Assembly: GCA_965232875.1 (NCBI GenBank)
Contig: OZ247431.1
Coordinates: 1,110,273 to 1,174,272 of the forward strand
Direction of reading: 5' to 3'
Length of the DNA stretch: 64,000 nt
From: Dehalococcoidia bacterium
Lineage (GTDB): Bacteria > Chloroflexota > Dehalococcoidia > Bin125
Shown here: piece by piece, positions 1-64,000 of the stretch
Layout of the letters: each line of letters opens with the position of its first letter
Numbering within the stretch: the stretch's first letter is position 1
The notes under the pieces: generated by a model
What the model was told of the DNA's origin: nothing
The model's input: the letters and a program-made list of their open reading frames with translations, nothing else
Databases searched by the model: none
Position numbers and translations under genes: made by a program

Positions 1-46
1 GGTTGGTGCTGCGACTGACGATGTCGGGCATGATGGGGGCTTCAGC
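1..46 (-). pseudogene. Remnant duplicate of the GMC oxidoreductase 3' end; the minus-strand translation ...LHAEAPIMPDIVSRSTN resembles ...LRVADASIMPDIVSCNTN of the intact gene
   Basis: About 36 of 46 nt identical to positions 587-632 (the 3' end of the 540..2063 gene). In-frame continuation into 47..130 is not GMC-like and no long minus-strand ORF is present, so this is a fragment, not a paralog. Confidence 0.4.
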
Positions 47-523
47 ATGAAGCTTAGGTATTGGACCACTCTGTTTGGCGTCATCCTGGCAATCGGAGGG
101 TGCGCGATCGTGTGCCAAGGTGGGGATGAGGTGGAACCGGTGATCGGGCCGTTTCCGGAGCAGGCAGAAGATGTGGAACTCGAAGAGTTGATTGGTCCGA
201 AATACATCCGTGCCGCAGGAGGCGGCTCACTGTGTGGAAGCGATGTCTTTTCTACTTACGCTGGAGCCGCTGTGCCGCACGGCCTGTCCGCGACAAGTGT
301 GTTGCCGGCAGAACTGGTGCAAGTGGTTGAAGAGTTTGGTTGGACGATCGACCAATATCAGCACCGGTGGTTTGGAGAGTATCGTGTGGTACTACTATTG
401 ACTACGGTCGATGAATCAACACAGGCGCTGTTTGCGCATGCATTGGAGTTAAAGCGGCTAGCGCCGGAGGACGGAGATGAGTTCTGGTCGGTCCCAGAGC
501 GACAATTGGCGCGGTCGTGTTGA
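47..523 (+). CDS. Hypothetical lipoprotein (signal peptide with lipobox LAIGGC)
   Basis: 158-aa ORF. N-terminal hydrophobic segment followed by Cys (MKLRYWTTLFGVILAIGGCA). No recognisable family. Sits between the GMC 3'-end remnant and the intact GMC gene. Confidence 0.45.
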   Translation: MKLRYWTTLFGVILAIGGCAIVCQGGDEVEPVIGPFPEQAEDVELEELIGPKYIRAAGGGSLCGSDVFSTYAGAAVPHGLSATSVLPAELVQVVEEFGWTIDQYQHRWFGEYRVVLLLTTVDESTQALFAHALELKRLAPEDGDEFWSVPERQLARSC

Positions 524-539
524 CGGGTGATGTGGACTG

Positions 540-2063
540 TTATTGCAGATCCTCCGCCACGCGTTCGCCGATCATGATGGCGGTCAAGTTGGTGTTGCAG
601 CTGACGATGTCAGGCATGATTGAGGCGTCGGCGACTCTCAGGTGTTCGGTCTGATGGACTCGGCCTCTCTGATCGGTGACGGCCAGCGGGTCGGTCGAGC
701 GACCCATCCGCGCCGTGCCGCAGATATGCCAAGTCGTTGAGGTGGTTCGGCGGACGTAGTCTGCCAGGGCGTTGTCTGACTCCATCACCTCAGGTCTCGG
801 TGCAATCACGCGTTCGGTGAACTGCGCGATTTTGCCCGAGTGCATGATCTCCCAGCAGAGCCGCGCGCCGTCCATCAGCCGGCGCAGATCCTCGGGGTGC
901 GAGGCGTAGTTCATGTCGAGCTGCGGCTGCTCCGACGGGTCTGTCGAGCGCAGCGTCACTGAGCCGCGCGAGAGCGGACGCTGAATCACCGCGCCGATGC
1001 CAAACGACGGATGCTGCCGCGGCGCCTCCGTCAGGCCGCGCACCTGTTCCTCGTCCCAGATCGTCGAGATCGCGAGTTGCATGTCGTTGAACAGATCGGA
1101 GCCGGGCGCGGTGTATCGCACGCCGATCTCGGTGACCACGTCGGGGTCATGCACAACATCGGGCTTGGGGAACGCCTGCACGCCGGTACCGAAGTGATCG
1201 ATCAGGTTCTCGCCGACGCCCGGCAGGGCCACGCGTTGCTTGATTCCGTGAGGCGAGAGCTTCTCCGCCGGACCAATCCCGCTACGCATCAAGATTGCCG
1301 GCGACACTGCCGATCCAGCCGAGACGCAGACGCGGTCGCTGTTGATGACTTCGCTGTCGCTGAGGATCACGCCGTTGACGCGAGCGCCGGAGTCGCCGTC
1401 GAAACTCAGTTTGTCGACCAACACGCCGTGCCGAATGGTCAGATTCTCGCGGTCGCGGATTCCGAGCAGGTAGGCAATGTTGGTTGAGATGCGGTTGCCG
1501 TTGCTGCGATTGCGCGGCCACGGTCCGACGCCGGTCGCATCGGGCAGGTTGTGGTCCCAGACATCGTCGAATCCGTTGCCGCGGCAGGCGTCGTAGAAGG
1601 CGCGCTGCAGCGGTTGCCAGTTTCCGGATGGCTCACGTTCGATCGGAACGGGACCAGATTGCCCGTGGAAGTCGCCGCCTTCAGGATCAGATTCGAGGCG
1701 TCGGTAGTAGGGCAGGACATCCTCGAAGCGCCACTCGTCGCAGCCGTGCGCGACCCACGACTCGAAGTCGCCGGGTACGCCGCGCAGAGCGATCGTCCCG
1801 TTGACCGCCGACGAACCGCCCATCACCTTGCCCCGATGCAGCGGAAACTCGCGACCATGCCGGGCATTGGCCTGGAATCCCCAGTCGTGATCGCGCCACG
1901 AGACCCATGGCTTGAGCAGGTCACGAGGCATGTCCTCGACGCGGGTGTAATCCGGCCCAGCCTCAAGCAGCAATACCCTCCGATTCGGGTCCTCGGACAA
2001 CCGAGCCGCAATCACCGCTCCCGCCGATCCTGCGCCGATGATGATGTCGTCGTACGTTGCCAT
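540..2063 (-). CDS. GMC-family FAD-dependent oxidoreductase (choline/alcohol dehydrogenase-like)
   Basis: 507 aa. N-terminal Rossmann DIIIGAGSAGAVIAARLSE...VLLLEAG. Typical GMC C-terminal region with active-site His (HICGTARMG). Family-wide similarity. Confidence 0.9.
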   Translation of the reverse strand: MATYDDIIIGAGSAGAVIAARLSEDPNRRVLLLEAGPDYTRVEDMPRDLLKPWVSWRDHDWGFQANARHGREFPLHRGKVMGGSSAVNGTIALRGVPGDFESWVAHGCDEWRFEDVLPYYRRLESDPEGGDFHGQSGPVPIEREPSGNWQPLQRAFYDACRGNGFDDVWDHNLPDATGVGPWPRNRSNGNRISTNIAYLLGIRDRENLTIRHGVLVDKLSFDGDSGARVNGVILSDSEVINSDRVCVSAGSAVSPAILMRSGIGPAEKLSPHGIKQRVALPGVGENLIDHFGTGVQAFPKPDVVHDPDVVTEIGVRYTAPGSDLFNDMQLAISTIWDEEQVRGLTEAPRQHPSFGIGAVIQRPLSRGSVTLRSTDPSEQPQLDMNYASHPEDLRRLMDGARLCWEIMHSGKIAQFTERVIAPRPEVMESDNALADYVRRTTSTTWHICGTARMGRSTDPLAVTDQRGRVHQTEHLRVADASIMPDIVSCNTNLTAIMIGERVAEDLQ

Positions 2064-2183
2064 AGTGTCCCCTACTTGCGTCCCGATCCGTGGGCTGAGG
2101 ATACGTCAGCATTGCGCCGGAACTTGATCAGCGAGGCGAGATCATCCGATAACGTGACGCAGAGCAATACCAGCGTCCTCGCC

Positions 2184-2346
2184 TCCGTCATTCCTGCGAA
2201 GGCAGGAATCACGAAACACCCATGTCGTCAACGAGACTGGGCAATGACGTACCTCATCCTCAGCAAGCGGAGATCGGGGTACAGCGAGACGCTTTGCCGC
2301 TATCGATGAACCGAGGATCGTGATTCCTGCCTTCGCAGGAAAGACG
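2184..2346. repeat. MITE-like composite: two inverted copies of a ~29-bp hairpin unit (CCGTCATTCCTGCGAAGGCAGGAATCACG at 2184-2212; CGTGATTCCTGCCTTCGCAGGAAAGACG at 2319-2346) flanking ~100 bp
   Basis: Each unit is a perfect 8-bp stem hairpin, and the two units are reverse complements of each other. Same family recurs at 52752-52780 and 54584-54612. Located in the divergent intergenic region between the GMC gene and the CoA-transferase gene. Confidence 0.6.
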
Positions 2347-2382
2347 AAACAACGAGAAATCGGGGAAGTGTTGAGGACTTGA

Positions 2383-4830
2383 GTGAGCGACTCCATGCCT
2401 GACGATCTGGTCCCGGCGTATGAAGGCTTGGTCGTCGTCGATCTGTCGCGACGATTGTCCGGCGCCTTCGCAGCGCGACTCTTTGCCGATCACGGCGCCG
2501 ACGTCGTGATGCTGGAGCCGCCAGAGGGTCATCCCTTGCGGCATGAAGCGCCGTTCCTCAACGACGAACCGGGTGTGGAGCGTTCTGCGCTGCATGCCTA
2601 TGCCAACTGGAACAAGCGCTCGGCGATGATTGCCGATCCGTCCGAATCCGAGCCCTGGATTGCCGGCGCTGATGTCGTGATCACGACCGATGGCCCTGCG
2701 GCGCTCGCGGCCTGGCCGCTGTCGGGGATGCGATCCGACGCGGTGCATCTCTCGGTGACGCCCTTTGGACTGGATGGCCCGCTGGCCAACACCCCAGGAG
2801 GCAACCTGACGATCAATGCGCGCTGCGGCTGGGCCTACATCAATGCGATGCAGGACGACGCTCCGGTGACGCTGCCCTCTCGACAGACCGGCCTCGTTGG
2901 CGGTCTTGCTGCGTTCGTGGCAGGGTCGGCGGCGCTGAGACGCCGATGGGAATCGCAGCTGCCAGAGGTGTGCGATGTTCGTGAGATGGAGGCGCTGACC
3001 CACACTGGCTATCCGTGGTCAATCGGCGCGATTTACCAGGGCATTGGCTGGTCGCGCGGCGCAGCCGGCGGTCGTCCTCGCGGAGAGCCCGGTCCGCTGT
3101 TCGACGCCGCCGATGGACATATGAACTTCGGCTTCGGCGACTGGCACAACTGGCAGCAAGCGATGGAGCTGTTCAATCTGCCCGACCAGGCTGCGCGCGA
3201 AGAGCTGCATGCGCACGACGGCCGTTACTCGAAGGACCTCGAACCGGTCCGAGCTGGCGTCGCCCGTGAACTAGTCCAGATCGAAAAGTGGCCGCTGTTT
3301 CACAGCCTGGCCAAGCTGCGTTGCATCTCGGGCGTGCTGCAGACGATCCCTGAACTGGTCGAACACGAACAACTGCTATCGCGAGACTTCATCGTCGAGA
3401 CCGAGTTGGACGGCGAGACGGTCCGGGCGTCAGGCAATCCGCACCCGACTTCGCCACCGAGTTGGTCGCTGCGATCTCCGGCACCAGCACTGGGCTCCGA
3501 CACCGAAGGTCCGCTGAAATCCAATGCCGTGCCAACCGAGGTCGCTGCAACAGCAACGGGTCCGTTGGACGGCGTTCGCATCCTCACATTCACCCAGGCC
3601 TGGAGTGGCACCTTCTGCACGGAACTGTTGGGCTTCCTCGGCGCTGACGTCGTGCAGATTGAGGCTTTGCAACGGGTCGACATATGGCGCACGGTAGGTC
3701 CCCGGGTGCCGAACGCCATTCTGGACAACGCGAAGCCACAACACCCCCTCAACACTCAGGGCCTCTACAACGCGGTCAATCTGAACAAACGAGCAATCAC
3801 ACTGGACCTGCGCTCGGACGAGGGCAAAGAGCTGTTCTGGCGAATGGTTCCCCAATTTGATGTCGTCGCCGAAAACTTCCGCCCCGGCGTCCTCGATGGT
3901 TGGGGCATCACGCTGGACGCCCTGGCTGAACAGCGCCCCGACATCATCCTGGCCAGGATCTCCGGCTACGGTATCACCGGCCCCTATGCGCCATATCCCG
4001 CGAACGGCGCGACCACTGAGCCGATGTCTGGGTTGTCGTCGATTCACGGGTATGAAGACGAACCGGGCATGAACACCGGTGGTCTCTATCCCGATCCGAT
4101 CTCTGGATACTCGGCTGCGTCCGCAATCATCGCCGCCATCGCTCGGCGAGCACGCGTCGGTGGACCGCAGGAGATTGATGTCGCGATGCTCGAAGCGATG
4201 GGCATTGTGGTCGGCGATGCCATCGCCGAATACGATGCGACCGGCCGGACTCCAGGGCCGCTTGGCAATCACGACCGACAGCGGGCCCCGCACAATATCT
4301 ATCCCTGCACCGGCGACGATGAGTGGGTCGCCGTCTCCGTGGAATCGGACGACGAGTGGCGAAGTCTGTGCCTGGAAATGGACGCCGCCGGTCTCTCCGA
4401 GGATGCGCGATTCGCCGATGCCGCATCGCGCAAGGCGAATGAGTCGGCGCTGGATACGATCGTCGCGGAGTGGACCTCAGCGCAGGACTCAACGGACGTG
4501 GAGCGACGATTGCTCGGGATAGGCATCGACGCGGCGCGTGTGAATCCGATGTACGACCTGTTCGGTTCGCCTGATCCGTATCTGGAATCGAGTGGCTTCG
4601 TCCAGTCAGTCGATCACCCAGAGGTCGGCCCCTCGTGGTTGCCGGGAGCCCCATGGCGCTTCAGCGGATCGGAAGATCGCCTGCTGAGACCGGCGCCATG
4701 CGTGGGTGAGCACTCGTTCGAGGTGTTGTCGCAAGAGCTGGGCATCAGCGAAGCTGAGTATCGATCGTTGGTGGAGCGCCGCATCACAGGAACGCTGTAC
4801 GAGGCCGCGGAGGCAGCGACAGCAGACTGA
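2383..4830 (+). CDS. Fused tandem family-III CoA-transferase (two CaiB/BaiF domains in one 815-aa polypeptide)
   Basis: N-terminal half LEGLVVVDLSRRLSGAFAARLFADHGADVVMLEPP and second half GPLDGVRILTFTQAWSGTFCTELLGFLGADVVQIE. Both match the CaiB/BaiF/Frc N-terminal signature. GTG start with GAGGA 5 nt upstream. Confidence 0.85.
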   Translation: MSDSMPDDLVPAYEGLVVVDLSRRLSGAFAARLFADHGADVVMLEPPEGHPLRHEAPFLNDEPGVERSALHAYANWNKRSAMIADPSESEPWIAGADVVITTDGPAALAAWPLSGMRSDAVHLSVTPFGLDGPLANTPGGNLTINARCGWAYINAMQDDAPVTLPSRQTGLVGGLAAFVAGSAALRRRWESQLPEVCDVREMEALTHTGYPWSIGAIYQGIGWSRGAAGGRPRGEPGPLFDAADGHMNFGFGDWHNWQQAMELFNLPDQAAREELHAHDGRYSKDLEPVRAGVARELVQIEKWPLFHSLAKLRCISGVLQTIPELVEHEQLLSRDFIVETELDGETVRASGNPHPTSPPSWSLRSPAPALGSDTEGPLKSNAVPTEVAATATGPLDGVRILTFTQAWSGTFCTELLGFLGADVVQIEALQRVDIWRTVGPRVPNAILDNAKPQHPLNTQGLYNAVNLNKRAITLDLRSDEGKELFWRMVPQFDVVAENFRPGVLDGWGITLDALAEQRPDIILARISGYGITGPYAPYPANGATTEPMSGLSSIHGYEDEPGMNTGGLYPDPISGYSAASAIIAAIARRARVGGPQEIDVAMLEAMGIVVGDAIAEYDATGRTPGPLGNHDRQRAPHNIYPCTGDDEWVAVSVESDDEWRSLCLEMDAAGLSEDARFADAASRKANESALDTIVAEWTSAQDSTDVERRLLGIGIDAARVNPMYDLFGSPDPYLESSGFVQSVDHPEVGPSWLPGAPWRFSGSEDRLLRPAPCVGEHSFEVLSQELGISEAEYRSLVERRITGTLYEAAEAATAD

Positions 4831-4867
4831 ACCAGGGACCGGTATAGACCCCGGGCCCGTTTTACAT

Positions 4868-5082
4868 GATTCAGTCCCCGCTGTACGGAGACCCTTGCAA
4901 AACTTCCGAATCCCCTCTCCCCCCCTTGCGGGGGAGATGTCACGGAGTGACAGAGGGGGGGTCGGCTGATGATGACCAGGTGAGGCTCCCGAACAGCGCC
5001 CTCCCTGCCTTCGGCATCTCCCCCGCAAAGGGGGGAGAAGGGGAGTTATTCCAAGGTCTCCGTAGAGCGGGAACTGGAACTG
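4868..5082. repeat. Copy A of a ~200-bp long imperfect palindromic repeat element (nested hairpins)
   Basis: Inner arms CTCCCCCCCTTGCGGGGGAGATG / CATCTCCCCCGCAAAGGGGGGAGAAG. Central palindrome GTCACGGAGTGAC. Outer arms CAGTCCCCGCTGTACGGAGACC / GGTCTCCGTAGAGCGGGAACTG. Near-identical copies at 12352-12535 and 62893-63075. Sits immediately 3' of the CoA-transferase stop. Confidence 0.75.
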
Positions 5083-5169
5083 AAGCCCTTGAAGAACGAT
5101 GGCGCTGATATCGTAGCGACAGTTGACGAGACTGAATTCGCTTCGTCCCGACTAAATCTGGAGTGATGT

Positions 5170-8100
5170 ATGCCGCCGAGTGGATCTGTGTCGCCCGTTT
5201 CCAAGCTGTTGATTGCCAATCGTGGCGAGATTGCGATTCGTGTGGCTCGTGCGGCCTCCGATCTGGGCATTGCCACCGTCTCCGTCTACTCCAAGGACGA
5301 CGCCAGGTCTCTGCACGTTCACGCCGCCGATGAAGCGGTCGAGCTCGATGCGCTGGGCGTCCAGGCATACCTCGACATTGACGGCCTGATTGCGGCCGCG
5401 CAATCGACCGGCTGCGACGCGGTGCATCCCGGTTACGGATTCCTGTCAGAGTCGGCAGAGTTTGCCCGACGCTGCCGAGATGCAAGCATCACCTTCGTCG
5501 GTCCGACAGCGCATCTGCTCGATCTGTTCGGGGACAAGGTCCGCGCCAGGCAGGCTGCGAGAGAAGCCGGCGTGCCGGTGATTGAAGGCTCCGACCAGGC
5601 AGTCACCCTGAGCGAAGCGGTTGACTTCTTCGAGTCGCTGGGCGAAGACGCGGCGGTGATGCTCAAGGCGGTAGCAGGCGGCGGCGGACGAGGCTCGCGG
5701 GCAGTCACCGACATCAACGAAATGGAGGCCGCCTGGGAGCGCTGCGAGTCCGAGGCGCGCATGTCGTTCGGCTCCGGCGCGCTGTACATCGAGCAGCTCA
5801 TTCCCCGCGCCCGACACATCGAAGTGCAGGTGATTGGAGACTTGCACGGCGGTGTCGGTCACCTGTGGGAGCGCGAGTGCTCGGTCCAGCGGCGATTCCA
5901 GAAGATCGTGGAGATCGCGCCGGCGCCACACCTGGAAACATCCACGCGCGAAGCCATCGTCGAGGCGGCCGTACGTATCGCACGCGACGTGGGCTACTCG
6001 TCTCTGGGCACGTTCGAGTTCCTGTTGGACGCCTCAGACGGCTCGAATGACGCCTTCTTCTTCCTCGAGGCGAACGCGCGACTACAGGTCGAGCACACCG
6101 TGACCGAACAGGTCACCGGCGTCGACCTGGTCCAGTCGCAACTGCGAGCTGCGCAAGGCGCATCAATCTCCGACCTCGGCCTCGACGATCCGTCCTGGCT
6201 GCGTCCACGTGGGTTCGCGATTCAGACCCGCGTCAACATGGAAACACTCACGCCCGACGGCTCGGTGCGTCCGGCGTCAGGCACGCTCAAGGCTTATGAG
6301 GCGCCCTCTGGGCCGGGTGTGCGCACCGACGGCTTCGGCTACGTCGGCTACCAGACATCTACTTCGTTCGACTCGCTGCTGGCGAAGGTGATCGCGCACG
6401 CTCCGGCGCCAAGATTCGAGGATGCGTTGACGCGCTCGTTGCGCGCGCTGTCCGAGTTCCGGATTGAAGGCGTCGCGACGAACATCCCGTTCCTCACCAA
6501 CGTGCTGGAGCATGCCGACCTCGTCGAAGGTCGTGTCCACACTCGCTGGGTCGACGAGCAGATGGCCGAGTTGGCGACGTTCAATGGCGCGCAGCGCGTG
6601 CGCTATCTGCAAGCGGAAGCACCGACGGCCGACAGCGGGTTCGCCGGCGCGCGCGTTGATTCGCGTGATCCATTGGCGCTCTTTCAGCACGATCAGGAAG
6701 TCAAGCAGCAGCAGTCCTTGCAGGTCGTCGAGGAAGAGGCGCCGGACTTGACCGGTCCGGAAGGCTCAATCGGTCTGCCCGCGCCGATCCAGGGCACGAT
6801 CGTTTCGATCATGGTCGAAGAGGGTCAGGAAGTGCGGAAGGGCCAGGACCTCGTCGCGATGGAAGCGATGAAGATGGAGCATGTGATCTCCGCCGACCGC
6901 GACGGGATCGTCAAGGCGTTGGGCTGCTCCATCGGCGATGTGATCCGTGAAGGCTTCCCACTCGTCTTCATCCTCGAGGCGGAAGTCTCGGTCGAGGCGA
7001 TCGGTGACGACGACCTGATCGACCCCGATTTCATCCGACCCGACCTACAGGAAAACTACGACCGACACGCCTACACGCTGGACGAAAATCGGCCCATCGC
7101 TGTGTCCAAACGTCGCGGACGCGGCTACCGCATGCCGCGCGAGAACATTGAACAACTCGTCGATCCGGGTTCATTCCAGGAATACTGGCCGCTGATCGTG
7201 GCGCGTCAGCACCAGCGCAATACCGACGAGCAACTGAGAGAGAACACACCTGCCGACGGTCTGCTCGCCGGTACGGCGACGATCAATGGCGACCTGTTTG
7301 ACGATGAGCGGGACGCCCGCGCGATTGTCGTGCATTACGACTACACGGTGCTCGCGGGCACGCAGGGCGGTCGCAATCACTACAAGCAGGACCGCATGTT
7401 TGAAATGGCGCGCCGCTTCAACTTCCCCATTGTCTTCTACACCGAGGGTGGGGGCGGAAGGCCCGGCGACGACCGGACCGGTCCCGGCGTGGCGTTCGAT
7501 ACCTACACGTTCACGCAGTTTTCGAAGCTCTCGGGCCAGGTGCCGCTGGTCGGTGTGACCAATGGTCGCTGTTTCGCCGGCAACACGGCGCTGCTTGCCT
7601 GCTGCGACGTGATCATCGCCACTGAAGGCTCAACCGTCGCGATGGGCGGTCCGGCAATGATCGAGGGCGGCGGCCTCGGCATCTATACGCCGGAAGAGGT
7701 CGGACCGATGTCGTTCCAGGTCCCGAATGGTGTGGTCGACATCCTCTGCAAGGATGAGGAAGAGGCGACCGATATCGCCAAGAAGTATCTGAGCTACTTC
7801 CAGGGACCGATCAAGGAATGGACCGCGCCCGATCAGCGCCGTCTGCGCCACATCGTGCCTGAGAACCGGTTGCGTCTCTACGACATGAAAGAGATCATCC
7901 ACACGATCGCCGATGAAGGCTCGGTGCTGGAGATTCGCGAGAAGTTCGGGATCGGGATCATCACTGCGTTCATCCGCGTCGAGGGACATGCGATCGGCGT
8001 GATCGCGAACAACCCGCATCACCTGGCCGGCGCGATCGACTCTGACGGCTCGGACAAGGGCGCGAGATTCCTGCAGCTCTGCGACGCGTTCGATATCCCC

Positions 8101-8592
8101 GTGCTCAGTCTGATGGATTGCCCCGGCATGATGGTCGGCCCCGATGTCGAAGCGACGGCGCTGGTGCGTCACTGTGCACGGATGTTCAACACCGGGGCCA
8201 ACTTGAGTGTGCCGCTGTTCGGCGTGGTCGTGCGCAAGGCGTATGGACTCGGAGTCCAGGCGATGTGCGGGGCCAGCGCGCTGGTCGGATTCTTCACTGT
8301 CGCCTGGCCGACGGCCGAGTTCGCCGGCATGAACATCGAAGGTTCAGTGAAGCTTGGATATCGCAAAGAACTCATCGCGATCGAGGACCCCGAGGAGCGG
8401 ATCGAGACCTACGAGCACATGGTGGCGCGAGCGTACGACAACGCCAAAGCAGTCAACTCAGCCGCCGGCGGTGGTCTCGATGATGTGATCGATCCCGCAG
8501 ACACGCGCGAGTGGATTGCCAACGGCCTCAAGCGCCTCCCGCCAACGCCAGAGCGCACTGGCAAGAAGCGTCCCTACATCGATACGTGGTAA
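5170..8592 (+). CDS. Single-chain multidomain biotin-dependent acyl-CoA carboxylase (BC - BCCP - CT)
   Basis: 1140 aa. N-terminal biotin carboxylase (LIANRGEIAIRVARAASDLGI..., ATP-grasp). Biotinyl domain with the EAMKMEH biotinylation motif near residue 560. C-terminal ~520-aa carboxyltransferase domain (propionyl-CoA carboxylase beta-like, GGGRPGDD). RBS GGAGTGA precedes the start. Confidence 0.9.
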   Translation: MPPSGSVSPVSKLLIANRGEIAIRVARAASDLGIATVSVYSKDDARSLHVHAADEAVELDALGVQAYLDIDGLIAAAQSTGCDAVHPGYGFLSESAEFARRCRDASITFVGPTAHLLDLFGDKVRARQAAREAGVPVIEGSDQAVTLSEAVDFFESLGEDAAVMLKAVAGGGGRGSRAVTDINEMEAAWERCESEARMSFGSGALYIEQLIPRARHIEVQVIGDLHGGVGHLWERECSVQRRFQKIVEIAPAPHLETSTREAIVEAAVRIARDVGYSSLGTFEFLLDASDGSNDAFFFLEANARLQVEHTVTEQVTGVDLVQSQLRAAQGASISDLGLDDPSWLRPRGFAIQTRVNMETLTPDGSVRPASGTLKAYEAPSGPGVRTDGFGYVGYQTSTSFDSLLAKVIAHAPAPRFEDALTRSLRALSEFRIEGVATNIPFLTNVLEHADLVEGRVHTRWVDEQMAELATFNGAQRVRYLQAEAPTADSGFAGARVDSRDPLALFQHDQEVKQQQSLQVVEEEAPDLTGPEGSIGLPAPIQGTIVSIMVEEGQEVRKGQDLVAMEAMKMEHVISADRDGIVKALGCSIGDVIREGFPLVFILEAEVSVEAIGDDDLIDPDFIRPDLQENYDRHAYTLDENRPIAVSKRRGRGYRMPRENIEQLVDPGSFQEYWPLIVARQHQRNTDEQLRENTPADGLLAGTATINGDLFDDERDARAIVVHYDYTVLAGTQGGRNHYKQDRMFEMARRFNFPIVFYTEGGGGRPGDDRTGPGVAFDTYTFTQFSKLSGQVPLVGVTNGRCFAGNTALLACCDVIIATEGSTVAMGGPAMIEGGGLGIYTPEEVGPMSFQVPNGVVDILCKDEEEATDIAKKYLSYFQGPIKEWTAPDQRRLRHIVPENRLRLYDMKEIIHTIADEGSVLEIREKFGIGIITAFIRVEGHAIGVIANNPHHLAGAIDSDGSDKGARFLQLCDAFDIPVLSLMDCPGMMVGPDVEATALVRHCARMFNTGANLSVPLFGVVVRKAYGLGVQAMCGASALVGFFTVAWPTAEFAGMNIEGSVKLGYRKELIAIEDPEERIETYEHMVARAYDNAKAVNSAAGGGLDDVIDPADTREWIANGLKRLPPTPERTGKKRPYIDTW
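8541..8592. repeat. Left copy of a 52-bp imperfect direct repeat (last 17 codons plus stop of the carboxylase gene)
   Basis: GCCAACGCCAGAGCGCACTGGCAAGAAGCGTCCCTACATCGATACGTGGTAA. Matches 9654-9705 at 48/52 positions. Confidence 0.8.
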
Positions 8593-8596
8593 TCGC

Positions 8597-9649
8597 TACA
8601 TGCACTGGCTGGCATTTCTGGCGCTATTGACCACGATCATCTTCGGGGCTTGCGCCGACGATGAGCCGCCCGATGATTCGACCCCTCGTCCTGAGCGTCA
8701 AGAGACTGATTCCCCCAGTACCCCACCTACGATCGATGAGATCGAAGGTGAGACGCTCGCCGACATCATGCGCATACTCTATCGGCGCCAGATGAGATCG
8801 CATCCCACAGTCTGTGCGTATGTGCTGGGTACGGGCGTCTACGGTGTGAGCCAAGCGCTTGACCGAGACACGCACCCAGCGCAGATAGTGGCTGACCTTG
8901 TGGAGGGTTGGACAGGAAGCATCTGGATCGGCGAGTTTGGGGACTATGAACTCTCCTGGACGGAGCTGCAGCGAATTGTGCTGGTCGCTCCAGACGGGGT
9001 CTCCCTGCCGCATCAGGGCTTCTATGACACAATCGGCGACGCCCTGGAATTCAAGTACATCCGAGGTAAGTTTGAGCTGACTATGATCGGACGTCTCTTC
9101 GATTGTAGCGATCCGAACGGCGCCTATCCCGATGGAATCGGCGAACTCGCTCAGCGTCACAGCGAAGATGAGGGGTTGTTCGTCTATGACGTTGAGGAAG
9201 TGGTCGACATTGAACACGGTACAAATAGTCACGTTGATCAGAGGTACTCGATCCTGGAGGTCGCCGATCACAATGATTGGCCTCCTGCGGTTGATCTGCC
9301 TGTGTTGGCCGACCTGTTGACGGAAACGGCGCGCGAGCATTGGTCATCGGAATTCGTCTGTGTGAGTGTGACGAGGCGGCCGGTCGATTCGGGCGAAGCC
9401 GGGACTGGTTTGACGGCTGACTCGCCGCTGCCCGAAGCATTCCTGCGAATTTTCGACGAGCTCCGATTCGACCCTGAGCAGGCGACACTGCTGCTGATCG
9501 GGACACGCAACATTGTCCTCGCCTGGGTCGAGTCGTATAACGACGCCGGCAGAGTGACTGCAGCCGAGTTCGTCAAGAGCGAAGACGGCAATTGGTCCGA
9601 ACGGACTTGGGTGTCCATGTATGGATGTGGCCCACTGGGCAGTGAGTAG
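8597..9649 (+). CDS. Hypothetical lipoprotein (MHWLAFLALLTTIIFGAC lipobox), 350 aa
   Basis: ORF with signal peptide plus Cys. Start placed at the ATG just after the carboxylase stop; the track's upstream start overlaps the carboxylase frame. Appears somewhat less GC-rich by eye. Flanked by the 52-bp direct repeats. Confidence 0.6.
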   Translation, partial: YMHWLAFLALLTTIIFGACADDEPPDDSTPRPERQETDSPSTPPTIDEIEGETLADIMRILYRRQMRSHPTVCAYVLGTGVYGVSQALDRDTHPAQIVADLVEGWTGSIWIGEFGDYELSWTELQRIVLVAPDGVSLPHQGFYDTIGDALEFKYIRGKFELTMIGRLFDCSDPNGAYPDGIGELAQRHSEDEGLFVYDVEEVVDIEHGTNSHVDQRYSILEVADHNDWPPAVDLPVLADLLTETAREHWSSEFVCVSVTRRPVDSGEAGTGLTADSPLPEAFLRIFDELRFDPEQATLLLIGTRNIVLAWVESYNDAGRVTAAEFVKSEDGNWSERTWVSMYGCGPLGSE

Positions 9650-9653
9650 CGTC

Positions 9654-9705
9654 GCCAACGCCGGGGCGCACCGGCAAGAAGCGTCCCTACATCGATACGT
9701 GGTAA
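9654..9705. repeat. Right copy of the 52-bp direct repeat; encodes ...PTPGRTGKKRPYIDTW* in frame, i.e. a second copy of the carboxylase C-terminus
   Basis: GCCAACGCCGGGGCGCACCGGCAAGAAGCGTCCCTACATCGATACGTGGTAA. Confidence 0.8.
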
Positions 9706-9839
9706 CGAATTGTTCACCGCTGGCTATCGGCTGCCCTGTGGCTCTGCAATCTCTATAGAGTGAACCGACCACAGGAGAGTCCGGGAACTCGCCAGGGTTG
9801 GAGGGCTGATGGTCATGCAGAGCAATTGGCTACGAGATC

Positions 9840-10475
9840 GTGAAGGGTTGGGTCGGCTGGCTCGGCCGCAGCATTGGAGTTGCGGCGCTCCTGCTGGTGT
9901 TGGGGCTGACCCTGCCGCAACCCTCTAGCGACGCCGCGCAGGGCACGAAGTCGTGGGCGTCAAGCACGGTGTACTTCGAGCGCAAAGGAGACTGGTCCAG
10001 CGTTCCGAACAGCTATCGGAATGCCGTGCTTCGAGCGGACAACGAATGGGCCGACAACACCCGCTGGAATCCAATCATCACCGCGAGCCCGGCACACAAC
10101 GGCATCTACTGGGGTAATGACGAAGATCCATGGGCCTCTCGAAGTTGCACTCCGCCAGTTTCAACTTCCGATGCGTTCGGCAAGGAATGTAAGCGATTCG
10201 TCCCTGGGAGGATCACTAACTCGGAGATCATGTTGAATGCGGCCAGGTCATGGGATAGCGATCGTGTTCAGGGTGTCATGACTCACGAGCTTGGGCACTC
10301 AGGAGGCTTGACCCACGATCCGGTTTACACAGCAGAGATCCCGAGCACCTCGACCTGTCAGTCCACGAATCAGCATCGTTGGACGATGTGCTCGAAGTTC
10401 TTGGACGACAACGCATCCTGGGCGGCTAGCACCGAACGGCATGATCGCGATGATGCCGACGCGATGTACCCGTAG
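9840..10475 (+). CDS. Secreted metzincin-type zinc metalloprotease (snapalysin/M7-like small neutral protease)
   Basis: Signal peptide. Extended zinc-binding motif HELGHSGGLTHD (HExxHxxGxxH). C-terminal Met-turn-like ADAMYP. 211 aa. Confidence 0.75.
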   Translation: MKGWVGWLGRSIGVAALLLVLGLTLPQPSSDAAQGTKSWASSTVYFERKGDWSSVPNSYRNAVLRADNEWADNTRWNPIITASPAHNGIYWGNDEDPWASRSCTPPVSTSDAFGKECKRFVPGRITNSEIMLNAARSWDSDRVQGVMTHELGHSGGLTHDPVYTAEIPSTSTCQSTNQHRWTMCSKFLDDNASWAASTERHDRDDADAMYP

Positions 10476-10517
10476 CCGTCAGGCCCAACCTATGGCACTC
10501 AGAGAAAGAACAGAACC

Positions 10518-11060
10518 ATGTCTACCTCCAGACTCAACCGACTGACAGGAGCTAGGTGGCTTCGGATCGGGATCTTGGTGATCGTCGTTGCCGCGGCCAC
10601 GGCCGTCTGGCTGACTCGATCAGGGGAGCGCCCGGTGCTCGCGATCGCGCACATGTCGCTTAACGAGATCGAGTCGCAATTGTATGCGGAGCTCAAGGCG
10701 ATTCACGGCCGCGAAGTTTGCGGCATCGAGGAAACTTCAACGCCAGACGCCAGCGGCTACAGCAGCAACCTCGTCTCGGAGCACGAGAACGGCCTACCGT
10801 CCCAGCGAGTCATCGAATGGCTCGAAGAGTCTGAGCACAGCTTCGACCAGGTCGACGACTATCAATTGTCCGGGTCAAGCGTGGTGTTTCTCGCCTATGC
10901 AGAAGACCGCAATGAGGACAGCCTCGTCACGTTGGTTAACGGTGATCAGGTACATGCCAACGTCGTGGTGGTGCACGCTCTGTCGGGCGGGAACAGAGGC
11001 GAGGATCGCTGGGAGATCGTTCACGGTGCTTCGTACTGGATTTGCGATCCGTTGGAGTAA
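10518..11060 (+). CDS. Hypothetical N-terminally membrane-anchored protein
   Basis: 180-aa ORF with one N-terminal TM helix (WLRIGILVIVVAAATAVWL). No recognisable family. Confidence 0.5.
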   Translation: MSTSRLNRLTGARWLRIGILVIVVAAATAVWLTRSGERPVLAIAHMSLNEIESQLYAELKAIHGREVCGIEETSTPDASGYSSNLVSEHENGLPSQRVIEWLEESEHSFDQVDDYQLSGSSVVFLAYAEDRNEDSLVTLVNGDQVHANVVVVHALSGGNRGEDRWEIVHGASYWICDPLE

Positions 11061-11213
11061 CGAACCCAGCCCAAGCGGCCAGCGGCGAGGAGACTCGTTG
11101 CTGGGCGGTTATCGTTGAGAGCCGATCGGACATTCGACCGAAGTGTCGATCTCGTCCGAGGTGTCGGAGAAGATGCGGCGAACTGCCGCAGCGACTCCGC
11201 CTGTGTTGGAAGG

Positions 11214-11720
11214 ATGTCTTTCACGGTGCGCCGCCTGCTTGCTAGTTTGTTCGCGGGCGCAATCGTTGCAACTTTGAGCGCTGCCTGCGGCGCTGCCGAC
11301 GACCGAGGGCAGAACTCGGTCGACCAAGCCCAGTTCAGCTTGGTCGGCCTCGATGGACACGAGGCGACGCAAGCGGTCTACGAGCGCGTGGGCGAACGGT
11401 ACGGCCTCGATTGCGAGCAGAGTTGGGAAGCGTCGCTCGATGTCACCGGACTCGATCCCAACTACCCCGAAGCGAGCGGTCTAGCGGACGGTTCGGAGCC
11501 GACGCCGGAGATCCTCGACGCGATTCGAGAGGCGGGTAGCCATCCCGACTCCTTCGAGCACTGGTACGTGACATCGACACGTGCGGTGTTCGCGTCGTTC
11601 GAGATTGAAGAGGGCTGGAACGCGCTGCCGGAAGTGATTCAGGTCTTGTGGCTCGGCTACGACGCGGAAGGCACGCCGCGCTGGGGCGCCGATTACGGAG
11701 CGTTGCTGGGGCCATGTTGA
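11214..11720 (+). CDS. Hypothetical lipoprotein (MSFTVRRLLASLFAGAIVATLSAAC)
   Basis: ORF with lipoprotein signal. Start moved to the internal ATG that carries the signal peptide. No family assignment. Confidence 0.5.
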   Translation: MSFTVRRLLASLFAGAIVATLSAACGAADDRGQNSVDQAQFSLVGLDGHEATQAVYERVGERYGLDCEQSWEASLDVTGLDPNYPEASGLADGSEPTPEILDAIREAGSHPDSFEHWYVTSTRAVFASFEIEEGWNALPEVIQVLWLGYDAEGTPRWGADYGALLGPC

Positions 11721-11748
11721 TCGCGGATGCGTGGGACGAAGCGTTGAG

Positions 11749-11825
11749 TGGCGACCCCGAGCGGATTCGAACCGCCGGTCTCCACCTTGACAGGGTGGCG
11801 TGTTAGGCCGCTACACCACGGGGCC
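11749..11825 (-). tRNA. tRNA-Asp (anticodon GUC)
   Basis: Reverse complement GGCCCCGTGGTGTAGCGGCCTAACACGCCACCCTGTCAAGGTGGAGACCGGCGGTTCGAATCCGCTCGGGGTCGCCA folds as a cloverleaf: 7-bp acceptor stem, GTGT/ACAC D-stem, CCACC/GGTGG anticodon stem with loop CTGTCAA, T-arm GGTTCGAATCC, encoded CCA. Confidence 0.85.
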
Positions 11826-11901
11826 GTACGATTCAGTTTAGGCTGACTAGCCGGATTCGGCAACAGCGCATAAGGTGTAGGTAGAGCGTCGGAGGTTGCA
11901 A

Positions 11902-12282
11902 ATGGCTCGCGGATCACGACGGGGACGAGGCGGCTCGAATCGCGCGCAACAGGCTGGCCGGCCGCAGGGCCGGCGCGGTCAACGAGGCCGGGAAGACACG
12001 CTGCCGACTGCGCAGGCCGGCGCGGCGAATGCTCCGGTCGGGGCGTCCCTGAGTGGAAACATCCAGCAGCGGTCACGTGTGGGCGGCGCCAGTACGGCCA
12101 ATACGACAGGTGGGCCGCGCGCAGGCGCAGCCGGCGCACACGAGCGCCGAGACCGCCGCGCGCGCGCCGCCGCCGCGATGCACGACTTCCACTACGTCAG
12201 CGGAGATCTGCGCTGGGTCGCGATCACGACCGTCGCCAGCGTCGCCCTGGTGCTCGCGCTGTGGGCTGCGATCTCGTTCTAG
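11902..12282 (+). CDS. Hypothetical small protein: Arg/Gly-rich N-terminus and C-terminal TM anchor
   Basis: GGAGG RBS 8 nt upstream of the ATG. C-terminal WVAITTVASVALVLALWAAISF. Low complexity, so coding status uncertain. Confidence 0.4.
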   Translation: MARGSRRGRGGSNRAQQAGRPQGRRGQRGREDTLPTAQAGAANAPVGASLSGNIQQRSRVGGASTANTTGGPRAGAAGAHERRDRRARAAAAMHDFHYVSGDLRWVAITTVASVALVLALWAAISF

Positions 12283-12351
12283 CATTGCGCCCCTACCCCA
12301 CTTCACACACCCGATCCCAGCGCCTGCGTGAGTGTCGCAGGAGTCAGACTG

Positions 12352-12535
12352 TTTGGTTGATTCCCAGTCCCCGCTTCACGGAGGCCTCTGCAAAACTCCC
12401 CTTCTCCCCCCTTGCGGGGGAGATGTCACGGAGTGACAGAGGGGGGGCGGCTGATGACGACCAGATAGGGCTCCTGAACAGCGGACCCCCCTCTGCCTTC
12501 GGCATCTCCCCCGCAAGGGGGGAGAAGGGATTCGA
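12352..12535. repeat. Copy B of the ~200-bp palindromic repeat element (lacks the right outer arm)
   Basis: CAGTCCCCGCTTCACGGAGGCC...CCTTGCGGGGGAGATGTCACGGAGTGACAGAGGGGGGG...GGCATCTCCCCCGCAAGGGGGGAGAAGG. Confidence 0.75.
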
Positions 12536-12607
12536 GAGCGCTTGTTGGTGAGGAGCATTTCCTCGCGTGAAGCCAGTATCAGGCGATTTGCCTCTGTGTT
12601 GGCAAGA

Positions 12608-13072
12608 CTAGGTCTGCGGCGGCGGATCAACCAACGCAAACGTCAAGCGACCTTCCGCAGCGGTCTCCCCCTCGACTGTCGCTTTGGCGCTGGCTCGTCC
12701 GATGCCTCGGCGCAGACGATCCATTTCCACTTCGAGTCTCAGTTGATCTCCCGGCACGACCTGGCGTCGGAAACGGACGCCGTCTATTCCGGCGAAGAGA
12801 CCTAGCTTGCCCTTGAACTCGTCAGCCGACAGAGCCGCGACGGCGCCGGTCTGGGCGAGCGCTTCGATGATCAACACGCCGGGCATGATCGGATTGTCGG
12901 GGAAGTGACCCTCAAAGAACCACTCGTTGGTCGTCACGTTCTTGAGACCGACCGCGCGTTTGCCCGGCTGCAGTTCGACAATCCGGTCGACCAGCAGGAT
13001 TGGGTATCGGTGGGGGATGATGCGACGAATGTCTCGTACATCCAGCGGCAGTTCGTAGTCGGCCATGGTCAC
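12608..13072 (-). CDS. fabZ: 3-hydroxyacyl-ACP dehydratase FabZ
   Basis: Hot-dog fold signature [19 protein letters not shown], 154 aa. Confidence 0.9.
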
Positions 13073-13899
13073 AGGTCCTTCAGGATGTTGATGATCTGTT
13101 CGGCGGCATAGTCGGGCATCGGCACGTTCGCCGGACGAATCTCGTCGGGATGCAGTCCGTGATAATCGGAGCCAATGGTCGGCGTTAAGCCAAGCGTTCT
13201 GGCGAGCCGCTGGCCGTTCGCGATCTCGTCTGGTCCGTCGTTTCGGTAGTAGATTTCGAGACCGTCGCCGCCCGCGTCTGCAAAGGCAATTGTTGCGCTC
13301 GTCGGCTCGTCATAGCGGGTGGGATGCGCCAGGGAGGCGAATCCGCTGGCTGCGTGGATCATTGCCAACGAGTCGGTCAGACTCAACAGTGCCCGAGGAA
13401 TGTAAGCAGGGCCGTCGTTACGTAGGAATCGATTGAATGCATCCGGAACAGACTCGACATGCCCGGCCTCGACGAGCGCCCGCGCTATGTGGGGACGGCC
13501 AATCGATGCTCCGTCGGCGATCGCGGCGACCCGCTCGTAGTCAATCTCGAGTCCAAGTTCGCTCAATCGCTCCACGGTTCGCCTCGCCCGAGACTGGCGT
13601 TCATGACGGTAGTCGGCGAGTTGGCGCTCGAGGTCGGCAAGTGGGGCATTCGCCGCGAAATAGCCGAGCACATGCAACTCGCCGAGTACCGGGTCATTGA
13701 CGCCGATTTCGACTCCCGCGATCACTTCGACGCCTCGTCGGCGGCCTTCCGCCTGCGCAATCTCGACGCCTAACAGGGTGTCATGATCGGTGAGCGCCAA
13801 TAGTTCAGCGCCACGCTCGGCGGCTTGCTGCACAACCCACTCTGGCGGCTTCACGCCGTCGGAGTGAGTGCTGTGCGTATGCAGGTCGAGCCGCGCCAC
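13069..13899 (-). CDS. PHP-domain metal-dependent phosphoesterase (TrpH/YciV family)
   Basis: N-terminal [12 protein letters not shown]...ALTDHD motif. Confidence 0.8.
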
Positions 13900-13932
13900 A
13901 GGCCGCCTTGCACCTTCCAGCTAGCGGGCCAG

Positions 13933-15423
13933 CTAGCGGGCGTACTCGGCGGCGCGGGTTTCGCGCAGGACGGTGACGCGAATCTGGCCGGGGTATTGCA
14001 GCGATTCCTCGATCTGCTTCGAGATGTCCCGCGCCAGTCGCATCGCGCCGAGATCGTCAATCTCGCGCGGGTCAACGACGACGCGCACTTCACGGCCGGC
14101 CTGGATGGCGTACGCCTGTCCGACGCCTTCGAAGGACGTCGCGATGTCCTCTAGCGCGCGTAGTCGTTCGATATAGCGCTCGACAGATTCCCGTCGTGCG
14201 CCCGGGCGACCGCCCGAAATGGCGTCGGCCATCTGCACGATGATCGCCTCGACTGAGCGAATCTCGACTTCGTCGTGGTGAGCTTCGATGCAGTGCGCGA
14301 TGTTCTCAGACATCTTGAACCGGCGAGCCAGATCGCCACCGATGATGGCGTGCGTGCCTTCGACCTCATGGTCGATCGCCTTGCCCACGTCATGCAGCAG
14401 TGATCCGCGTCGCGTGACTTCGACGTCCGCGTGGATCTCTTGCGCGATCATCGCGCCGATGTGTGCGGTCTCGACCGCGTGTCGGAGCTGGTTCTGTCCG
14501 TAGCTGGTGCGGAAACGCAGGCGGCCGAAGATATCGAGCATTTCGCGCGGCAGCCCACTGCAGTGCGCCTCGATCGCCGCTTCGTCGCCCGATTCGCGAA
14601 TGATGCGGTCGACATCGCGCTGCGCCTTGGCGACGGTTTCCTCAATCCTTGTCGGGTGGATACGTCCGTCGGCGACGAGCCGGCTCAGCGACAAACGACC
14701 GATCTCACGACGTACCGGATCGAACCCGGACACTGTCACGACATCAGGTGTGTCGTCGATGATCAGATCGCAGCCGAGCGCAGATTCGAGAGCGCGGATG
14801 TTTCGGCCCTCTCGTCCGATGATGCGTCCCTTCATCTCGTCGGAGGGGATTTGCACCACCGAGACGGTTGATTCCGTCGTGACCTCTGAGGCGACACGCT
14901 GAATCGCCGTGGCGACAATCTTGCGTGCGCGGGTTTCGGCCTCGTCCTTCGCCTTTTGTTCGGCCTCACGGACGAGACGGCCGGCTTCATCGGAAACTTC
15001 CTGCTCGACTCGCTCGAACAGCACGGTGCGCGCTTCGTCACGGGTGAGGTTGGAGATTTCTTCCAGCCGCTGGTCGTGCTCGGCTTCGCGCTCGTCGAGC
15101 TGGGCGCCGCGACGCTGAAGTCGCTGGCTGTCGCGATTCAGCTTGGAATCGCGGTCGTCGAGCGATTTGACCCGGTCATCCAACGAAGCTTCGCGCCGGT
15201 CAAGGCGATCCACGGCTCGCTGTAGGTCGTCACGCGCCCCGCGAACATCCGCGAGGATCTGGTCTCGTTCAGCTTGCGCTTGTTCCCGCGCGTCTTCTAA
15301 CCGCTCACGCGCCTCCCGATCGGCCTGTTCCCGGGCCTGTTGGATGATGCGTTCGGCTTCGAGCGTGGCCTCGATCCGTGGATCTGGCCCGCCGCGCAGG
15401 AGCCGCATAATGGCTCCCCACAT
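13933..15423 (-). CDS. rny: Ribonuclease Y (KH + HD domains)
   Basis: KH region NDEMKGRIIGREGRNIRALE. HD region LLHDVGKAIDHEVEGTHA. C-terminus IRVTVLRETRAAEYAR matches RNase Y. No N-terminal TM helix appears in this ORF. Confidence 0.9.
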   Translation of the reverse strand: MWGAIMRLLRGGPDPRIEATLEAERIIQQAREQADREARERLEDAREQAQAERDQILADVRGARDDLQRAVDRLDRREASLDDRVKSLDDRDSKLNRDSQRLQRRGAQLDEREAEHDQRLEEISNLTRDEARTVLFERVEQEVSDEAGRLVREAEQKAKDEAETRARKIVATAIQRVASEVTTESTVSVVQIPSDEMKGRIIGREGRNIRALESALGCDLIIDDTPDVVTVSGFDPVRREIGRLSLSRLVADGRIHPTRIEETVAKAQRDVDRIIRESGDEAAIEAHCSGLPREMLDIFGRLRFRTSYGQNQLRHAVETAHIGAMIAQEIHADVEVTRRGSLLHDVGKAIDHEVEGTHAIIGGDLARRFKMSENIAHCIEAHHDEVEIRSVEAIIVQMADAISGGRPGARRESVERYIERLRALEDIATSFEGVGQAYAIQAGREVRVVVDPREIDDLGAMRLARDISKQIEESLQYPGQIRVTVLRETRAAEYAR

Positions 15424-15601
15424 GGTGTCCTCTGCTCAATTGGGTCGGCATTGCCGTTGCGTTGCCTGTTGTCACGTTGAATCTCGCTCTGCCGGGCCTG
15501 TCGTACCGGTTGAGGCTGCCCGGTTCCAACATGGGCAGGTCGTCGACAGGTGGTCAGTAGCACCCAGAGTACGCCCGTTGACGATCCAGCGCTAGTGACG
15601 A

Positions 15602-16129
15602 TTATTCGAGTTCGGACCACGCCTGTCGTAACGCTGCGTCGGTGTCCGCCATAGCGAATCCACGCAGCGAGAGGCGCCTGGTGTGCAAACGCCGATACCT
15701 GGCCCAGGTCAAGTCAGGGTCGCGTTCCAGCGTCAGACGAAGATTGCGGCGGGCAATCTCCAGCGCGACGGCGTAGTCGCTGAGGTCTCCCTGTGCTTCG
15801 AGCGTGTCCAGTGCAGTGTCTGCGTCCTGTTTCGCGATGCCGGCCATCTGCAGTTTGACCGCGATTTCCTGCCGGCTGTACCGATGCCTGGCTGCCAGAC
15901 GTTGGGCTTCGTGTATTGCGAGATCGTGAGACGCCGATTCGCGCAGCCGATCGATGAAGACTGGATCAATCTGCTGGCCACGCTCGATCCTCGAACGTTG
16001 AGCGAACTCGCGGGTGCAGCGAATGGAACTGCCGTCGTCAAAGTCGACCGTTGACAGTGCGCCGATGGGTCGGATTGAGACGACAGCAGTCATTGTTCGC
16101 TCCGCGTTGAGTCGCGTCTGGCTGCTCAA
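15602..16129 (-). CDS. recX: RecA regulator RecX
   Basis: 175 aa. Position immediately downstream of recA plus RecX-like helical repeats. Confidence 0.75.
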   Translation of the reverse strand: MSSQTRLNAERTMTAVVSIRPIGALSTVDFDDGSSIRCTREFAQRSRIERGQQIDPVFIDRLRESASHDLAIHEAQRLAARHRYSRQEIAVKLQMAGIAKQDADTALDTLEAQGDLSDYAVALEIARRNLRLTLERDPDLTWARYRRLHTRRLSLRGFAMADTDAALRQAWSELE

Positions 16130-16137
16130 TGAGCTCG

Positions 16138-17373
16138 TTAGCTAGCTCGTGCTCGGCCTTTCTTCTTGGGCGGGGGTTTGGTGATCGGTGTCGCCTTGGG
16201 AGCGCCTTCTGCAGCCATCAGCGACTTGGCGGTGGGTAGGCCGCGTTCTTCGCGGATGCGCGCTTCGATCTCCTCTGCCATGTCAGTGTGTTCGCGCAGG
16301 AAGGCCTTAGTCCGTTCGCGACCCTGGCCGAGTCGCGTTTCGCCATAGGAGTAGAAGGTGCCCTGCTTCTTGATCACCGACGGTGTGCCGGTCGGAGAAC
16401 CCGGCGTCGGTTCGATCCCAAGGTCGATCAGGCAGCCGGTCTTGGAGATGCCGTACTCGTTGGCCGTGAACATGAGATCAAACTCGGCCGTGCGGAACGG
16501 CGGCGCAACCTTGTTCTTGACGACTTTCGCCTTGACCCGCGAGCCAATCACGAGCTGTCCATCCTTCAGCGTCTCAGCGCGACGCAGTTCGATTCGGACC
16601 GAGGAGTAGAACTTGAGTGCGCGGCCGCCGGGTGTGGTCTCGGGGTTGCCGAACACGATGCCGACCTTTTCCCGCAACTGGTTGATGAAGATCAAGACTG
16701 TTTTGGAGCGTGCAACCACGCTGGTGAGTTTGCGCAGAGCCTGCGACATCAGACGCGCTTGCAGGCCGACCTGCACATCGCCCATTTCCCCTTCGATCTC
16801 AGCTCGCGGGACCAGCGCAGCTACCGAGTCGACGACGACGACATCGATTGCATTACTGCGAACCAGCGCTTCGGCAATCTCCAGCGCCTGCTCGCCCGTG
16901 TCCGGCTGGGCAATGAGCAATTGTGAGATATCGATTCCCAGCCGTCCGGCGAATTCAGGATCCAGCGCATGTTCGACGTCGACGTATGCAGCCTGACCGC
17001 CCAGGCGTTGCGCCTCGGCGATGACATGTTGGGCCACGGTTGACTTTCCGGCCGATTCCGGTCCGTAGACCTCAACGATGCGACCACGAGGTAGTCCGCC
17101 GATGCCAAGCGCGACATCAAGCGACAACGCGCCGGTTGGTATGCCGTCGACGACGAGACGTGAACCGGTGTCGCCGAGGCGCATCAGGGCGCCTTCGCCG
17201 AAGCGTCGTTCCATATCGCCGAGCAGCTCTTCAACCGCGGGCGGAGGTTCGTTTGCCGCTTCGTCCGACTTGTTGCTGGACTTGCTGTTGGTTGTGGTCA
17301 TGGGCAGTGGCTCTTGTGCATCTGTCGCCAGAGCGATGGGCTCGACGCCGTTGTCGGTCTTGCTAGGTGTCAT
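16138..17373 (-). CDS. recA: Recombinase RecA
   Basis: GPESAGKST Walker [53 protein letters not shown]- and C-terminal extensions with an acidic tail. The true start may be an internal Met. Confidence 0.95.
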
Positions 17374-17690
17374 AATATGCGCTCCTCCTCGTAGCTGAGT
17401 TTGGTCGGCGAGTGGCGTTCCTGAGAACGCCTGTGCTTCGTAAGTTACGAAAGACGCGCGCTAATGTCAAGCAAACGTTCGGCGTTAGTTGTGTTGGGAT
17501 TCGGAGAGGAAATTTGAGGCCGAAACCACGGATTCGGCGGTGTGGGCTGCGAAATGGGCCGCGGACTGTTCAGATTTGTCCAGATCAGTCCAGATTTCTC
17601 CAGATTCGGACAGTATCTGAATAGATTCGGCCAGCTTTCGTTGTGCTTTCAGCATGATTTCTCGGCTGGAGTCGGAATGGCCGGTTGAGA

Positions 17691-17957
17691 TCAGGTGCTG
17701 GTGAGCAGCGCTCTACTGATGATTTGCAGGACGATCAGCGCAACCAGAGGCGAGAGGTCCATCATCCCGATGACCAGGAAGCGGCGCAGCGGTGCCAGCA
17801 CCGGCTCCGTGACGTCGAGTAGGACCTTGACGAGCGGATTGGACGGATCGAGCGGCCGGTTGGTGAACATCGGCACCCAGCTCATCAACACTCGCGCGAG
17901 CAGGATGAAGGAGTAGATCTGGATCGTGATACCCAGGATGCGCAGGACTTCGGTCAT
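17691..17957 (-). CDS. YggT-family membrane protein
   Basis: 88 aa, two TM segments. Conserved position next to proC/yggS. Confidence 0.75.
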   Translation of the reverse strand: MTEVLRILGITIQIYSFILLARVLMSWVPMFTNRPLDPSNPLVKVLLDVTEPVLAPLRRFLVIGMMDLSPLVALIVLQIISRALLTST

Positions 17958-18754
17958 TGCCGTCCCAGCTCTTCCGCTCGTTGATGTGCCGCAGCCACTG
18001 CGTCGATGAACGCTGCGCGCACCCCCTGTTGTTCCAGCACTCTCAGACCGGCAGCGGTCGTGCCGCCGGGAGAAGTCACCATATCCTTCAGCACCGCCGG
18101 ATGTTGCCCCGACTGCGACGCAAACTCGCCCGAACCGATCACAGTCTGTAACACCATCCGCCGCGCGTCGTCAGGACGCAGACCAATATGCACCGCAGCA
18201 TTGATCATCGCTTCGATGACCAGAAACACATACGCCGGACCGCTGCCAGAAACAGCCGTGATCTTGTCAATCGCCGACTCGTCCACGACATAGAGTTGCT
18301 CACCCATCGTGTCGAGTAGTTGGCTGACCAACGCCAGCTCATCCTCTGTCACGCCTTCGGTGGCCGTCCAGGCGGTGAATCCCTTGCCAACCTGAGCCGG
18401 AGTGTTAGGCATCGCCCGAACCACACGGTCGGTGCCGGTTGACGCCTGCACGTCGGCAATCGTGGAGCCGGCCAGGATCGAGATCACCAGCTTGGCGTGC
18501 GTGCCTCCCGTGCTGTTCAGCGAGCGAAGATCCTGCGGTTTGACCGAGAGATAGACAACCTCACCACCGTTGACCGCTGTGGCCTGGTCGCCGGTCACCG
18601 AGATACCGCTGAATTCGCCTTCCAGCCAATCCCGGCGCTCGGGCAGGACTTCGCAGACGGTGAGATCGCTCATCGAGACCAGGCCTGCGCTGGTTACGGC
18701 GCGTACAAAGGTCGCGCCCATCGTGCCGCCGCCGATCACGGCAATCTTGGTCAT
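17954..18754 (-). CDS. proC: Pyrroline-5-carboxylate reductase
   Basis: IAVIGGGTMGATF Rossmann motif; P5CR family similarity. Confidence 0.9.
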   Translation of the reverse strand: MTKIAVIGGGTMGATFVRAVTSAGLVSMSDLTVCEVLPERRDWLEGEFSGISVTGDQATAVNGGEVVYLSVKPQDLRSLNSTGGTHAKLVISILAGSTIADVQASTGTDRVVRAMPNTPAQVGKGFTAWTATEGVTEDELALVSQLLDTMGEQLYVVDESAIDKITAVSGSGPAYVFLVIEAMINAAVHIGLRPDDARRMVLQTVIGSGEFASQSGQHPAVLKDMVTSPGGTTAAGLRVLEQQGVRAAFIDAVAAAHQRAEELGRQ

Positions 18755-19443
18755 GCCGGACCTCCGGCCTGAGTCTCTCGTTGGCCGAAAATCGCGCGTC
18801 CGATTCGGACCATTGTGGAACCTTCCGCGATGGCTACAGCGTAATCGTTGGACATACCCATGCTGAGTTCAGGAAGCGTCAACTCTTCGGCAAGCGCTCG
18901 CAGTTTGCGAAAGATGGGACGCACCTCTTCCGCGTCCGAGACCTCGGGCGCCACAGTCATCAGTCCAACTACTCTCAAATTTGAGAGTAGTTGGATGCTT
19001 GCCAGTGCATCCCTCACTTCTTCGAGCTTGAACCCATACTTTGACGGCTCTTCCGCCACATTCACTTCCAACATCACTCTCAAGTCACTCTCAAGCCTAC
19101 TCGAAACTGCCTGCGCTAGACGCACACTGTCGACCGATTGCACCGTCGCAAAACGACCGGCAAATCGCGCCTTGTTGCGCTGCAAGTGACCGATCAAGTG
19201 GATTTCAGCTTCGACGCCAAGATCGGGCAACTGGTCGAGTTTGGCCAGACCTTCCTGCACTCGATTCTCGCCGAAGTGCCGCTGTCCGGCCGCTGCCGCC
19301 TCGGCGATGGCTTCAACCGGAAACGTCTTCGAGACAGCGATCAGTTGCACATCGGACGGGTCGCGACCGGCTCGTGCGCAGGCGCTGTCGATCTGCTCAT
19401 GGACTCGACGCAGATTGTCCGCGATCGACACCTCAGACTCCAA
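18751..19443 (-). CDS. yggS: YggS-family PLP-binding protein (PLP homeostasis)
   Basis: VSKTFPVEAIAEAAAAGQRHFGENRVQE signature. Confidence 0.85.
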   Translation of the reverse strand: MESEVSIADNLRRVHEQIDSACARAGRDPSDVQLIAVSKTFPVEAIAEAAAAGQRHFGENRVQEGLAKLDQLPDLGVEAEIHLIGHLQRNKARFAGRFATVQSVDSVRLAQAVSSRLESDLRVMLEVNVAEEPSKYGFKLEEVRDALASIQLLSNLRVVGLMTVAPEVSDAEEVRPIFRKLRALAEELTLPELSMGMSNDYAVAIAEGSTMVRIGRAIFGQRETQAGGPA

Positions 19444-21196
19444 CGACAGCTTCCGCAGTTACGGTTTCCAGCGGCACGATGGTTGGAGAGTAGGAGGGAA
19501 TCTCGTTGCCGCCGCAGACGCCGCACATGTTGCAGCCAATCTCGGGCGGCGGGCAGGCGATGGTCGCTTTCTCGCGCAGGTGCTTGGACAGCTCGCGCTC
19601 GAAAAAACGAGCGGTGATGCCCGTTTCCACAGCCGACCACGGACCAGGACCACCACCCCAGGGCAACGGACCGTCGAGATTCCATTCCCCGGCGGCTCGC
19701 ATCCACTCGCGAGCCGAAGGCGCTTCCATCTCGAGGATTGCGTGCGCCAGACGTTGGTCGGAGCGAGAGCAGATGTCGTCGATCCGTGCCCAGGTCGGAC
19801 TGTCGCCGCGCAGCCGGATGCCGGTCTTGCGGAAGGCGTTCTGCAGAATCTGTTGGCGATGCTTGACCAGCCCGGCTTCGGACTGGACAAGTTCCTGGTA
19901 AGCGGTCGCCGGTTTGGGAACGAGCGGACCGACCGACATCACCAATTCGGTTCCGTGACCGTGGGCGTCGAGCCGTTCCTTGACGGCAAGTCCGAGATTG
20001 GCCATCGCCTCCACATCTTCGTCCTCTTCGTCGGGCAGCCCGATCATGAAGTAGAGCTTGAGCCGATTTATCGCCGCCGCGCCGACTTTGTCGGCCGCCT
20101 CGATGATCTGGTCTTCCGAGACGGCCTTGTTGATCCGCTGGCGCATCCGCTCCGATCCAGCCTCGGGCGCGAGCGTGACGGTCCGCGTGCCACCACGCGA
20201 GAGCACGTCCAGCAGCTCGGGCGCGAGATTGTCGACGCGCAGCGACGATACCGACACACGACCGCCGAGCTTGTCCGCCTTGATGGCGAGCTCGGCCAAT
20301 TGCGGATGGTCGGCGACGGCTGCGCCCAGCAGTCCAACCCGATCGGTGCGCTTCAGGCCTTCTTGTACCTGGTTCATCAGCGATTCAAGCGGTCGGTATC
20401 GAGGCGGTCGGAAGACATAGCCGGCGATGCAGAATCGGCAACCACGTCCGCAACCGCGCGCGGCTTCGATCAAGGTCATCTGGTTGAACTCGGTCTCGTC
20501 GGTGAGCACCAACGACATCGCCTCGGTCGTTGAGATGTCGCGCACCCATTGTCGCTCGACACCGTCGCCCGACCCCAGGGCCGGCACAAACACGCCGGGA
20601 ATCCTGGCCAGCGCCTCGATCTGATCGGCGCGCGGACTGTATGCGTACTCCTGCAGCGTGTCGATCAACTCTTCGAGAATCGGCTCCGCTTCGCCGATCA
20701 CGAATGCATCAAAGCAGTCCGCTAGCGGCAACGGGTTGGTAATGACGGCAGCGCCGCCGGCAATGATCAGCGGATCGCCGTCGTCGCGGTTGATGCTGAG
20801 CGGCTCAATCTGCGCTGCCTGCAGAGATCGCACGACGTGGTAGTAGTCGATCTCATAGGTCAGCGTGTAGGCGACCACGGGAAAGTCGGCCAGGGGTCGC
20901 TGCGACTCAATCGTCACCGGACCCAGTAACGGGTCGTCGCCGCGTTCGGACTTGTGCGGCGGATCGTAGAAAGCGCGTTCGCAGACAATGTCGCTGCGAT
21001 TGTTCAGCAGGCCATACAGGGTCTGCAACCCCAGATTCGACATGCCCAGGTAGTAGCTATTGGGATAGACCAGCGCCAAAGGCAGCCGGCCGCCCCAGTC
21101 CTTGACTACGGCACCCTGTTCGGCGTCCAGACGTTGACGAGCCAGCGAGATCGTGCGCGAGAGATTGCGTTTAGCCATTGTCGCCAGTGTAGGCAT
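19433..21196 (-). CDS. B12-binding-domain radical SAM protein (TIGR03960-like)
   Basis: CxxxCxxC motif CGRGCRFCIAGY. N-terminal B12-binding-like region. 587 aa. Confidence 0.8.
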   Translation of the reverse strand: MPTLATMAKRNLSRTISLARQRLDAEQGAVVKDWGGRLPLALVYPNSYYLGMSNLGLQTLYGLLNNRSDIVCERAFYDPPHKSERGDDPLLGPVTIESQRPLADFPVVAYTLTYEIDYYHVVRSLQAAQIEPLSINRDDGDPLIIAGGAAVITNPLPLADCFDAFVIGEAEPILEELIDTLQEYAYSPRADQIEALARIPGVFVPALGSGDGVERQWVRDISTTEAMSLVLTDETEFNQMTLIEAARGCGRGCRFCIAGYVFRPPRYRPLESLMNQVQEGLKRTDRVGLLGAAVADHPQLAELAIKADKLGGRVSVSSLRVDNLAPELLDVLSRGGTRTVTLAPEAGSERMRQRINKAVSEDQIIEAADKVGAAAINRLKLYFMIGLPDEEDEDVEAMANLGLAVKERLDAHGHGTELVMSVGPLVPKPATAYQELVQSEAGLVKHRQQILQNAFRKTGIRLRGDSPTWARIDDICSRSDQRLAHAILEMEAPSAREWMRAAGEWNLDGPLPWGGGPGPWSAVETGITARFFERELSKHLREKATIACPPPEIGCNMCGVCGGNEIPSYSPTIVPLETVTAEAVVGV

Positions 21197-21314
21197 GTGA
21201 TCCGTTGCAACGTTGTTCCAACAATGTCAGACCAGCAGATCGCACCGACCTTCAGGCGGCAATCTCTGTCACACCTCCCGCCGACCACCGTCATACCACT
21301 ACCAACCACCGTCA

Positions 21315-21327
21315 CCCCCCCCCCCCC
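21315..21327. repeat. Homopolymeric C13 tract in the moaB/radical-SAM intergenic region, adjacent to CCGTCAT-type hairpin repeats
   Basis: GTCACCCCCCCCCCCCCGCC. Flanked by ACCACCGTCA direct repeats and the hairpin CCGTCATACCCGCGCTTGCCGCGGGTATCTCG (21328-21359). Confidence 0.7.
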
Positions 21328-21473
21328 GCCGACCACCGTCATACCCGCGCTTGCCGCGGGTATCTCGCCGCGTTCTCTACGACCGTTGAGCACACGTCGA
21401 GATTGCCGCGCCGGAGCGCGGCAATGACGGATCCTGCTGGCCTTGTCTCAACAGCCGCTTGTTTATCGCTGCG

Positions 21474-21971
21474 TCAGTGCTCAGTGTCGCCACCGATGAG
21501 TTGCAGCGCGTGAGGCAGGACTGGCGCCAGCGCGTCCAGATTCTCCCGAACTGCTCGCTCGGAGCCGGGCAGATTGACAATCAACGTTCGACCCGCGATC
21601 CCACAGAGGCCACGCGACAACGCAGCCATCGGCGTATTGCGTAGACCCTCGGCCCGCATCAGTTCGGCCAGGCCGGGCGCGTCCCGCTCGATCACACGAC
21701 GCGTCGCCTCGGGCGTGTTGTCGCGGGGGCCGAAGCCGGTGCCTCCCGTGGTCACGATCAGGCTGATTCCATCGGCGACCCATTGACGAAGCCGCCCCAC
21801 GGTTGCGTCCGGGTCGTCCGACTGGATGGCATGGTCACTGACCGTGATGCCCATGTCCGCCAATCGCTCTCGGATGGCAGGTCCTGAGGTGTCCTCCCGC
21901 CGGCCCGCAGCGCCCTGATCGGAGAGGGTGAGGACAGCAGCCTTGAAATTCCGTGGACTGGTTTGCGACAT
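21474..21971 (-). CDS. moaB: Molybdenum cofactor biosynthesis protein MoaB/MogA family
   Basis: LIVTTGGTGFGPRD motif, 165 aa. Confidence 0.8.
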   Translation of the reverse strand: MSQTSPRNFKAAVLTLSDQGAAGRREDTSGPAIRERLADMGITVSDHAIQSDDPDATVGRLRQWVADGISLIVTTGGTGFGPRDNTPEATRRVIERDAPGLAELMRAEGLRNTPMAALSRGLCGIAGRTLIVNLPGSERAVRENLDALAPVLPHALQLIGGDTEH

Positions 21972-22231
21972 GTCGGCTGTTCTATCTGGTTGTTCTGAGT
22001 TTCTCAGTCGAAGTTATCCACATTATCCACCACTGGTGACATCTCTTGAGGGCCTGATCCGCCAATTTTGTGGACCAATTTCGTTCCCATTCGGGAACTG
22101 GGATCGATTTCCCTGAGTTTGGCCTTGAAATCTCTTCCATAATGTGCATACAGTGCGTTATCGGCAGACAGATGGGGACAAATGGGAATCGCGGCATAAC
22201 GTGAACAGGAAGGGCACACAGGGCTTCAATC

Positions 22232-22702
22232 GTGGCGACGATCGACTTCACAGGGGAGTACGAACATCGGCTGGACGACAGAGGTCGTCTGGCGATTCCG
22301 TCCCCGTATCGGGGTCTGTTCGAGCACGGTGGATTCCTGTTGCCGGGACCGGACGGGCAGATCGAGCTCTACACCCCCGAGGCATACGCCGCAGAGAAGC
22401 AAGTGCGGACCGTGGACGACAAGCTGAGCGCCTCGGCCAGACGACTGGCGCGCAGCTTCTTCGGACGAGTGCGACGAGTGGAAACCGACCGCCAGGGACG
22501 GATCCTGATTCCGCCGCAGATGCGCCAGGAACGCGATCTCAACGGCGACACCGTGATCATCGGCATGGGCGACTACCTGGAAATCTGGAATTCCGAGGCC
22601 TGGCACAGCGAACAGGCAGAAATCGAGGAGGGCTACGCGGAACTGCTCCAGCAGCTCGCCGAGGCAGCCGCAGCTCCCAACAGTTCAGAGGAGTCAGCGT
22701 GA
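22232..22702 (+). CDS. mraZ: Transcriptional regulator MraZ
   Basis: Duplicated DxxGR motif (DDRGRLAIP...DRQGRILIP). First gene of the dcw cluster. Confidence 0.9.
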   Translation: MATIDFTGEYEHRLDDRGRLAIPSPYRGLFEHGGFLLPGPDGQIELYTPEAYAAEKQVRTVDDKLSASARRLARSFFGRVRRVETDRQGRILIPPQMRQERDLNGDTVIIGMGDYLEIWNSEAWHSEQAEIEEGYAELLQQLAEAAAAPNSSEESA

Positions 22703-23616
22703 CTTCTCAGCATCAGCACATCTCTGTCATGGTGGACGAAGTCTTGGCCGCGCTCGACGTCAAGTCGGGCGGTCGCTACCTCGACGCTACGGTCGGACTG
22801 GGCGGCCACGCCGAAGCATTGCTGAACGCTTCCGGCGCTGATGGCCGATTGCTTGGCTGCGACGCCGACCCAAACGCGATTGCCGCAGCTTCGAAGCGTC
22901 TGGCTCCGTTCGGCGATCGCGTCAGCCTCCAGCAGTGTTGGCTGGATGACGCCGCGAACGCCGCAACCGATGCTTCGATTGCGCCATTGGACGGCGTGCT
23001 CTGCGACCTCGGCGTCTCTTCACTACAACTTGATACGCCGGAACGGGGATTCTCCTTCCAAACTGAGGGTCCGTTGGATATGCAGTTGGGCCCGTCCGAG
23101 ATTGCCGGCGCTTTCGACACTTCTGACCGCGCGACTGCCGACGAGATCGTCAACGAGTGGTCATCCGACGACCTGGCCAACCTGATCTACGAATACGGCG
23201 AAGAGCGCCGCTCTCGCCGAATTGCGCGAACGATTGTGGCGCGACGCCCAATCGCGACGACTACCGAACTAGCTCAGGCCGTGGTCGATGCCGTCGGCAT
23301 CCGACCGGGCGCGAGGATTCATCCCGCGACACGCGTCTTCCAGGCAATCCGCCTTGAGGTCAACCGCGAACTCGAACACCTGGCGACGTTCCTGTCGCAG
23401 GTGCGCGGCGTGATGCGTCTGGGCGGGCGGCTGGTCGTAATCGCGTTCCACTCGCTCGAGGACCGCATTGTCAAGCGATTCCTGCGGGAACAGCCGTCGA
23501 GCGCTACGCCGGCGTTCCGCACCTTGACTCGACGAGTACTACGGCCAACAACGGCTGAAGTCGAACGAAATCCACGGGCGCGCAGCGCGCGCCTACGAGC
23601 AGCGGAGGCAATCTGA
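22699..23616 (+). CDS. rsmH: 16S rRNA m4C1402 methyltransferase RsmH (MraW)
   Basis: GTG start overlapping the mraZ stop, with GAGGAG 6 nt upstream. HISVMVDEVL...DATVGLGGHAE signature. The track ORF 22144..23616 is a 5' over-extension. Confidence 0.9.
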   Translation: MTSQHQHISVMVDEVLAALDVKSGGRYLDATVGLGGHAEALLNASGADGRLLGCDADPNAIAAASKRLAPFGDRVSLQQCWLDDAANAATDASIAPLDGVLCDLGVSSLQLDTPERGFSFQTEGPLDMQLGPSEIAGAFDTSDRATADEIVNEWSSDDLANLIYEYGEERRSRRIARTIVARRPIATTTELAQAVVDAVGIRPGARIHPATRVFQAIRLEVNRELEHLATFLSQVRGVMRLGGRLVVIAFHSLEDRIVKRFLREQPSSATPAFRTLTRRVLRPTTAEVERNPRARSARLRAAEAI

Positions 23617-24067
23617 TGCCACGGCTGCAATACCAGGCAAGTACGGAACGAGAAGAACAGGAGCGACCGGAGCGTCGGGAGCACGCTCGGAAATCGTTGA
23701 GCGGATCGTGTGCAGGGGACTACCTAACAGTCACTACAGTGAAGGAGAAGCCCCGCCGCCAAACCACTGGATCACGGTTGCGCGTGGCCCTGGGCCATGA
23801 CGATCGTGGACCACGTCCCCCCGTCTGCGCGCACGATCCGCTCAACGATTTCCGAGCGCTTTCACACCAGAGGCTGGTGTGTGCATCCCACTTTACGTCG
23901 AATTGGCGTCACCGACGCCGAAAACTCCGAACTTTCCGTAACCAATCCAATGCTCCGACGTTGACGCCACTGACTGGCTCAATCGAGCACGTCCCTTGCC
24001 TACGCGGCGTCCCCTTCATTGGCGACTCCGAGTCGCGCGGAACTTCCCGACGCCGAACGGCGTTTCG

Positions 24068-24580
24068 ATGACAACGGCGAAACCCAGCACGACGCTCGAT
24101 GCGTCCTTGCCCACCTCGGCGGCGAGTGACTCTCACCATGCGCTTCCCCGGCCCGTCCTGCCGCGCCGGCCTCGCTATACGGGCCGCATGCCCGCCTGGG
24201 CCTGGCTGGCCGTCTTCGGACTTTGCATCGCGGCAACGTTACCGGTCATCCGCACGTCGGGTGTAACCGAAAGCGGAAGCGAACTGCGAATCCTGGAAGC
24301 GGAACGCGAGCGCCTGAACTCTGAAATCCGATCCCTCGCGGCGCATGTCGGGCAACTTGGCTCGTTGGCGCGAGTCAAGCACCAGGCGGAGGAGCGACTC
24401 AACATGGTTCCCGCCCGCCCGACCTCCGTGCTGGAAGTCGAACAACCACCGCCCGCTCGCACGTTGCCGTCGCGATTCTTACCGCCATCGGACACGGCCA
24501 ACGCTGGGCTCACCGACTCCACGCCTATGGCCGACCAGTCAATCTGGGGCGCGATCTTTGACGTGCTGATCTTCGAGTAA
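24068..24580 (+). CDS. ftsL: FtsL-like cell division protein (single TM plus coiled coil)
   Basis: TM WAWLAVFGLCIAATLPVI followed by a leucine-rich coiled coil. Sits at the FtsL position between rsmH and ftsI. Start uncertain (24068 or 24188). Confidence 0.45.
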   Translation: MTTAKPSTTLDASLPTSAASDSHHALPRPVLPRRPRYTGRMPAWAWLAVFGLCIAATLPVIRTSGVTESGSELRILEAERERLNSEIRSLAAHVGQLGSLARVKHQAEERLNMVPARPTSVLEVEQPPPARTLPSRFLPPSDTANAGLTDSTPMADQSIWGAIFDVLIFE

Positions 24581-24605
24581 GTGGTGATGCGGAAAGGACA
24601 GGGCA

Positions 24606-26534
24606 GTGGCGAGTCCGTCCTCGGGCAGCGGATTTGAGTCTGTTTCCACGTGGCGGATGGGCGTGGTCATTGCCCTGCTGGTTGGACTTGCGGTCGTCGT
24701 CGTAGTCCGCCTCGTGATGATCCAGGTGATCGATCACGAGCAACACGAAGCCTTCGCCGACCGGACATGGGCGATCGAAACTAAGGGGCCACGCGGAGCA
24801 ATCCTTGACCGCAACGGCTTCCCGCTGGCGACTTCAATCGACGCCTGGGAAGTACACGTCGATACGCGACTCTGGGCCCGCTCGCAGTTCCAACCGACAG
24901 ATGCTTCACGACGCCTGGCCGAGTTACTCCGCGCACCAGAGGCGGTCGTCCTGTCGCTGGCCGCGCAAGCAGCCGCCGAGGGCGGCCACGACGCCCTGAT
25001 CGCATATGGGCTGTCAAACGCCCTCGGCGCACAGATACACGCCGAGGCCCTGCACGGGGTGCAGGTTCGCAAGAACTCGTCCCGTCGCTACATCGAAGGT
25101 TCAATGGCCGCGCCCGTGATCGGTCTGGTCGGACGTGACGAGCAAGGTCTGGCCGGCATCGAGTACGAACTGGATGGCCTACTGGCCGGAGAAGCAGGCT
25201 TACTCGTCCAGGAAGTGGACGGCCTGGGACAGCCGATCCCGTTTGGCCCCCGCGCTGAACTGCCCTACGAGCAAGGCGCATCGGTGGTGCTGAGCATCGA
25301 CCGCAACCTGCAGTGGATCGCGGAAACCACGTTGCTCCATGCCGTCGAGCAGTGGGACGCGCGAGGTGGTCACATCATCATGATGGACCCGCGCAACGGC
25401 GACATCCTCGCGCTGGCCTCGTTACCGACCTACAACCCGTCAACCATCGACCTTGACTTGCCGGAGTCGATGGCACTGCTCCGTTCGCGCGCTGCCTCAG
25501 ATATCTACGAGCCCGGCTCGACCATGAAGGTCATCACGATGGCCGCGGCCATCGATGCGGGCATCGTCTCTCCCAATACAACGTTTGTCGATACCGGCGC
25601 TGTGGTGGTCGGCGACCGCACGATTCAAAACTTCGACCTCTCGTGGCACGGCGAACAGACCATGACTCAGGTGTTGCAGCGGTCGCTCAACACGGGAACC
25701 GTCTGGGTCGTGCAACAGCTCGGCGCCCGCACCTATTACGAATACCTGTACAAGTTTGGGTTCGGAGAGACGACCCATTCCGGACTGCCAGGCGAAATCG
25801 GCGGCGTTGTGACTGATTCGACCGACATCACCTGGTCGCCGGCGCAATTGGCGACAAACTCCTTCGGCCAGGGCATCGCCGTGACGCCCCTGCAGGTCGT
25901 GCAGGCCTATGCGACTATTGCCCGAGGCGGCGTCCCGATCCGTCCACGCCTGGTCACTGCGGTGATCACTAACGACGGCGTCGAGCTGATCGAGCCGCAT
26001 ACCGAACCACGCGCCATCAGCCGTGAGACGGCTGCCACGATGACCTGGATGATGCAGGCCGTCGTCGACGGCGTCACCTGGCACCCCGCACAGGTGGATG
26101 GATGGCCGGTCGCGGGCAAGTCGGGCACCTCGGACGTCGTTGAGGGTGGTCAGTACCTGGAGAACGAATCCCTGGCGTCGTTTGCCGGATTCGCACCCGC
26201 CAACGATCCCCGAGTCGTGGTCCTCGTCCGCATCGACCGACCGCAGGGTGAGATCTACGGCGGAATCGTCGCGGCGCCCATTTTCTCTGACTTAATGGCT
26301 CAGGTCCTGCCATATCTTGGTGTGCCTCCGACGGCCTACATCGCCGATGCCGATGCCTGGAACACCGCCCCCAATCCCGCCTCCGACAGCGACACCGCAG
26401 CAGTGGACGACAACGGCGATCAAGGCGCACTGACGGCAAGCTTGGACGAAGAATCCGAGGACTCAGAAGACGCCTCCCCTGTGACATACCTCCAGGAGGA
26501 TGCCGAGGATGAAGACGAGGAGGATGACGAGTGA
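24606..26534 (+). CDS. ftsI: Penicillin-binding protein / peptidoglycan transpeptidase FtsI
   Basis: N-terminal TM, STMK (SxxK), SLN, KSGT motifs. Acidic C-terminal tail. Confidence 0.9.
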   Translation: MASPSSGSGFESVSTWRMGVVIALLVGLAVVVVVRLVMIQVIDHEQHEAFADRTWAIETKGPRGAILDRNGFPLATSIDAWEVHVDTRLWARSQFQPTDASRRLAELLRAPEAVVLSLAAQAAAEGGHDALIAYGLSNALGAQIHAEALHGVQVRKNSSRRYIEGSMAAPVIGLVGRDEQGLAGIEYELDGLLAGEAGLLVQEVDGLGQPIPFGPRAELPYEQGASVVLSIDRNLQWIAETTLLHAVEQWDARGGHIIMMDPRNGDILALASLPTYNPSTIDLDLPESMALLRSRAASDIYEPGSTMKVITMAAAIDAGIVSPNTTFVDTGAVVVGDRTIQNFDLSWHGEQTMTQVLQRSLNTGTVWVVQQLGARTYYEYLYKFGFGETTHSGLPGEIGGVVTDSTDITWSPAQLATNSFGQGIAVTPLQVVQAYATIARGGVPIRPRLVTAVITNDGVELIEPHTEPRAISRETAATMTWMMQAVVDGVTWHPAQVDGWPVAGKSGTSDVVEGGQYLENESLASFAGFAPANDPRVVVLVRIDRPQGEIYGGIVAAPIFSDLMAQVLPYLGVPPTAYIADADAWNTAPNPASDSDTAAVDDNGDQGALTASLDEESEDSEDASPVTYLQEDAEDEDEEDDE

Positions 26535-27895
26535 TCTCCTCCAGCGACCTCGCCCGTCTCCTCTCGGAACGCCTGCTCAATGAGCCTCAGGTCAGCGACG
26601 AGTCCTTCTCGGAGATCGTCGCTGACTCGCGAGAGGCCGGCCGGGGATCACTCTTTGTCGCGCTGCGCGGTGAGACACAGGACGGCCACCAATTCGTCGA
26701 AGATGCGCTCCGTCGCGGAGCCTCAGCCGCGCTCGTCTCAAAAGCATCGGGACTGCGTGGTGGGTCGTTGTTCGTCGTCGAGGACCCGCTGTCTGCATTG
26801 CAAGAGGCCGGTCGCCGTTGGCGAACGCAGTGCTCGGCGCAGGTGATCGGCATCACCGGCAGCGTGGGCAAGACGACTGTCCGCGAGTCCACGTACCAGC
26901 TCCTGTCGCAACACTTCCCCACGCACCAGTCTCCGCGCAACTTCAATGGCGACATCGGCCTGCCCATCGCTCTACTCGGTATCGCCCCCGAGGATCGATG
27001 GGCGGTCATTGAGATCGGACCGTACTCCCAGGAAGAAATGGAGCTGCTGGTCTCGTCGGCTAGGGCCGACATTGGAATCGTCACCAACGTGGGGCCGACC
27101 CATCTCGAACGGTTCGGCACGCTGGACGACACTGAACGGATCAAGGGGCTGCTGCCCGAGTCCATTCCCTCGGAAGGCCTGGTCATCCTCAACGGAGACG
27201 ATCCGCGAGTCCGCCGCATGTCGCTCCGAACCCAGGCCGATGTCGTCACATTTGGATTCAACCAACACTGCGACCTGCGCGTGTCTGACGTACAGGTTCG
27301 TGGGTTCGACGGCCTCAATTTCTTGCTCCAAGACACGCGTAACAACAAACAGGCGAGGGTCAGCACGCCCCTGATCGGCGCGCACCAGGCGATGACCGCG
27401 CTGGCCGCTACCGCTGTTGGTTTGCGCGCTGGTCTCTCGCTCGACCATCTCGCCGAGTCATTGGGTCGCCTCCAGCCAGGTTCCCGACTGGCCCGACGTA
27501 CCGCCTGGAATGGCGCAACGATCATCGACGACGCCTACAACGCCGCGCCACTCTCGATGCAAGCAGCTCTCGATCTGCTGTCCGCCAGCAAGCCGCGGCG
27601 CATCGCCCTGCTCGGCGACATGTACGAACTGGGCACACAAGAGCGCCAGGCGCATAGGGAACTCGGTGCATACGCCGCCGAGAAATGCGACTGGCTGATC
27701 GGCGTCGGAGAGCGATCGCGCGACGTGGTCGAGGCGGCTCGACTGGCCGGACACTCCGAGGCCTGCTGGGTCGCCGAGGCGGAGCAGGCGGCCGACATCA
27801 TGCGGCACTCGCTCGAACCTACCGACACCTTGCTAGTCAAAGCCTCGCACGCGATGCGCCTCGAACGAGTCGTGGAGAGGTTGGCCCAACAGTGA
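26531..27895 (+). CDS. murF: UDP-MurNAc-tripeptide--D-Ala-D-Ala ligase MurF
   Basis: ITGSVGKTT, NGDIGLPIALL, DDAYNAA, GDMYELG and C-terminal LVKASH match MurF rather than MurE. 454 aa. Confidence 0.85.
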   Translation: MISSSDLARLLSERLLNEPQVSDESFSEIVADSREAGRGSLFVALRGETQDGHQFVEDALRRGASAALVSKASGLRGGSLFVVEDPLSALQEAGRRWRTQCSAQVIGITGSVGKTTVRESTYQLLSQHFPTHQSPRNFNGDIGLPIALLGIAPEDRWAVIEIGPYSQEEMELLVSSARADIGIVTNVGPTHLERFGTLDDTERIKGLLPESIPSEGLVILNGDDPRVRRMSLRTQADVVTFGFNQHCDLRVSDVQVRGFDGLNFLLQDTRNNKQARVSTPLIGAHQAMTALAATAVGLRAGLSLDHLAESLGRLQPGSRLARRTAWNGATIIDDAYNAAPLSMQAALDLLSASKPRRIALLGDMYELGTQERQAHRELGAYAAEKCDWLIGVGERSRDVVEAARLAGHSEACWVAEAEQAADIMRHSLEPTDTLLVKASHAMRLERVVERLAQQ

Positions 27896-28881
27896 CCACC
27901 TTCTCCCTGGGCACCGCCGGCATCGCCTTCGTCCTGGCTCTGCTGGTGGGGCCGTTCATCATTCGCTGGCTGGAGAGTCGCAGCGCCGGAAAATCGATCT
28001 CCGACGAGGGCCCGTCTTCACATCAGGTCAAGGCAGGGACTCCGACGATGGGCGGGCTGATCTTCCTGATTCCCATCGTCGTATTGACCATCGTGGCCAA
28101 CCTCGTCGAAGGCGACCGCTGGTCGATTCTTCTGCCATTGGTCGGAGTCATTGCGCTGGGCGCGATGGGCTACTTCGACGACCTCGGCACGCTGATTGGC
28201 CGAGCGCAGACCGGGCTGACCTGGAAGCTCAAGTTCAGTCTGCTGGCGCTCTTCTCAATCGCGGTCGGTCTGGTGCTCTACTTCGCGCTCGATGTGGAGT
28301 CGCTCAACGTGCCCTGGGCGGGGCAGTACTCGCTCGGTCCGATCTACGTCCTGATCGCCGCTGTCACCGTGTTTGCCACCGTGATCTCCGTCGCCATCTC
28401 CGATGGCCTCGACACGCTCTGTGGAGGCACGGGCGCGATTGCGATCGCATCCTTCGCCGTTATCGCCGTCGGACAGGAACAGGATTTCCTCGTGCGATTC
28501 GGCTTCACCACCGTTGGCGCGCTATTGGGATTCCTCTGGTTCAACGCGCACCCGGCCAAGGTCTTCATGGGCGACACCGGCGCGATGGCGCTAGGCGGCA
28601 CGCTGGCAATCATCGCCTTGATGACCGGGCATTGGCTGTTGCTGCCGGTGATCGGCATCGTCTTCGTACTCGAAGCCGCCTCCGACATCGTGCAGGTTGG
28701 CTGGTTCAAATGGACGCGCCATCGCACCGGCGAGGGCCGGCGCATCTTCCGCATGGCGCCGCTGCACAACCATTTTGAGATGGGCGGCTGGTCCGAGCCG
28801 CAGATTGTGACACGGTTCTGGTTGATCGGAATGGCCGGAGGCATTCTCGGAATCGCCCTGGCATTGCAGGTGCCCAAATGA
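27892..28881 (+). CDS. mraY: Phospho-N-acetylmuramoyl-pentapeptide transferase MraY
   Basis: GTG start overlapping the murF stop (GGAGAGG upstream). GTPTMGG and multiple TM helices. Track start 27685 is an over-extension. Confidence 0.9.
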   Translation: MTTFSLGTAGIAFVLALLVGPFIIRWLESRSAGKSISDEGPSSHQVKAGTPTMGGLIFLIPIVVLTIVANLVEGDRWSILLPLVGVIALGAMGYFDDLGTLIGRAQTGLTWKLKFSLLALFSIAVGLVLYFALDVESLNVPWAGQYSLGPIYVLIAAVTVFATVISVAISDGLDTLCGGTGAIAIASFAVIAVGQEQDFLVRFGFTTVGALLGFLWFNAHPAKVFMGDTGAMALGGTLAIIALMTGHWLLLPVIGIVFVLEAASDIVQVGWFKWTRHRTGEGRRIFRMAPLHNHFEMGGWSEPQIVTRFWLIGMAGGILGIALALQVPK

Positions 28882-30230
28882 CCCTCCCACTGCCAGTCGA
28901 AGCGCCCGACAGCTTTAGCGACCAGACCATCGCCGTGCTCGGCATGGGCATCGAAGGCCGTGATGCTGTGCGCTTCGCAACGCGCGACGGGGCCAGCGTG
29001 ATCACGGTCGACCAGCATTCCGAGCGAGCTGATCGAACCCAGGACGACCTCAACCTCCTGGGCGAAGTCGACGGCATCATCGCCAGCCAGGGAGTCCCCT
29101 ACAACATTCCGCTTCTCGCCGAAGCGAACCGCAGGGGCCTGCCGGTCTACGGGCCCTTGCAGATTTTCCTCGAGCGCTGTCCTGCACCCGTCATTGGAAT
29201 CACCGGCAGCGCCGGTAAGACAACCACGACCACACTGGTCTACGAGATGCTGTCGTCCGCCGGCGTGCCCTGCATTGTCGGAGGCAACATCGGACAGGGA
29301 TTACTCGGTCAACTGCCGGAAATCGGCCTCGACACCACCGTTGTGGCCGAAATCTCGCATTCCCAGCTACTGCGAACGACGCGCAGTCCGCATCTGGCGG
29401 CGATTACCAACATCACACCAAACCATCTAGACCAATTCAGTTGGGCTGACTACCAGGCGCTCAAACTCCGCATCGTCAGGTACCAGTCCTCGCTCGATAC
29501 GGTCGTGCTGCCCTTCGAAGATGAACTGGCTCGCAGCGCAGCGGACTTCACCGAGGCTAGCCAGCGTTGGTTCGGTCTCGGACGACCGTCTGTGCCCTGG
29601 TTCTGCGCCGTCTGGAGCGATGGCCGCGACATCTTGCACAACGAGCATCACGTGATGACCGTCGATGAGTTGCTAATTCCCGGCGAGCACAATCTGCTCA
29701 ACGCGCTCGCCGCACTGGCGATCGTCGCCGACCGCGTCCCTCGCGACGTCGCCGCGCAAGTCTTGCGTTCCTTCAATGGAGTCCCTCACCGCCTCGAACT
29801 CGTCGCGGAAGTCGAGGGAGTCCGATTCATCAACGACTCGATCGCCACCACGCCCGAGCGCACGCTGGCAGGCCTACGTGCGACAACGGGGGAGATCGTG
29901 CTTATGCTCGGTGGTCGCGACAAGAATCTGCCTCTCGATCCCCTCATGACTGAGCTGGAGCGTCACGTCTCACAGGTCGTGCTGTTTGGCGATGCCGCAT
30001 CCGAGTGGACAGCGTGGCTGTCGCGACGAGGCATCAATGCAGTTGACGCCGGCATGTTCGATTCGGCCTTCTCCTGCGCGGCTCGAACGGCGAGATCGGG
30101 GCAAGCAGTGCTGATGTCGCCCGGTGGCACGTCGTTCGACGCCTATCCAAACTTCGAGGCCCGCGGACAGCACTTCCGCGACTTGGTCGCCCAGTGGGCG
30201 AAGGACAGGAGCGCGGACGATGACCGTTAG
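28878..30230 (+). CDS. murD: UDP-MurNAc-L-Ala--D-Glu ligase MurD
   Basis: GITGSAGKTTTTTL motif; Mur ligase fold. Confidence 0.9.
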   Translation: MTLPLPVEAPDSFSDQTIAVLGMGIEGRDAVRFATRDGASVITVDQHSERADRTQDDLNLLGEVDGIIASQGVPYNIPLLAEANRRGLPVYGPLQIFLERCPAPVIGITGSAGKTTTTTLVYEMLSSAGVPCIVGGNIGQGLLGQLPEIGLDTTVVAEISHSQLLRTTRSPHLAAITNITPNHLDQFSWADYQALKLRIVRYQSSLDTVVLPFEDELARSAADFTEASQRWFGLGRPSVPWFCAVWSDGRDILHNEHHVMTVDELLIPGEHNLLNALAALAIVADRVPRDVAAQVLRSFNGVPHRLELVAEVEGVRFINDSIATTPERTLAGLRATTGEIVLMLGGRDKNLPLDPLMTELERHVSQVVLFGDAASEWTAWLSRRGINAVDAGMFDSAFSCAARTARSGQAVLMSPGGTSFDAYPNFEARGQHFRDLVAQWAKDRSADDDR

Positions 30231-31590
30231 TCGAGCAGCCGTGCCTGAGGCAGGAGCTGAGAGTGGCGGAGTACTCGGACGCGTCCGCGTCCCGAATCCT
30301 CGTTCTACACGAGAGCTGATCGAAGGAGGACGATTCACCGTCGGCCGGCGCATCATCCACCGGCTGCGTCGTCCCGCGTCACCGCCCGACTGGGTGCTGG
30401 TCGTCTCGGTCATGGCGCTGGTCTTCATCGGACTGATTTTCGTCTTCTCTAGCTCATTCGCGATATCGCAAGAGTTGCACGGCAACACCCGCTATTTCGC
30501 CCTCAGACAATTGATCGGCGCAGGCATCGGACTGGTTGCCTTCTTTCTGCTCGCCCGGATCGACTACCGCATCTGGCAACGACTCTCGTCGCCGATCATC
30601 TGGGTGTCTCTGCTGTTACTCGCCGCTGTGCTCGTGCCCGGCATCGGTCACGAAGAAAACGGCGCGACACGCTGGATTCAGTTTGGCTCGCTGCCCGCGC
30701 TGCAGCCGTCCGAGTTCGCCAAGCTGGCAATCTGCATCTACGTTGCGGCCTGGCTCGCCGCCAAGGGCGACGAGATCAAGCGCATCCCGCTCGGACTCGC
30801 GCCGTTCTGCATGATCATCGGAGTCATCGGCGGACTGCTCATGCTTGAGCCCGACCTCGGCACCTTCGCCGCCATCGCCTGCACGGGCGTGGTCATGTTC
30901 TTCCTCGCCGGCGCAGCGCTCCGACACATGGTGATGCTCCTAGTCGGCGGCTCGGCGGTGCTGTTCGCCATCGTCGCCGGCGCTGGCTACGGCATGGAAC
31001 GCATCCGCACGTTCTTCAACGCCGAGGACGTCGCGCAGGAGGCCGGCTTCCAGATCATCAATCTCGTCTCGACCCTGGGCTCCGGCGGCCTGACCGGCGT
31101 TGGACTCGGCGCGTCGCGGCAGAAGTTCTTCTACGTTCCCTCGGCCCATACCGATGGCGTCTTCGCGATCATCGGCGAGGAGACCGGCATGCTCGGTGCG
31201 ATGATCGTGCTGACAATCTTTGCGGTGCTGATCTATCGCGGAATCCGCGCGGGCATGCGAGCCGAGGATCGCTTCGGCACCCTGCTTGCCTTTGGCATCG
31301 TTGCCTGGTTTGCGCTCCAGGCATTCTTCAACGTTGCCGGCGTCATGCGCACGATCGTCCTGACCGGCATTCCCTTGCCATTCCTCAGCTTCGGTTCCTC
31401 GGCCCTCATTTCATCCATGGCTGCCGCCGGCATCCTGGTGTCCATCTCCAGACACGGCCGAGGCAGAATGCCCGACCTGGCCGACCCACCGCTCTACGAT
31501 GCAGCGCCAACGCGCGACGTCGCGCCCATGCGCGAGACGAAACAACCCGGACCTTCACCGTTCCACAGCGGACGCGGAGACGGCAACTGA
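30220..31590 (+). CDS. ftsW: SEDS peptidoglycan glycosyltransferase FtsW
   Basis: ATG overlapping the murD stop with AGGAG upstream. Multi-TM FtsW/RodA signatures. Confidence 0.9.
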   Translation: MTVSRAAVPEAGAESGGVLGRVRVPNPRSTRELIEGGRFTVGRRIIHRLRRPASPPDWVLVVSVMALVFIGLIFVFSSSFAISQELHGNTRYFALRQLIGAGIGLVAFFLLARIDYRIWQRLSSPIIWVSLLLLAAVLVPGIGHEENGATRWIQFGSLPALQPSEFAKLAICIYVAAWLAAKGDEIKRIPLGLAPFCMIIGVIGGLLMLEPDLGTFAAIACTGVVMFFLAGAALRHMVMLLVGGSAVLFAIVAGAGYGMERIRTFFNAEDVAQEAGFQIINLVSTLGSGGLTGVGLGASRQKFFYVPSAHTDGVFAIIGEETGMLGAMIVLTIFAVLIYRGIRAGMRAEDRFGTLLAFGIVAWFALQAFFNVAGVMRTIVLTGIPLPFLSFGSSALISSMAAAGILVSISRHGRGRMPDLADPPLYDAAPTRDVAPMRETKQPGPSPFHSGRGDGN

Positions 31591-32717
31591 TGCCTATGGA
31601 GGGAGACGCCAGGAGATTTCGAATCCTGCTCTCCGGCGGAGGTTCAGGCGGGCACGTGTTTCCCGCATTCGCCGTATCCGATGCCCTCCGCCAACTGATC
31701 GGGGAACGGGGCAGCGCCGTCGAGTTCCGCTTCGCCGGCACCGCCGACGGCGTCGAGTCGGAGCTTGCCGCCGAGGCTGGGCTGCCCTACGCCACGATCG
31801 CCGCACGAGCCCTACGCGGTCGAAACATCCTCTCCAAGATGCTCTCAGTTGGGGCAACAGCGACCGGAGTGCTTGATGCCCTCTCCCTGATGCTGCGCTA
31901 CCGACCGCATGCCGTCTTCCTTACCGGCGGCTATGTCTCCGCACCAGTCGGCATCGCCGCCTGGTTGGCCCGGCGACCGATCGTGCTGCTCCAACCCGAC
32001 ATCGAGCCTGGCTGGACGTTGCGCGCGTTGACTCCGTTCGCCAGCAAGATCTGCGTTACCCACGAGCGCTCGACCGAGCGCTACGCAGAGGGGAAGTCGG
32101 TGGTCACTGGCTATCCTCTGCGCCCCGGTTTCGAGGACCTGGACAAGCCACTGGCTCGCGCACATTTCCAACTTAATGGCGGACCGGCATTGTTGGTCAC
32201 GGGAGCCGTTCGTGGTGCGCACCGAATCAACGATTGCATCGCCAATCAGCTTGAACAGTGGCTTGAGCGCACGCAGTTGATTCACATCTCGGGAGTAAAC
32301 GACTACCAGCGCCTGTCGAGTCTGCGCGAATCACTTCCTGCCAAACTGCAGTCTCGGTACCGCCTCTACACCTACATGGCCGAAGAGATGCCGCTGGCCA
32401 TGGCCGCCTGCGATCTCGCGGTGTCGCGTGCCGGCGCGTCGGTGATGGGCGAGTACCCCGCCGCTGGACTGCCAGCCGTACTCGCTCCGCTGGGCGAGGC
32501 CGGTGGACATCAACGCTACAACGCCGAACTGCTGGCCGACGCCGGTGGCGCCGTCGTGCTCGAGAACGATCGTGTGTCCGACGAGCTATATGAGACCACA
32601 ACACAGCTATTGGCCGACCACCAACGGCTTCAATCGATGCGTGAGTCCATGCTCAACCTGCGTCGCATTGACGCGGCCCGACGCATTGCCGAAGTGATCC
32701 TTGGTGTGGCAAAGTGA
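31590..32717 (+). CDS. murG: UDP-GlcNAc:lipid I GlcNAc transferase MurG
   Basis: GGGSGGHVFPA motif. Confidence 0.9.
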   Translation: MPMEGDARRFRILLSGGGSGGHVFPAFAVSDALRQLIGERGSAVEFRFAGTADGVESELAAEAGLPYATIAARALRGRNILSKMLSVGATATGVLDALSLMLRYRPHAVFLTGGYVSAPVGIAAWLARRPIVLLQPDIEPGWTLRALTPFASKICVTHERSTERYAEGKSVVTGYPLRPGFEDLDKPLARAHFQLNGGPALLVTGAVRGAHRINDCIANQLEQWLERTQLIHISGVNDYQRLSSLRESLPAKLQSRYRLYTYMAEEMPLAMAACDLAVSRAGASVMGEYPAAGLPAVLAPLGEAGGHQRYNAELLADAGGAVVLENDRVSDELYETTTQLLADHQRLQSMRESMLNLRRIDAARRIAEVILGVAK

Positions 32718-32724
32718 CGTAACG

Positions 32725-34083
32725 ATGACATTGAACGTTCACTTCGTCGGAATTGGTGGGATTCATATGTCCGCCCTCGCCCACATTCTGTTGGATGACG
32801 GGCTTGTTGTATCTGGTTGCGACCGTGTCGATGCTCCAATCTTGCAATCGCTCCGCGACCGAGGCGCGCGGATTGTCATTGGTCATAACGAACACCACGT
32901 CACGACGGCCACGCAAGTTGTGCGCACCGCAGCCGTCCCCGAGTCGCATCCTGAGATTTCCAGAGCCATCGAACTGGGCATTCCGCTACAAACTCGAGCA
33001 GAGCTGCTGTCCGAGATTGCGTCATCGAGAGACGTGATTGCCGTCGGCGGCTCGCACGGCAAGACCACTACCACCGCGATGATCGCGCACGCCATGCGAG
33101 CCTCGGGCCGCGACGCCGGCTATGTGATCGGCGGCGAAGCGCCAGACTTCTGCATCCACGCCCGACGCGGAACCGATCCCTGGCTGGTGCTAGAGGCCGA
33201 CGAATACGGCCGGGCCTTCCATCACTACACACCGTCAGTCGCGATCCTGACCAACTGCGAGCCTGACCACCTCGACTACTACGGTTCGCAGGCTGCGTTG
33301 GAAGAAGCGTTTCTGCAGTACGTCCGGACCGTGAAGCAAGGCGGCGCGCTCGTGGTTGGTATCGATTCAGCATTGGCCGACCAGATTGCCTCGACCCTTC
33401 ATGCCGAGCGCCCTGACGTACAACTCATTACTTGCTCATCACAATCGTCGGCCGACTACCGGATAGACGGAACTGACGATTCCTACGAACTGACAACACC
33501 TGTCGCGACAGTCGCTGGATCTCTCGTCCAGCCGGGTGAGTACCAACGTCAGAACGCCGCGATCGCATTGGCAGCCCTCGTCACCGCCGGGTTCGACCTG
33601 TCGGATTCAGTAGATGCTCTGAAGACGTTCAACGGCGTCAATCGAAGATTTCAATTGCACGGCGAGTGCAATGACATCGTCGTCCTCGATGACTACGCGC
33701 ACCACCCAACCGAGGTCGCGGCAGCGATTGCGGCAGCTCGCCAGCGCTGGCCTGATCGTCGCATGGTCGTATTGTTCCAGCCGCACACATACACGCGCAC
33801 GTCCTACCTGATTGACGGCTTCCGCACCTGTTTCTCGGCGGCAGATGTCGTCTACACCGTCGACACGTACGCTGCCCGCGCCATGACCGGCGAAGAAATG
33901 ACATCAGAGCAACTGGCCAGCGAAATCGTCGCTCCCGACGCGATTTACGCCGGCTCAGTTGAAGACTCGGGAAGGCTGGCGGCGGCCAACGCGCAGCCTG
34001 GCGATTTGCTGATCACCATGGGCGCCGGCGACATCGACGGCGCGGGCCCAATCATTCTCTCAGCGTTGGAAGCCGCGACATGA
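32725..34083 (+). CDS. murC: UDP-MurNAc--L-Ala ligase MurC
   Basis: HFVGIGGIHMSALA, GSHGKTTTT. Start taken at the ATG; track start 32701 is TTG. Confidence 0.9.
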   Translation: MTLNVHFVGIGGIHMSALAHILLDDGLVVSGCDRVDAPILQSLRDRGARIVIGHNEHHVTTATQVVRTAAVPESHPEISRAIELGIPLQTRAELLSEIASSRDVIAVGGSHGKTTTTAMIAHAMRASGRDAGYVIGGEAPDFCIHARRGTDPWLVLEADEYGRAFHHYTPSVAILTNCEPDHLDYYGSQAALEEAFLQYVRTVKQGGALVVGIDSALADQIASTLHAERPDVQLITCSSQSSADYRIDGTDDSYELTTPVATVAGSLVQPGEYQRQNAAIALAALVTAGFDLSDSVDALKTFNGVNRRFQLHGECNDIVVLDDYAHHPTEVAAAIAAARQRWPDRRMVVLFQPHTYTRTSYLIDGFRTCFSAADVVYTVDTYAARAMTGEEMTSEQLASEIVAPDAIYAGSVEDSGRLAAANAQPGDLLITMGAGDIDGAGPIILSALEAAT

Positions 34084-35015
34084 CTCGGACACGAATTCTT
34101 CAGGCGCTGATGCAGGAGCTGGGTGCGCTCGGTGCAGAGCCGCTGAGTCGTCACACCTTCGTCCAGGTCGGCGGACCGGCCGACTGGTTCGTCGTCGCGC
34201 GCGACAGCAAGGCCCTGATCGCGGCAGTCAGAACCGCGCACTGCGCCGGAACCCCACTGACCGTCCTGGGATCAGGCTCAAACGTCTTGATCCGCGACGG
34301 CGGCATTCGCGGCGTCGTCTTGCGCAACGAATCGAAGCGTTGCCGCAAAGTTGGCGATGCAATGATCGAGGTCGAGTCGGGCTACCGATTCGCCGCCCTC
34401 GCGCGCTCGACCGCTCGTGCCGGACTGGCCGGGTTGGAATGGGCCGCCGGCATCCCCGGAGCGATCGGCGGTGGATTACCCACAAACGCCGGCGCCTACG
34501 GCTCCGACCTGTCCGATGTGCTGGTCTCGATCCGTACGGTCTCGCCCGACGGCGAGTCTTGCCATTTCGAGGCCGACGAACTCGGACTCGGGTACCGAGA
34601 CTCCAGCCTGCGCAGCGGCTCGCTCGCCGGCCACATGATCACGACCGTCACACTGCAACTCCAACACGGCGATGTCTTTGCTTCGCTCGCCGAGATCGAC
34701 AGGGTCGAGTCGCTACGCAAGCAGAATGCGCCGACTGGACCATCGTTGGGCTCGACCTTCAAGAACCCGACAGATGACATCCGTAGCGCCGGACAGCTCA
34801 TTGAAGCTGCCGGACTCAAAGGCGCAAGAATCGGAGCGGCGCAGGTCTCGGATTTGCACGCCAACTACATACGCAACGTTGACGTAGCCCACGCACGCGC
34901 CGCCGATTTCCTCGCACTGATTTCGCAAATCCAGGAGCAAGTGGAAGATCGGTTCGCCGTCAGGCTCGAACCCGAGATCGCCATCATCGGTGAGGAGCCG
35001 CACGATGGCGAGTGA
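34080..35015 (+). CDS. murB: UDP-N-acetylenolpyruvoylglucosamine reductase MurB
   Basis: FAD-binding MurB family. ATGA overlap with murC. Confidence 0.9.
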   Translation: MTRTRILQALMQELGALGAEPLSRHTFVQVGGPADWFVVARDSKALIAAVRTAHCAGTPLTVLGSGSNVLIRDGGIRGVVLRNESKRCRKVGDAMIEVESGYRFAALARSTARAGLAGLEWAAGIPGAIGGGLPTNAGAYGSDLSDVLVSIRTVSPDGESCHFEADELGLGYRDSSLRSGSLAGHMITTVTLQLQHGDVFASLAEIDRVESLRKQNAPTGPSLGSTFKNPTDDIRSAGQLIEAAGLKGARIGAAQVSDLHANYIRNVDVAHARAADFLALISQIQEQVEDRFAVRLEPEIAIIGEEPHDGE

Positions 35016-36114
35016 GCCTCGGACTCTGGGAATTGTCCTGGGCGGCGCATCCGTCGAGCACACCATCTCGGTGCGCTCGGCCCGCGCAGTGATGTTGGCG
35101 GCCAGTCCCGAGCGATGGCGAACGGTACCGTTTGCCGTCACTCGCGAGGGTCGCTGGTTGACCCCTGATGAGTCACGCTTGCGTCTCGAAGCTATTGAGT
35201 CCGGCGCGCCGGAAGAGATCACGCAGTCATACATCAGTCGCGCTCAATACATCAGCGCAGAGACAACGACGGCACTGGCGGCGTGCGATGCCGTCTTCCC
35301 GCTCATTCATGGCACAACTGGCGAGGACGGCACGCTCCAGGGATTCTTGGAAACGCTGGGTGTTCCATACGTCGGACCCGGCGTCGCCGCCTCGGCGATC
35401 GCCATGGACAAAGCCCGCTGCAAGCAGATTCTCCGCGAGGCCGGCATTCCCGTCGCGCCGTCCATCGCGATCACCTGCGACGAATGGCGCGCCGACCCCA
35501 TCGCTGTCACGCGCCGTGCTGCCGAGCTTGGCTACCCCTACTTCGTCAAACCTTCTCGCGGCGGTTCGAGCATCGGTATCAGCCGGGTCAGCTCGCGTGA
35601 AGACTCCAGCGAAGCGATCACAGCGGCATTCGCGTGCGATTCGGAAGTACTGATCGAAGAGGCTATGCCCTCGCCCCGCGAAATCGAATGCGGTGTGCTG
35701 GGTGGCCTGGGAAGCGATCCACCTATCGTCTCGCCGCTCGGTGAAATACGCACGAACCGAGAGTTCTACGACTACGAAGCCAAGTACGAGGACCCTCAGA
35801 CCCAGTTGATCGCTCCAGCAGACGTTGACACTGAGATTGCAGAGCGCATGCAACGTATCGCGCTCCAGGCGTATCGCGCCATTGGCGCGGAAGGCATGGT
35901 CCGCGCCGATTTCCTGCTTGGACGCGACGGACAGATGTGGTTGGGCGAGCTCAACACCATCCCCGGATTCACTTCAGCGTCGATGTATCCCCGATTGTTC
36001 GAAGTCGCTGGCATCCCGCTCTCCGAGCTGGTTGATCGTCTGGTCGAACTGGGAATCGACCGCCATCGGCGCAGTCGTCCGGCCTTTCGAGTGGATCGCG
36101 AGCATCGCCAATGA
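35005..36114 (+). CDS. ddl: D-alanine--D-alanine ligase
   Basis: ATP-grasp. VLGGASVEHTISVRSA, HGTTGEDGTLQGFLE. GAGGAG RBS before the ATG at 35005. Confidence 0.9.
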   Translation: MASEPRTLGIVLGGASVEHTISVRSARAVMLAASPERWRTVPFAVTREGRWLTPDESRLRLEAIESGAPEEITQSYISRAQYISAETTTALAACDAVFPLIHGTTGEDGTLQGFLETLGVPYVGPGVAASAIAMDKARCKQILREAGIPVAPSIAITCDEWRADPIAVTRRAAELGYPYFVKPSRGGSSIGISRVSSREDSSEAITAAFACDSEVLIEEAMPSPREIECGVLGGLGSDPPIVSPLGEIRTNREFYDYEAKYEDPQTQLIAPADVDTEIAERMQRIALQAYRAIGAEGMVRADFLLGRDGQMWLGELNTIPGFTSASMYPRLFEVAGIPLSELVDRLVELGIDRHRRSRPAFRVDREHRQ

Positions 36115-37016
36115 GCGACACTCCAACAACTCCAGAGACTGAAGGTTCCGTCAGCAATGATGTGGTCGTTCAGCCTGTTCCACTCACTCGACGCCAACGC
36201 GTTGGCCAGCGCATCTCATCGCTACCAGCCTTGTCCTGGTTGCCTCGGTTGAGAGTCGCCTGGCCGAGATTTGCGCTGGCGGCCATCGTGATTTCGGTCT
36301 CCTCGCTCGCAGTGATGCTGGCGCTGCTCAATTCGCCCCTGCTGGTGATTGAGACAGTTGAGGTTGAAGGAGCCGACGTGATCTCGGCCGCCTCGGTCAA
36401 ACAACTCGCCGGACTCAAGGGCGAACACGTCTTGTTGGCCGATTTCGAAGCTGCCGAACGCCGGATCGCCGCGCTGCCGATGGTCAAAGAAGTCAATATC
36501 GGTCGGGACTGGCCGAATGGCGTCCGAGTCGTCATAGTAGAACGGACACCGTGGGGCCGGTGGCGGGCCAACGACACAGTGTGGGCATTTGATTCTGAGG
36601 GTGTGATCCTCGAAGGCGCTGCGCCTGCGTTCAACGGACCGATCGTCACGCAGACCTCAGCCTTGCCGGCGATTCGTGCCGGTGCGCAGGTCGATATGAC
36701 CGCCGTCGCGATGGTCGCCGAGCTACACAAGCGTGGCGCTCCACTAACGCTACCCAGCGTGCTCGCTTACGAGTGGTCGTTGACCGACGGACTCGTGGTG
36801 GTCACTGAACACGGACACATCATCTTTGGCGATGCTGATGGACTCGACTTCAAATACGCCGTCTGGGATCTCCTCGAGCGGGAGGCCCTGGGACGCGGTG
36901 AGCCGCTGATTCTGGCCGACCTGCGATTCGGTCTCCGACCCCGGGTCGAGATCGGATTGAATGTCGGTCGAGGCATTCGGATCCAGGACCACTCGACCGC
37001 AAGCATCCCCGAATAG
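36111..37016 (+). CDS. ftsQ: Cell division protein FtsQ/DivIB (POTRA)
   Basis: TM plus POTRA-like domain; position in the dcw cluster. Confidence 0.8.
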   Translation: MSDTPTTPETEGSVSNDVVVQPVPLTRRQRVGQRISSLPALSWLPRLRVAWPRFALAAIVISVSSLAVMLALLNSPLLVIETVEVEGADVISAASVKQLAGLKGEHVLLADFEAAERRIAALPMVKEVNIGRDWPNGVRVVIVERTPWGRWRANDTVWAFDSEGVILEGAAPAFNGPIVTQTSALPAIRAGAQVDMTAVAMVAELHKRGAPLTLPSVLAYEWSLTDGLVVVTEHGHIIFGDADGLDFKYAVWDLLEREALGRGEPLILADLRFGLRPRVEIGLNVGRGIRIQDHSTASIPE

Positions 37017-37057
37017 CTCACGAGCGAAATCAACGAACGACGAAGCCTGGAGCAGTT

Positions 37058-38338
37058 ATGCCGCCAACCTCTACCGCCAGTGTCGCCATCGATCTTGGGT
37101 CGTCGGTCATCACCACGGTCGTCGGTGAGCGCCACGAACTCGGTCACTTGCACATCCTCGGTGTCGGCCAGTCGCCGTCGGTCGGCATCGAAGCCGGGCA
37201 AATCACGCATGTCTCCCGTGCCGCCGCGGCCATTCGCAATTCGCTCGACCAGGCCGAGGCCTCCTCTGCGCGTGAGATTCTCTCCGTCGGGATCGCCGTC
37301 TCTGGACCGCACCTACAGAGCATGAACAATCGCGGCGCGGTCGCGCTGCCATCCTTCGGCGAACCGATCCGCGACTCCGACCTGATTCGAGCCATCGACT
37401 CCGGCCGAGCGGTCACGATCAACACGGCAAGCACGTTGCTCCACGCCATTCCACGCTTCTACGTCGTCGACTCCGAGCGTCGGTCCTTTGATCCGCGCGG
37501 GCAGCATGGTCAACGGCTCGATGTCTCAATGCACCTCGTCACGGCCTCGCAGAGCGCCATCCAAAATTCGGCGCACTGCGTCCAGAATGCTGGCGTCGAT
37601 GTCGAACTGATCGCCGCCAAGCCGGTCGTCGCGGCAGAGCGCGCCATTCGATCGGACGAGAAAGAGTTCGGCGGACTGGTCATCGGACTCGACGCCGGCG
37701 TGACCAGTCTCACCGCATATGAGGATGGCGCCATCTCGCACACATCGGCAATGCAGATTGGCACAAGTCACATTGCTCGTGACCTCTCGATCGGTCTGCA
37801 CTGCACCAACGATGAAGCTCGGCGTGTGATGCAATCACACGGCTACGCCATTCCACAGCTCGTCCCTGAATCGGCGCCGGACATTGAGCTAAACGGCTTT
37901 TCGCCCGATTCCGACCAGGCGCAAGTCATCGCGCCTGGTTTCGTTGCTGAGATCATCTACGCCCGCGTCTGCGAGATCATCACCATGATCGCGAACAGGG
38001 TCACCGAGCACCAACTGCAGCACGCTGTCAACGGCGGAGTCATCTTGACCGGGGCCGGAGCGCTACTCAACGGCGTCGACCTGCTCTTCAGCAAGGGCCT
38101 CGAGACACCAGCGAGGGTAGCGAGCGTCGGCGATGTCTATGGACTGACGGACAAACTCAGCAGACCCGACTCGTTCGGCGCGGTCGGCATGCTGGACTGG
38201 ATGCTCGATTCCGGCGATGCCATGCGGGCCAACCAGACCAGCAACCTGCGCAGACAAGCGGAAGGCACGGGATCCATGTTTGCCTCGCTCGCTTCGGGCG
38301 TGGCCGGACTGGCCCGGGTCTTTAGTCCCAACTCATGA
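37058..38338 (+). CDS. ftsA: Cell division protein FtsA
   Basis: Actin-like ATPase; AIDLGSSVITTVVGE N-terminus. Confidence 0.9.
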   Translation: MPPTSTASVAIDLGSSVITTVVGERHELGHLHILGVGQSPSVGIEAGQITHVSRAAAAIRNSLDQAEASSAREILSVGIAVSGPHLQSMNNRGAVALPSFGEPIRDSDLIRAIDSGRAVTINTASTLLHAIPRFYVVDSERRSFDPRGQHGQRLDVSMHLVTASQSAIQNSAHCVQNAGVDVELIAAKPVVAAERAIRSDEKEFGGLVIGLDAGVTSLTAYEDGAISHTSAMQIGTSHIARDLSIGLHCTNDEARRVMQSHGYAIPQLVPESAPDIELNGFSPDSDQAQVIAPGFVAEIIYARVCEIITMIANRVTEHQLQHAVNGGVILTGAGALLNGVDLLFSKGLETPARVASVGDVYGLTDKLSRPDSFGAVGMLDWMLDSGDAMRANQTSNLRRQAEGTGSMFASLASGVAGLARVFSPNS

Positions 38339-38435
38339 ACCCGTCACCGGCGCGACCGTCCAATGTGCGGACGGCGGCCACCAGCACATCGATTGACGAA
38401 CGCAGCAACGACCGACGAACGAGAGGATCGCGCAG

Positions 38436-39701
38436 ATGACCAGACGAACTTCCAACAGCCGGAACGTAGGTATCCCCCCCATCACCGTTGTTGGTGTCGG
38501 CGGCGGCGGATGCAACGCGGTCAACCGGATGATCACCGACAAGATTCGAGGCGTCGAGTTTGTCGCGGTCAACACCGACAACCAGCAGCTCTCCGATTCC
38601 AAGGCGGAGACGATCATTCGTATCGCCGACGCCGAGTCGGACGGCCTCGGCGTCGGCGGCGACCCTGAGCGTGGCGCTCGCGCGGCAGAAAACAGCCGCG
38701 ACGAGATTCGCGGTCTTTTCGCCGACATCGACATGGCCTTCATTACCGCCGGCATGGGCGGCGGCACCGGGACCGGCGCGGCCCCAATCGTGGCCGAGAT
38801 GGCGCGACAGGCAGGTGCGCTGACGATCGCGGTCGTCACTCGGCCGTTCGAGTTCGAGGGTGTGCCCCGCGCGTCGGCAGCCCAGGAAGGCATCGACCGC
38901 CTCAATGATGTCGCCGATACCGTCATTGTGATCCCCAACCAGCGGCTGGTCGACAAGAATGACCGCAGCCTGACCGTGACCCAGGCCTTCAATCGGGCCG
39001 ACGACGTGCTGCGCCAGGCAGTGCGCGGCATCTCCGACGTGCTGACGGTGCCAGGTGAGATCAACCTCGACTTCAATGACGTCAAGAAAGTCATGGGCGG
39101 CGGTGGACACGCGCTGATGGCGTTGGGCCACGGCTCCGGTGATAACCGAGCACTCGACGCGGTCGAAGAAGCGATCCACTCGCCGCTGCTCGAGAACAGC
39201 ATTCACGGCGCGACACGAGTGCTCTACAACGTCACATCCGCCGGTGACCTCGGCATGCTCGAGCTCCAGCAGGTGGCCGACTTCGTCCGCGAGAAGGTCC
39301 ATCCCAACGCCGAGATCATCATGGGCACCGTGATCGACGACTCGCTCGACGGCGACATCCAGATGACACTGATCGCCACCGGCTTCGTCGAGGCGAGCGA
39401 GCAACCCCACGGACAATCCATGCCGAGTTTCGCAGCGGCAGGCGCCCCGCCAGCCCCCGCCTACAACGAGCCGGCTCCCACGCCACGCTCGCGTGAGGAC
39501 ATCCTCGAGAGCCTGACGTTCAAACCCGCCGAACCGCGCAGCCCTGAGGAACTGGCCACGCCGGCATTCCTGCATCGGCGACAAAGCGTTGCCAGCACCA
39601 ACGGCGCACCAGCCAGCAGTTCCAGCAATGGCGGCAACGCTGGCAATGGCAGCCGCGGCAGTCGTCGCTGGGACCCGAACGACATCTTCGGGCGCGAATG
39701 A
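38436..39701 (+). CDS. ftsZ: Cell division GTPase FtsZ
   Basis: [13 protein letters not shown] and [14 protein letters not shown] tubulin signature. Confidence 0.95.
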
Positions 39702-40438
39702 GAATCGACGTCGTCACAATCTTTCCGCCGCTACTCGCGGGCGCGTTTGAGCACAGCATCATCAAGCGCGCTCGCGACCGAGGCATCGTCGATATTCGGA
39801 TACACGATCTGCGCGAGCACACCGACGACCGGCACAGAACCGTCGACGACTATCCCTACGGCGGAGGTGCCGGCATGGTGATGAAGCCTGAGCCCTGGTT
39901 TCGAGCTGTCGAATCGCTGCGCGATCACGGCGAACCAGGCGATCCGGGCGATCCGGGCGATCCGGGCGATCCGGGGCGTGCGATCCTGCTCACTCCGCAG
40001 GGCAAGCGCTTGAATCAGAGTCTTGTCCAAAGACTGGCCTCCGAGGATCGACTGATCATCCTCTGCGGTCGCTACGAAGGCGTCGATGAGCGTGTGCGCG
40101 AACATCTTGTCGACGAAGAAGTCTCGATCGGCGACTACGTACTCTCCGGCGGCGAGCCTGCTGCCGTCGTCCTCGTGGATGCAGTCGTGCGCCTGCAGCC
40201 GGGCGCATTGGGCTCTGCCGAGTCCACGGTCGAGGAGTCGTTCGCCGACGGCTTGCTCGAGTATCCGCAATACACCAGGCCGCCCGAGTTCCGAGGCTGG
40301 CGCGTTCCCGACATCCTGTTCAGCGGCGACCACGGTGCTGTGGAGCGCTGGCGTCGCGAGCAACAAATCGAGCGAACCCGTCAGCGCCGTCCCGACCTCC
40401 TGGATGCGTCCGATGATGTGTCAGGGGCAACGACTTGA
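39698..40438 (+). CDS. trmD: tRNA (guanine37-N1)-methyltransferase TrmD, carrying an internal (GDP)n repeat insertion
   Basis: [10 protein letters not shown]...[15 protein letters not shown] signature. Followed by rplS as is usual. Confidence 0.9.
39932..39976. repeat. In-frame 9-bp tandem repeat (GATCCGGGC x4 plus a partial unit) inside trmD, encoding [17 protein letters not shown]
   Basis: GGCGATCCGGGCGATCCGGGCGATCCGGGCGATCCGGGG. Confidence 0.85.
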
Positions 40439-40537
40439 GCAACAAATCACTGCCCGATTCGGCTAGTCCAAAGGCCGTTTGCTGGCCTAAGCTGAGTTAA
40501 CAAGTTCTCATCCCATCCTTCTGTTCCGGAGCTGATC

Positions 40538-40906
40538 ATGGACCGCAGCGATCTCCTGACCCTTGAACGCAATCCGGACATCGAAGAATTTCAACCCGGC
40601 GATACCGTTCGCGTCCACGCCGTCATCGTCGAGGGCGACCGCGAGCGAACCCAGGTCTTTGAGGGTGTCGTCATCCGCCGCAAGAAGCAGGGTTCATCCT
40701 CGAACTTCACGGTCCGCCGGGTGACCAAGGGCATCGGTGTCGAGCGCACCTTCCTCTACCACTCGCCCAGAATCGAAAAGGTCGAGGTCACCCGCCGAGG
40801 CAGAGTCCGACGCTCACGTCTCTACTACCTCCGAGACCGAACCGGCCGAGCTGCCAGAATCCCTCAGCGTCCCCGAAACGCCAAGCGCGCCGTCCACTCG
40901 TACTAG
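40538..40906 (+). CDS. rplS: 50S ribosomal protein L19
   Basis: Family-wide similarity, 122 aa. Confidence 0.95.
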
Positions 40907-40935
40907 ACCTTCGCGGTACCCCCGTCTTGCAGATC

Positions 40936-41297
40936 CGTCATACCCGCGCTTGACGCGGGTATCTCGTAGCGTCCAGCAAAGCGGTTGTTCAACCGACTCC
41001 GCTCCCCCCTTTGGGAGACCTACCCATAATCCTGTTTCCGGTCGTTCTGAGCTTCTGTAGGGGCGACCCTTGTGGTCGCCCGCGTTGGAGATCCCAAGGC
41101 TGACCAGATAGGAGCTACACAGCGGGTGACCAAAGGGGTCGCCCCTACGAGGTGGCCGAAAGCACGCCGGGCGAATCAGGCGCAGGTCTCCACTGGGAAA
41201 GATCCCACAGAGCATCAACTCCGTGATTGTCGCACTCAGCGCAGACATCCGTGCTCGAATCAGCGAAGTACCCGCGACAGGCGCGGGTATGACGAAC
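40936..41297. repeat. ~360-bp MITE-like element bounded by inverted palindromic terminal units (CCGTCATACCCGCGCTTGACGCGGGTATCTCG ... CGAAGTACCCGCGACAGGCGCGGGTATGACGA) with an internal long inverted repeat
   Basis: The terminal units are reverse-complementary members of the CCGTCAT hairpin family. Internal GTAGGGGCGACCC (41055-41067) pairs with GGGTCGCCCCTAC (41139-41151). Local hairpin GGGCGACC-CTTGT-GGTCGCCC. Confidence 0.5.
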
Positions 41298-41302
41298 TTG
41301 GC

Positions 41303-41671
41303 TCAAGAAGCCCCATGCAACGACACCGCGTCCGACACCAACGACCTTATCGACTCCGCTGGAAACTCCCGATCACACCAGACCTTCAAATGCCGCATCC
41401 CTTTCCCCGTTCCCTCCAACCGTGACTCCGTCTGCGGCAATTCTGCGCCCCGGAAGAATTGCAGTCGAACGTATCCGTTAGCGCCCATGATGCTGCACAT
41501 ATTGCCGTTCTTGCCCTCATGCACCCAGGCGGGATAGTTCCACTTTGTCGTCTCCGTAATCTTTGGATTCTCGCCGACCGCCTCCCTGACCGCATCGCGA
41601 ACGGCAAGCGCGACCCGACGCTCAGCCTCTTCGAGGCCGTCGAAGTACAGATCGAACTTGGACTCACTCAT
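41303..41671 (-). CDS. DUF1801 (YdhG-like) domain protein
   Basis: 122-aa ORF, family-like similarity. Confidence 0.65.
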   Translation of the reverse strand: MSESKFDLYFDGLEEAERRVALAVRDAVREAVGENPKITETTKWNYPAWVHEGKNGNMCSIMGANGYVRLQFFRGAELPQTESRLEGTGKGMRHLKVWCDREFPAESIRSLVSDAVSLHGAS

Positions 41672-43022
41672 CTGCGTCCTCTGGAGGTTCCGTCGATTCC
41701 ACGATCGCCGTCAGACCCTCCATCCCGACCACTTTGATCGATGCCCCTTCGCCGATCTCCACACCGCCGGCAGACCGCGCCGACCACAACTCCGCTTCCA
41801 CCATCACTGTGCCTCCGGGAGCCAGCGCAATGTGGGCCACGCCCTCTTTGCCGACGATGCCCTGAGACGCCTGGAACGACCATTTCGGTCTGCGCCGATC
41901 GACCGCGACCAATGTGCCTAGCCCAAACACGACCACACCGACCAATCCTGCGCCTACAATCAGCGCCCAGATCGACACCTTCTCCGCGTCTACCGACGCA
42001 TCTCCGATCAGTAACAATCCGCCCAGGATCATTGCAATGATCCCGCCAATGCCCAGGAACCCGAATCCGGCGACAAACACTTCTGCAATCAACAGCACCA
42101 GGGCCAACACGAGCAATGCAATCCCCGCAGGATTCGTGTCCAACGGGCCCAACGCGAAGAAGCCGAAGATCAGCATGATCACGCCGAACACGCCCGGCCC
42201 GACCAATCCAGGCGAAAACGCCTCGACCAACAGCAACAGGCTGCCAATCGACGTGAAGATGAAGGCGATGTTCGGGTCGGCGATCACATCAAGGATCGAC
42301 TCGGCCAGGTTGTAGTTGGTCTCTACGATCGGGGCGCCCGCGAGATCCAGCGTGATCGTCTCCCCATCCGGATCGAGCAGAATCTCGCGCCCGTCGATCA
42401 GGTCGATCAGATCATTCAGGTCGTCGGCGGTCAGGTCGACGACATTCAGTTCCACAGCTTCCTCGCCGGTGATCGAAACGGATTCCCGAACCGCCTCCTC
42501 AGCCCACTCCTCGTTGCGCCCACGGTGCTTCGCAATGCCTCTGATGTCTGCAGCAGCGTCATTGGTCACTTTCTCGCGCAGGTCACCGTCAATGTCGCCC
42601 CCGCTTCCGGAGATCGGATGGGCCGCACCGATTTGAGTGTTCGGCGCCATCGCCGCGATGTGCGCCGCCATCGTGATGAACGTCCCCGCCGACGCTGCCC
42701 GCGCGCCGGCCGGACTGACGAAGATGATCACGGGAATTTCGGCAGCCAGGATCCGTTGGACAATGTCGTCGGTCGACGAAATCAATCCGCCCGGCGTGTC
42801 CATCATCAGGATCCAGGCCGCAGCATCCTCACGTTCAGCGCGATCAAGCGCGCGGGTGACGAAGTTGGCCGACACTGGCCCGATTTCCTGCGCCATGCTT
42901 GAGACGTGGACCGCGCCGGGCGGATGGTCCGAACCGCAGCCCGAGAGCAACGCAGAGCCCAAGCCGAGGCCCAGCAGGACCAGAGCCAGCGCTCGCATTG
43001 GACGGTGAAGCAACCACCTCAT
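41664..43022 (-). CDS. NfeD-family membrane-bound ClpP-class serine protease
   Basis: N-terminal lipoprotein-like signal, ClpP-fold region (GGLISSTDDIV...ASAGTFITMAAH), C-terminal multi-TM plus OB domain. Confidence 0.8.
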   Translation of the reverse strand: MRWLLHRPMRALALVLLGLGLGSALLSGCGSDHPPGAVHVSSMAQEIGPVSANFVTRALDRAEREDAAAWILMMDTPGGLISSTDDIVQRILAAEIPVIIFVSPAGARAASAGTFITMAAHIAAMAPNTQIGAAHPISGSGGDIDGDLREKVTNDAAADIRGIAKHRGRNEEWAEEAVRESVSITGEEAVELNVVDLTADDLNDLIDLIDGREILLDPDGETITLDLAGAPIVETNYNLAESILDVIADPNIAFIFTSIGSLLLLVEAFSPGLVGPGVFGVIMLIFGFFALGPLDTNPAGIALLVLALVLLIAEVFVAGFGFLGIGGIIAMILGGLLLIGDASVDAEKVSIWALIVGAGLVGVVVFGLGTLVAVDRRRPKWSFQASQGIVGKEGVAHIALAPGGTVMVEAELWSARSAGGVEIGEGASIKVVGMEGLTAIVESTEPPEDADE

Positions 43023-43057
43023 ACGTCAAGAATACGCAGTCGCGATAAACTCCGGTC

Positions 43058-43822
43058 ATGCCTCCACTGGTCACCCACATGATTGCCGCCGTCCGCGCGG
43101 GTGGACAGATCGGCGCGGAAGACCCAGCACTCGATTTCAAGAACGGCGACTACCTGCTCGGCGCAACGACGCCCGATATCCGCGTGCTCACCCGTTGGGA
43201 TCGCGAGCGCACCCACTTCTTCGACATTTACGACGACGGCCACCAGGACTGTGTCGAGAAATTCTTCGACGCCCACCGCACGTTTCGGGACCCGTCCAAC
43301 TTGTCTGCGCAGACCCGCGCTTGGGTAGCCGGATACCTCACGCACGTGATCATGGACCAGGAATACGTCCTAAAGATCTACCGACCATTCTTCGGCAGCC
43401 GATCCGTGCTCGGAGGCAGTTCACACGCCAACCTGCTCGACCGCGTCCTGCAATACGAAATGGATCGCCGCGAGCGGGAATCGGGCGATCAAATGCACCA
43501 AATCAGGCAGTCACTGTTTGGCTCGGCCGTCGAGATTGACGCCGGCTTCGTCGACCGTCCCTTGCTCACGAAATGGCGAGACACCACCGCAGCCATGACC
43601 GAGCACCCGCCCGACTGGGAACGGTTCTCATTCATCGCCTCACGGCACTTGAAGAGCGCCGGGATTGAAAGCGAGTCCGGACTACGGGACTTCATGGACA
43701 ACATCCCACAACTGCTCGACGACACCATGTCACACGTCGATCAACGCGCCCTCGACGGCTTCTTCGAATCAACGGCGGAACTTACGGCAAGCGTTCTCCG
43801 CGACTGGCTGGGCACAGACTGA
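43058..43822 (+). CDS. Hypothetical protein, possibly a metal-dependent hydrolase (zinc phospholipase C-like fold)
   Basis: 254-aa ORF with N-terminal VTHMIAA and several His/Asp. Assignment tentative. Confidence 0.45.
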   Translation: MPPLVTHMIAAVRAGGQIGAEDPALDFKNGDYLLGATTPDIRVLTRWDRERTHFFDIYDDGHQDCVEKFFDAHRTFRDPSNLSAQTRAWVAGYLTHVIMDQEYVLKIYRPFFGSRSVLGGSSHANLLDRVLQYEMDRRERESGDQMHQIRQSLFGSAVEIDAGFVDRPLLTKWRDTTAAMTEHPPDWERFSFIASRHLKSAGIESESGLRDFMDNIPQLLDDTMSHVDQRALDGFFESTAELTASVLRDWLGTD

Positions 43823-45192
43823 TGGTCAGCGCCACCGACAAGGTTGAAACGCAAATCCCGATCTGGCGAGGCGCAGCGGAAGCGCGTGAGCAGTTGCTCT
43901 CACGCAGACGTCCCGATGACGACGAACTGAGCGATGTCGAGCGAACCATTCTGCGTCGCCTCTTCGACGACGAGCCGGAGTTCGAGGAAGCTGTGCGCCG
44001 GATCATCGAGGGCGTCCGAACCGGAGGCGATGAAGCCGTCCGTCAAATCGCCGAAGCGATTGACGGCGCCGCGCCGGATTCGATCGTCGTCACGGAGGAA
44101 GAGTTTGCCCAGGCTCGCCGCGAGGTCTCGCCTGAGTTGGTCTCAGCGCTCCAGCACGCCGCCGAGCGTGTTCGCCGATACCACGAAATGCAACTCGAGC
44201 ACGCGGCCAGGTCCTTCTCCAGCGACGGTCTCGGCCAGGTCGTGCGGCCGCTCGCGCGCGTCGGGCTCTACGTGCCGGGCACAGCCGCTGTGTATCCGTC
44301 AACGGTGCTGCACACCGCCATTCCAGCCCAGGTTGCAGGAGTGCCCGAAGTCGTCATCGCCTCGCCGGCCGTGCCGGCCCAAGACGGTACCGCTACTGTC
44401 AACGCGCTCAAGCTCGTCGCTGCAGAAATCGCCGGCGTCGACACGGTCTACAAAGTCGGTGGCGCGCAGGCCATCGCGGCGCTGGCCTACGGCACTGAGT
44501 CAATCGGCGCAGTCGACAAAATCTTCGGACCGGGCAACCGTTTCGTCACAGCGGCCAAGCGACGCCTCTACGGAGTCGTCGGCATCGACGCAATCTACGG
44601 TCCCACCGAAACCCTGATCGTCGCCGACGACACGGCTAACCCAGAACTCGTCGCAGCCGACCTCCTCGCCCAGGCTGAGCACGACAATCTCGCCGCGCCG
44701 ATTCTGATCGCGACCAGTGAATCGTTCGCCGAGTCCGTCGTCGCGCAACTGATTGAACAGACCATCGACCTGCCCCGCCGCGAGATCGCCCTCAACGCTG
44801 TCCGCAATCGAGGTGGGCTCGCCTTCGTTCCCGACCTCGAAGAAGCGCTGGCCATTGCCAACGAGTACGCACCCGAGCATCTCGCGCTCGTCGTCAAGGA
44901 TGCCCACCAACGCATCGGCGATGTGCGAAACGCTGGCGGTTTGTTCGTCGGCGAAGCCTCGCCCGAGGCGCTGGGCGACTATGTCGCCGGACCCTCGCAC
45001 GTCATGCCCACCGGTGGCTCGGCACGATTCGCCTCGGCGCTGAATGTCGGCGAGTTCATGAAGATCACAACGGTTGTCCAGGTCACTGACGACCTGCTCG
45101 ACGAAATCGCCGGCGACGCGGAACTGATCGCCCACGCCGAGCACCTCGATGCCCACGCCCGCTCACTCGAACGGCGACGCCGAGACCGATGA
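43822..45192 (+). CDS. hisD: Histidinol dehydrogenase
   Basis: IDAIYGPTETLIVADD...AQAEHD signature. Confidence 0.9.
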   Translation: MVSATDKVETQIPIWRGAAEAREQLLSRRRPDDDELSDVERTILRRLFDDEPEFEEAVRRIIEGVRTGGDEAVRQIAEAIDGAAPDSIVVTEEEFAQARREVSPELVSALQHAAERVRRYHEMQLEHAARSFSSDGLGQVVRPLARVGLYVPGTAAVYPSTVLHTAIPAQVAGVPEVVIASPAVPAQDGTATVNALKLVAAEIAGVDTVYKVGGAQAIAALAYGTESIGAVDKIFGPGNRFVTAAKRRLYGVVGIDAIYGPTETLIVADDTANPELVAADLLAQAEHDNLAAPILIATSESFAESVVAQLIEQTIDLPRREIALNAVRNRGGLAFVPDLEEALAIANEYAPEHLALVVKDAHQRIGDVRNAGGLFVGEASPEALGDYVAGPSHVMPTGGSARFASALNVGEFMKITTVVQVTDDLLDEIAGDAELIAHAEHLDAHARSLERRRRDR

Positions 45193-46304
45193 GTTCCACA
45201 CCACCATCGATTCGTCCGCATCTCGCCCAACTGCCTGGCTACGCGCCGGTTGTCCCGCTCGCCGAACGCGCACGCCAGGCCGGTCTCGAACCCGAGGACT
45301 GTCTCAAGCTCGACGCCAACGAGAATCCCTACGGGATGCATCCAAGAGTCCGCGAAGCGCTGGCCACAGCGTTGTCCGACCCCAACTTCGGCTCCATCTA
45401 TCCCGATCCCAACCAGGCGACGCTCAGAGCGGCGCTGGCCCGATACACCGGCATCGACGCTTCGATGATCGTCGCCGGCGCCGGCGCCGACGAGCTGTTG
45501 GATCTCACCTTGCGAGCATTGCTGAGCCCCGGCGCTTCAATCATTACTTGCTCACCCTCGTTCGGGATGTATCCCTTTCTCGCCGATCTGAACGAACTCA
45601 ACCTCATCGACATCCCTCGAGACCACGACTTCGCGCTTCCAACCGACGAGCTGTTGGATGCGGTCCGCCAGAGCAAAGGCGATTCCGTCGTCGTTCTCAC
45701 GTCGCCCAATAATCCCAGCGGCGATCTAGTCCCAGTAGAGGTGATCCGAGCACTCCTGACTTCGGGCGCAACGCTGATGTTGGACGAGGCGTACATCGAA
45801 TTCGCCGGGCTCGAGATGTCGGCGCAATACCTGCTCTCCGAGTTCCCGCGCCTGATCATCATGCGCACCTTCAGCAAATGGGCCGGGATCGCCGGTTTGC
45901 GGCTCGGTTATGCGCTGGCCCATCCCGAACTCATTGCCAACCTGATCAAGGTCAAGCAGCCGTACAACCTCAATCAGGCGGCGGAAGTCGCCGGCATCGC
46001 AGCGATCGATGCGGCGGAAGAAATCGGCGAGCAGATCGACGCCATCCGCCAGACCCGTGATTCCCTGTACGAAACACTTCAGAGCAACGAGAGCCTAAAG
46101 CCACTGCCCTCGCAATCCAACTTCATCCTGATCGAAGTCGATCCGGCGATCGGAACCGGACGAGAGCTGCACGATCAACTGGCCAATCTCGGAGTCTTCA
46201 CGAGAACCTACAGCGATCCGGCTCTCGCCTCCTACCTGCGAATCTCGATGCCAAGACACGATCAGTTGAACACGCTGATTGAGCGTCTCAACAGCTTGGT
46301 CTGA
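45189..46304 (+). CDS. hisC: Histidinol-phosphate aminotransferase
   Basis: LDANENPYG N-terminal motif; class II aminotransferase; 371 aa. Confidence 0.9.
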   Translation: MSSTPPSIRPHLAQLPGYAPVVPLAERARQAGLEPEDCLKLDANENPYGMHPRVREALATALSDPNFGSIYPDPNQATLRAALARYTGIDASMIVAGAGADELLDLTLRALLSPGASIITCSPSFGMYPFLADLNELNLIDIPRDHDFALPTDELLDAVRQSKGDSVVVLTSPNNPSGDLVPVEVIRALLTSGATLMLDEAYIEFAGLEMSAQYLLSEFPRLIIMRTFSKWAGIAGLRLGYALAHPELIANLIKVKQPYNLNQAAEVAGIAAIDAAEEIGEQIDAIRQTRDSLYETLQSNESLKPLPSQSNFILIEVDPAIGTGRELHDQLANLGVFTRTYSDPALASYLRISMPRHDQLNTLIERLNSLV

Positions 46305-46344
46305 CGCTCTATCCTGCGCACGCTCAATCTTGACTTGAGCAGCG

Positions 46345-46920
46345 ATGCAGGAGGATGCGATGCGGCTCTCGGAACCACGATTACCACCACTGACGATTGA
46401 GACGGCGGAAGGCGAGTCCAAGGCGCAACTGGAGCGCGCCGAGGCTCGCGGCGGACGGGTGCTCAATATCACCCGCACCCTGGCGCACTATCCCGAGCTC
46501 TCCTCCGCCTGGGGTCGCTTCGCCCGACACGTCTTGGCCGGATCGTCGCTGCCCGAGCGCGAACGCGAACTGATCATCCTGCGCATGGGCTGGAACTGTC
46601 AGTCCGGCTACGAGTTTGGCCAGCATCGGCGCATGGGCCAGGAAGCCGGACTCAGCCTCGACGAAGTTGAGCGGGTCAAGGAGGGACCCGGGCACGACGC
46701 CTGGACCTCGCACGAAGCTGCTCTGCTGCAGGCCGCCGACGAATTGCATTCTGACGCGTTCGTCAGCGACGCAACCTGGAACAAACTGGCCGAGCGCTAC
46801 AACACCCATCAGATGATGGATGTGGTCTTCGCCGCCGGACAGTACAACCTCGTCTCGATGGCGCTGAACACACTCGGCGTGCAACTCGAACCGGGCACGC
46901 CCGGCCTCGAACTCGACTAG
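46345..46920 (+). CDS. Carboxymuconolactone decarboxylase (AhpD-like) family protein
   Basis: CMD-family similarity. Confidence 0.75.
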   Translation: MQEDAMRLSEPRLPPLTIETAEGESKAQLERAEARGGRVLNITRTLAHYPELSSAWGRFARHVLAGSSLPERERELIILRMGWNCQSGYEFGQHRRMGQEAGLSLDEVERVKEGPGHDAWTSHEAALLQAADELHSDAFVSDATWNKLAERYNTHQMMDVVFAAGQYNLVSMALNTLGVQLEPGTPGLELD

Positions 46921-46937
46921 ACGAGTCAGGAGCCACC

Positions 46938-48149
46938 ATGCCCGGTCCGCTTGACGGCTTACGAGTGCTCGATTTCACCTGGGCTCTGGCCGGTCCCTAC
47001 GGTTCGATGATCCTCACCGACCTCGGCGCCGAGGTCTACAAGGTCGAACATGTCGACACCAACGAGCGCCATCGCGGCGCCGGACCGTATGTACACGGCG
47101 TCTCGACTTACTTCTTCAGCGTCAATCGGGGCAAGAAGTCGGTCACGCTCGACCTCAAGCATCCTGAGGCAGTGCAGATCATCAAAGATCTGATCGACCC
47201 TGCATCCGGTGGCATCAATGTTCTGACCGAAAACTTCCGACCAGGCGCGATGGAGCGCCTCGGCCTCGGCTACGACGAGCTCTCTGCCATCAATCCGGGT
47301 CTGATCTACGCATCAACCTCAGGCTTCGGACACACCGGGCCCTACCAGCACCGACCCGCCGTAGATGTGATCGTGCAGGGCATGGGCGGTGTGATGAGCA
47401 TCACCGGACACCCGGACGGACCGCCCGCGCGACCTGGCTACAGCATCGGCGACATGGCCGGCGGGATGTATACGGCAATCGGAGTGCTGGCTGCCTTGCA
47501 CGAGCGACATTCGTCTGGTCTGGGACAGCACGTCGACGTCGCCATGCTCGACGCGCAAGTCGCGCTGCTCGAAAATGCTGTCGTCCGCGCCGCCAACACC
47601 GACGAGGTGCCCGGTCCAATCGGCACCCGGCACCCGCTGGTCACGCCGTTCCAGGCGCTGCCGACCGCCGACGGCTGGATGGTGATCGCCGGCGTCAAGG
47701 ACTGGCAGCTCTTCTGTGTCAAGATCGAGCGCGACGACCTGCTTCACGACGAACGCTTTCAGACCAATCCCGACCGCACCGAGCATCACGCCGACCTCGA
47801 ACCGATCCTGTTTGAGGCCTTCAAGAAGCGAACTACTGCTGAGTGGGAGGCCGAACTCGAAGGCGTCTGCATCGCCGCCCCGATGAATACGATCCCGGAG
47901 ATCATCAACGATCCACACATCGCCGCCCGAGGCATGATCGCCGACCTCCCTGTCGCCAAGTCTCAGAAATCAATCAAAGTCTCCGGTTCCCCCGTCCACC
48001 TCTCCCGAACCCCTATCCAACTCCGTCGAGGAGCCAGCGCCATCGGCGAGCACACCAGAGAAGCCCTGGAACTAATCGGCCGCTCGCCCGAGCAGGTCAC
48101 CGAACTCGTCGAGTCCGGCGTGATCTCAGTCGACGAACCGACTACGTGA
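46938..48149 (+). CDS. Family-III CoA-transferase (CaiB/BaiF)
   Basis: LDGLRVLDFTWALAGPYGSMILTDLGAEVYKVE signature, 403 aa. Confidence 0.85.
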   Translation: MPGPLDGLRVLDFTWALAGPYGSMILTDLGAEVYKVEHVDTNERHRGAGPYVHGVSTYFFSVNRGKKSVTLDLKHPEAVQIIKDLIDPASGGINVLTENFRPGAMERLGLGYDELSAINPGLIYASTSGFGHTGPYQHRPAVDVIVQGMGGVMSITGHPDGPPARPGYSIGDMAGGMYTAIGVLAALHERHSSGLGQHVDVAMLDAQVALLENAVVRAANTDEVPGPIGTRHPLVTPFQALPTADGWMVIAGVKDWQLFCVKIERDDLLHDERFQTNPDRTEHHADLEPILFEAFKKRTTAEWEAELEGVCIAAPMNTIPEIINDPHIAARGMIADLPVAKSQKSIKVSGSPVHLSRTPIQLRRGASAIGEHTREALELIGRSPEQVTELVESGVISVDEPTT

Positions 48150-48340
48150 GCCTGATCCGGAATTTGAACACCGCCTGCTTGCGCAGGCGGTCACCCCTCC
48201 CCGCTGCTCCTCGATTCACTCGGGGAACAGCGGGGCGGCAATGTTGCGGCGTGCTCTCGCACAAGTGAGACAAAATCGTCGATATGGCACTGAAGCCGAC
48301 ATGGCACTGAACCGGCGCCGAACGACGCCTGTTGCGTCCC

Positions 48341-48541
48341 TTACAGATTCGCGTTGTCGTAGACTTCCGCGTTCTGCTGGTTAGCAGAACTCTGCCACTG
48401 AGATCCTTGGCTGCCGCCGAGGAATTGTTGGCCCGCGTCACGCTGACCGCCGGCAACCTTGGCCAACTCGTCAGCGCTGAGCTCGTCGCCCTCGTTCTGA
48501 GCTTCGACCTGGTCCGCGGACGTATCTGTTTGTTCTGGCAT
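48341..48541 (-). CDS. Candidate double-glycine-leader peptide precursor (RiPP/bacteriocin-like), 66 aa
   Basis: MPEQTDTSADQVEAQNEGDELSADELAKVAGG | QRDAGQQFLGGSQGSQWQSSANQQNAEVYDNANL. LSADELAKVAGG fits LSxxELxxIxGG. SD-like GGGGTGA 5 nt upstream of the ATG. Confidence 0.45.
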   Translation of the reverse strand: MPEQTDTSADQVEAQNEGDELSADELAKVAGGQRDAGQQFLGGSQGSQWQSSANQQNAEVYDNANL

Positions 48542-48660
48542 ATGTCACCCCGTTTCTGCTTCTAAACTAGCAAATCAGAATCTCCTTCGCAATCGGCACT
48601 CGACGGCCCGCTTACCATTCTCAAGTGATCTCCTCCCCCGACCGCTCAAGGACCATTCCG

Positions 48661-49518
48661 ATGACCAATCGAGCCAGCTTCGCCGACCTCGTCCGCTCCG
48701 GAGAACCGATCCTTGCTCCCGTCGCCCTTGACCCGCTCTCTGCGCGGCTGGTCGAATCGCTCGGCTTTGAGGCGGCTTACCTCTCCGGCGGCGGCTTCGG
48801 CTTCCAACTCTCCGTCTCCGAGGCGCTGCTCACGATCACCGAGGTTGCCAACCTCACTCGACAGATCACCGCTCGCTCCGACGTCCCGCTGATCGTAGAC
48901 GGCGGCGTTGGCTTCGGCGACCCGCTGCACACCTGGCGCGCCGTACGCGAGATTGAGGCGGCGGGCGCGGCGGCGATTGAGATCGAGGACCAGGTCGCGC
49001 CCAAGCGTGCGCACCACCACAAGGGTGTCGAGCACCTGGTGCCGATGGAGATGATGGTCGACAAGGTGCGCGAAGCCGTCGACGCGCGCCGCGATGAGGA
49101 CTTCATCATCATTGCCCGCACCGGTGCAGTCCGGAATGAGTCCTTCGAGCGAGCGCTAGAACGCTGCGCCGCCTATCGAGAGGCAGGCGCCGATGTGCTG
49201 ATGCTGTTTACAAGCGATGAAGCTCAGATCGCCGAAGCAGGCAGGGTCTTGGGCGGACCGCTGTCGATGATGGCTCCCGCCGACCGGCTTGATCGTGAGT
49301 CTCTGGCGAGTCACGGCTTCAACGTTCTGATCGACCCCTTCACCGGCCAAGTTGCCGCCTTTGGCGCGATGCGCGACGCCTACCGAAACATCGCCGAGGT
49401 CGGAGCCTCAGGCCGAGAGGTCGATGACCTGATGTCACTGTATCGCGAAGTTCAGGACATGGCCGGAATGGATGATCTCTACGCGATCGAAGAGCGCACG
49501 ACAGAACGCCCCAGCTAG
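48661..49518 (+). CDS. Isocitrate lyase/PEP mutase superfamily enzyme of uncertain specificity
   Basis: YLSGGG, DGGVGFG, IEDQVAPKRAHHH. The K(K/R)CGH catalytic-Cys loop is replaced by KRAHH. Start at the ATG 48661 with AAGGA upstream; the track GTG 48625 is possibly over-extended. Confidence 0.8.
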   Translation: MTNRASFADLVRSGEPILAPVALDPLSARLVESLGFEAAYLSGGGFGFQLSVSEALLTITEVANLTRQITARSDVPLIVDGGVGFGDPLHTWRAVREIEAAGAAAIEIEDQVAPKRAHHHKGVEHLVPMEMMVDKVREAVDARRDEDFIIIARTGAVRNESFERALERCAAYREAGADVLMLFTSDEAQIAEAGRVLGGPLSMMAPADRLDRESLASHGFNVLIDPFTGQVAAFGAMRDAYRNIAEVGASGREVDDLMSLYREVQDMAGMDDLYAIEERTTERPS

Positions 49519-49554
49519 AGCGCCAGGCCCCGCTTCAACGAAACCCTCGCAATC

Positions 49555-49665
49555 GTCCCCATTCCGTCATTGCCGCGCTCCAACGCGGCAATCTCGCTGC
49601 ATCCGGTACCGACGTTTGTGCTCGAATCAGCGAGATACCCGCGACAAGCGCGGGTATGACGGAGT
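49555..49665. repeat. Two adjacent CCGTCAT-type hairpin units (CCGTCATTGCCGCGCTCCAACGCGGCAATCTCG and CGAGATACCCGCGACAAGCGCGGGTATGACGG) 3' of the PEPM-family gene
   Basis: Shares the GTGCTCGAATCAGCGA-TACCCGCGACA-GCGCGGGTATGACG block with 41242-41297. Confidence 0.6.
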
Positions 49666-49717
49666 TGCCCGCGCGCACTTGTCTCTTTCCGAAGGTCTCT
49701 TTCACGCCTAGTGCGGA

Positions 49718-50146
49718 TCAGTCAGTCGTCCAGTGGCGCAGGATTGCTTCGGTTTCCTCGACGTGCGTGGATTCGTCGCGGATGAAGTCTTCCAGCGTGA
49801 TCTTGAGTCCAATGTCGCCGTATTCCTCGGCTTGTCGAGAACGCGTGACGTAGCGGCTGGCTGCGTCACGTTCCATCTCCAGGACGCACTCGAGCATCGC
49901 GCGATTGCCCTTGGGCAACGGAATCTCCGCCGGAGTCGTCGTCGGTTCTCCGCCCAGCGTCACGATCTTGTTAGCCAGGTAGGCCGCGTGGATCTGCTCG
50001 CCGTTGACTTCCGATGAGAAAAACGTCGAAAGCTGGGGTCGATGCGGTCCGTCAACGCGAGCTGCGTATGTGATGTAGGTGATGATCGCCGCCAGCTCGG
50101 AAGCCAGGTCCTCGTTCAATAGTCCGATCAACGTGTCCCGATCCAT
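49718..50146 (-). CDS. Ferritin-like (bacterioferritin/Dps-superfamily) protein
   Basis: 142 aa. Four-helix-bundle pattern LNEDLASELAAI..Y...A....E..HA..L...I..LGG.P. AGGAGA RBS. Confidence 0.6.
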   Translation of the reverse strand: MDRDTLIGLLNEDLASELAAIITYITYAARVDGPHRPQLSTFFSSEVNGEQIHAAYLANKIVTLGGEPTTTPAEIPLPKGNRAMLECVLEMERDAASRYVTRSRQAEEYGDIGLKITLEDFIRDESTHVEETEAILRHWTTD

Positions 50147-50259
50147 CGCCGCCTCGTCTCCTGTGGCCTCGCGCTGACATTGATGATGAAGAGCGCATGA
50201 GCGTGGCGCAACCTACTCCGACACTGGACATCGCCGCGCGCGTGCGACAGAGTGGACGC

Positions 50260-50847
50260 ATGCGCAACGCGACCGTCACTCGTGAAACTGGCGAGACATC
50301 AATCACGGTCAAGCTGAACCTCGACGGCTCCGGCAACGCACACGTGTCCACCGGAGTCGGCATGCTCGACCACATGCTGCACCAACTGGCGCGCCACGGT
50401 GGATTCGATCTGACCGTACAAGCATCAGGCGACCTATACGTTGACGCGCACCACACCTCTGAGGATGTCGCCATATCAGTCGGTCGAGCGCTCAACGAAG
50501 CGCTCGGCGACCGGGTTGGAATCGCACGCTTCGCCGACCGCACGGTCCCGCTGGACGAAGCGCTGATTCACGTCGCGCTCGACCTGAGCGGCCGACCCTA
50601 CGCAGCAATCGATCTGCACTTCCCCGCGCCAATGATCGGCGAACTGCCGTCCTCAATGGCCAAGCACATCCTCGAGACCATCGCCTACGAAGGCCGCCTC
50701 GCGCTGCACGTCAGGCAACTGGCCGGTGAGAACGAGCATCACATCATCGAAGCAACGTTCAAGTCGCTAGCCCGCTGCCTGCGGGACGCAGTGCGAATCG
50801 TCGACGGATCAGGCGCTCCGAGCACCAAGGGCACACTCAGTTCGTAG
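50260..50847 (+). CDS. hisB: Imidazoleglycerol-phosphate dehydratase
   Basis: MRNATVTRETGETSI...DAHHTSEDV IGPD motifs. Start moved to the internal ATG by alignment logic. Confidence 0.9.
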   Translation: MRNATVTRETGETSITVKLNLDGSGNAHVSTGVGMLDHMLHQLARHGGFDLTVQASGDLYVDAHHTSEDVAISVGRALNEALGDRVGIARFADRTVPLDEALIHVALDLSGRPYAAIDLHFPAPMIGELPSSMAKHILETIAYEGRLALHVRQLAGENEHHIIEATFKSLARCLRDAVRIVDGSGAPSTKGTLSS

Positions 50848-50860
50848 CCAAACGCAGCCG

Positions 50861-50978
50861 GCCCTCACCCCAGCCCTCTCCCAGAGGGAGAGGGAGTAGA
50901 GTCGATGGTTCCCCTCCGGGTCCCCTCTCCCTTCGGGTCCCCTCTCCCTTTGGGAGAGGGTTAGGGTGAGGGGTCTCC
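50861..50978. terminator. Palindromic element between convergent hisB and purS: candidate bidirectional terminator / REP-like repeat
   Basis: Outer GCCCTCACCC ... GGGTGAGGGG. Inner CCCTCTCCCAGAGGGAGAGGG hairpin. Tandem GGGTCCCCTCTCCCTT x2. Overlaps the last codons of purS. Confidence 0.5.
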
Positions 50979-51224
50979 CTCGACGACACTGACCGAATAT
51001 TGCTCAATCACCGGATTTGCCAGCAACTGATCCGACATCTCCTTCGCCTGACGCTCAGCCTCGCTGGCCGACTCCGCCTCAATCCAGACCTCGATGAACT
51101 TGCCGGCGCGTACAGCCTCGACACTCTCGTAGCCGAGCGAGTGCAGGCCTCCGCGAATCGCCAGACCCTGGGGATCGTTGACTGTTCGTTTCAGCGTGAC
51201 GTGAATCTCGGCCTTGAACTGCAT
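50961..51224 (-). CDS. purS: Phosphoribosylformylglycinamidine synthase subunit PurS
   Basis: 87 aa, PurS family. Confidence 0.9.
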   Translation of the reverse strand: MQFKAEIHVTLKRTVNDPQGLAIRGGLHSLGYESVEAVRAGKFIEVWIEAESASEAERQAKEMSDQLLANPVIEQYSVSVVEGDPSP

Positions 51225-51229
51225 CTCAG

Positions 51230-52141
51230 CTAACCGGCCGTGATCAGTTCGCGGCCGGTCACACGCTCGAAGGCCGTGCGATAGCGCCCGCTGATGTTTT
51301 CGACCACGTCATCGGGCAGCGGCGGGCCGGGCGGTTCTTTGTCCCAGCCCGTCGACGTGAGCCAGTCACGCAGCGGCTGCTTGTCGTACGACGGCTGCGA
51401 CTGACCCGGCTTGTAAATCTCGGCATCCCAGAATCGGGAAGAATCGGGCGTCAGCGCCTCGTCGATCAGGATCACCTCGTCCTCGCCCTGCTCGTTCTGG
51501 ACGACGCCAAACTCGAACTTGGTGTCGGCGAGGAAGAATCCCGCCTCGTGCGCCCGTGACAGGCCGTAGGTGTAGAGCGCCATCGAACGGACCTTGACCG
51601 TGTTGGCGACGTCTTCGCCCACGATTCCCACTGCCTGCTCGTAGGTGATGTTTTCGTCGTGTTCGCCAATCTCGGCCTTGGTCGAGGGCGTGAAGATCGG
51701 ATTGGGCAGCGGCTCCGACTCCGTCAGGCCGGCCGGCAGCGGAATTCCGCAGACAGTGGAACTGCGCTGATACTCGGCCCAGCCCGAACCGGCCAGGTAG
51801 CCGCGCACGATCGCCTCAAGGTTGACCGGCTGCGCCTTCTTGACCAGCATCGAGCGACCGATATATTCCGGTCCAAGCGCAACCGGAATGTCGGGGTTGT
51901 CGGTCGAGTCAATCACGCGGATCATGTGGTTGGGCACCACAGATTCCGTCGCGTCAAACCAGAATGCCGACATCTGCGTCAACACGCAGCCCTTGTCGGG
52001 AATCGCCGTCGGCAGGACCACATCAAACGCCGAGACGCGATCGGTCGTGACCAGCAACAGCCGGTCGTTGAGGTCATAGATGTCCCGAACCTTGCCCGAG
52101 TGCTTGGGAAGGTCAAGGTTGGATTCGATCATCACACTCAT
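51230..52141 (-). CDS. purC: SAICAR synthetase
   Basis: Start MSVMIESN with GAGGAG RBS. PurC family similarity throughout. The track ORF 51230..53038 is a 5' over-extension through a Pro/Arg-rich frame. Confidence 0.9.
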   Translation of the reverse strand: MSVMIESNLDLPKHSGKVRDIYDLNDRLLLVTTDRVSAFDVVLPTAIPDKGCVLTQMSAFWFDATESVVPNHMIRVIDSTDNPDIPVALGPEYIGRSMLVKKAQPVNLEAIVRGYLAGSGWAEYQRSSTVCGIPLPAGLTESEPLPNPIFTPSTKAEIGEHDENITYEQAVGIVGEDVANTVKVRSMALYTYGLSRAHEAGFFLADTKFEFGVVQNEQGEDEVILIDEALTPDSSRFWDAEIYKPGQSQPSYDKQPLRDWLTSTGWDKEPPGPPLPDDVVENISGRYRTAFERVTGRELITAG

Positions 52142-52191
52142 CGCAAACTCCTCTGCGTTGAGCATATAGGTGAGACTGGTTCGAGCACTGT

Positions 52192-53850
52192 TCAATCTGG
52201 TCTCCAGCGGGCGTCTTGGCCTCTGGGTTTGGCGACGATCTGGAGGCGCCCGGTTGACCTGGTGGGTGTGGGGACTTGTTGGAGGAGTTCGTGCATGTAG
52301 CGGTCGGCGTCGAGGAGGTCGTCGTTCCGTTTGCGGGGTTTGGGATCGGGATCGTCGCCGGTTTGCCAGACGTACTCTTGCATGCGCTTGGGGAAACAGG
52401 TGAGGTTCTCGGTGTAGAACGATGCGGGCGGGTCGGCGGCGAGCGGTTCGTGGACGAGGTTGACGCCGTAGAGCACGGAGCCGGGGTTGCCGGCGGCGGG
52501 GACGACGTGGATGCCCTGTCGTCGTTGGTGGTCGATCCAGGCGGATTGGGAGCGGTCGGCGGCCCAGCGGATGGGACCGAACTTGCGCTGGCATTGACGC
52601 TGCCATTGTTCGAGTCGCTGGATGACGCCGGGGCCTCGGTCTTCGAACTCGGCGAGTCGGATCAGGGTGAAAGGGTGTTGGGAGGAGGTGGGAGGTGTGC
52701 TGCGGCTGGGGGACGGCTGGCGGGTGGTGTCGTTGATGGGCTTGGGCGGTTCGTGATTCCTGCCTGCGCAGGAATGACGGAGGGGGGAGACCCCCCCCCC
52801 TCTGCCTGCGGCATCTCCCCCCGCAAGGGGGGGAGAGAGGAATGGGGGGTGGGTGAGGCCTGCGATGATGCCGGCGGTGTGGTGGGCGGTGTCGGTTTGG
52901 CCGCCGAAGTCGAGGCCGCCGATGATGTGGGTGAACGGTGGGAGGGGGCCTGACCAGCAGTGGCGGTCGGGGTCGAAGTCGGGGTAGACGCGGCCCATGA
53001 GGGCGTTCCAGCGGCCGTCGATGAAGCGGTCGCGCCATTGTGGGGGCAGGAGGGCGTGGTTGAGCTGGGCGTAGTTGTCGGGCAGGTGGGGGTTGTCGGC
53101 GATTTTGGCGGGGATGAAGGCGACCTGTCCGCTGGCTTCGTGGAGGGCGTCTTCGGGTAGTTCACGGTGCAGGAACCAGCGCTGGAACCAGCCGGGCCAG
53201 GGGTTGGAGGCGGCGACGAACCAGCGCTGCGGCTGGGCCGGGTGGCGCAGGCGGGTGAGCAGCATCAGGGCGGCGTCCTCGTCGACCTGACCGGCTTCGT
53301 CGATCAGGACGGCGCCGTACTGCTGGGAGCCGAGGCCCTGCCAGTCGGAGAGGTGGCGGAAGTTGACGGTTGAGTGTTGGTCGCGGGGCCAGCCGGGTAG
53401 CCGCAGCTGGACGAGCGAGGTCGGGGCCTGCTGGCGTCGCTGGATCAGTTCGGGCGGGCAGACCTGGAAGAACTCTTTCATGGTGGTGGAGGAGAGGTCG
53501 GAGAGGTGGTGTCGGGCGACGAGGATGTTGTCGCCGGGGTGCATGAGCGCGGCGTCGATGGCGAGTTCGGCGATGGCGCGGGTTTTGCCCCCGCCCATGG
53601 CGCCGCCGTAACCGAGCAGGGTGAGGCCGGGATCCGGAGCATCGATCAGCGCTTCGTACAGCTCGTGCTGCCGCTCCGTCGGTCGAAAACTCCGACCTGC
53701 GCGCAAATCCGCCAGCCGCCTCAACGTTCGTCTCCGCATAGTCACTGCTCGCATCGCATCAGATCCTCTCTCGCCACGGCGAACGCCCGTCGCTTCGTTC
53801 AGATCAGCAACAGTACATATGAGCGGATACCCTTCGCCACTCCTCCTCAC
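52192..53850 (-). CDS. Phage terminase large subunit-like protein (ATPase plus RNase-H-like nuclease) with an in-frame repeat-element insertion
   Basis: Walker A GYGGAMGGGKT. Walker B AVLIDEAGQV. Nuclease motifs HIIGGLDFGG and RKRNDDLLDADRYMHE. Residues ~335-395 (PFLSPPLAGGDAAGRGGGVSPLRHSCAGRNHEPPKPINDTTRQPSPSRS) are encoded by repeat DNA at 52752-52850. Confidence 0.75.
   Translation of the reverse strand: MRRSGEGYPLICTVADLNEATGVRRGERGSDAMRAVTMRRRTLRRLADLRAGRSFRPTERQHELYEALIDAPDPGLTLLGYGGAMGGGKTRAIAELAIDAALMHPGDNILVARHHLSDLSSTTMKEFFQVCPPELIQRRQQAPTSLVQLRLPGWPRDQHSTVNFRHLSDWQGLGSQQYGAVLIDEAGQVDEDAALMLLTRLRHPAQPQRWFVAASNPWPGWFQRWFLHRELPEDALHEASGQVAFIPAKIADNPHLPDNYAQLNHALLPPQWRDRFIDGRWNALMGRVYPDFDPDRHCWSGPLPPFTHIIGGLDFGGQTDTAHHTAGIIAGLTHPPFLSPPLAGGDAAGRGGGVSPLRHSCAGRNHEPPKPINDTTRQPSPSRSTPPTSSQHPFTLIRLAEFEDRGPGVIQRLEQWQRQCQRKFGPIRWAADRSQSAWIDHQRRQGIHVVPAAGNPGSVLYGVNLVHEPLAADPPASFYTENLTCFPKRMQEYVWQTGDDPDPKPRKRNDDLLDADRYMHELLQQVPTPTRSTGRLQIVAKPRGQDARWRPD
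52752..52850. repeat. Chimeric repeat inside the terminase ORF: CGTGATTCCTGCCTGCGCAGGAATGACGG hairpin unit fused to the right half of the ~200-bp palindromic element (GCCTGCGGCATCTCCCCCCGCAAGGGGGGGAGAG); includes C10 and G7 homopolymers
   Basis: Direct comparison with 4868-5082 and 2184-2346. Confidence 0.7.
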
Positions 53851-53948
53851 CCCCCATCATGCGGACCTCCGTCAACTCAGCTACTGAAAAAGAATATGTG
53901 TTCGCATACAGTCAACCTCAGAGACGCGACCACCGAACGGATCAACCC

Positions 53949-54398
53949 ATGACCATCCCGCAAACCGCCCCTCAACCCATCCATCAGGCCTCCCCGCAGG
54001 CCCCACCTCAGGCCTCCCCGCAGGCCATACCTCAGGCCTCCCCGCAGGCCTCCCCGCAGGCCATCCATCAGCGCTATTGGCAGATCGCCAACAACCCCGA
54101 GGAACGTGGCTACGTCCAGGTCCGCGCTCTCGATTCCCTCGCCCGGCTCCTCGACCTCTTCCCCCGTCCCGCCCACCCCGGCTTCTTCGCCTGCGACCCC
54201 GAACCCCCGCCTCCCGCGATCCCGAACGGCCCCTACGCGGTCGCCAGCATGAGCGACGAAGACCTCGATGCCCTGATCGACAGAGAAGAAGCCGCCGCCA
54301 ACACCCAGGCCGACAAAGAAGCGGAAGCCAACACTGAATCCGAGCCCGATGACGAAGACGAGGAAGGATCCGGCCGGGATGAGGACGAACCTCCCTAA
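53949..54398 (+). CDS. Hypothetical protein with (A/I)(S/P)PQA tandem repeats and an acidic C-terminal tail
   Basis: ORF divergent from the terminase gene. Start chosen at MTIPQTAPQ; the track gives 53859. The repeat is encoded by ~24-bp tandem units at 53975-54069. C-terminus EPDDEDEEGSGRDEDEPP. Coding status uncertain. Confidence 0.4.
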   Translation: MTIPQTAPQPIHQASPQAPPQASPQAIPQASPQASPQAIHQRYWQIANNPEERGYVQVRALDSLARLLDLFPRPAHPGFFACDPEPPPPAIPNGPYAVASMSDEDLDALIDREEAAANTQADKEAEANTESEPDDEDEEGSGRDEDEPP

Positions 54399-54583
54399 TA
54401 CCCCAGCGGCGCCCGTTTTTTTCGTGCGAGCATTCCCAATCCCCGACCAGCGCGGGGACCGGCCCCGCACACCCGCAACCAGCCCCCAAACCCAGACAGG
54501 GGCCGGATCCCCCTGCAAGAGAGGGGAAGCCATTGTGGCTGGGCTTGGGTGGGACGCCTGACAAGTGTCGCTGCGGCTGTCGG

Positions 54584-54612
54584 TTGGCTGGTTCGTGATT
54601 CCTGCCTGCGCA
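54584..54612. repeat. Hairpin repeat unit CGTGATTCCTGCCTGCGCAGGAATGACGG (same as 52752-52780) 3' of purB
   Basis: Exact 29-bp match to the copy inside the terminase gene. Confidence 0.7.
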
Positions 54613-54653
54613 GGAATGACGGAGTGGGGGGATCGCGGGTGGTAGGGCTCTTG

Positions 54654-55946
54654 TTAGAGACCGAGCCTTGCGAAGGATTCGGTTACGTAGCGGGTGTAGT
54701 AGCGCGGATCGAAGACGGCGTCCATCGCTTCTTCGTCGAGCGCTCCGGTGATCACTTCGTCCTTTGAAATCAGGTCGCGGAACTGGATGCCTTCGTCCCA
54801 GGCTTGCATTGCGTAGGACTGGACTCGCTTGTAGGCGTCGTCGCGACGGACTCCCGCCTCGGTCAGAGCGAGCAGGACTCGCTGGCTGTAGATGAGGCCG
54901 TAGGACGACTCCATGTTCTTCTGCATACGATCGGCATCGATCACGAGGCCGTCGATGATCCAGGCCGACATGTCGGTGATGTAGTCGAGCGCGAAGCAGG
55001 CGTCAGGAATCGCGATCCGCTCGGCCGAGGTGTGTGAGATGTCCCGCTCATGCCAGAGCGCGACATTCTCGAACGCGGTCATCGCGTTGGCTCGGATAGT
55101 TCGCGCCAGACCGCAGACGCGTTCAGCTTTCTCCGGATTGCGCTTGTGCGGCATCGCCGATGAACCGGCCTGACCCTCGGCGAATGGTTCGCGCACCTCT
55201 CGCACTTCGGTCCGTTGCAAGTGCCGGATTTCGGTCGCAAAGCGCTCGAGCGAGGCGGCAATCACGGCCAACGTCGAGAGGAATTGCGCATGCCGGTCGC
55301 GCTGGACCACCTGCGTAGAAATGGCTTCCACGCCGAGCCCGAGCTCGCGGCAGACTCGTTCCTCGATGTGCGGCGGCACCGTCGCGTGCGTGCCCACGGC
55401 GCCGGAGATCTTGCCGACCGCGATCGCCTCGATCGCGTCGGCGAGGCGGTGCCGATTGCGACGCGTCTCATCGACCCATCCGGCCAGCTTGAGACCAAAC
55501 GTCGTTGGTTCGCCGTGGATGCCGTGCGAGCGGCCGATGCAGAGTGTGTACTTGTGCTCGACGGCGCGCCTTGTGATCGAGGCCTCGAGCCGTTCCAGAT
55601 CGTCTTCGATGATTCGCGCTGCGTCGCGAATCTGCAGCGCCAGCGCGGTGTCCCAGACGTCGTTGGTTGTGAGGCCGTGATGCACCCAGCGCGACTCCGG
55701 TCCGAGCGTGTCGGAGACCGAACGCAGAAACGCCAACGTGTCGTGATGCACCTCGATCTGGTAGCGGTCGATGTCGGCGACGTTGTAGCTGGCGTTGGCT
55801 GCAATCAGTTCGGCGTCCTCTCGCGGGACGACGCCTTCGTCGGCCCAGGCGTTGGTCACGGCGATTTCGACATCGAGCCAGCGCCGCCACTTGGCGTCAT
55901 CCGTCCAGAGCGCGGCCATTTCCGCGCGTTGGTAGCGGGGGATCAT
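54654..55946 (-). CDS. purB: Adenylosuccinate lyase
   Basis: MIPRYQRAEMAALWTDDAKW...; fumarate-lyase family; 430 aa. Confidence 0.9.
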   Translation of the reverse strand: MIPRYQRAEMAALWTDDAKWRRWLDVEIAVTNAWADEGVVPREDAELIAANASYNVADIDRYQIEVHHDTLAFLRSVSDTLGPESRWVHHGLTTNDVWDTALALQIRDAARIIEDDLERLEASITRRAVEHKYTLCIGRSHGIHGEPTTFGLKLAGWVDETRRNRHRLADAIEAIAVGKISGAVGTHATVPPHIEERVCRELGLGVEAISTQVVQRDRHAQFLSTLAVIAASLERFATEIRHLQRTEVREVREPFAEGQAGSSAMPHKRNPEKAERVCGLARTIRANAMTAFENVALWHERDISHTSAERIAIPDACFALDYITDMSAWIIDGLVIDADRMQKNMESSYGLIYSQRVLLALTEAGVRRDDAYKRVQSYAMQAWDEGIQFRDLISKDEVITGALDEEAMDAVFDPRYYTRYVTESFARLGL

Positions 55947-56293
55947 TAGGGGATGTACTCCTCGCGAGCCGGAGCAAAGATGTCGATCGCGACGGCGTCT
56001 TCGAGCGCGGTCACTTCATGCGGAATCTCCGAGGGAATGACCCAGGAGTCGCCGGCGCTCAGTTCCTTGGTCTCGTCGCCGAGCTCGAACTTGACCCGGC
56101 CTTTGGCCAGGTAACCGATCTGCTCGTGTGGATGCGTGTGCATCGGCACAACGCAACCTGCGGCGATCTCAATCTCGTGGATCGAGGTGTGTTCGCCGGC
56201 GTTCAGCGTGCGTCGTGCGACGCCGGGAAACATCTCGATGCGTAGAGCCTCGTCGTGCGCTTGCAAGTTTGGCTTGATCGTGCGAGTGGTCAT
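55946..56293 (-). CDS. Cupin-domain protein
   Basis: HTHPHEQIGYLAKG cupin motif. Confidence 0.75.
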   Translation of the reverse strand: MTTRTIKPNLQAHDEALRIEMFPGVARRTLNAGEHTSIHEIEIAAGCVVPMHTHPHEQIGYLAKGRVKFELGDETKELSAGDSWVIPSEIPHEVTALEDAVAIDIFAPAREEYIP

Positions 56294-56306
56294 GTCTGCA
56301 CCTCTC

Positions 56307-57572
56307 TCATGACAGTTCTCTCTGGGCTATGTCTGTGCGGTAAAACGATTCGTCGAACGTGATGCGTTGGACGTTGTCGTATGCGATTCCGCGTGCTTCC
56401 GTCAGCGTATCGGCGACGGCGGTGACGGCCAGGACACGGCCGCCAGAGGTGACGGTGCGTCCGTCATCGTCGATGGCCGTGCCGGCGTGGAAGACGTCAA
56501 CGGCGGCGTCGACGGCGTCGAGGCCGTGGATCGCCTTCCCGGTGACGTACGGTCCTGGGTAGCCGCCGCTCACGATTGCCACACTGACCGACGCGCGGCC
56601 GCTATGCGAGATGACGTCACGAGGCAGCGATTCGCCTCGTGCCGACGCCGCAAGAACAGGCAACAGATCGCCGTCGAGCAATGGCAGCACCGCCTGGGTC
56701 TCCGGATCGCCGAATCGAGCGTTGAACTCCAGCACATTGAGCGCGCCGTCGTCGACCATCAGGCCGGCGTAGAGCAGCCCTCGGAACTCGCAGCCTTGGG
56801 CGGCCATCTGTTCCGCTACTGGCTGATGGACATCGCCGAACACGCTGTCGGCGTCGCCGACAAATCCGGGTGGAGCGTAGACGCCCATTCCGCCGGTGTT
56901 GGGTCCCAGGTCGTTGTCCATGATCCGCTTGTAGTCGCAGCTCAGCGGGAGCGGCAGTATGTCGGTCCCGGAGACGATGGCCATTGCGGATGCTTCCATC
57001 CCCGACAATCGATCTTCGATTACGACCCGTTCGCCGGCAGAGCCGAACGCTCCCGCGAACATCTCATCGATGGCGGCGTGCGCGTCGTCGATGTGGTCGG
57101 GGACGATCACACCTTTGCCAGCGGCGAGACCGTCGGCTTTGAGGACGGGCAAATCGTCGGGTCCGAGGATTTCCAGCCATTTGTGCGCTGCCTGCGCTGT
57201 CTCGAACAACTCTCCGCCCGCGTGAGGCACGCCGGCCGACTGCATCACCGACTTGGCGAACCATTTCGACGACTCAATCTGTGCGGCTGCCTTCGATGGT
57301 CCGAATGCGAGGATGCCTCGCTCGGTCAGCGCGTCTACCAGACCGGCGGCGAGCGGGGCTTCCGGTCCGACGACGACGAGATCAATGCGGCGTTCTGCGG
57401 CTGCCGTGCAGATGGCGTCGGTGTCGGAATCATGGACGGCGAGATTCTCGCCCAACTCCGCAGTGCCGGCGTTTCCCGGTGCCGCGAACAGTGCCTCGCA
57501 GATGGGCGACTGCGCCAGCTTCCAGGCCAGCGCGTGTTCGCGTCCTCCACCGCCAACGATCAGGACTCGCAT
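56307..57572 (-). CDS. purD: Phosphoribosylamine--glycine ligase
   Basis: MRVLIVGGGGREHALAWKL N-terminus; ATP-grasp. Confidence 0.9.
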   Translation of the reverse strand: MRVLIVGGGGREHALAWKLAQSPICEALFAAPGNAGTAELGENLAVHDSDTDAICTAAAERRIDLVVVGPEAPLAAGLVDALTERGILAFGPSKAAAQIESSKWFAKSVMQSAGVPHAGGELFETAQAAHKWLEILGPDDLPVLKADGLAAGKGVIVPDHIDDAHAAIDEMFAGAFGSAGERVVIEDRLSGMEASAMAIVSGTDILPLPLSCDYKRIMDNDLGPNTGGMGVYAPPGFVGDADSVFGDVHQPVAEQMAAQGCEFRGLLYAGLMVDDGALNVLEFNARFGDPETQAVLPLLDGDLLPVLAASARGESLPRDVISHSGRASVSVAIVSGGYPGPYVTGKAIHGLDAVDAAVDVFHAGTAIDDDGRTVTSGGRVLAVTAVADTLTEARGIAYDNVQRITFDESFYRTDIAQRELS

Positions 57573-57581
57573 GACTTGAGG

Positions 57582-58043
57582 CTATCCGACGGCCGCGGGA
57601 TGTTCAGTTGACAAGTCCGCCGGAATACGGCGCAGATCGCCGTCGATCACAATCGGGTCCATGGCCAGCATTTCGGAGCGATAGTTGGAGTCGGGCACGT
57701 CCTGCATCAGGTAGATGGGGATGCGAAGGACGTGAGCGAAGCCCATCTCCAGGAAGCTGTTGCCGCCGATGTAGTTCGGCCGATCGGGCAGGTCCTCGTT
57801 GAGGACGAGAATGGCGTCGGAAATCTTGATCTTCTCGTAGTGCGTGCGGATCAGGTCCTTGTCCCGCTTGAGTTCGGCGCGCTCATGGTCGTTGGCGCTC
57901 TCATAGTTGAACTCACGGGTGTCAACCGGAGTCAGAACCTCGTGGCCAGCGCCTTCAAGCATCCGGCAAATCTCCGGCAACCGATGCCGCAGCGACATGC
58001 TCATACATACGGTGATCAGCACGGGACCGTTACTCCCATTCAA
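57582..58043 (-). CDS. Nucleoside 2-deoxyribosyltransferase-like (YtoQ-type) protein
   Basis: ILVLNEDLPDRPNYIGGNSFLEMGFAHVLRIPIYLM resembles the Nuc_deoxyrib_tr family core. Tentative. Confidence 0.45.
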   Translation of the reverse strand: MNGSNGPVLITVCMSMSLRHRLPEICRMLEGAGHEVLTPVDTREFNYESANDHERAELKRDKDLIRTHYEKIKISDAILVLNEDLPDRPNYIGGNSFLEMGFAHVLRIPIYLMQDVPDSNYRSEMLAMDPIVIDGDLRRIPADLSTEHPAAVG

Positions 58044-59631
58044 TCGTGCCCGGCGGCTTTGATGTGATGTCGTAGACCACTCGGTTGATCTCCGGAATCT
58101 CGTTGACGATCCGGTTGGCGATGGTTCCCAGAACGTCGTAGGGAATCCGCGCCCAGTCGGCGGTCATCGCGTCGTCGGCGGTGACGGCGCGGAGGGCGCA
58201 GACCCAACCGTAGGTTCGGGCGTCTCCCTGGACTCCGACCGTTCTGGTGTCGGTCAGGATGGCGAACGATTGCCAGAGGTCGTCGTACAGGTCGGCGTTA
58301 CGGATTTCTTCCATCACGACAGCGTCGGCAAGTTGCAGGACTCGGACTTTCTCATGCGTGACCGGACCGATGATGCGGATCGCCAGACCGGGACCGGGAT
58401 ACGGTTGCCTGCCGACAATCTCTTCGGGTAGGCCGAGTTCTCGGCCGACCTCGCGGACTTCATCCTTGAACAGGTGACGCAGTGGCTCGATCAGCTTGAA
58501 GCGCAGATCATCCGGCAATCCGCCGACGTTGTGGTGCGACTTGATCATCGCCGTCGCCGACCCGTGACCCGAACCGGCGCTCTCGACGACATCGGGGTAT
58601 GTGGTGCCCTGCACGAGATAATCGACGCCGTGGTCGTCCTTCGCGATCTCGATGGCTGTTTCTTCAAAGACGGCGATGAAGGTCTCGCCGATCCGCTTGC
58701 GCTTTGTCTCCGGATCGTCGACGCCGGCCAATTCTTCCAGGAACTGGTTGCCAGCGTCGACCGCGCGCAGATTCATGTGCATGTTGCGATCGAACGTGTC
58801 GACGACCTGTTCGGTCTCGCCCAGACGCATCAGTCCGTTGTCGACGTAGATGCAGGTCAACTGGTCGCCGACGGCTCGATGCACCAGCGCAGCAGCGACC
58901 GAGGAATCCACGCCGCCGGACAGGCCGCAGATCACATGGTCGTCGCCGACCTGTTCGCGAATCTCTGCAACGGTCTCGGTGACGAAGTGTGCGGCGTCCC
59001 AATCGCCCGAGCAATCGCAAATGTCAAAGACGAAGTTGCTGAGCAGATGCAGTCCGTGCGGAGTGTGCACGACCTCAGGATGGAACTGGATGCCGAAGCG
59101 ACGCACGTCGTCGCCCATCGCCGCGATCGGGATGCTGTCGGTCCCGGCCAGCGCGTGGAACCCGTCAGGCATGTCGTCGACGCGGTCGCCGTGCGACATC
59201 CAGACAGGCATGGGCCGAGGCAGGTTGTCGAGCAGCGCCGAGTCGCCGCGCGGATAGATGTGCGCCGCGCCGAATTCTCGCTCACGCCCTGCTTCGACGC
59301 GTCCGCCAAGCTGGTTCGCCATCGTCTGCATGCCATAACAGATGCCCAGGACCGGCAAGCGACCATCAAGCGACCAGTCGGGCGCGAGCGGCGCGCCGTC
59401 GTCGTGGACGCTCGCGGGGCCACCGCTGAGAATGACGCCGCGAGGATTGAGCTGGCGCACTCGCTCCCAGTCAGCCGTCGGAGGCACGAGTTCGCAATAC
59501 ACGTTGAGTTCGCGGACGCGCCGGGCGATCAGCATCGCCGTCTGCGATCCGAGGTCGACAATGACGATCGATTCGTGCGAAGAAGCGCCCTGTGATGCGT
59601 GGTTGTTCACGTCATAATGATACGGGCGCAC
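58030..59631 (-). CDS. guaA: GMP synthase (glutamine-hydrolysing)
   Basis: GATase I plus ATP-PPase (SGGVDSSV). C-terminal PPGTIEWE. Confidence 0.9.
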   Translation of the reverse strand: MRPYHYDVNNHASQGASSHESIVIVDLGSQTAMLIARRVRELNVYCELVPPTADWERVRQLNPRGVILSGGPASVHDDGAPLAPDWSLDGRLPVLGICYGMQTMANQLGGRVEAGREREFGAAHIYPRGDSALLDNLPRPMPVWMSHGDRVDDMPDGFHALAGTDSIPIAAMGDDVRRFGIQFHPEVVHTPHGLHLLSNFVFDICDCSGDWDAAHFVTETVAEIREQVGDDHVICGLSGGVDSSVAAALVHRAVGDQLTCIYVDNGLMRLGETEQVVDTFDRNMHMNLRAVDAGNQFLEELAGVDDPETKRKRIGETFIAVFEETAIEIAKDDHGVDYLVQGTTYPDVVESAGSGHGSATAMIKSHHNVGGLPDDLRFKLIEPLRHLFKDEVREVGRELGLPEEIVGRQPYPGPGLAIRIIGPVTHEKVRVLQLADAVVMEEIRNADLYDDLWQSFAILTDTRTVGVQGDARTYGWVCALRAVTADDAMTADWARIPYDVLGTIANRIVNEIPEINRVVYDITSKPPGTIEWE

Positions 59632-59643
59632 TAGAATAGGTCT

Positions 59644-60312
59644 GTGTCATTCGATGAACTTGCTCAGGCAGTTGATCATTTGCGAAACAGCGGTGCGGTC
59701 GCCATGCCGACCGACACCCAGTACGCGCTGAGCGCCGTTGCCAACGACGACCAGGCAGTGGCAGCCGTGTTCCGGCTCAAACAACGACCCGGCGGAGAGA
59801 ACCTGCCGGTCTTCCTGCCACCGGCGCGCTGGCGCGAGCATATGGAGCAGATCGCGGAACCACTCGACTCGCGCATCCAGTCGTTGGCCGAGTCGGCCTG
59901 GCCGGGCGCATTGACGCTGATCGTGAACAAACGCGACGACTGGCCGACCAGAGCCGTTGACGGCTCAACCATCGCGCTACGTATCCCCGATCATCCCGTC
60001 GCCACCTCCGTGCTCGACCTGCTGGATGAGCCGCTCACTGGCACGTCGGCCAATATCCACGGCATGGAGGCCGCGTTGACGGCCGAGGATGTGCGGCAAC
60101 AGTTCGGGTCCAATGTGCCTTCAACGGGGCATAGTGATTCACTTCACATACTTGGTGAAGAAGAGGTGATGCCAGCGGGCACTGCCTCTACTATCTTGGA
60201 TTGCACGGGTCGGGTGCCGCGCGTCTTGCGTCGTGGCCCAATGCTCAGTGCGAAAGTCGGAGAGCTGCTCATGCAGCACTGGGGACTCTCCGATTTAGAC
60301 TCGGTCTCCTAA
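59644..60312 (+). CDS. tsaC: L-threonylcarbamoyladenylate synthase (YrdC/Sua5 family)
   Basis: YrdC-like domain; 222 aa. Confidence 0.8.
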   Translation: MSFDELAQAVDHLRNSGAVAMPTDTQYALSAVANDDQAVAAVFRLKQRPGGENLPVFLPPARWREHMEQIAEPLDSRIQSLAESAWPGALTLIVNKRDDWPTRAVDGSTIALRIPDHPVATSVLDLLDEPLTGTSANIHGMEAALTAEDVRQQFGSNVPSTGHSDSLHILGEEEVMPAGTASTILDCTGRVPRVLRRGPMLSAKVGELLMQHWGLSDLDSVS

Positions 60313-60321
60313 GTCCAAGGA

Positions 60322-60852
60322 ATGGGGCAACAACACGTGCGTATCGCGATTGGCAGCGACCATGCCGGGTTCGAGCTGAAAGAGCGTCTTCGAAATCGTC
60401 TGATAGACCAGGGTCATAGCGTCCGAGATTTCGGACCAACAGCCCCCGATCCGACTGACTATGCCGACATCGCTGCTCCTCTGGCCGAAGCCGTCGTTGA
60501 CGGACAACATCAGCTCGGCATCGTGGTCTGTTCCAACGGCGTCGGCGTGAGCATTGCCGCCAACAAAGTTCGCGGGGCCCGAGCCGCACTCTGCACTGAC
60601 ACCTGGTCGGCGCGACGCTCCCGCGAACACACCGACTGCAACATCCTCGCGCTCGGTTCCTACGTGACCGGCCATGCGCTGGCCGGCGAGGTCGTGGACG
60701 CCTTCATCGAGGCGGAGTTCGAAGGCGGACGCCACGTACGACGCCTGGCCAAGTTGGCGGCCGTCGAAGCCAAGCACAGCGACATTGCCGAGCCCCCCGC
60801 CGAGAGCGTCATCGAATACCGCGGCGCGCCCGAACTCTCGCCGATGGCCTGA
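60322..60852 (+). CDS. rpiB: Ribose-5-phosphate isomerase B
   Basis: RIAIGSDHAGFELKE...GIVVCSNGVGVSIAANK. Start may be the GTG at 60337. Confidence 0.9.
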   Translation: MGQQHVRIAIGSDHAGFELKERLRNRLIDQGHSVRDFGPTAPDPTDYADIAAPLAEAVVDGQHQLGIVVCSNGVGVSIAANKVRGARAALCTDTWSARRSREHTDCNILALGSYVTGHALAGEVVDAFIEAEFEGGRHVRRLAKLAAVEAKHSDIAEPPAESVIEYRGAPELSPMA

Positions 60853-60907
60853 TCGGACACATTCGACCCGACTGACGAGGCTCGCGCCGACTCTGGATTG
60901 AATCAAG

Positions 60908-62137
60908 ATGAGCAAAGTTTCGATTCGCGACCTCGACCTGGCCGGGAAGCGGGTGCTATTGCGGTTGGACCTTAACGTCCCGATGGATGGCGCAACGGTC
61001 GTGGACGACACCCGCATCCGCGCCGCTGCGCCGACCGTCAAGTACGCGCTCGAACAGGGCGCGTCGGTTGTCATCGGCTCGCACCTGGGACGTCCTGGGG
61101 GCGAGCGCAATCCACAATTCGACCTCACACCTGTCGCAGTCAGACTGGCCCGATCACTACGCATGAACGTGCGCATGGCCCCCGACTGCATTGGCGATGT
61201 CGCCACGCAGATGTCGAGCGAACTCAAGCCGGGCGAAGTGCTGGTCCTGCAAAATCTGCGCTTCCATGAAGAAGAAGAAGAGAACGACGAAGTCTTCGCT
61301 TCGCAGCTCGCTGATCTGGCCGATGTCTACGTCAACGACGCGTTCGGTGCTGCCCATCGGGCGCACGCATCTACGCAGTCCGTGGCGACGATGATGCCGT
61401 CCGCCGGTGGTTTGTTGCTGGACCGCGAGATCGCAGCGCTCGACCCGATCCGCAACGGCGAGGCGGGCAAACTGGGATTCATTAGCGGCGGCGCCAAAGT
61501 CTCAGACAAGCTGGGACTGCTGGAGCGGCTCGCAGCGATCTCGGAGGTCATCGCGATCGGCGGTGCGATGGCGAACACCTTCCTGCTCGCACGCGGCCTG
61601 CCGACCGGCGCATCGTTGCTCGAACAAAACATGGTCGAAGCCGCTAACGAAATCACGGCAATCGCGGCCGAAGAGCACTGCAATCTGTTGATCCCGACCG
61701 ACTGCGTCATCGCGCATGGCGCAGACGAGCCTCCGCGTGCCAAGCCGCTGGTCTTTGGCGAAGAGGACTTGCCCGAGGACTGGCAGATTCTCGATGTCGG
61801 ACCGGCAACCGTTGAGGCCTTCTCCGAGTCGATCAAGGACTGCGACACAGTCGTCTGGAACGGTCCGCTGGGACTGTTCGAGCGCGAAGCATTCTCGGGT
61901 GGAACCCGCGCGATGGCCGAGGCGTTATCCAAGTTGGAAGACACGACCACCGTCATTTGCGGCGGTGAGACCGCGGCGGCGGTCGCTCGATTCCGTCTGA
62001 CGCCGAAGATGTCCCACGTTTCCACCGGCGGCGGCGCGGCGCTCGAATACCTGCAGGGACTCGATCTTCCGGGCATTGCCGTGCTGCCCGATGCCGAGCC
62101 CGATGACCGTGAAGAGAGCGAAGAGGACGACGCATGA
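60908..62137 (+). CDS. pgk: Phosphoglycerate kinase
   Basis: Family-wide similarity; 409 aa. Confidence 0.95.
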   Translation: MSKVSIRDLDLAGKRVLLRLDLNVPMDGATVVDDTRIRAAAPTVKYALEQGASVVIGSHLGRPGGERNPQFDLTPVAVRLARSLRMNVRMAPDCIGDVATQMSSELKPGEVLVLQNLRFHEEEEENDEVFASQLADLADVYVNDAFGAAHRAHASTQSVATMMPSAGGLLLDREIAALDPIRNGEAGKLGFISGGAKVSDKLGLLERLAAISEVIAIGGAMANTFLLARGLPTGASLLEQNMVEAANEITAIAAEEHCNLLIPTDCVIAHGADEPPRAKPLVFGEEDLPEDWQILDVGPATVEAFSESIKDCDTVVWNGPLGLFEREAFSGGTRAMAEALSKLEDTTTVICGGETAAAVARFRLTPKMSHVSTGGGAALEYLQGLDLPGIAVLPDAEPDDREESEEDDA

Positions 62138-62886
62138 GCCGAACTCCAATTGCGGCCGGCAACTGGAAGATGAACGGTACTAACGCCGAAGCGCGCGCGT
62201 TGTGTCGCGGTCTGGCCGGAATCGACGCGATTGCGGGTGTCGATGTCGTCCTCTCGCCCTCGTTCACGCAACTCGGTCTGGTCTGGGACTTCTGGTGCGG
62301 CACCGATGTCCATATCGCCGGACAGAACATGCACACCCAGCCCTCAGGCGCGTACACGGGCGAAGTCTCGCCGGTGCAGCTCGCGGAGGTCTCCGATTGG
62401 GTCATACTGGGACACTCCGAGCGCCGTCAGTTCTTCTGCGAGGACGACCAGGCGCTGGCGCTCAAGCTGCGAACCGCTGAAACGTACGGTTTGACGCCGA
62501 TCCTCTGCGTCGGCGAATCGGACGCAGAACGCGAGAACAAGCGAACCGCCAACGTGCTGACACGACAGGTCAGTATCGCCCTCGGCGACGATCCAGCGCC
62601 CAACGGCCTGGTGGTTGCCTACGAACCGGTCTGGGCGATTGGTACGGGCAAGGCCGCAACGCCCGACGAAGCACAGTCCGCCTGCGCCCACATTCGGTCA
62701 GTGCTGTCGGACAAGCTCGGAGCAGAAGCAGCCGACGGGGTGCGCATACTCTACGGCGGCTCGGTCAAGCCCGACAACATCGCCGACTTCATGGCTCAAC
62801 CCGATGTCGACGGCGCACTCGTCGGCGGAGCCGCCCTGGACGCCGATGCCTTCCTCGCCATCACCCGTGCCATCGCCGCCAGCTAA
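62134..62886 (+). CDS. tpiA: Triosephosphate isomerase
   Basis: IAAGNWKMNGT, AYEPVWAIGTGK signatures. Confidence 0.95.
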   Translation: MSRTPIAAGNWKMNGTNAEARALCRGLAGIDAIAGVDVVLSPSFTQLGLVWDFWCGTDVHIAGQNMHTQPSGAYTGEVSPVQLAEVSDWVILGHSERRQFFCEDDQALALKLRTAETYGLTPILCVGESDAERENKRTANVLTRQVSIALGDDPAPNGLVVAYEPVWAIGTGKAATPDEAQSACAHIRSVLSDKLGAEAADGVRILYGGSVKPDNIADFMAQPDVDGALVGGAALDADAFLAITRAIAAS

Positions 62887-62892
62887 CGAGCC

Positions 62893-63075
62893 ACTCCTCA
62901 TCCCGAGTCCCCTCTCCCCCCTAACGGGGGGAGATGTCACGGAGTGACAGAGGGGGGGTCGGCTGATGATGACCAGATCGGGCTCCCGAACAGCGGACCC
63001 CCCCTCTGCCTTCGGCATCTCCCCCGCAAGGGGGGAGAAGGAGAGTTCTTCAAGGGTCTCCGCTGAGCGGGGACT
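62893..63075. repeat. Copy C of the ~200-bp palindromic repeat element, immediately 3' of tpiA
   Basis: CTCTCCCCCCTAACGGGGGGAGATGTCACGGAGTGACAGAGGGGGGGTCGGCTGATGATGACCAG...GGCATCTCCCCCGCAAGGGGGGAGAAGG...GGGTCTCCGCTGAGCGGGGACTGG. Confidence 0.75.
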
Positions 63076-63102
63076 GGGAGATTCGATTCTTGGGAAACCA
63101 TC

Positions 63103-63993
63103 ATGAGCGTGGGTACTCACGAGAAGGCGCCGCTGATCGCAGTTGTCGGACTCACAGCCTCAGGCAAATCCCAGTGGGCCATGGAGATCGCTCGCCATCT
63201 CGACGGCGAGATCGTCTCGCTCGATTCCCGACAAATCTACCGACGCCTCGACATCGGCACGGCCAAGCCCACCCTAGCAATGCAAGCGGAAATCCCGCAC
63301 TGGTGCATCGATATCGCCGATCCGACCGATAGATACTCGCTTGGCGAGTATCTCAAGACGGCGAGATCGGCAATTGACGACATCCGATCACAAGGCAAGC
63401 GCGTCATCGCTGTCGGCGGCAGCGGACAGCACATGAGAGCCTTGCTCGAAGGTTGGGTGATTCCTCCAGTTTCGGAAGATGCTGAACTGCGGCGCAGGCT
63501 CGAGTCGCAGTCCACACCGTTCCTGCACGAGCAGTTGCAAGCGGTCGATCCCCTGGCAGCCGAACGGATCGGTCCGACCAATGCCCGACGAATCATACGC
63601 GCATTGGAAGTCCAACAACTCACCGGCAGACCGATTTCTGAGTGGCAGGCGCAGCGAGTACCCGTCTCATATCAGGCCTGTGCGCCCGACATCGACCTGA
63701 ACAACCTTGACGAGCGCATTACGGAACGCACGGCGACGATGTTCGCCGACGGCTTCGTCGATGAGGTGCGTACGCTGCTGCAGGACGGCATGTCCGAGGA
63801 CGCGCCCGGCTTTGACTCCATCGGCTACCGCGAAGTGCTCGCCCATGTGCGCGGCGAAACGACGCTAGAGGAAGCGCAATCGGGAGTTGCACAGGCCACG
63901 CGACGCCTGGCGCGTCGACAGCAAACATGGTTTCGGCGCGATGATCCGGCGATTTGTTGGGCGGCTGATGTTCCGCTAGAAATGCTTGAGTAA
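63103..63993 (+). CDS. miaA: tRNA dimethylallyltransferase
   Basis: P-loop GLTASGKS plus DSRQIYRRLDIGTAKP. Confidence 0.9.
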   Translation: MSVGTHEKAPLIAVVGLTASGKSQWAMEIARHLDGEIVSLDSRQIYRRLDIGTAKPTLAMQAEIPHWCIDIADPTDRYSLGEYLKTARSAIDDIRSQGKRVIAVGGSGQHMRALLEGWVIPPVSEDAELRRRLESQSTPFLHEQLQAVDPLAAERIGPTNARRIIRALEVQQLTGRPISEWQAQRVPVSYQACAPDIDLNNLDERITERTATMFADGFVDEVRTLLQDGMSEDAPGFDSIGYREVLAHVRGETTLEEAQSGVAQATRRLARRQQTWFRRDDPAICWAADVPLEMLE

Positions 63994-64000
63994 GATGCAA

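What the first reader, a model, noticed from the sequence alone, without database searches (positions are those of the whole stretch)
1..640. Second instance of the same architecture: a GMC oxidoreductase 3'-end fragment, a lipoprotein gene, then the intact GMC gene
Positions 1-46 are ~78% identical to the 3' terminal coding region of the GMC gene (587-632). They translate on the minus strand to ...AEAPIMPDIVSRSTN, versus ...ADASIMPDIVSCNTN in the intact gene. Between this fragment and the intact gene's 3' end lies another single lipoprotein ORF (47-523). This mirrors the carboxylase/lipoprotein arrangement ~8 kb away. The fragment runs off the window edge, so its full extent is unknown.
Basis: seen in the sequence. 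Interest (0 to 1): 0.5.

Follow-up and report, generated by a model that had tools for sequence, protein, structure and literature searches.

The report
Leftover gene tail beside inserted lipoprotein gene
The first 46 bases of the window are a dead leftover copy of the tail of the neighbouring GMC oxidoreductase gene, pushed aside when a small lipoprotein gene was recombined in next to that enzyme gene; this is a known kind of recombination scar in a hypervariable gene array of sponge-associated Dehalococcoidia.

Summary
Window 2-46 matches 588-632 at 37/45 positions; the next-best match in 128 kb has 17 mismatches. It reads ...AEAPIMPDIVSRSTN on the minus strand.

Close relatives (complete MAG chromosome OZ244071.1 and four long-read contigs) carry the same layout and show what lies to the left. 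The fragment is only about 96 nt long and ends at its own stop. The next gene is another lipoprotein gene, not a second GMC paralog.

The fragment and its tail best match the GMC 3' end of relatives that lack lp1. I therefore read it as the resident gene's original tail, displaced when [new GMC tail + lp1] came in. As coding sequence it is dead: it is frameshifted in 5 of 6 genomes, and the invariant SCNTN motif has become SRSTN.

All four lipoprotein-like ORFs in the window belong to one small, uncharacterised, lineage-restricted family. In 55 related loci, members sit only at two hot spots: the GMC|MFS junction and the carboxylase|tRNA-Asp junction.

The same junction (lp1-type ATG abutting GMC codon Ala) recurs in diverged strains, twice in tandem in one lineage. 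lp1 is about four times less diverged than the adjacent GMC gene. This fits spread of repeat-flanked cassettes by homologous recombination.

[quoted passage not shown] Interest is modest.

The parts
1..46 (-). The first 46 nt of a ~96-nt displaced, non-functional copy of the GMC oxidoreductase 3' end. The rest lies off the left edge of the window. On the + strand it forms the 5' leader of lp1, with GGGGG 8 nt upstream of the ATG.
   Evidence: repeat and its significance. (full fragment in L002, L056, L062-64). (best match is the L004/L003 GMC tail). (derived substitutions that give an SD-like run).
47..523 (+). lp1: a 158-aa predicted lipoprotein (lipobox IGGC). It belongs to a small uncharacterised family with a conserved Cys pair and the motif HGL..S.LP...EYEHRWFG..R.VL. 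It is the inserted cassette.
   Evidence: no Pfam; family. (GC 54-55% against 62-66% in the flanks). (only ~2% divergence from relatives, against ~8-9% in GMC).
524..539 (.). A 16-nt spacer between the convergent stop codons of lp1 and GMC. There is no room for an attC-like site or a terminator.
540..2063 (-). The intact GMC-family FAD oxidoreductase gene (507 aa). Its last ~93 nt (540-632) are the copy homologous to the fragment. Its tail (..EDLQ*) is of a different type from the fragment's tail.
8540..8592 (+). DR1: the last 53 nt, including TAA, of the biotin-dependent carboxylase gene (5170-8592).
8600..9649 (+). lp2: a two-domain member of the same lipoprotein family and the cassette of the second instance.
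   Evidence: Homologs directly after the carboxylase with no repeat occur in L001 and L003.
9653..9705 (+). DR2: a displaced copy of the carboxylase 3' end (94% to DR1, 2 synonymous and 1 non-synonymous difference). The sequence after it is collinear with what follows the carboxylase stop in L004.
10518..11060 (+). lp3: a family member with a membrane anchor and no lipobox Cys, in the carboxylase|tRNA-Asp array.
11214..11720 (+). lp4: a family member (lipobox SAAC), the last cassette before tRNA-Asp. It sits in a different array position in L002, L021 and L024.
11749..11825 (-). tRNA-Asp (GTC), the conserved far boundary of the second array. In most relatives it lies 15-40 nt from the carboxylase stop.

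Best explanation
Window 1-46 is the start of a ~96-nt pseudogene remnant. It is the original 3' end of the resident GMC oxidoreductase gene. It was displaced when foreign DNA carrying [a complete GMC 3' end + a convergent lipoprotein gene, lp1] was recombined into a tight junction of convergent genes.

The first event most likely had one crossover inside the conserved GMC gene, acting as a homologous anchor. The other end was an illegitimate joint that fused lp1's ATG to GMC codon Ala(-31). [quoted passage not shown]

Once formed, the repeat-flanked unit needs no recombinase of its own. The displaced tail serves as a second homology arm. Ordinary homologous recombination can therefore carry [tail + lp] into any strain that has the target gene. 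Unequal crossing-over between the repeats can also amplify the unit.

The carboxylase/lp2 repeat 8 kb away is the same kind of scar, made by the same process, at the second hot spot of the same lipoprotein family.

Shown: the anatomy, the empty sites, the decay of the fragment, the shared junction and the low divergence of the cassette. Inferred: the recombination pathway. Also inferred: that the antisense strand of the fragment now serves as lp1's ribosome-binding leader.
For: (1) Fragment, not paralog. In L002, L056 and L062-64 the fragment ends at its own stop after ~96 nt and is followed by lipoprotein gene lpB.

(2) Displaced resident tail. The fragment plus its tail aligns best to the GMC 3' end plus downstream of L004 (97/116) and L003 (93/114). 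In those loci GMC is followed directly by lpB. The intact gene's tail in the window and L002 (EDLQ*) is of another type.

(3) Dead as coding sequence. It has a 1-nt deletion in all 5 relatives. SCNTN, invariant in the full-length GMC genes of all 54 loci that carry one (L001-L054), reads SRSTN.

(4) Hot spots. The gap between GMC stop and MFS stop ranges from -4 to 2875 nt, and it is <=10 nt in 8 loci. All 47 family ORFs found in the loci and window lie at GMC|MFS or carboxylase|tRNA-Asp, all in one orientation. One exception is noted under evidence against.

(5) Clean empty site for lp2 in L004. Donor-like layouts (carboxylase-lp2 with no repeat) occur in L001 and L003.

(6) Portability. The same lp2 joint (TAGCGT|CGCCAACGCC) is followed by different DNA in the window (protease gene) and in L002 (lp4). 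The same lp1 joint (CAT|GCCGA.GCC) occurs in the window, L002, L056, L062-64, L052 and L065-69, and twice in tandem in L057-61/L070.

(7) Uncoupled divergence. Window 1-500 shows 0-4 mismatches per 100 nt against relatives, whereas GMC shows 2-21 (lp1 97.3% identical, GMC 91.8%). The cassettes are also lower in GC.

(8) Illegitimate joints elsewhere in the arrays. There are truncated lp1 5' remnants in L052 and L065. In L002, L021 and L024 a protease 3' remnant is joined next to the tRNA edge at a microhomology, ACC(C)CGA(G/A)CGG.

(9) No mobility gene, no att-like hairpin and variable repeat lengths (53, ~96, >=134 nt).

(10) Both mechanisms are documented elsewhere: insertion with long target duplication (PMC2853133), and homology-facilitated illegitimate recombination with 3'-end displacement (PMC5361080).
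Against: No donor sequence for the original lp1 event was found, so the illegitimate joint and any microhomology at it cannot be shown.

A single crossover of a circular [tail + lp1] molecule would give the same product and cannot be told apart from the proposed event.

The 53-nt carboxylase repeats are too short to assign donor and recipient copies.

The window's own left flank was not recovered. Exact-protein look-ups failed, so the ~96-nt extent is read from relatives whose lp1 is 95-97% identical.

Natural competence, or any other DNA-uptake route, is unknown in these uncultured symbionts.

One family locus (P0003, L057-61) lies in a different context, disrupted by an IS element, with no intact GMC gene in view.

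The persistence of the fragment at 82-96% identity across diverged strains is not fully explained. Gene conversion, selection on it as a leader, and recent spread all remain open.
Confidence: 0.7

Rival explanations
1. Plain in-situ tandem duplication. A segment running from 96 nt inside the GMC 3' end to just upstream of the neighbouring lipoprotein gene was duplicated. The two lipoprotein copies then diverged into lp1 and lpB.
For: lp1 and lpB are same-orientation members of one family. Two tandem [fragment + lp] units with a 121-nt repeat at 88% identity exist in L057-61/L070. Unequal crossing-over probably does amplify units once a repeat exists.
Against: lp1 and lpB are only ~28% identical in protein, while the fragment is still 82-87% identical in DNA to the intact tail, so they cannot be the same age. 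The tail after the last conserved codons differs in type between the two copies, and the fragment's tail matches L003/L004. lp1 is much less diverged between strains than the GMC gene next to it.
Confidence: 0.12
2. Site-specific integration of small gene cassettes by a recombinase acting in trans (integron-like, or a tRNA / gene-3'-end-targeting integrase). On this reading the duplicated gene tails are att sites.
For: The cassettes are single ORFs in one orientation, arranged in arrays. One array abuts the 3' end of tRNA-Asp. Both repeat left boundaries happen to read GCC(A/G)ACGCC. The identical junction recurs in many genomes.
Against: No integrase or transposase domain was found in the cassettes. 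The called genes of the look-up loci (L056, L062-L069) carry no integrase or transposase Pfam family. The 55 genome-contig loci (L001-L055) were not Pfam-annotated apart from one ORF of L007. Repeat lengths and boundaries differ between events (53, ~96, >=134 nt; L007's boundary lies further upstream). There is no attC-like hairpin and no room for one: 16 nt and 3 nt after the cassette stops. Most arrays have no duplication at all. The recurring junction is explained by common descent, because the fragments share derived substitutions.
Confidence: 0.08
3. A functional spare part. The fragment would be an alternative C-terminus for the GMC enzyme, swapped in by recombination between the repeats in a programmed variation system.
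For: In the window itself the 15 visible codons are in frame and keep IMPDIV..TN.
Against: The fragment is frameshifted in all five relatives. It loses Cys and Asn of the SCNTN motif, which is invariant in the full-length GMC genes of all 54 loci that carry one (L001-L054). By spacing (+44 from the WHICG His), that Asn corresponds to the second catalytic residue of GMC enzymes; this rests on my own knowledge, not a test. Recombination between direct repeats would simply delete lp1.
Confidence: 0.03
4. Assembly artefact: strain variants of a hypervariable region were concatenated by the assembler.
For: The source is evidently a metagenome-derived genome of a strain-rich population. Four co-existing strains occur in one sample.
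Against: The same architecture is present in at least 6 independent assemblies, including a complete long-read chromosome and contigs at 112-368x coverage. The longest exact match between the GMC copies is 11 nt, far below assembler k-mers.
Confidence: 0.02

Closest known systems
Insertion with long target duplication (Nobusato et al. 2000; Furuta, Abe & Kobayashi 2010, PMC2853133)
   Same: A short insert without any mobility gene is flanked by direct repeats of tens to hundreds of bp. The repeats correspond to a single-copy sequence in related 'empty' genomes. They often overlap the 3' end of a gene, so the gene stays intact. The authors propose spread and amplification through the repeats.
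   Different: There the cargo is restriction-modification genes, mostly in naturally competent bacteria. Here it is a single gene of a secreted lipoprotein family in uncultured sponge-associated Dehalococcoidia. The same junction has also been propagated into tandem units and across strains.
3'-end (C-terminal) displacement arrays of Rhs/CdiA/T6SS effector-immunity loci, attributed to homology-facilitated illegitimate recombination (Kirchberger et al. 2017, PMC5361080; Jackson et al. 2009, cited there)
   Same: The layout is the same: [conserved gene with new 3' end][new small gene][old 3' stub][old small gene]. New units are added next to the anchor gene and older ones are pushed outward. Arrays of small genes build up.
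   Different: GMC oxidoreductase and the carboxylase are conserved metabolic enzymes, not polymorphic toxins. Their 3' ends are not variable domains. lp1 is on the opposite strand from GMC. There is no evidence that the lipoproteins are immunity proteins.
Integron gene-cassette arrays
   Same: These are also tightly packed arrays of single, mostly promoterless ORFs in one orientation, variable between strains.
   Different: No IntI gene or attI was seen. There are no attC sites, and the spacers after the cassettes are 3-16 nt. The duplicated sequences are host gene tails of variable length.
Additive genomic islands at tRNA genes, with partial tRNA repeats
   Same: The second array sits against the 3' end of tRNA-Asp and differs in content and order between strains.
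   Different: There is no integrase. The clear duplications are of protein-gene tails. A putative tRNA 3' fragment after lp3 in the window was not significant.

Membership tests
Insertion with long target duplication (criteria of Furuta et al. 2010) | The insert is flanked by direct repeats longer than 30 bp. | tested here: met
   45 nt are visible in the window (82%). About 96 nt are seen in L002 and L056, with a blast-aligned core of 67 nt at 87%. The carboxylase site has 53 nt at 94%.
Insertion with long target duplication (criteria of Furuta et al. 2010) | The repeat aligns to a single-copy sequence in a related genome that lacks the insert. | tested here: met
   In L003 and L004, GMC is followed directly by lpB. 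L004 shows the carboxylase stop followed directly by the sequence that follows DR2 in the window.
Insertion with long target duplication (criteria of Furuta et al. 2010) | There is no integrase, transposase or other mobile element in the insert, and the insert is under 20 kb. | tested here: met
   The inserts are 586 nt and 1113 nt, each a single ORF with no Pfam hit.
Insertion with long target duplication (criteria of Furuta et al. 2010) | The cargo is a restriction-modification system. This was a criterion of that survey, not of the mechanism. | tested here: not met
   The cargo is a lipoprotein-family gene.
Polymorphic-toxin C-terminal displacement array (Rhs/CdiA/T6SS effector-immunity) | The anchor gene encodes a toxin with a conserved body and a variable C-terminal toxin domain. 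| tested here: not met
   The anchor genes are a GMC oxidoreductase and a biotin carboxylase/carboxyltransferase fusion. The GMC C-terminus is conserved across the full-length GMC genes of the 54 loci that carry one (L001-L054).
Polymorphic-toxin C-terminal displacement array (Rhs/CdiA/T6SS effector-immunity) | A cognate small (immunity) gene lies immediately downstream on the same strand. | tested here: not met
   lp1 is convergent with GMC. lp2 is co-directional with the carboxylase, but that gene is not a toxin.
Polymorphic-toxin C-terminal displacement array (Rhs/CdiA/T6SS effector-immunity) | Displaced 3' stubs of the anchor gene are retained between the small genes. | tested here: met
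   Seen in the window, L002, L056, L062-64, L052, L065-69 and L007. There are two stubs in tandem in L057-61/L070.
Integron cassette array | An attC recombination site (imperfect inverted repeat of 57-141 bp) lies at the 3' end of each cassette. | tested here: not met
   Only 16 nt separate the lp1 stop from the GMC stop, and only 3 nt separate the lp2 stop from DR2.
Integron cassette array | An adjacent intI integrase gene and attI site. | tested here: inconclusive
   None appears among the called genes within 5-6 kb of the GMC-side array in the look-up loci. The whole genomes and the rest of the window were not screened.
Integrase-mediated integration into a gene or tRNA 3' end (att duplication) | The element carries, or is linked to, an integrase, and independent insertions share one fixed att core boundary. 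| tested here: not met
   No integrase was found in the inserts. L007's duplication of the same gene tail has a different, longer boundary (>=134 nt) and different cargo.
GMC oxidoreductase family (for the fragment) | A full N-terminal FAD-binding domain and a C-terminal substrate domain with catalytic His and Asn/His. | tested here: not met
   The intact gene meets this. The fragment covers only the last ~31 codons, is frameshifted in relatives, and has Ser in place of the motif Asn.
Bacterial lipoprotein (for lp1) | An N-terminal signal peptide ending in a lipobox [LVI][ASTVIG][GAS]C. | tested here: inconclusive
   MKLRYWTTLFGVILAIGG|C fits by eye, as do lp2 (IFGAC) and lp4 (LSAAC). lp3 has a hydrophobic anchor without Cys. 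No signal-peptide predictor was available.

The most novel reading that the evidence does not exclude
The [antisense GMC-tail + lp] module may be more than a scar. It could be a self-propagating, recombinase-free cassette whose captured piece of a conserved host gene has two roles. It would be the homology arm that targets the cassette to that gene in any related strain. It would also be the cassette's own translation leader, because the fragment lineage shares substitutions that turn the antisense GAGG into GGAGG or GGGGG 7-8 nt before the ATG. Together with the second hot spot, this would be a dedicated system for diversifying a surface lipoprotein repertoire in sponge symbionts.
Probability: 0.15. 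Interest if true: 0.6.

Novelty: new member of a known kind. Interest (0 to 1): 0.33.

Why it matters
The finding explains an odd-looking duplicate of a conserved enzyme's tail. It is neither a second gene nor an alternative C-terminus. It is the footprint of how accessory genes are slotted between tightly packed convergent genes without damaging them.

It also defines two strain-variable hot spots and a previously unnamed secreted lipoprotein family: only 39 cluster representatives at 50% identity among 1.84 billion proteins. The loci recovered all come from Dehalococcoidia or Chloroflexi MAGs, several named after sponge-metagenome bins.

Such arrays are candidates for cell-surface variation in symbionts, where host or phage interactions are an obvious possibility. 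They could also serve as markers for tracking strains and recombination in uncultured populations. The mechanism itself is already known from other bacteria.

Tried and rejected
Exact-sequence look-ups of lp1 and GMC to recover the window's own contig found nothing. Leftward extension therefore rests on relatives.

It was useful because it holds two tandem fragments, but it gave no wider census.

lp1 and lp2 show no pairwise BLAST similarity. Only an iterative profile search united lp1-lp4.

I first read degenerate tRNA-Asp 3' fragments between cassettes. The one after lp3 in the window is not significant (15% of shuffles score as well). The L002 case turned out to be mostly protease coding sequence joined at a microhomology (re-read). 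The claim was dropped except for the few bases at the tRNA edge.

Assigning donor and recipient copies of the 53-nt carboxylase repeat by identity to relatives was not discriminating.

A sigma-70 promoter and terminator scan of the fragment/lp1 region in L056 found nothing.

The 380-aa ORF in L007's independent duplication has only weak helix-turn-helix hits and no transposase domain.

An integron-like reading was prompted by a GTTGAGT next to the tRNA. It was rejected for lack of attC sites and integrase.
Full report
**1. The observation**

Window 2-46 and 588-632 form a direct repeat with 37/45 identical bases. Scanning both strands of the window with the 45-mer gives 8 mismatches for this copy and at least 17 for everything else. 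It is far beyond chance.

On the minus strand the copy reads ...KLH|AEAPIMPDIVSRSTN. The C-terminus of the ORF at 540-2063 (-) reads ...ADASIMPDIVSCNTNLTAIMIGERVAEDLQ*. That ORF has the Pfam GMC_oxred_N and GMC_oxred_C domains.

ORF 47-523 (+) begins MKLRYWTTLFGVILAIGGC, a lipoprotein-like signal by inspection. Its ATG touches the fragment, and its stop is 16 nt from the GMC stop.

The arrangement 8 kb away is also real. The last 53 nt of the carboxylase, including TAA (8540-8592), recur at 9653-9705 (94%). They flank ORF 8600-9649 with 7 and 3 nt to spare.

**2. Where the window comes from, and the leftward extension**

A scan of one genome per species with the GMC protein returned 55 loci. 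All are Dehalococcoidia or Chloroflexota MAGs. Many are complete long-read chromosomes, and several are named after sponge-metagenome bins.

The window's own contig is not on record. However, L002 (OZ244071.1) and four contigs from one long-read metagenome (L056, L062-L064) carry lp1 at 95-97% identity in the same layout: MFS transporter, then lpB, then a 98-nt gap, then lp1, convergent with GMC.

The gap is the fragment. It runs about 96 nt, from GCT GAA GCC... to its own TAA (..IMPDIVSRSTNLTAIMIADRVAGSMLT*). It is followed at once by the 3' end of another lipoprotein gene. So it is a short fragment, not a paralog.

In all five relatives a C-run is one base shorter than in the window, which breaks the frame. 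The fragment also changes Cys and Asn of SCNTN, a motif invariant in the full-length GMC genes of all 54 loci that carry one (L001-L054; L055 holds only a short internal match). By its spacing from the WHICG histidine, that Asn corresponds to the second catalytic residue of GMC enzymes; this rests on my own knowledge and was not tested. The fragment is therefore not a usable alternative C-terminus.

**3. Which copy is the original**

The fragment plus the ~20 nt after its stop aligns best to the GMC 3' end plus downstream of L004 (97/116) and L003 (93/114). In those genomes GMC is followed directly by lpB. The intact gene in the window and L002 ends with a different tail (EDLQ*), followed by different DNA.

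The simplest reading is that an L003/L004-like resident (GMC-lpB) received a segment consisting of [GMC 3' end + 16 nt + lp1]. The resident's own last 96 nt were left behind as the fragment.

**4. The surroundings: two hot spots and one protein family**

An iterative profile search over all ORFs of the window and loci, started from lp1, gathers 47 ORFs. They include all four lipoprotein-like ORFs of the window: 47-523, 8600-9649, 10518-11060 and 11214-11720.

They share a ~130-aa domain with a conserved Cys pair and the motif HGL..S.LP....EYEHRWFG..R.VL. Larger proteins hold 2-3 copies of the domain.

The family has no Pfam match. It gives 34 hits in the 5.8-billion-protein index. It gives only 39 cluster representatives at 50% identity among 1.84 billion proteins. 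A moderate-confidence model (pLDDT 67) has no informative structural neighbour. Its function is unknown.

In the loci, members lie only between GMC and a convergent MFS gene, or between the carboxylase and tRNA-Asp. They are always in one orientation. The exception is the P0003 loci described in section 5.

The gap between GMC stop and MFS stop ranges from -4 to 2875 nt. Eight loci have <=10 nt, which is the likely ancestral state. In most loci the carboxylase stop lies 15-40 nt from tRNA-Asp.

Cassette content and order differ between close relatives:
- Window: lp2, fragment, protease-like gene, lp3, lp4.
- L002: lp2, fragment, lp4, lp3.
- L021 and L024: lp4, lp3.
- L004: remnant protease gene, lp3.
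- L001 and L003: lp2 only.

L004 is a clean empty site for lp2. L001 and L003 show the donor-like layout, with the carboxylase followed by lp2 and no repeat.

**5. How general are the scars**

Most arrays carry no duplication of the GMC tail. Duplications occur in four settings:
- The window lineage.
- L052 (96% over 74 nt).
- L065-L069 (96% over 51 nt).
- L007, where the repeat boundary is different and longer (>=134 nt). Its cargo is different too: a weak helix-turn-helix ORF plus a dispersed ~130-nt repeat element.

In L052 and L065 the junction is exactly that of the window: an lp1-type ATG abutting GCC GA. GCC. There, however, only the first ~30 codons of lp1 remain, followed by a different family member with its own signal peptide.

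The contigs carrying P0003, which is 49% identical to lp1, hold two such units in tandem. Their fragments read AEASIMPDIVSCNTN... and AEAPIMRDFVSCNTN..., within a 121-nt repeat at 88%. Each is followed by an lp1-type start, and the outer one is cut by an IS5-like element.

These fragments share derived changes absent from every intact GMC: GAC to GAA/GAG, and TCA to TCC/CCC. They are therefore one fragment lineage that has travelled with the lp1-type 5' end, not repeated fresh displacements. L052's fragment lacks these changes and is nearly identical to its own intact copy, which suggests gene conversion.

**6. Evidence for transfer**

Against L002, L056, L062 and L064, window 1-500 (fragment + lp1) shows 0-4 mismatches per 100 nt. 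The adjacent GMC gene shows 2-21 (lp1 97.3% identical, GMC 91.8%).

An accessory gene being about four-fold less diverged than the core enzyme beside it means the cassette shares a more recent ancestor than its flank. That indicates exchange by recombination.

The cassettes are also lower in GC: 54-59% against 62-66%. The identical lp2 joint is followed by non-homologous DNA in the window and in L002. This is expected if the displaced tail (DR2) acts as the right-hand homology arm in an ordinary double crossover.

**7. Mechanism**

Best supported (confidence about 0.7 for the overall picture, lower for the exact pathway): a founding event with a homologous anchor in the conserved gene and an illegitimate joint at the other end. 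This produced an insertion with long target duplication that preserves the enzyme gene. It was followed by spread and occasional amplification of the repeat-flanked unit through homologous recombination.

Other illegitimate joints in the arrays fit this. They include the truncated lp1 remnants, and a protease 3' remnant joined near the tRNA edge at the microhomology ACC(C)CGA(G/A)CGG in L002, L021 and L024.

Integration of a circular [tail + lp1] molecule by one crossover would give the same product and cannot be excluded.

The rivals fare as follows:
- Plain tandem duplication is disfavoured. lp1 and lpB are ~28% identical in protein, whereas the tails are 82-87% identical in DNA and of different tail types.
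- Site-specific integration is disfavoured by the variable boundaries, the absence of att-like structure (3-16 nt spacers) and the absence of a recombinase in the inserts. The called genes of the look-up loci (L056, L062-L069) also show none. L001-L055 and the rest of the window were not domain-screened.
- An assembly artefact is excluded by at least 6 independent assemblies and by the lack of long exact matches.

**8. A possible present-day role (inference)**

On the lp strand the fragment is the 5' leader of lp1. The derived TCA to TCC/CCC change converts the antisense GATTGAGGCG into GATGGAGGC or GATGGGGGC. This gives GGAGG or GGGGG 7-8 nt before the ATG. Core genes in the window have similar purine runs at that distance.

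No sigma-70-like promoter or terminator was detected. This would explain retention of the fragment, but it is untested.

**9. Comparison with what is known**

The anatomy meets the mechanistic criteria of 'insertion with long target duplication' (PMC2853133). The repeats exceed 30 bp, they align to a single copy in an empty-site genome, and the insert holds no mobility gene. In that paper too the repeats often overlap gene 3' ends. The cargo differs.

It also looks like the 3'-end displacement arrays of Rhs and T6SS effector-immunity loci. For those, homology-facilitated illegitimate recombination was proposed (PMC5361080). It is not a member of that class, because the anchor genes are conserved metabolic enzymes and lp1 is on the opposite strand.

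It is not an integron array: there is no attC.

**10. Verdict**

It is now explained as a recombination scar inside a hypervariable lipoprotein-gene array.

It is a new member of a known kind. Interest is modest (0.33). The lift comes from the recurrent, co-propagated junction, the possible exaptation of an antisense enzyme-gene tail as a leader, and the definition of a new lineage-restricted lipoprotein family with two dedicated hot spots.

Noticed in passing
window 4872-5076; also 12410-12529 and 62925-63071; L007 11554-11702 and many other loci: A dispersed ~120-150-nt repeat element with internal inverted repeats (I1 and I3) occurs in intergenic regions of the window and of many related loci at 80-88% identity. 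It looks like a REP/MITE-type element. One copy is part of the cargo of L007's independent GMC-tail duplication.
   Followed up: partly
window 2186-2214 / 2318-2346; 52742-52790; 54584-54632: There is a 29-nt near-perfect inverted repeat (CGTCATTCCTGCGAAGGCAGGAATCACGA) between the GMC and CoA-transferase genes. Two 49-nt direct copies of a related palindromic sequence lie 50 kb away. This is a second family of short palindromic intergenic repeats.
   Followed up: no
window 53945-54095: A tandem 12-nt repeat (8 registers of a 55-nt unit) would encode a Pro/Gln/Ala/Ser-rich low-complexity stretch.
   Followed up: no
window 9840-10475: An ORF inside the lipoprotein array carries a zincin motif (HELGHSGGLTHD). 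Its Pfam hits to Reprolysin_5 and Peptidase_M10 are weak and below threshold. Only its last ~57 nt survive in L002, L021 and L024, between lp4 and lp3.
   Followed up: partly
window 8540-8549 and 624-632 (minus strand); L052 1141-1149: The left boundaries of the two duplications read almost the same 9-10-mer: CGCCAACGCC at the carboxylase and GCCGACGCC at GMC. A rough estimate of the chance probability is a few in a thousand. L007's boundary lies elsewhere, so I treated it as coincidence.
   Followed up: partly
L030 8350-9882 and 10001-11515: One more distant relative has two full-length GMC paralogs in tandem, with C-termini 73% and 78% identical to the query. This is the 'complete second paralog' situation that does not apply to the window.
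   Followed up: no
L057 6620-7460 (also L058-L061, L070 1-60): An IS5-like element (DUF4096 + DDE_Tnp_1) is inserted ~30 codons into an lp1-type gene, next to the outer GMC fragment. Another transposase fragment (DUF772) lies upstream. In this lineage the array is not next to an intact GMC gene in the DNA retrieved.
   Followed up: partly
window 1-2100 versus L056, L062, L064, L002: Divergence along the GMC gene is very uneven, at 2-21 mismatches per 100 nt with peaks near window 700-800, 1300-1400 and 1600-1700. This suggests a mosaic of recombination tracts within the core gene itself.
   Followed up: no

Follow-up and report, generated by a model that had tools for sequence, protein, structure and literature searches.

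Conserved pairing of a tandem CoA-transferase with an LCC-type single-chain acyl-CoA carboxylase in a sponge-associated Dehalococcoidia bacterium

What joint function, if any, should be ascribed to a single-chain biotin-dependent carboxylase, a CoA-transferase with two CaiB/BaiF domains and a flavoprotein oxidoreductase that are encoded side by side? The question is raised by one end of the 64,000-nucleotide stretch of Dehalococcoidia DNA analysed here (the window), for which an initial annotation, made from the sequence alone, had proposed a pathway of acyl-CoA activation, oxidation and carboxylation. The three open reading frames were confirmed, with the coordinates and domains originally given for them (Table 1). 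Two of the genes, encoding the two-domain CoA-transferase and the single-chain biotin carboxylase, form a real and strongly conserved pair in this sponge-associated bacterium; the third belongs with them within a narrower range of organisms.

Table 1. Features of the carboxylase locus, with positions numbered from the first letter of the window.
Feature	Position	Strand	Remarks
GMC-family FAD oxidoreductase	540-2063	-	507 aa; GMC_oxred_N and GMC_oxred_C; divergent from the CoA-transferase
Divergent intergenic region, GMC/CoA-transferase	2064-2382	.	29-nt inverted repeat, 2186-2214 / 2318-2346
Tandem family III (CaiB/BaiF) CoA-transferase	2383-4830	+	815 aa; two CoA_transf_3 stretches, whole-protein E = 3.5e-133
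Transferase N-terminal half	2383-3540	+	Residues 1-386; putative non-catalytic pseudo-subunit; start GTG 2383 or ATG 2395
Transferase C-terminal half, predicted catalytic	3553-4830	+	Residues 391-815; predicted catalytic Asp571, codon 4093-4095
MITE-like palindromic element	4872-5076	.	~205 bp; in the transferase-carboxylase spacer
LCC-type single-chain acyl-CoA carboxylase	5170-8592	+	1140 aa; Pfam domain order and 4rcn match
Carboxylase BC domain	~5197-6585	+	
Carboxylase BCCP domain	~6775-6969	+	Biotinyl-Lys568, codon 6871-6873
Carboxylase CT domain	~7000-8559	+	

The carboxylase was assigned by its domain order and by comparison with enzymes of solved structure. In the Pfam annotation, Biotin_carb_N (residues 10-116), CPSase_L_D2 (122-334), Biotin_carb_C (352-462), Biotin_lipoyl (538-600) and Carboxyl_trans (649-1121) follow one another, in agreement with the proposal that BC, BCCP and CT are carried on one chain, and the biotinylation motif EAMKME, whose lysine is Lys568, fits the (A/V)MKM motif. 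Two stretches of the protein, residues 11-470 and 532-1117, align with the solved LCC enzyme (PDB 4rcn; E = 0, 1030 bits). Taken by itself, the CT domain reaches 605 bits against 4rcn and 553 bits against 5fif, compared with at most 237 bits to PCC/12S enzymes and at most 131 bits to MCC/GCC enzymes, a ranking in which LCC comes first, the alpha-carboxylating PCC/12S group second and the gamma-carboxylating MCC/GCC group last. By these bit scores the CT domain does not group with the ordinary propionyl-CoA carboxylases, a grouping that would have spoken against the initial annotation, and homology identifies the 1140-residue protein as a genuine LCC-type single-chain enzyme. It shares with 4rcn the BC-BCCP-CT order on one chain, full-length homology, the CT group and the biotinylation motif, but the 4rcn chain has 1093 residues, and whereas the window carboxylase has a conserved tandem CoA-transferase as its partner, the LCC gene of D. 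radiodurans has an AMP-forming ligase. In PMC6491548, LCC is described as a homohexameric holoenzyme with a kinetic preference for long-chain acyl-CoA, and LCC-type carboxylases are summarised as rare and loosely tied to carbon and nitrogen metabolism. The architecture had also been called rare in the initial annotation; here the likeness to LCC holds but the rarity does not, because a protein search gave at least 8000 candidates and 567 genome stretches were confirmed.

The pairing of the two genes was then followed across genomes in both directions. In close Dehalococcoidia relatives, defined by an LCC at least 77% identical to that of the window, the transferase lies directly upstream of the LCC gene in 33 of 33 genome loci; below 77% it does so in 12 of 40 loci, Gammaproteobacteria among them, and the other 28 (~70%) have no transferase. 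The reverse search, starting from the transferase, found LCC directly downstream in 13 of 25 full-length metagenome loci. The two genes are also neighbours in Cupriavidus metallidurans CH34 (NC_007974.2, 1643000-1648796), C. necator N-1 and Cupriavidus EM10 and, in divergent orientation, in Haematobacter, so that transferase before LCC, LCC before transferase and divergent arrangements are all represented. One Anaerolinea locus has three transferase-plus-carboxylase modules, in one of which two separate CaiB genes precede an LCC paralogue. In six other taxa (Deinococcus radiodurans, Tistrella, Acuticoccus, Rhodococcus opacus PD630, Pseudosulfitobacter and Paracoccus jeotgali) an AMP-binding acyl-CoA ligase adjoins the LCC homologue or, in one case, shares an apparent operon with it; as a rule, a gene for a transporter or a regulator is also close by. 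Uptake genes recur in these surroundings: TctC near the CH34 pair, a TRAP transporter near the Pseudosulfitobacter LCC homologue, and SBP_bac_5 ABC systems, MFS transporters and, in Gammaproteobacteria, TonB-dependent receptors near other pairs or LCC genes. TetR, GntR and LysR regulators are also found among the neighbours of LCC homologues, a LysR gene being the sole neighbour of a P. aeruginosa plasmid copy. The proposal that activation and carboxylation are coupled is borne out by an adjacency kept across phyla and by the ligase that stands in for the transferase in other lineages. We found no description of the tandem transferase-LCC pairing in the literature searched, either under fused transferases of family III or under LCC in combination with CoA transferase.

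Strong conservation of the carboxylase might also mean that it is a housekeeping acetyl- or propionyl-CoA carboxylase, serving fatty-acid synthesis or propionate assimilation, to which the transferase and the GMC oxidoreductase are loosely related or not related at all. Its identity within the syntenic clade, 77-98%, equals or exceeds that of RecA, and the LCC and GMC genes lie in a syntenic housekeeping block beside a FabA/FabZ-like gene and are conserved like RecA and RNase Y, which also mark this core block; such conservation in such a block fits a central rather than a peripheral role. Many distant LCC homologues stand alone, and LCC enzymes accept C2-C16 acyl-CoAs in vitro, as PMC6491548 also states. 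Nevertheless, the adjacency of transferase and LCC outlasts changes of phylum and rearrangements of gene order, the neighbours (ligases, transporters and TetR, GntR or LysR regulators) are those typically seen in catabolic units that are induced by their substrate, and two or three paralogous modules can occupy one locus. Moreover, the essential actinobacterial multidomain ACC (SACE_4237) falls in a different, eukaryote-like group. We consider a purely housekeeping carboxylase unlikely.

In the window itself, the transferase gene does not immediately precede the carboxylase gene, as had been stated; the two are separated by a 339-bp spacer (4831-5169) that contains the MITE-like element. Its terminal inverted repeats measure 36 nt (81%) and 28 nt (93%); the window contains one further copy, at ~12357-12521, and part of another at 63016. 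The corresponding gap in relatives is typically ~40-150 bp, and is short where the MITE is absent. As regards co-transcription in the window, the element was weighed against the reading of the two genes as a module. On the other side of the transferase, the arms of the inverted repeat in the divergent intergenic region are 97% complementary, and the core palindrome is seen again at 52756 and 54598. This intergenic region yielded no sigma-70-like promoter, and a scan for sigma-70 promoters and intrinsic terminators returned one of each, no more than expected from shuffled sequence. Downstream, the reading frame at 8516-9649, which overlaps the 3' end of the carboxylase gene, was rejected as a member of the cluster because it sits in a 1113-bp strain-variable insertion; it was set aside together with those at 9840-10475, 10518-11060 and 11115-11720, which, like it, are strain-variable and gave no family match above the cut-off.

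In the N-terminal part of the GMC protein there is a GAGSAG motif and in the C-terminal part a histidine, His446; the best relative of solved structure is choline oxidase (2jbv, 1e-73). Both GMC domains and the FAD-binding motif are shared with choline oxidase and with the choline dehydrogenase BetA, but the protein differs from BetA and from MftG in scoring under the curated NCBIfam cut-offs (391.6 against 605 for PRK02106, 359.8 against 732.1 for betA and 341 against 387.45 for MftG). Its gene is present in all 33 loci with an LCC at or above 77%, where the protein is 75-97% conserved, approximately as well as RecA, and in none of the 36 loci below that value. The initial statement that this oxidoreductase completes the group is therefore correct for one Dehalococcoidia clade but not elsewhere: as the third member of the cluster, the gene is specific to one lineage, a close, largely sponge-derived clade. 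Sponge-named and marine metagenome bins supply most of the closest relatives.

The organization of the transferase was examined by comparing its halves separately with solved structures. The best relative of the N-terminal half is chain A of BbsEF (9fn0_A, 2.8e-21) and that of the C-terminal half is chain B (6.7e-52), so that the two halves follow the order of the subunits of this heteromeric family III succinyl-CoA:(R)-benzylsuccinate CoA-transferase (PDB 9fn0 and 9fol). Asp571 in the C-terminal half aligns with BbsEF Asp178, the residue named in the 'D178-CoA adduct' entry 9fol; it is found without exception in 59 aligned relatives and the nine tandem proteins compared. The counterpart of the catalytic Asp in the N-terminal half is Ser166, a position that is variable across 61 relatives and in eight of nine tandem proteins of other taxa; Ser, Arg, His, Gly or Leu is found there, and Asp in Haematobacter only. 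Overall conservation is similar in the two halves (0.73 for the N-terminal and 0.75 for the C-terminal half). The N-terminal half also has a Gly-rich loop at residues 226-234. A single-chain AF2 model of the whole protein (pLDDT 88.7, pTM 0.93) is confident enough to suggest a fixed mutual arrangement of the halves, and superimposes on BbsEF, SUGCT, FRC and YfdE with target-normalized TM values of 0.8-0.9, those for BbsEF being 0.90-0.91. The initial annotation had proposed a covalent counterpart of the usual homodimer. Two fused CaiB domains are indeed present, but a homodimer with two active sites would have the catalytic Asp in every protomer, whereas the N-terminal half has Ser166, and alignment of the active-site residues indicates instead a covalent pseudo-heterodimer in which the C-terminal half alone keeps the Asp. 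The window protein nevertheless differs from BbsEF in several respects: both subunits are fused, the identity is only 26-29%, chain A has an Asp (Asp167) where the N-terminal half has Ser, and its partner is a carboxylase, with no linked bbs-type beta-oxidation genes.

DddA, like the third protein of this locus, is a GMC-type flavoprotein, and dimethylsulfoniopropionate (DMSP) is expected in the sponge and marine setting of the closest relatives. Both points favour a second alternative, in which the transferase is a DddD-like DMSP CoA-transferase/lyase, the GMC protein a DddA-like 3-hydroxypropionate dehydrogenase and the carboxylase an enzyme for the resulting C2/C3 acyl-CoA (propionyl- or acetyl-CoA). 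DddD is the only characterized enzyme with two CaiB domains (1-416 and 439-821; PMC7174347), and the DddD proteins of Marinomonas, Halomonas and Endozoicomonas, with chains of ~820-840 aa, resemble the window protein in this tandem architecture. DddD was also reported as the top Swiss-Prot match of SAR202 CaiB paralogues (PMC5395668), and dddD is clustered in Halomonadaceae with dddA, the product of which oxidizes 3-hydroxypropionate (PMC9327192). The gene context, however, is different. In the loci examined, no linkage to dddT (a BCCT transporter), dddB/dddC or dddR was seen; BCCT, aldehyde dehydrogenase and LysR genes are absent from the window and the related loci, GMC alone being linked, and that in one clade. 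The window transferase has a carboxylase partner, and the ddd/acu gene sets and clusters in the published descriptions examined include no carboxylase. The receptors that accompany the pair, TctC for carboxylates in soil Cupriavidus and TonB-dependent ones in Gammaproteobacteria, are not DMSP uptake systems, and the replacement of the transferase by ligases in other lineages argues for plain activation. Other tandem transferases, from Proteobacteria and Actinobacteria, are just 27-32% identical to the window protein, so tandem architecture by itself does not imply DddD function; those of Bosea and Neorhizobium are encoded in LacI, MR-MLE and ABC contexts, with no ddd clusters. The names of ten transferase cluster representatives are all generic Chloroflexi or SAR202 'CoA transferase'. 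A tblastn search of plasmids with the whole transferase, its N-terminal half and the Bosea tandem protein surfaced no NGR234 match, and the Roseobacter plasmid matches to the transferase are single-domain genes. Taken as an account of this locus, DMSP catabolism seems to us very improbable.

Finally, unfused neighbouring CaiB genes, which do occur beside an LCC paralogue and on a number of plasmids, might suggest that the 815-residue frame is an assembly or frameshift artefact joining two such genes, but this is refuted, and we give it practically no credence. Independent full-length relatives, 804-856 aa long, number at least 120 and come from many assemblies, complete long-read chromosomes included; over 130 of the 150 top-ranking cluster representatives (50% identity) match in length; the frame runs continuously through a poorly conserved Pro/Ser/Ala-rich linker; and the single-chain model is confident.

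The reading that we favour is that the tandem CoA-transferase and the LCC carboxylase constitute a two-gene module that probably processes an imported carboxylic acid in two steps, uptake of the organic acid being followed by CoA activation and then by alpha-carboxylation. Domain content, catalytic residues, conserved linkage and the replacement by ligases elsewhere are matters of observation; the order of the reactions, the CoA donor and the alpha-carboxylation we infer. In the first step, the transferase would load the acid with CoA taken from a thioester, for example succinyl-CoA or acetyl-CoA. This would take place in a single competent active site around Asp571, and the N-terminal half, having lost the nucleophile, may be the partner subunit that an interlocked fold requires, by analogy with heteromeric BbsEF. 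In the second step, by homology to 4rcn, the BC domain would carboxylate the biotin on Lys568 at the expense of ATP and bicarbonate, and the CT domain would use the carboxylated biotin to carboxylate the acyl-CoA at its alpha carbon, giving a 2-carboxyacyl-CoA, i.e. a substituted malonyl-CoA. A conserved downstream enzyme using such a product was not present among the linked genes. The GMC flavoenzyme, which is the weakest step of the scheme, probably oxidizes a hydroxyl or aldehyde of the precursor or substrate, in the close and largely sponge-derived clade only. That the substrate is an unusual one, as first suggested, remains a guess.

A more speculative form of the two-gene module, and one that we think quite unlikely, is a closed two-enzyme cycle in which CoA is catalytic, the carboxylated product (the substituted malonyl-CoA) donating its CoA to the next imported acid. 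Overall, a free organic acid would be carboxylated at the expense of ATP to give a malonate-type dicarboxylate. Such a cycle would explain why the module often consists of just two genes and a carboxylate transporter, why the partner belongs to family III, the members of which typically handle dicarboxylates, and what the natural job of LCC enzymes is; if it operates, SAR202-type bacteria would have in it a means of carboxylating dissolved organic acids.

For the LCC family, the two-gene module and its relatives mean that these carboxylases are repeatedly linked with an enzyme that activates acids (a tandem family III CoA-transferase in some cases, an AMP-forming ligase in others) and with a carboxylate uptake component. 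This makes the role of LCC a concrete question, open to experiment in cultured Cupriavidus or Deinococcus, and the pairing in several phyla a testable lead to the natural role of the family. Through the transferase, fused CoA-transferases of family III that have a single active site gain a second functional context, the first being that of DddD. In the closest Dehalococcoidia clade, which includes many sponge-named bins, the triad is conserved like RecA, which makes it a probable component of core metabolism in these symbionts.

All three reading frames that the initial annotation had assigned to the cluster were found in the window with the domains it described (see the table), the GMC protein having a GAGSAG FAD-binding motif and a C-terminal His. 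The carboxylase carries the biotinylation motif EAMKME (K568) and as a whole matches the solved single-chain carboxylase for long-chain acyl-CoAs (LCC), 4rcn (E=0, 1030 bits, residues 11-470 and 532-1117), as well as 5h80 and 5fif, each covering one half of the single-chain carboxylase from Deinococcus radiodurans. Its carboxyltransferase (CT) domain alone scored 605 bits against 4rcn and 553 against 5fif, compared with 237 bits against the best 12S or propionyl-CoA carboxylase (PCC) beta subunit and 131 bits or less against MCC and GCC; the domain therefore does not group with ordinary PCC, and the LCC-like single-chain architecture is upheld. By these scores, alpha-carboxylating relatives stand nearer to the enzyme than gamma-carboxylating ones do. 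Nor is the architecture rare, as it had been called: a protein search gave at least 8000 candidates, and a genome scan confirmed at least 567 stretches.

Coordinates of features in the window
Feature	Position	Strand	Basis or content
Repeated 45-nt stretch near GMC gene 3' end	2-46 and 588-632		82%
ORF, 158 aa, between the 45-nt repeats	47-523		no family match
GMC oxidoreductase, 507 aa	540-2063	-	ORF and family match
ATTCCTGCGAAGGCAGGAAT palindromic repeat, 29-nt inverted pair	2186-2214 / 2318-2346		97% complementary
ATTCCTGCGAAGGCAGGAAT repeat, two more sites	52756-52775 and 54598-54617		
CoA-transferase, 815 aa	2383-4830		ORF with two CoA_transf_3 stretches
Transferase residues 542-547	4006-4023		within YPANGATTEPMSG motif
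MITE-like palindromic element, ~205 bp	4872-5076		G/C-rich terminal inverted repeats, core CCCCCTTGCGGGGGAGATG
MITE-like element, other copies	about 12357-12521 and 63016-63034		
Carboxylase, 1140 aa	5170-8592		Biotin_carb_N, CPSase_L_D2, Biotin_carb_C, Biotin_lipoyl, Carboxyl_trans, in that order
53-bp direct repeats	8540-8592 and 9653-9705		94% identical
Insertion, 1113 bp	8593-9705		one ORF, ~350 aa, no family match
ORF, 211 aa, strain-variable	9840-10475		weak hits, below threshold, to Reprolysin_5 and Peptidase_M10 (zinc metalloproteases)
Neighbouring strain-variable ORFs	10518-11060 and 11115-11720		
Syntenic housekeeping block	12608-26534		FabA/FabZ-like dehydratase, PHP-domain protein, RNase Y, RecA, ProC, radical SAM protein, MraW/RsmH, penicillin-binding protein
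ORF, 602 aa	51230-53038		SAICAR synthetase domain confined to residues 313-568

The possibility that the family III (CaiB/BaiF) transferase is a frameshift or fusion artefact of two genes was rejected, there being at least 120 full-length relatives (804-856 aa, 52-92% identity), a length of ~780-880 aa in almost every one of the 150 best-ranked cluster representatives (50% identity clusters), and a confident single-chain AlphaFold2 model (pLDDT 88.7, pTM 0.93). DddD, the DMSP CoA-transferase/lyase, is a characterised tandem precedent with the same two-CaiB-domain architecture (PMC7174347). The N- and C-halves of the window transferase are 24% identical and show about the same conservation across relatives (0.73 and 0.75), and they match different subunits of BbsEF, the heteromeric succinyl-CoA:(R)-benzylsuccinate CoA-transferase: the best match of the N-half is chain A (9fn0_A, 2.8e-21), that of the C-half is chain B (1.7e-51 / 6.7e-52), and the BbsEF chains were again the top hits in a fold search with the model. 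D571 of the C-half aligns gap-free with chain B residue D178, to which entry 9fol refers by name ('D178-CoA adduct'). It is unchanged in all 59 relatives aligned and likewise in nine tandem proteins, which come from five phyla or classes; the equivalent N-half position, S166, varies among S, R, H, G and L, with D in one case only. With halves that match different subunits, an invariant D571 and a freely variable S166 position, the protein is a covalent pseudo-heterodimer that has a single catalytic centre. The transferase is thus a genuine tandem protein, as had been proposed, but the suggested covalent homodimer does not hold for an N-half with Ser in place of Asp. Unfused two-gene CaiB versions also exist, one of them directly upstream of an LCC paralogue.

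The C-half motif YPANGATTEPMSG (residues 538-550) is invariant, with Glu546 kept in 9/9 tandem proteins compared, and the Gly-rich N-half loop at residues 226-233 has invariant G226, G229 and R233. No other internal segment of the otherwise confident model has pLDDT <50, and invariance together with poor modelling makes both loops candidate mobile lids of the active site.

The transferase lies upstream of the carboxylase, although 'immediately', as first described, is loose wording for a spacer of 339 bp; those of relatives are roughly 40-150 bp. The window spacer contains the MITE-like element, whose core occurs five times in the window where chance predicts none, and the ATTCCTGCGAAGGCAGGAAT inverted pair sits in the divergent GMC/transferase promoter region. 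At the exact 3' end of the carboxylase gene is an insertion flanked by copies of the gene end, stop codon included; this 53-bp duplication is longer than expected for a transposon target-site duplication. The site is empty in one relative's locus (L010), occupied in L011, L012 and L042, and holds diverged filler in L024. The GMC gene shows the same pattern, the ORF between its repeats having a counterpart in L011 (96% identity) and different content in other close relatives.

Linkage was examined in 80 genome loci fetched via the carboxylase, counting only those with enough flank (for the transferase, 33 with LCC at least 77% identical to that of the window and 40 below; for GMC, 33 and 36). 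The transferase is directly upstream in 33/33 of the closer loci and in 12/40 of the others. GMC is present in 33/33 closer loci and, at a threshold of at least 60% identity to the window protein, in 0/36 distant ones, so that its completing the group is borne out only within the closer clade. Those closer loci are all Dehalococcoidia or Chloroflexota, many named sponge metagenome bins; among the 12 distant transferase-positive loci are Gammaproteobacteria as well as unclassified Pseudomonadota (L046, L048, L057, L063, L070). Searching from the transferase, LCC was directly downstream in 13/25 full-length metagenome loci. In annotated records of cultured bacteria, the tandem transferase also adjoins LCC in Cupriavidus necator N-1, Cupriavidus EM10 and C. 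metallidurans CH34 (LCC, tandem transferase, TctC receptor), and the two are divergent neighbours in Haematobacter.

An Anaerolinea sp. contig (L090, PNKC01000038.1, 249-21396) has three CoA-transferase-plus-carboxylase modules in 21 kb: a fused transferase with split CT and BCCP and TetR; an ABC transporter, fused transferase and LCC; and two unfused CaiB genes with an LCC paralogue (52%) and SDR. On a deep-sea Dehalococcoidia contig (L071, CBDBJK010000038.1, 4799-20308), four single CaiB genes are densely packed with a GMC oxidoreductase (44% to that of the window), an LCC that has a CT-only gene directly upstream, and a tandem transferase (30%) in convergent orientation. LCC matches stretched to ~5 kb in L058, L061, L074 and L089 could likewise stem from an additional CT-like gene upstream.

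The best-supported reading, which we consider probable, is a two-step module in which the transferase would activate an imported organic acid to its CoA thioester and the LCC-type enzyme would carboxylate the resulting acyl-CoA, both chemistries being suggested by homology. The strongest argument that the transferase makes the carboxylase's substrate is its non-homologous replacement by AMP-forming ligases: an AMP-binding acyl-CoA ligase is directly beside LCC in D. radiodurans, Tistrella, Acuticoccus, Rhodococcus opacus PD630 and Pseudosulfitobacter, and the LCC gene of Paracoccus jeotgali is preceded on its own strand by such a ligase and four ABC-transporter genes. These too are annotated records of cultured bacteria. 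Import of the acid is argued from the varied transporters and regulators nearby; uptake genes flanking the pair or an LCC homologue comprise TctC and TRAP components, SBP_bac_5 ABC systems, MFS transporters and TonB-dependent receptors. A P. aeruginosa plasmid copy of LCC has only a LysR regulator beside it. Of the activation, oxidation and carboxylation pathway initially envisaged, linkage and ligase replacement thus favour activation and carboxylation; the GMC enzyme has been added in one clade only, and of all these inferences the one on its role is the least secure.

Within the syntenic clade, LCC (77-98% identity to the window protein) and GMC (75-97%) are as conserved as RecA (78-98%) and RNase Y (74-100%), whereas the transferase evolves faster (58-95%). 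The carboxylase cluster sits together with the housekeeping block downstream of it, where MraW/RsmH and a penicillin-binding protein mark the start of a cell-division cluster. Such core-level conservation would suit a housekeeping acetyl- or propionyl-CoA carboxylase with unrelated neighbours, but linkage across phyla, catabolic-style neighbours and paralogous modules make this unlikely. That CoA is recycled, each carboxylated product donating it to the next substrate, seems to us quite improbable. A DddD/DddA-type pathway for DMSP or 3-hydroxypropionate fits the tandem architecture and the habitat but is likewise quite improbable, given the absence of ddd partner genes from the loci examined and the occurrence of the transferase-LCC pair in soil Cupriavidus.

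Every component of the two-step module is separately of a known kind; in the papers that could be searched we found no account of an LCC-type carboxylase coupled to a tandem family III CoA-transferase with a single active site. This conserved coupling gives a workable way into the question of what LCC enzymes do physiologically.

What the first reader, a model, noticed from the sequence alone, without database searches (positions are those of the whole stretch)
8541..9705. 52-bp imperfect direct repeats of the carboxylase 3' end flank a 1.06-kb lipoprotein gene insertion
The final 17 codons plus stop of the carboxylase gene (8541-8592) reappear at 9654-9705 with 48/52 identity. The second copy still encodes ...PTP(G/E)RTGKKRPYIDTW*. 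Exactly one gene lies between the copies: a lipoprotein ORF (8597-9649) that looks somewhat lower in GC. This is the signature of insertion by site-specific recombination into a gene 3' end with reconstitution of the terminus, as tRNA-targeting islands do, but here the cargo is a single gene and no integrase is present. The same architecture recurs at the left window edge (see the next finding), which argues for a recurrent mechanism rather than coincidence.
Basis: seen in the sequence. Interest (0 to 1): 0.62.

Follow-up and report, generated by a model that had tools for sequence, protein, structure and literature searches.

The report
Recombination scar beside a carboxylase gene
The last 53 bases of a carboxylase gene really are repeated after the neighbouring lipoprotein gene, but the repeat most likely marks where two alternative versions of a highly variable gene slot were spliced together, not the footprint of a new mobile element.

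Summary
Window 8540-8592 and 9653-9705 are a 53-bp direct repeat, 50/53 identical, and one lipoprotein gene (8600-9649) lies between them.

In about 25 related Dehalococcoidia species the carboxylase stop is followed after about 25 nt by tRNA-Asp. That gap is a cassette slot:
- Type A alleles hold the lipoprotein family without any second tail (11 loci, down to 42% aa identity).
- Type B alleles hold other small secreted-protein genes (X) after a single tail.
- Only four close genomes (window, L001, L003, L092) are "AB": carboxylase-tail-lipoprotein-tail-X. All four have the identical junction TAG-CGT|CGCCAACG.

Tail1 plus what follows is colinear with type A. Tail2 plus what follows is colinear with type B. 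The lipoprotein gene is therefore older than the repeat.

The best reading is that one illegitimate join, anchored by homologous recombination in the carboxylase gene, merged an A allele with a B allele. The repeats have recombined since.

Similar short copies of neighbouring gene ends occur in the same region (GMC oxidoreductase twice, with different endpoints, and tRNA-Asp). No integrase, inverted repeats, RNA structure or viral copy was found.

This is ordinary genome plasticity, nicely resolved. A recombinase-driven cassette system is not excluded.

The parts
5170..8592 (+). Fused biotin carboxylase-BCCP-carboxyltransferase gene (1140 aa). It is the conserved anchor gene on the left of the cassette slot.
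   Evidence: Pfam domains. Syntenic in all Dehalococcoidia loci.
8540..8592 (+). Tail copy 1: the functional last 17 codons plus stop of the carboxylase gene.
8600..9649 (+). Lipoprotein gene lipo349, an ORFan family with a lipobox FGAC. It is mosaic. 8580-9200 resembles L006, L001 and L003. 9261-9620 resembles L006 and L007. The last ~30 nt resemble L001 and L003.
   Evidence: No Pfam, NCBIfam or PHROG match.
9621..9652 (+). 3' end of the lipoprotein gene that is specific to AB genomes (…GCGPLGSE*), plus CGT. The unique new junction lies at 9652|9653. A recombination breakpoint against the L006-like part lies at the conserved GGTGTCCATGTATGG, around 9636.
   Evidence: alignment. Identical junction in L001, L003 and L092.
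9653..9705 (+). Tail copy 2: a non-coding pseudo-3'-end of the carboxylase gene. It is the first 53 nt of a block that is colinear with lipoprotein-less (type B) alleles.
   Evidence: window 9655-9807 matches L005 10823-10974; L003 11937-12574 matches L004 10821-11457.
9840..10475 (+). X gene 1: 211-aa secreted protein with weak metzincin-like hits. Homologues follow the carboxylase gene in L033 and L034. A remnant is present in L005.
10518..11060 (+). X gene 2: 180-aa membrane-anchored ORFan. The family is also in the slot in L001, L003, L004 (fragmented), L005, L040 and L032.
11115..11720 (+). X gene 3: small lipoprotein (201-aa ORF; the likely start is ATG 11215). It is a homologue of the 169-aa gene that comes first after tail 2 in L001, L003, L004 and L092.
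11749..11825 (-). tRNA-Asp(GTC), the conserved right border of the slot. In about 25 relatives it lies 22-65 nt from the carboxylase stop.
2..46 (+). Right part of a pseudo-copy of the GMC oxidoreductase 3' end. It matches 588-632 at 82%. The complete copy is about 80-95 nt in L003 and L092.
47..523 (+). 158-aa lipoprotein gene lying between the GMC pseudo-end and the real GMC gene. This is the same architecture as the finding. It is a 30% paralogue of the neighbouring 169-aa gene.
540..2063 (-). GMC oxidoreductase gene, the conserved anchor of the second slot.

Best explanation
The 53-bp repeat is a recombination scar in a hypervariable cassette slot. It is not an attachment site.

Shown by the data:
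- Ancestrally the carboxylase stop codon and the 3' end of tRNA-Asp are about 25 nt apart.
- Different lineages carry alternative occupants of this gap. Type A carries the lipoprotein lipo349. Type B carries other small secreted-protein genes (X). Both types are old.
- The AB arrangement is young, has a single origin, and is a chimera of an A block and a B block.

Inferred:
- In a recent ancestor of four closely related genomes, DNA of one allele type recombined with a chromosome of the other type. This was probably DNA taken up from a relative.
- One end was resolved by ordinary homologous recombination in the conserved carboxylase gene. The other end was resolved by a single illegitimate join. 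That join connected the base 3 nt after the lipoprotein stop codon to position -53 of the resident carboxylase gene.
- This is recombination of the homology-facilitated illegitimate type. The product keeps an intact carboxylase gene, the lipoprotein gene, a 53-nt pseudo-end, and then the X genes.
- The two tails have since served as short substrates for homologous recombination. That gives gene conversion between copies, swapping of the downstream X block, and probably precise loss of the lipoprotein gene.
- The same process explains the short pseudo-ends of the GMC oxidoreductase gene and of tRNA-Asp next to other single-gene cassettes nearby.

The direction of the event (A donor into B recipient, or the reverse) is unknown.
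For: 1. Ancestral state. In about 25 species the carboxylase stop lies 22-65 nt from tRNA-Asp.

2. Type A is old and has no repeat. lipo349 homologues lie directly after the carboxylase gene in L006, L007, L002, L013, L084-L087, L083, L017 and L020 (90-42% aa identity). The intergenic DNA after them shows no similarity to the tail (local-alignment shuffle test on 9 of the 11 loci, p = 0.18-0.95; L086 and L087 were judged by eye).

3. Type B is old. X-family genes follow a single tail in L004, L005 and L040, and in larger arrays in L032-L036.

4. The AB allele is a chimera. Tail1 plus its downstream sequence equals type A (window TAA-TCGCTACATG…, as in L006). Tail2 plus its downstream sequence equals type B (window as in L005; L001/L003/L092 as in L004).

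5. There is one new junction, TAG-CGT|CGCCAACG. It is identical in window, L001, L003 and L092.

6. Homologous exchange at this locus is pervasive.
- L003 and L004 share a ~2.3-kb tract of 94-99% identity on a 70-82% background. The tract is contiguous across the tail in L004, which has no lipoprotein gene.
- The window's lipoprotein and carboxylase 3' end are mosaics of L006-like and L001/L003-like segments.
- Trees from three flanking genes place AB genomes in both subclades: ((L003_AB,(L005_B,L001_AB)),(L007_A,(L006_A,window_AB))). Type 0 L016 sits inside an A clade.

7. The tails recombine. Copies within a genome co-vary: 3 of the 4 window-versus-L001 differences in tail2 are the same as in tail1 (hypergeometric P = 0.003). 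L092 tail2 is identical to L003 tail1 and to the L004 tail.

8. Recurrence has variable endpoints. The GMC pseudo-end is ~80-95 nt in window/L003/L092 and ~52 nt in L002, and the inserted genes differ. A tRNA-Asp 3' remnant of ~17-20 nt follows the 169-aa gene in L001/L003/L004 (p = 0.006-0.009, and it is positionally homologous to the real junction in the window).

9. No signs of a mobile element were found.

10. The proposed mechanism is documented in the literature. Touzain et al. 2010 (PMC2884548) describe illegitimate recombination assisted by homology, and variable segments flanked by direct repeats, as read.
Against: - The native downstream sequence of the A allele that donated the …GCGPLGSE* lipoprotein end was not found. 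Microhomology at the junction therefore cannot be verified. At most about 2 nt (CG) is suggested by comparison with L002.
- For the sister case at the GMC slot, the predicted parental allele (158-aa lipoprotein gene next to GMC without the pseudo-end) was not found. The only other homologue sits next to IS fragments elsewhere.
- At least three events in 12 kb duplicate less than 100 nt of a gene end next to a single lipoprotein gene. For random illegitimate joins that is many. Survivorship of short duplications is an inferred explanation, not a shown one.
- Natural competence of these uncultured bacteria is unknown.
- Because the locus is so mosaic, the history (single origin, and the direction of L004 and L005 as ancestral or as deletion derivatives) cannot be resolved rigorously with eight close genomes.
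Confidence: 0.6

Rival explanations
1. The lipoprotein gene is the cargo of a minimal integrative cassette that a tyrosine or serine recombinase, encoded elsewhere, inserted into the 3' end of the carboxylase gene. The cassette brought a replacement 53-bp gene end (attL/attR), as tRNA-targeting islands and icd-targeting prophages do.
For: - Direct repeats made of the target gene's end, with the gene kept intact.
- Precise single-copy alleles in relatives (L004, L005).
- The architecture recurs at the GMC gene and at tRNA-Asp, a classical integrase target. A partial tRNA 3' end lies between cassettes, as in additive islands and tycheposon-containing islands (bioRxiv 10.1101/2020.12.28.424599 read).
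- The junction is identical in genomes with different downstream X blocks.
Against: - The lipoprotein gene occupies the same position in 11 loci without a second tail and is older than the repeat.
- There is no recombinase in the insert or its neighbourhood.
- No copy of the gene or of the tail was found in viral contigs.
- All family members whose context could be examined, and all hits among the loci held, lie downstream of the carboxylase gene.
- The two GMC events have different endpoints, and the four duplicated segments share no evident core (by eye).
- The left border of the 181-aa cassette in L001 falls inside the 3' end of the 211-aa gene rather than at a defined site.
Confidence: 0.13
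2. This is an integrase-free cassette mobilised by homologous recombination. Recombination between the two tails pops out a circle carrying the lipoprotein gene and one tail. RecA can reinsert that circle, by a single Campbell-type crossover in the 53-bp tail, into any related chromosome that has a carboxylase gene. The tails therefore act as portable homology.
For: - The same junction module sits in front of two different X blocks (window versus L001/L003/L092).
- Tail haplotypes are shuffled between position 1 and position 2, and copies co-vary within genomes.
- Single-tail alleles have the matching X blocks.
- The longest perfect run between the window's two tails is 33 nt (positions 21-53), about the minimal length for RecA-dependent recombination reported for E. 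coli (threshold as cited in PMC2884548).
Against: - It does not explain the first origin of the junction. An illegitimate join is still needed.
- Double-crossover exchange of flanking DNA explains the same patterns.
- No circular form can be seen in assemblies.
- 53 bp is an inefficient substrate.
Confidence: 0.15
3. This is a local tandem duplication. A segment running from position -53 of the carboxylase gene to just past the lipoprotein gene was duplicated in tandem, and the second lipoprotein copy was later replaced or lost.
For: Tandem duplication is the commonest spontaneous rearrangement (own knowledge). The junction (end of unit joined to start of unit) has the expected form. At the GMC slot the two flanked genes are paralogues (30% identity).
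Against: Sequence after tail2 is not homologous to the lipoprotein gene. It is colinear with type B alleles that have a single tail. Paralogues at 30% identity are far older than tails that are 82-98% identical.
Confidence: 0.04
4. The second copy is kept because it has a function of its own, for example an RNA structure, a terminator or a translated peptide. Alternatively it is an assembly artefact.
For: Most substitutions in tail2 fall on what would be third codon positions in the carboxylase frame.
Against: - Folding is no better than for shuffled sequences (z = +0.18, -0.96, +1.44, -0.55).
- There is no Rfam match and no terminator-like site.
- Tail2 is out of frame with the lipoprotein ORF and lies behind its stop codon.
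- The third-position pattern is explained by conversion from the coding copy.
- Four independent assemblies share the junction.
Confidence: 0.03

Closest known systems
Homology-facilitated illegitimate recombination (HFIR; 'illegitimate recombination assisted by homology'), described in Acinetobacter, Pseudomonas stutzeri and Streptococcus pneumoniae (de Vries & Wackernagel 2002; Meier & Wackernagel 2003; Prudhomme et al. 2002; as summarised in PMC2884548)
   Same: One side of the new DNA is anchored in a conserved gene that shows clear homologous-recombination tracts. The other side is a single junction without evident homology. The result is the addition of foreign or allelic genes next to the anchor.
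   Different: The mechanism is inferred from comparative data only. Competence is unknown in these bacteria. Here the illegitimate join fell inside the recipient's copy of the anchor, so a short piece of the anchor gene is duplicated rather than recipient DNA being deleted. Microhomology at the join could not be verified.
Small variable segments flanked by direct repeats in bacterial genomes (Touzain et al. 2010, Genome Biol 11:R45, PMC2884548)
   Same: This is a kilobase-scale presence/absence polymorphism flanked by direct repeats. Empty alleles exist in relatives, it is enriched for membrane or surface proteins, and no mobile element is involved.
   Different: Most repeats in that survey are shorter than 30 bp. 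Here they are 53-95 nt and consist of the 3' end of the neighbouring conserved gene. The parental alleles of the composite can be identified.
Integrative elements that target the 3' end of a gene and carry a replacement end: tRNA-targeting genomic islands, tycheposons (bioRxiv 10.1101/2020.12.28.424599), and phage 21/e14 in icd of E. coli (own knowledge)
   Same: Direct repeats are made of the target gene's 3' end, and the target gene is kept intact. Partial tRNA copies lie between stacked cassettes next to a tRNA gene.
   Different: There is no integrase or remnant of one. The insert is a single gene of 0.5-1.1 kb. The cargo also occurs at the same place without the repeat. Endpoints vary between events.
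Flexible genomic islands (additive and replacement types) of marine bacteria such as Alteromonas and Prochlorococcus (own knowledge; papers listed but not read, except 10.1101/2020.12.28.424599)
   Same: A fixed chromosomal slot between conserved genes, next to a tRNA gene, holds different surface-related genes in closely related lineages. Alleles are exchanged by homologous recombination in the flanks.
   Different: The slot is very small (0-4 genes, 0-3 kb). The composite allele retains a datable junction scar.
Integron gene cassettes
   Same: Single promoterless-looking genes are stacked in one orientation, each followed by a repeated sequence.
   Different: There is no attC-like hairpin, no integron integrase and no attI. 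The repeats are pieces of the flanking housekeeping genes.

Membership tests
Site-specific integrative element targeting a gene 3' end | Insert flanked by direct repeats (attL/attR) that include the 3' end of the target gene, with the target gene left intact | tested here: met
   53-nt repeat, 50/53 identical. The carboxylase ORF is intact.
Site-specific integrative element targeting a gene 3' end | Integrase or recombinase gene, or a recognisable remnant, within or beside the insert | tested here: not met
   The only gene between the repeats is the lipoprotein gene, which has no Pfam, NCBIfam or PHROG match. Neighbouring genes in the window and in annotated relatives include no recombinase, apart from an unrelated IS110 in L001 upstream of the carboxylase gene. 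A recombinase acting in trans elsewhere in the genome could not be tested.
Site-specific integrative element targeting a gene 3' end | Cargo always comes together with both att copies, and relatives without the element have the empty site | tested here: not met
   Empty-site-like alleles exist (L004, L005). However, 11 loci carry the lipoprotein gene at the same place with no second tail.
Site-specific integrative element targeting a gene 3' end | Same endpoint or core in independent insertions into the same target | tested here: not met
   The two independent duplications of the GMC gene end cover about 52 nt (L002) and about 93 nt (window/L003/L092). For the carboxylase tail only one event is known.
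Site-specific integrative element targeting a gene 3' end | Element found in other contexts, in viruses, or as an excised circle | tested here: not met
   The close relatives found by sequence search all lie downstream of the carboxylase gene. The searches used do not reach distant family members. Nothing was found in viral contigs. Circles cannot be seen in assemblies.
Transposon or insertion sequence with target-site duplication | Terminal inverted repeats, a transposase and a short target-site duplication (own knowledge: usually 2-14 bp) | tested here: not met
   There are no inverted repeats at the insert ends and no transposase. The duplication is 53 bp.
Integron cassette | attC imperfect palindrome at the 3' end of the cassette, and an integron integrase with attI | tested here: not met
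   Tail regions fold no better than shuffled sequences. No integrase lies nearby.
Illegitimate or homology-facilitated illegitimate recombination scar between alleles | A single novel junction, with each side colinear with a different pre-existing allele | tested here: met
   The left side equals type A (L006-like). The right side equals type B (L005- or L004-like) and starts 53 nt before the carboxylase stop.
Illegitimate or homology-facilitated illegitimate recombination scar between alleles | Evidence of homologous recombination in the anchor gene | tested here: met
   There is a 94-99% tract between L003 and L004 in the carboxylase 3' 2 kb on a 70-82% background. Window identity profiles are mosaic.
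Illegitimate or homology-facilitated illegitimate recombination scar between alleles | No homology, or only a few nt of microhomology, at the illegitimate junction | tested here: inconclusive
   The parental A-type sequence downstream of this lipoprotein allele is not available. Comparison with L002 suggests at most a CG overlap.
Illegitimate or homology-facilitated illegitimate recombination scar between alleles | DNA uptake (competence) or another route for allelic DNA | not testable with these tools
   These are uncultured MAGs, and only 20-64 kb per genome is available here.
Tandem duplication | The second unit is homologous to the first over its whole length | tested here: not met
   Genes after tail2 are unrelated to the lipoprotein gene.

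The most novel reading that the evidence does not exclude
These sponge-type Dehalococcoidia may possess a recurrent process, lacking an integrase or using a recombinase in trans, that adds and removes single lipoprotein or secreted-protein genes at the 3' ends of conserved genes (carboxylase, GMC oxidoreductase, tRNA-Asp). Short duplicated gene ends of 20-95 nt would serve as portable recombination sites. This would amount to a minimal gene-cassette system built from housekeeping gene tails.
Probability: 0.15. Interest if true: 0.6.

Novelty: new member of a known kind. Interest (0 to 1): 0.3.

Why it matters
This is a clean natural example in which both parental alleles and the recombinant are still present among related uncultured species. 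It shows how a gene can be added next to a housekeeping gene without any mobile element, and how the resulting short repeat then makes the gene easy to lose or exchange.

The slot carries only clade-specific lipoproteins and secreted proteins that are mosaic and highly divergent. That suggests diversifying selection on the cell surface of these Dehalococcoidia, which by their MAG names probably come from sponges.

For annotation, it warns that 'att-like' repeats of a gene's end do not by themselves indicate an integrative element.

If the recurrence turned out to reflect a dedicated mechanism, it would be a new, very small cassette system. The present evidence does not require that.

Tried and rejected
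- Decayed second tail in type A genomes. Local alignment of the DNA after the lipoprotein gene against the genome's own carboxylase end was no better than shuffles (p = 0.18-0.95). By-eye resemblances in L002 and L006 were therefore discarded.
- Structured RNA, terminator or known RNA family in or around the tails. None found. An apparent compensatory A-T to G-C change in a 5-bp hairpin between tail1 and tail2 is not conserved in relatives (read) and was dropped.
- Terminal inverted repeats at the insert ends. None.
- Mobile or viral copies. The lipoprotein gene and the tail pattern are absent from viral contigs. The tail pattern is absent from JGI metagenome contigs. That scan gave no extra alleles.
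- A partial tRNA-Asp copy after the 180-aa gene in the window (11104-11140). Not significant (p = 0.26), so not claimed. The one after the 169-aa gene in L001/L003/L004 is supported (p = 0.006-0.009, plus positional homology).
- Second exact copies of the first 14 nt of the tRNA 3' end. None.
- A parental allele with the 158-aa lipoprotein gene next to GMC but without the pseudo-end. Not found. Close homologues (P0012, P0013) are in composite loci, and the 49% homologue P0014 lies beside IS5-type transposase fragments in other Chloroflexi contigs.
- Function of the cassette proteins. No family match, except weak sub-threshold metzincin-like hits for the 211-aa protein.
- Look-ups of the window's own lipoprotein (and P0001, P0006) in the contig index. 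Not on record.
- A full Pfam screen of the 64-kb window for recombinases was not done, because a trans-acting enzyme could be anywhere in a ~3.3-Mb genome.


Full report
**1. The observation**

Window 8540-8592 and 9653-9705 form a 53-nt direct repeat with 50/53 identity (family D8, E = 6e-16, 0 of 2000 shuffles reach the score).

- Copy 1 is the last 17 codons plus the stop codon of a 1140-aa fused biotin carboxylase-BCCP-carboxyltransferase gene, 5170-8592.
- Copy 2 begins three bases after the stop codon of a 349-aa ORF, 8600-9649. That ORF starts with a lipoprotein signal, MHWLAFLALLTTIIFGAC.
- Copy 2 is out of frame with that ORF.
- The insert has 0.555-0.598 GC, against mostly 0.60-0.66 in the carboxylase gene.

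**2. What the relatives show**

The window comes from an uncultured Dehalococcoidia lineage. Several relatives have MAG names that, to my knowledge, are of sponge origin. I compared 45 related loci from species-representative genomes, plus contigs that carry homologues of the lipoprotein.

In about 25 species the carboxylase stop codon is followed after only 22-65 nt by the 3' end of a tRNA-Asp gene on the opposite strand. This short gap is a cassette slot with four allele types:

| Type | Content | Loci |
|---|---|---|
| 0 | Empty gap | about 25 species |
| A | lipo349 family, no second tail | L006, L007, L002, L013, L084-L087, L083, L017, L020 |
| B | Other small secreted-protein genes (X) after a single tail | L004, L005, L040; larger arrays in L032-L036 |
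| AB | carboxylase-tail-lipoprotein-tail-X-tRNA | window, L001, L003, L092 |

- In type A the lipoprotein gene follows the carboxylase stop by 7-47 nt. Identity to the window protein runs from 90% down to 42%. A shuffle-controlled local alignment on 9 of the 11 loci gives p = 0.18-0.95 for similarity between the DNA after the lipoprotein gene and the carboxylase tail.
- The X families are 211, 180 and 169/201 aa.
- All four AB genomes have the identical junction …GGCCCACTGGG(C/T)AGTGAG TAG CGT | CGCCAACGCC….

**3. Anatomy of the AB allele**

Tail 1 and what follows it (TAA-TCGCTACATG-lipoprotein) are colinear with type A, for example L006. Tail 2 and what follows it are colinear with type B:

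- After tail 2 the window continues like L005 does after its single tail.
- L001, L003 and L092 continue like L004.

The AB allele therefore has exactly one new junction. It joins the base 3 nt after the lipoprotein stop to position -53 of a carboxylase gene.

The lipoprotein gene is much older than the repeat. It is present without the repeat in lineages whose carboxylase genes are 82-84% identical in DNA. The two tails, by contrast, are 92-98% identical to each other.

**4. Recombination at the locus**

Neighbour-joining trees from three flanking genes agree on ((L003_AB,(L005_B,L001_AB)),(L007_A,(L006_A,window_AB))). The L002 group (type A, but including type 0 L016) is the sister group, and L004 (B) lies outside. 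Allele type therefore does not follow the species tree. Direct evidence of exchange:

- L003 and L004 are 70-82% identical in general but 94-99% identical over the last 2 kb of the carboxylase gene, the tail, and the first 200-300 nt of X. This tract is contiguous in L004, which has no lipoprotein gene.
- The window's lipoprotein gene is a mosaic. Positions 8580-9200 resemble L006, L001 and L003. Positions 9261-9620 resemble L006 and L007 (L001 and L003 only 55-72%). Positions 9621-9705 resemble L001 and L003 (92-96%; L006 42%). The switch falls at a conserved GGTGTCCATGTATGG.
- The last ~400 nt of the window's carboxylase gene are closer to L001, L003 and L004 than to L006, its nearest relative elsewhere.

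The tails themselves take part in this exchange:

- Copies in one genome are more alike than orthologous copies between genomes (window 3 differences, L001 1 difference; window versus L001, 6 and 4 differences).
- Three of the four tail-2 differences between window and L001 are the same changes as in tail 1 (hypergeometric P = 0.003).
- L092 tail 2 is identical to L003 tail 1 and to the single tail of L004, although L092 and L003 are 96.6% identical overall.

**5. Recurrence**

The same kind of structure occurs at least three more times in this 12-kb region.

- *GMC oxidoreductase, window/L003/L092.* Left of the GMC gene (540-2063, minus strand), the window, L003 and L092 have an ~80-95-nt pseudo-copy of the GMC 3' end (window 2-46 = 588-632, 82%; L003 2311-2377 = 2896-2962, 87%). 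A 158-aa lipoprotein gene lies between the copy and the real gene. L001, L005 and L006 have the neighbouring 169-aa gene directly against GMC, which is the 'empty' form.
- *GMC oxidoreductase, L002.* An independent event put a 307-aa lipoprotein gene at the same slot with a different GMC pseudo-end (37 nt at 97%, about 52 nt including the diverged stop-proximal part).
- *tRNA-Asp.* In L001, L003 and L004 a degenerate copy of the last ~17-20 nt of tRNA-Asp, with its 3' flank GAGTTGAG, follows the 169-aa gene and precedes the 181-aa gene. It is positionally homologous to the real gene-tRNA junction in the window (p = 0.006-0.009). The order of the two gene families is reversed between the window (180, then 201) and L001 (169, then 181).
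- *No fixed site.* The left border of the 181-aa block in L001 falls inside the 3' end of the 211-aa gene of window-type alleles. That is not what a fixed attachment site gives.

**6. Tests for a mobile element or a function of the repeat**

- The insert contains no second gene, and the lipoprotein gene has no family match.
- There are no terminal inverted repeats.
- No recombinase lies in the neighbourhood in the window or in annotated relatives.
- Neither the gene nor the tail is found in viral contigs.
- The tail regions fold no better than shuffled sequences, and nothing but the tRNA matches Rfam. No terminator-like site is present.

**7. Explanation**

The most economical reading is that the repeat is the scar of a merger between two alternative alleles of the slot.

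- DNA of one allele type recombined with a chromosome of the other type.
- Homologous recombination in the conserved carboxylase gene resolved one side.
- One illegitimate join resolved the other side. It fell 53 nt inside the resident copy of the anchor gene.
- This is the geometry of 'illegitimate recombination assisted by homology' as summarised by Touzain et al. 2010 (PMC2884548). The same paper shows that kilobase-scale variable segments flanked by direct repeats, often in membrane-protein genes, are a common class of bacterial diversity.

What is shown: the chimeric colinearity, the single shared junction, the greater age of both parental allele types, pervasive homologous exchange, and non-independent evolution of the two tails.

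What is inferred: the mechanism of the join, its direction (A donor into B recipient or the reverse), the role of DNA uptake, and whether L004 and L005 are ancestral type B alleles or secondary deletions between the tails.

Duplications under 100 nt may predominate because longer ones are lost quickly by recombination. That too is inferred.

**8. Rivals**

It would fit the partial tRNA copy, a hallmark of stacked integrations next to tRNA genes (bioRxiv 10.1101/2020.12.28.424599). It is contradicted by the repeat-less type A alleles, the lack of any recombinase or free form, and the variable endpoints.
- *RecA-driven pop-out and Campbell-type reinsertion of a lipoprotein-plus-tail circle.* It would explain the same junction in front of different X blocks and the shuffled tail haplotypes. 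It still needs an initial illegitimate join.
- *Tandem duplication.* Excluded, because the DNA after tail 2 is unrelated to the lipoprotein gene.
- *Functional RNA, or an assembly artefact.* Both are unlikely.

**9. Verdict**

The interpretation as a site-specific insertion of the lipoprotein gene is only partly supported.

The feature is a well-resolved instance of a known kind of genome plasticity, in an uncultured lineage and at a slot for hypervariable surface-protein genes. I score interest at about 0.3.

The most novel reading not excluded is a recurrent cassette mechanism that uses duplicated housekeeping-gene ends. I give it about 15%. It could be tested by genome-wide scans of the complete chromosomes and by long-read population data.

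Noticed in passing
window 4906-5077, 12392-12528, 62903-63077; also 2186-2218/2319-2351, 52742-52790/54584-54632, 21336-21373/40935-40972, 41244-41300/49611-49667: Several families of REP-like palindromic intergenic repeats (for example CCCCTCTCCCCCC…GGGGGGAGA and GATTCCTGCC..GCAGGAATGAC) are scattered through the window and through related loci. In L001 an IS110-family transposase gene (L001 5175-6122) sits in the REP cluster between the CoA-transferase and carboxylase genes.
   Followed up: no
window 53945-54095: A tandem 12-nt repeat (8 or more units) that would encode a Pro/Gln-rich stretch. It lies between two copies of a REP-like element (52742-52790 and 54584-54632).
   Followed up: no
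window 2-46, 47-523, 588-632; L003 2290-2900; L092 9900-10500: A pseudo-copy of the GMC oxidoreductase 3' end (~80-95 nt) and a 158-aa lipoprotein gene were inserted between a 169-aa paralogue and the GMC gene. L001, L005 and L006 have the form without the insert.
   Followed up: yes
L002 508-544 and 1912-1948 (gene 655-1578): An independent duplication of the GMC gene end (37 nt at 97%; different endpoint) flanks a 307-aa lipoprotein gene in a more distant relative.
   Followed up: partly
L001 11640-11668; L003 12520-12548; L004 11405-11430: A degenerate copy of the tRNA-Asp 3' end (GAGTTGAG-CGCCGAGCACCGAACGG) lies between the 169-aa and 181-aa genes. The gene order is reversed relative to the window.
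   Followed up: partly
L003 8847-12200 versus L004 8847-11100: A recent inter-species transfer tract of ~2.3 kb with 94-99% identity on a 70-82% background. It covers the carboxylase 3' end, the tail and the start of the X genes.
   Followed up: yes
L032 17701-18075; L033 16505-16908; L034 16532-16903: Two tRNA-Asp-like copies lie 260-300 nt apart at the far end of a 5-7-kb array of small secreted-protein genes downstream of the carboxylase gene.
   Followed up: no
L042 7218-7270 and 10821-10873: A 50/53 copy of the carboxylase tail lies 3.6 kb upstream of the real one. This probably reflects two carboxylase paralogues in tandem.
   Followed up: no
L084 7776-8831; L085 7472-8536; L013 10839-11963: The lipoprotein homologues are interrupted by stops or frameshifts. 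They may be pseudogenes or long-read assembly errors.
   Followed up: no
L019 11109-11966; L083 9112-9942: In two lineages a ~280-aa protein with an N-terminal helix-turn-helix-like region (weak PHROG regulator hit) occupies the slot next to tRNA-Asp.
   Followed up: no
L088-L091 (gene at 5001-5480): A 49% homologue of the 158-aa lipoprotein lies next to IS5-type transposase fragments (DUF772, DUF4096, DDE_Tnp_1) near contig ends in other Chloroflexi MAGs. That is a different genomic context.
   Followed up: no
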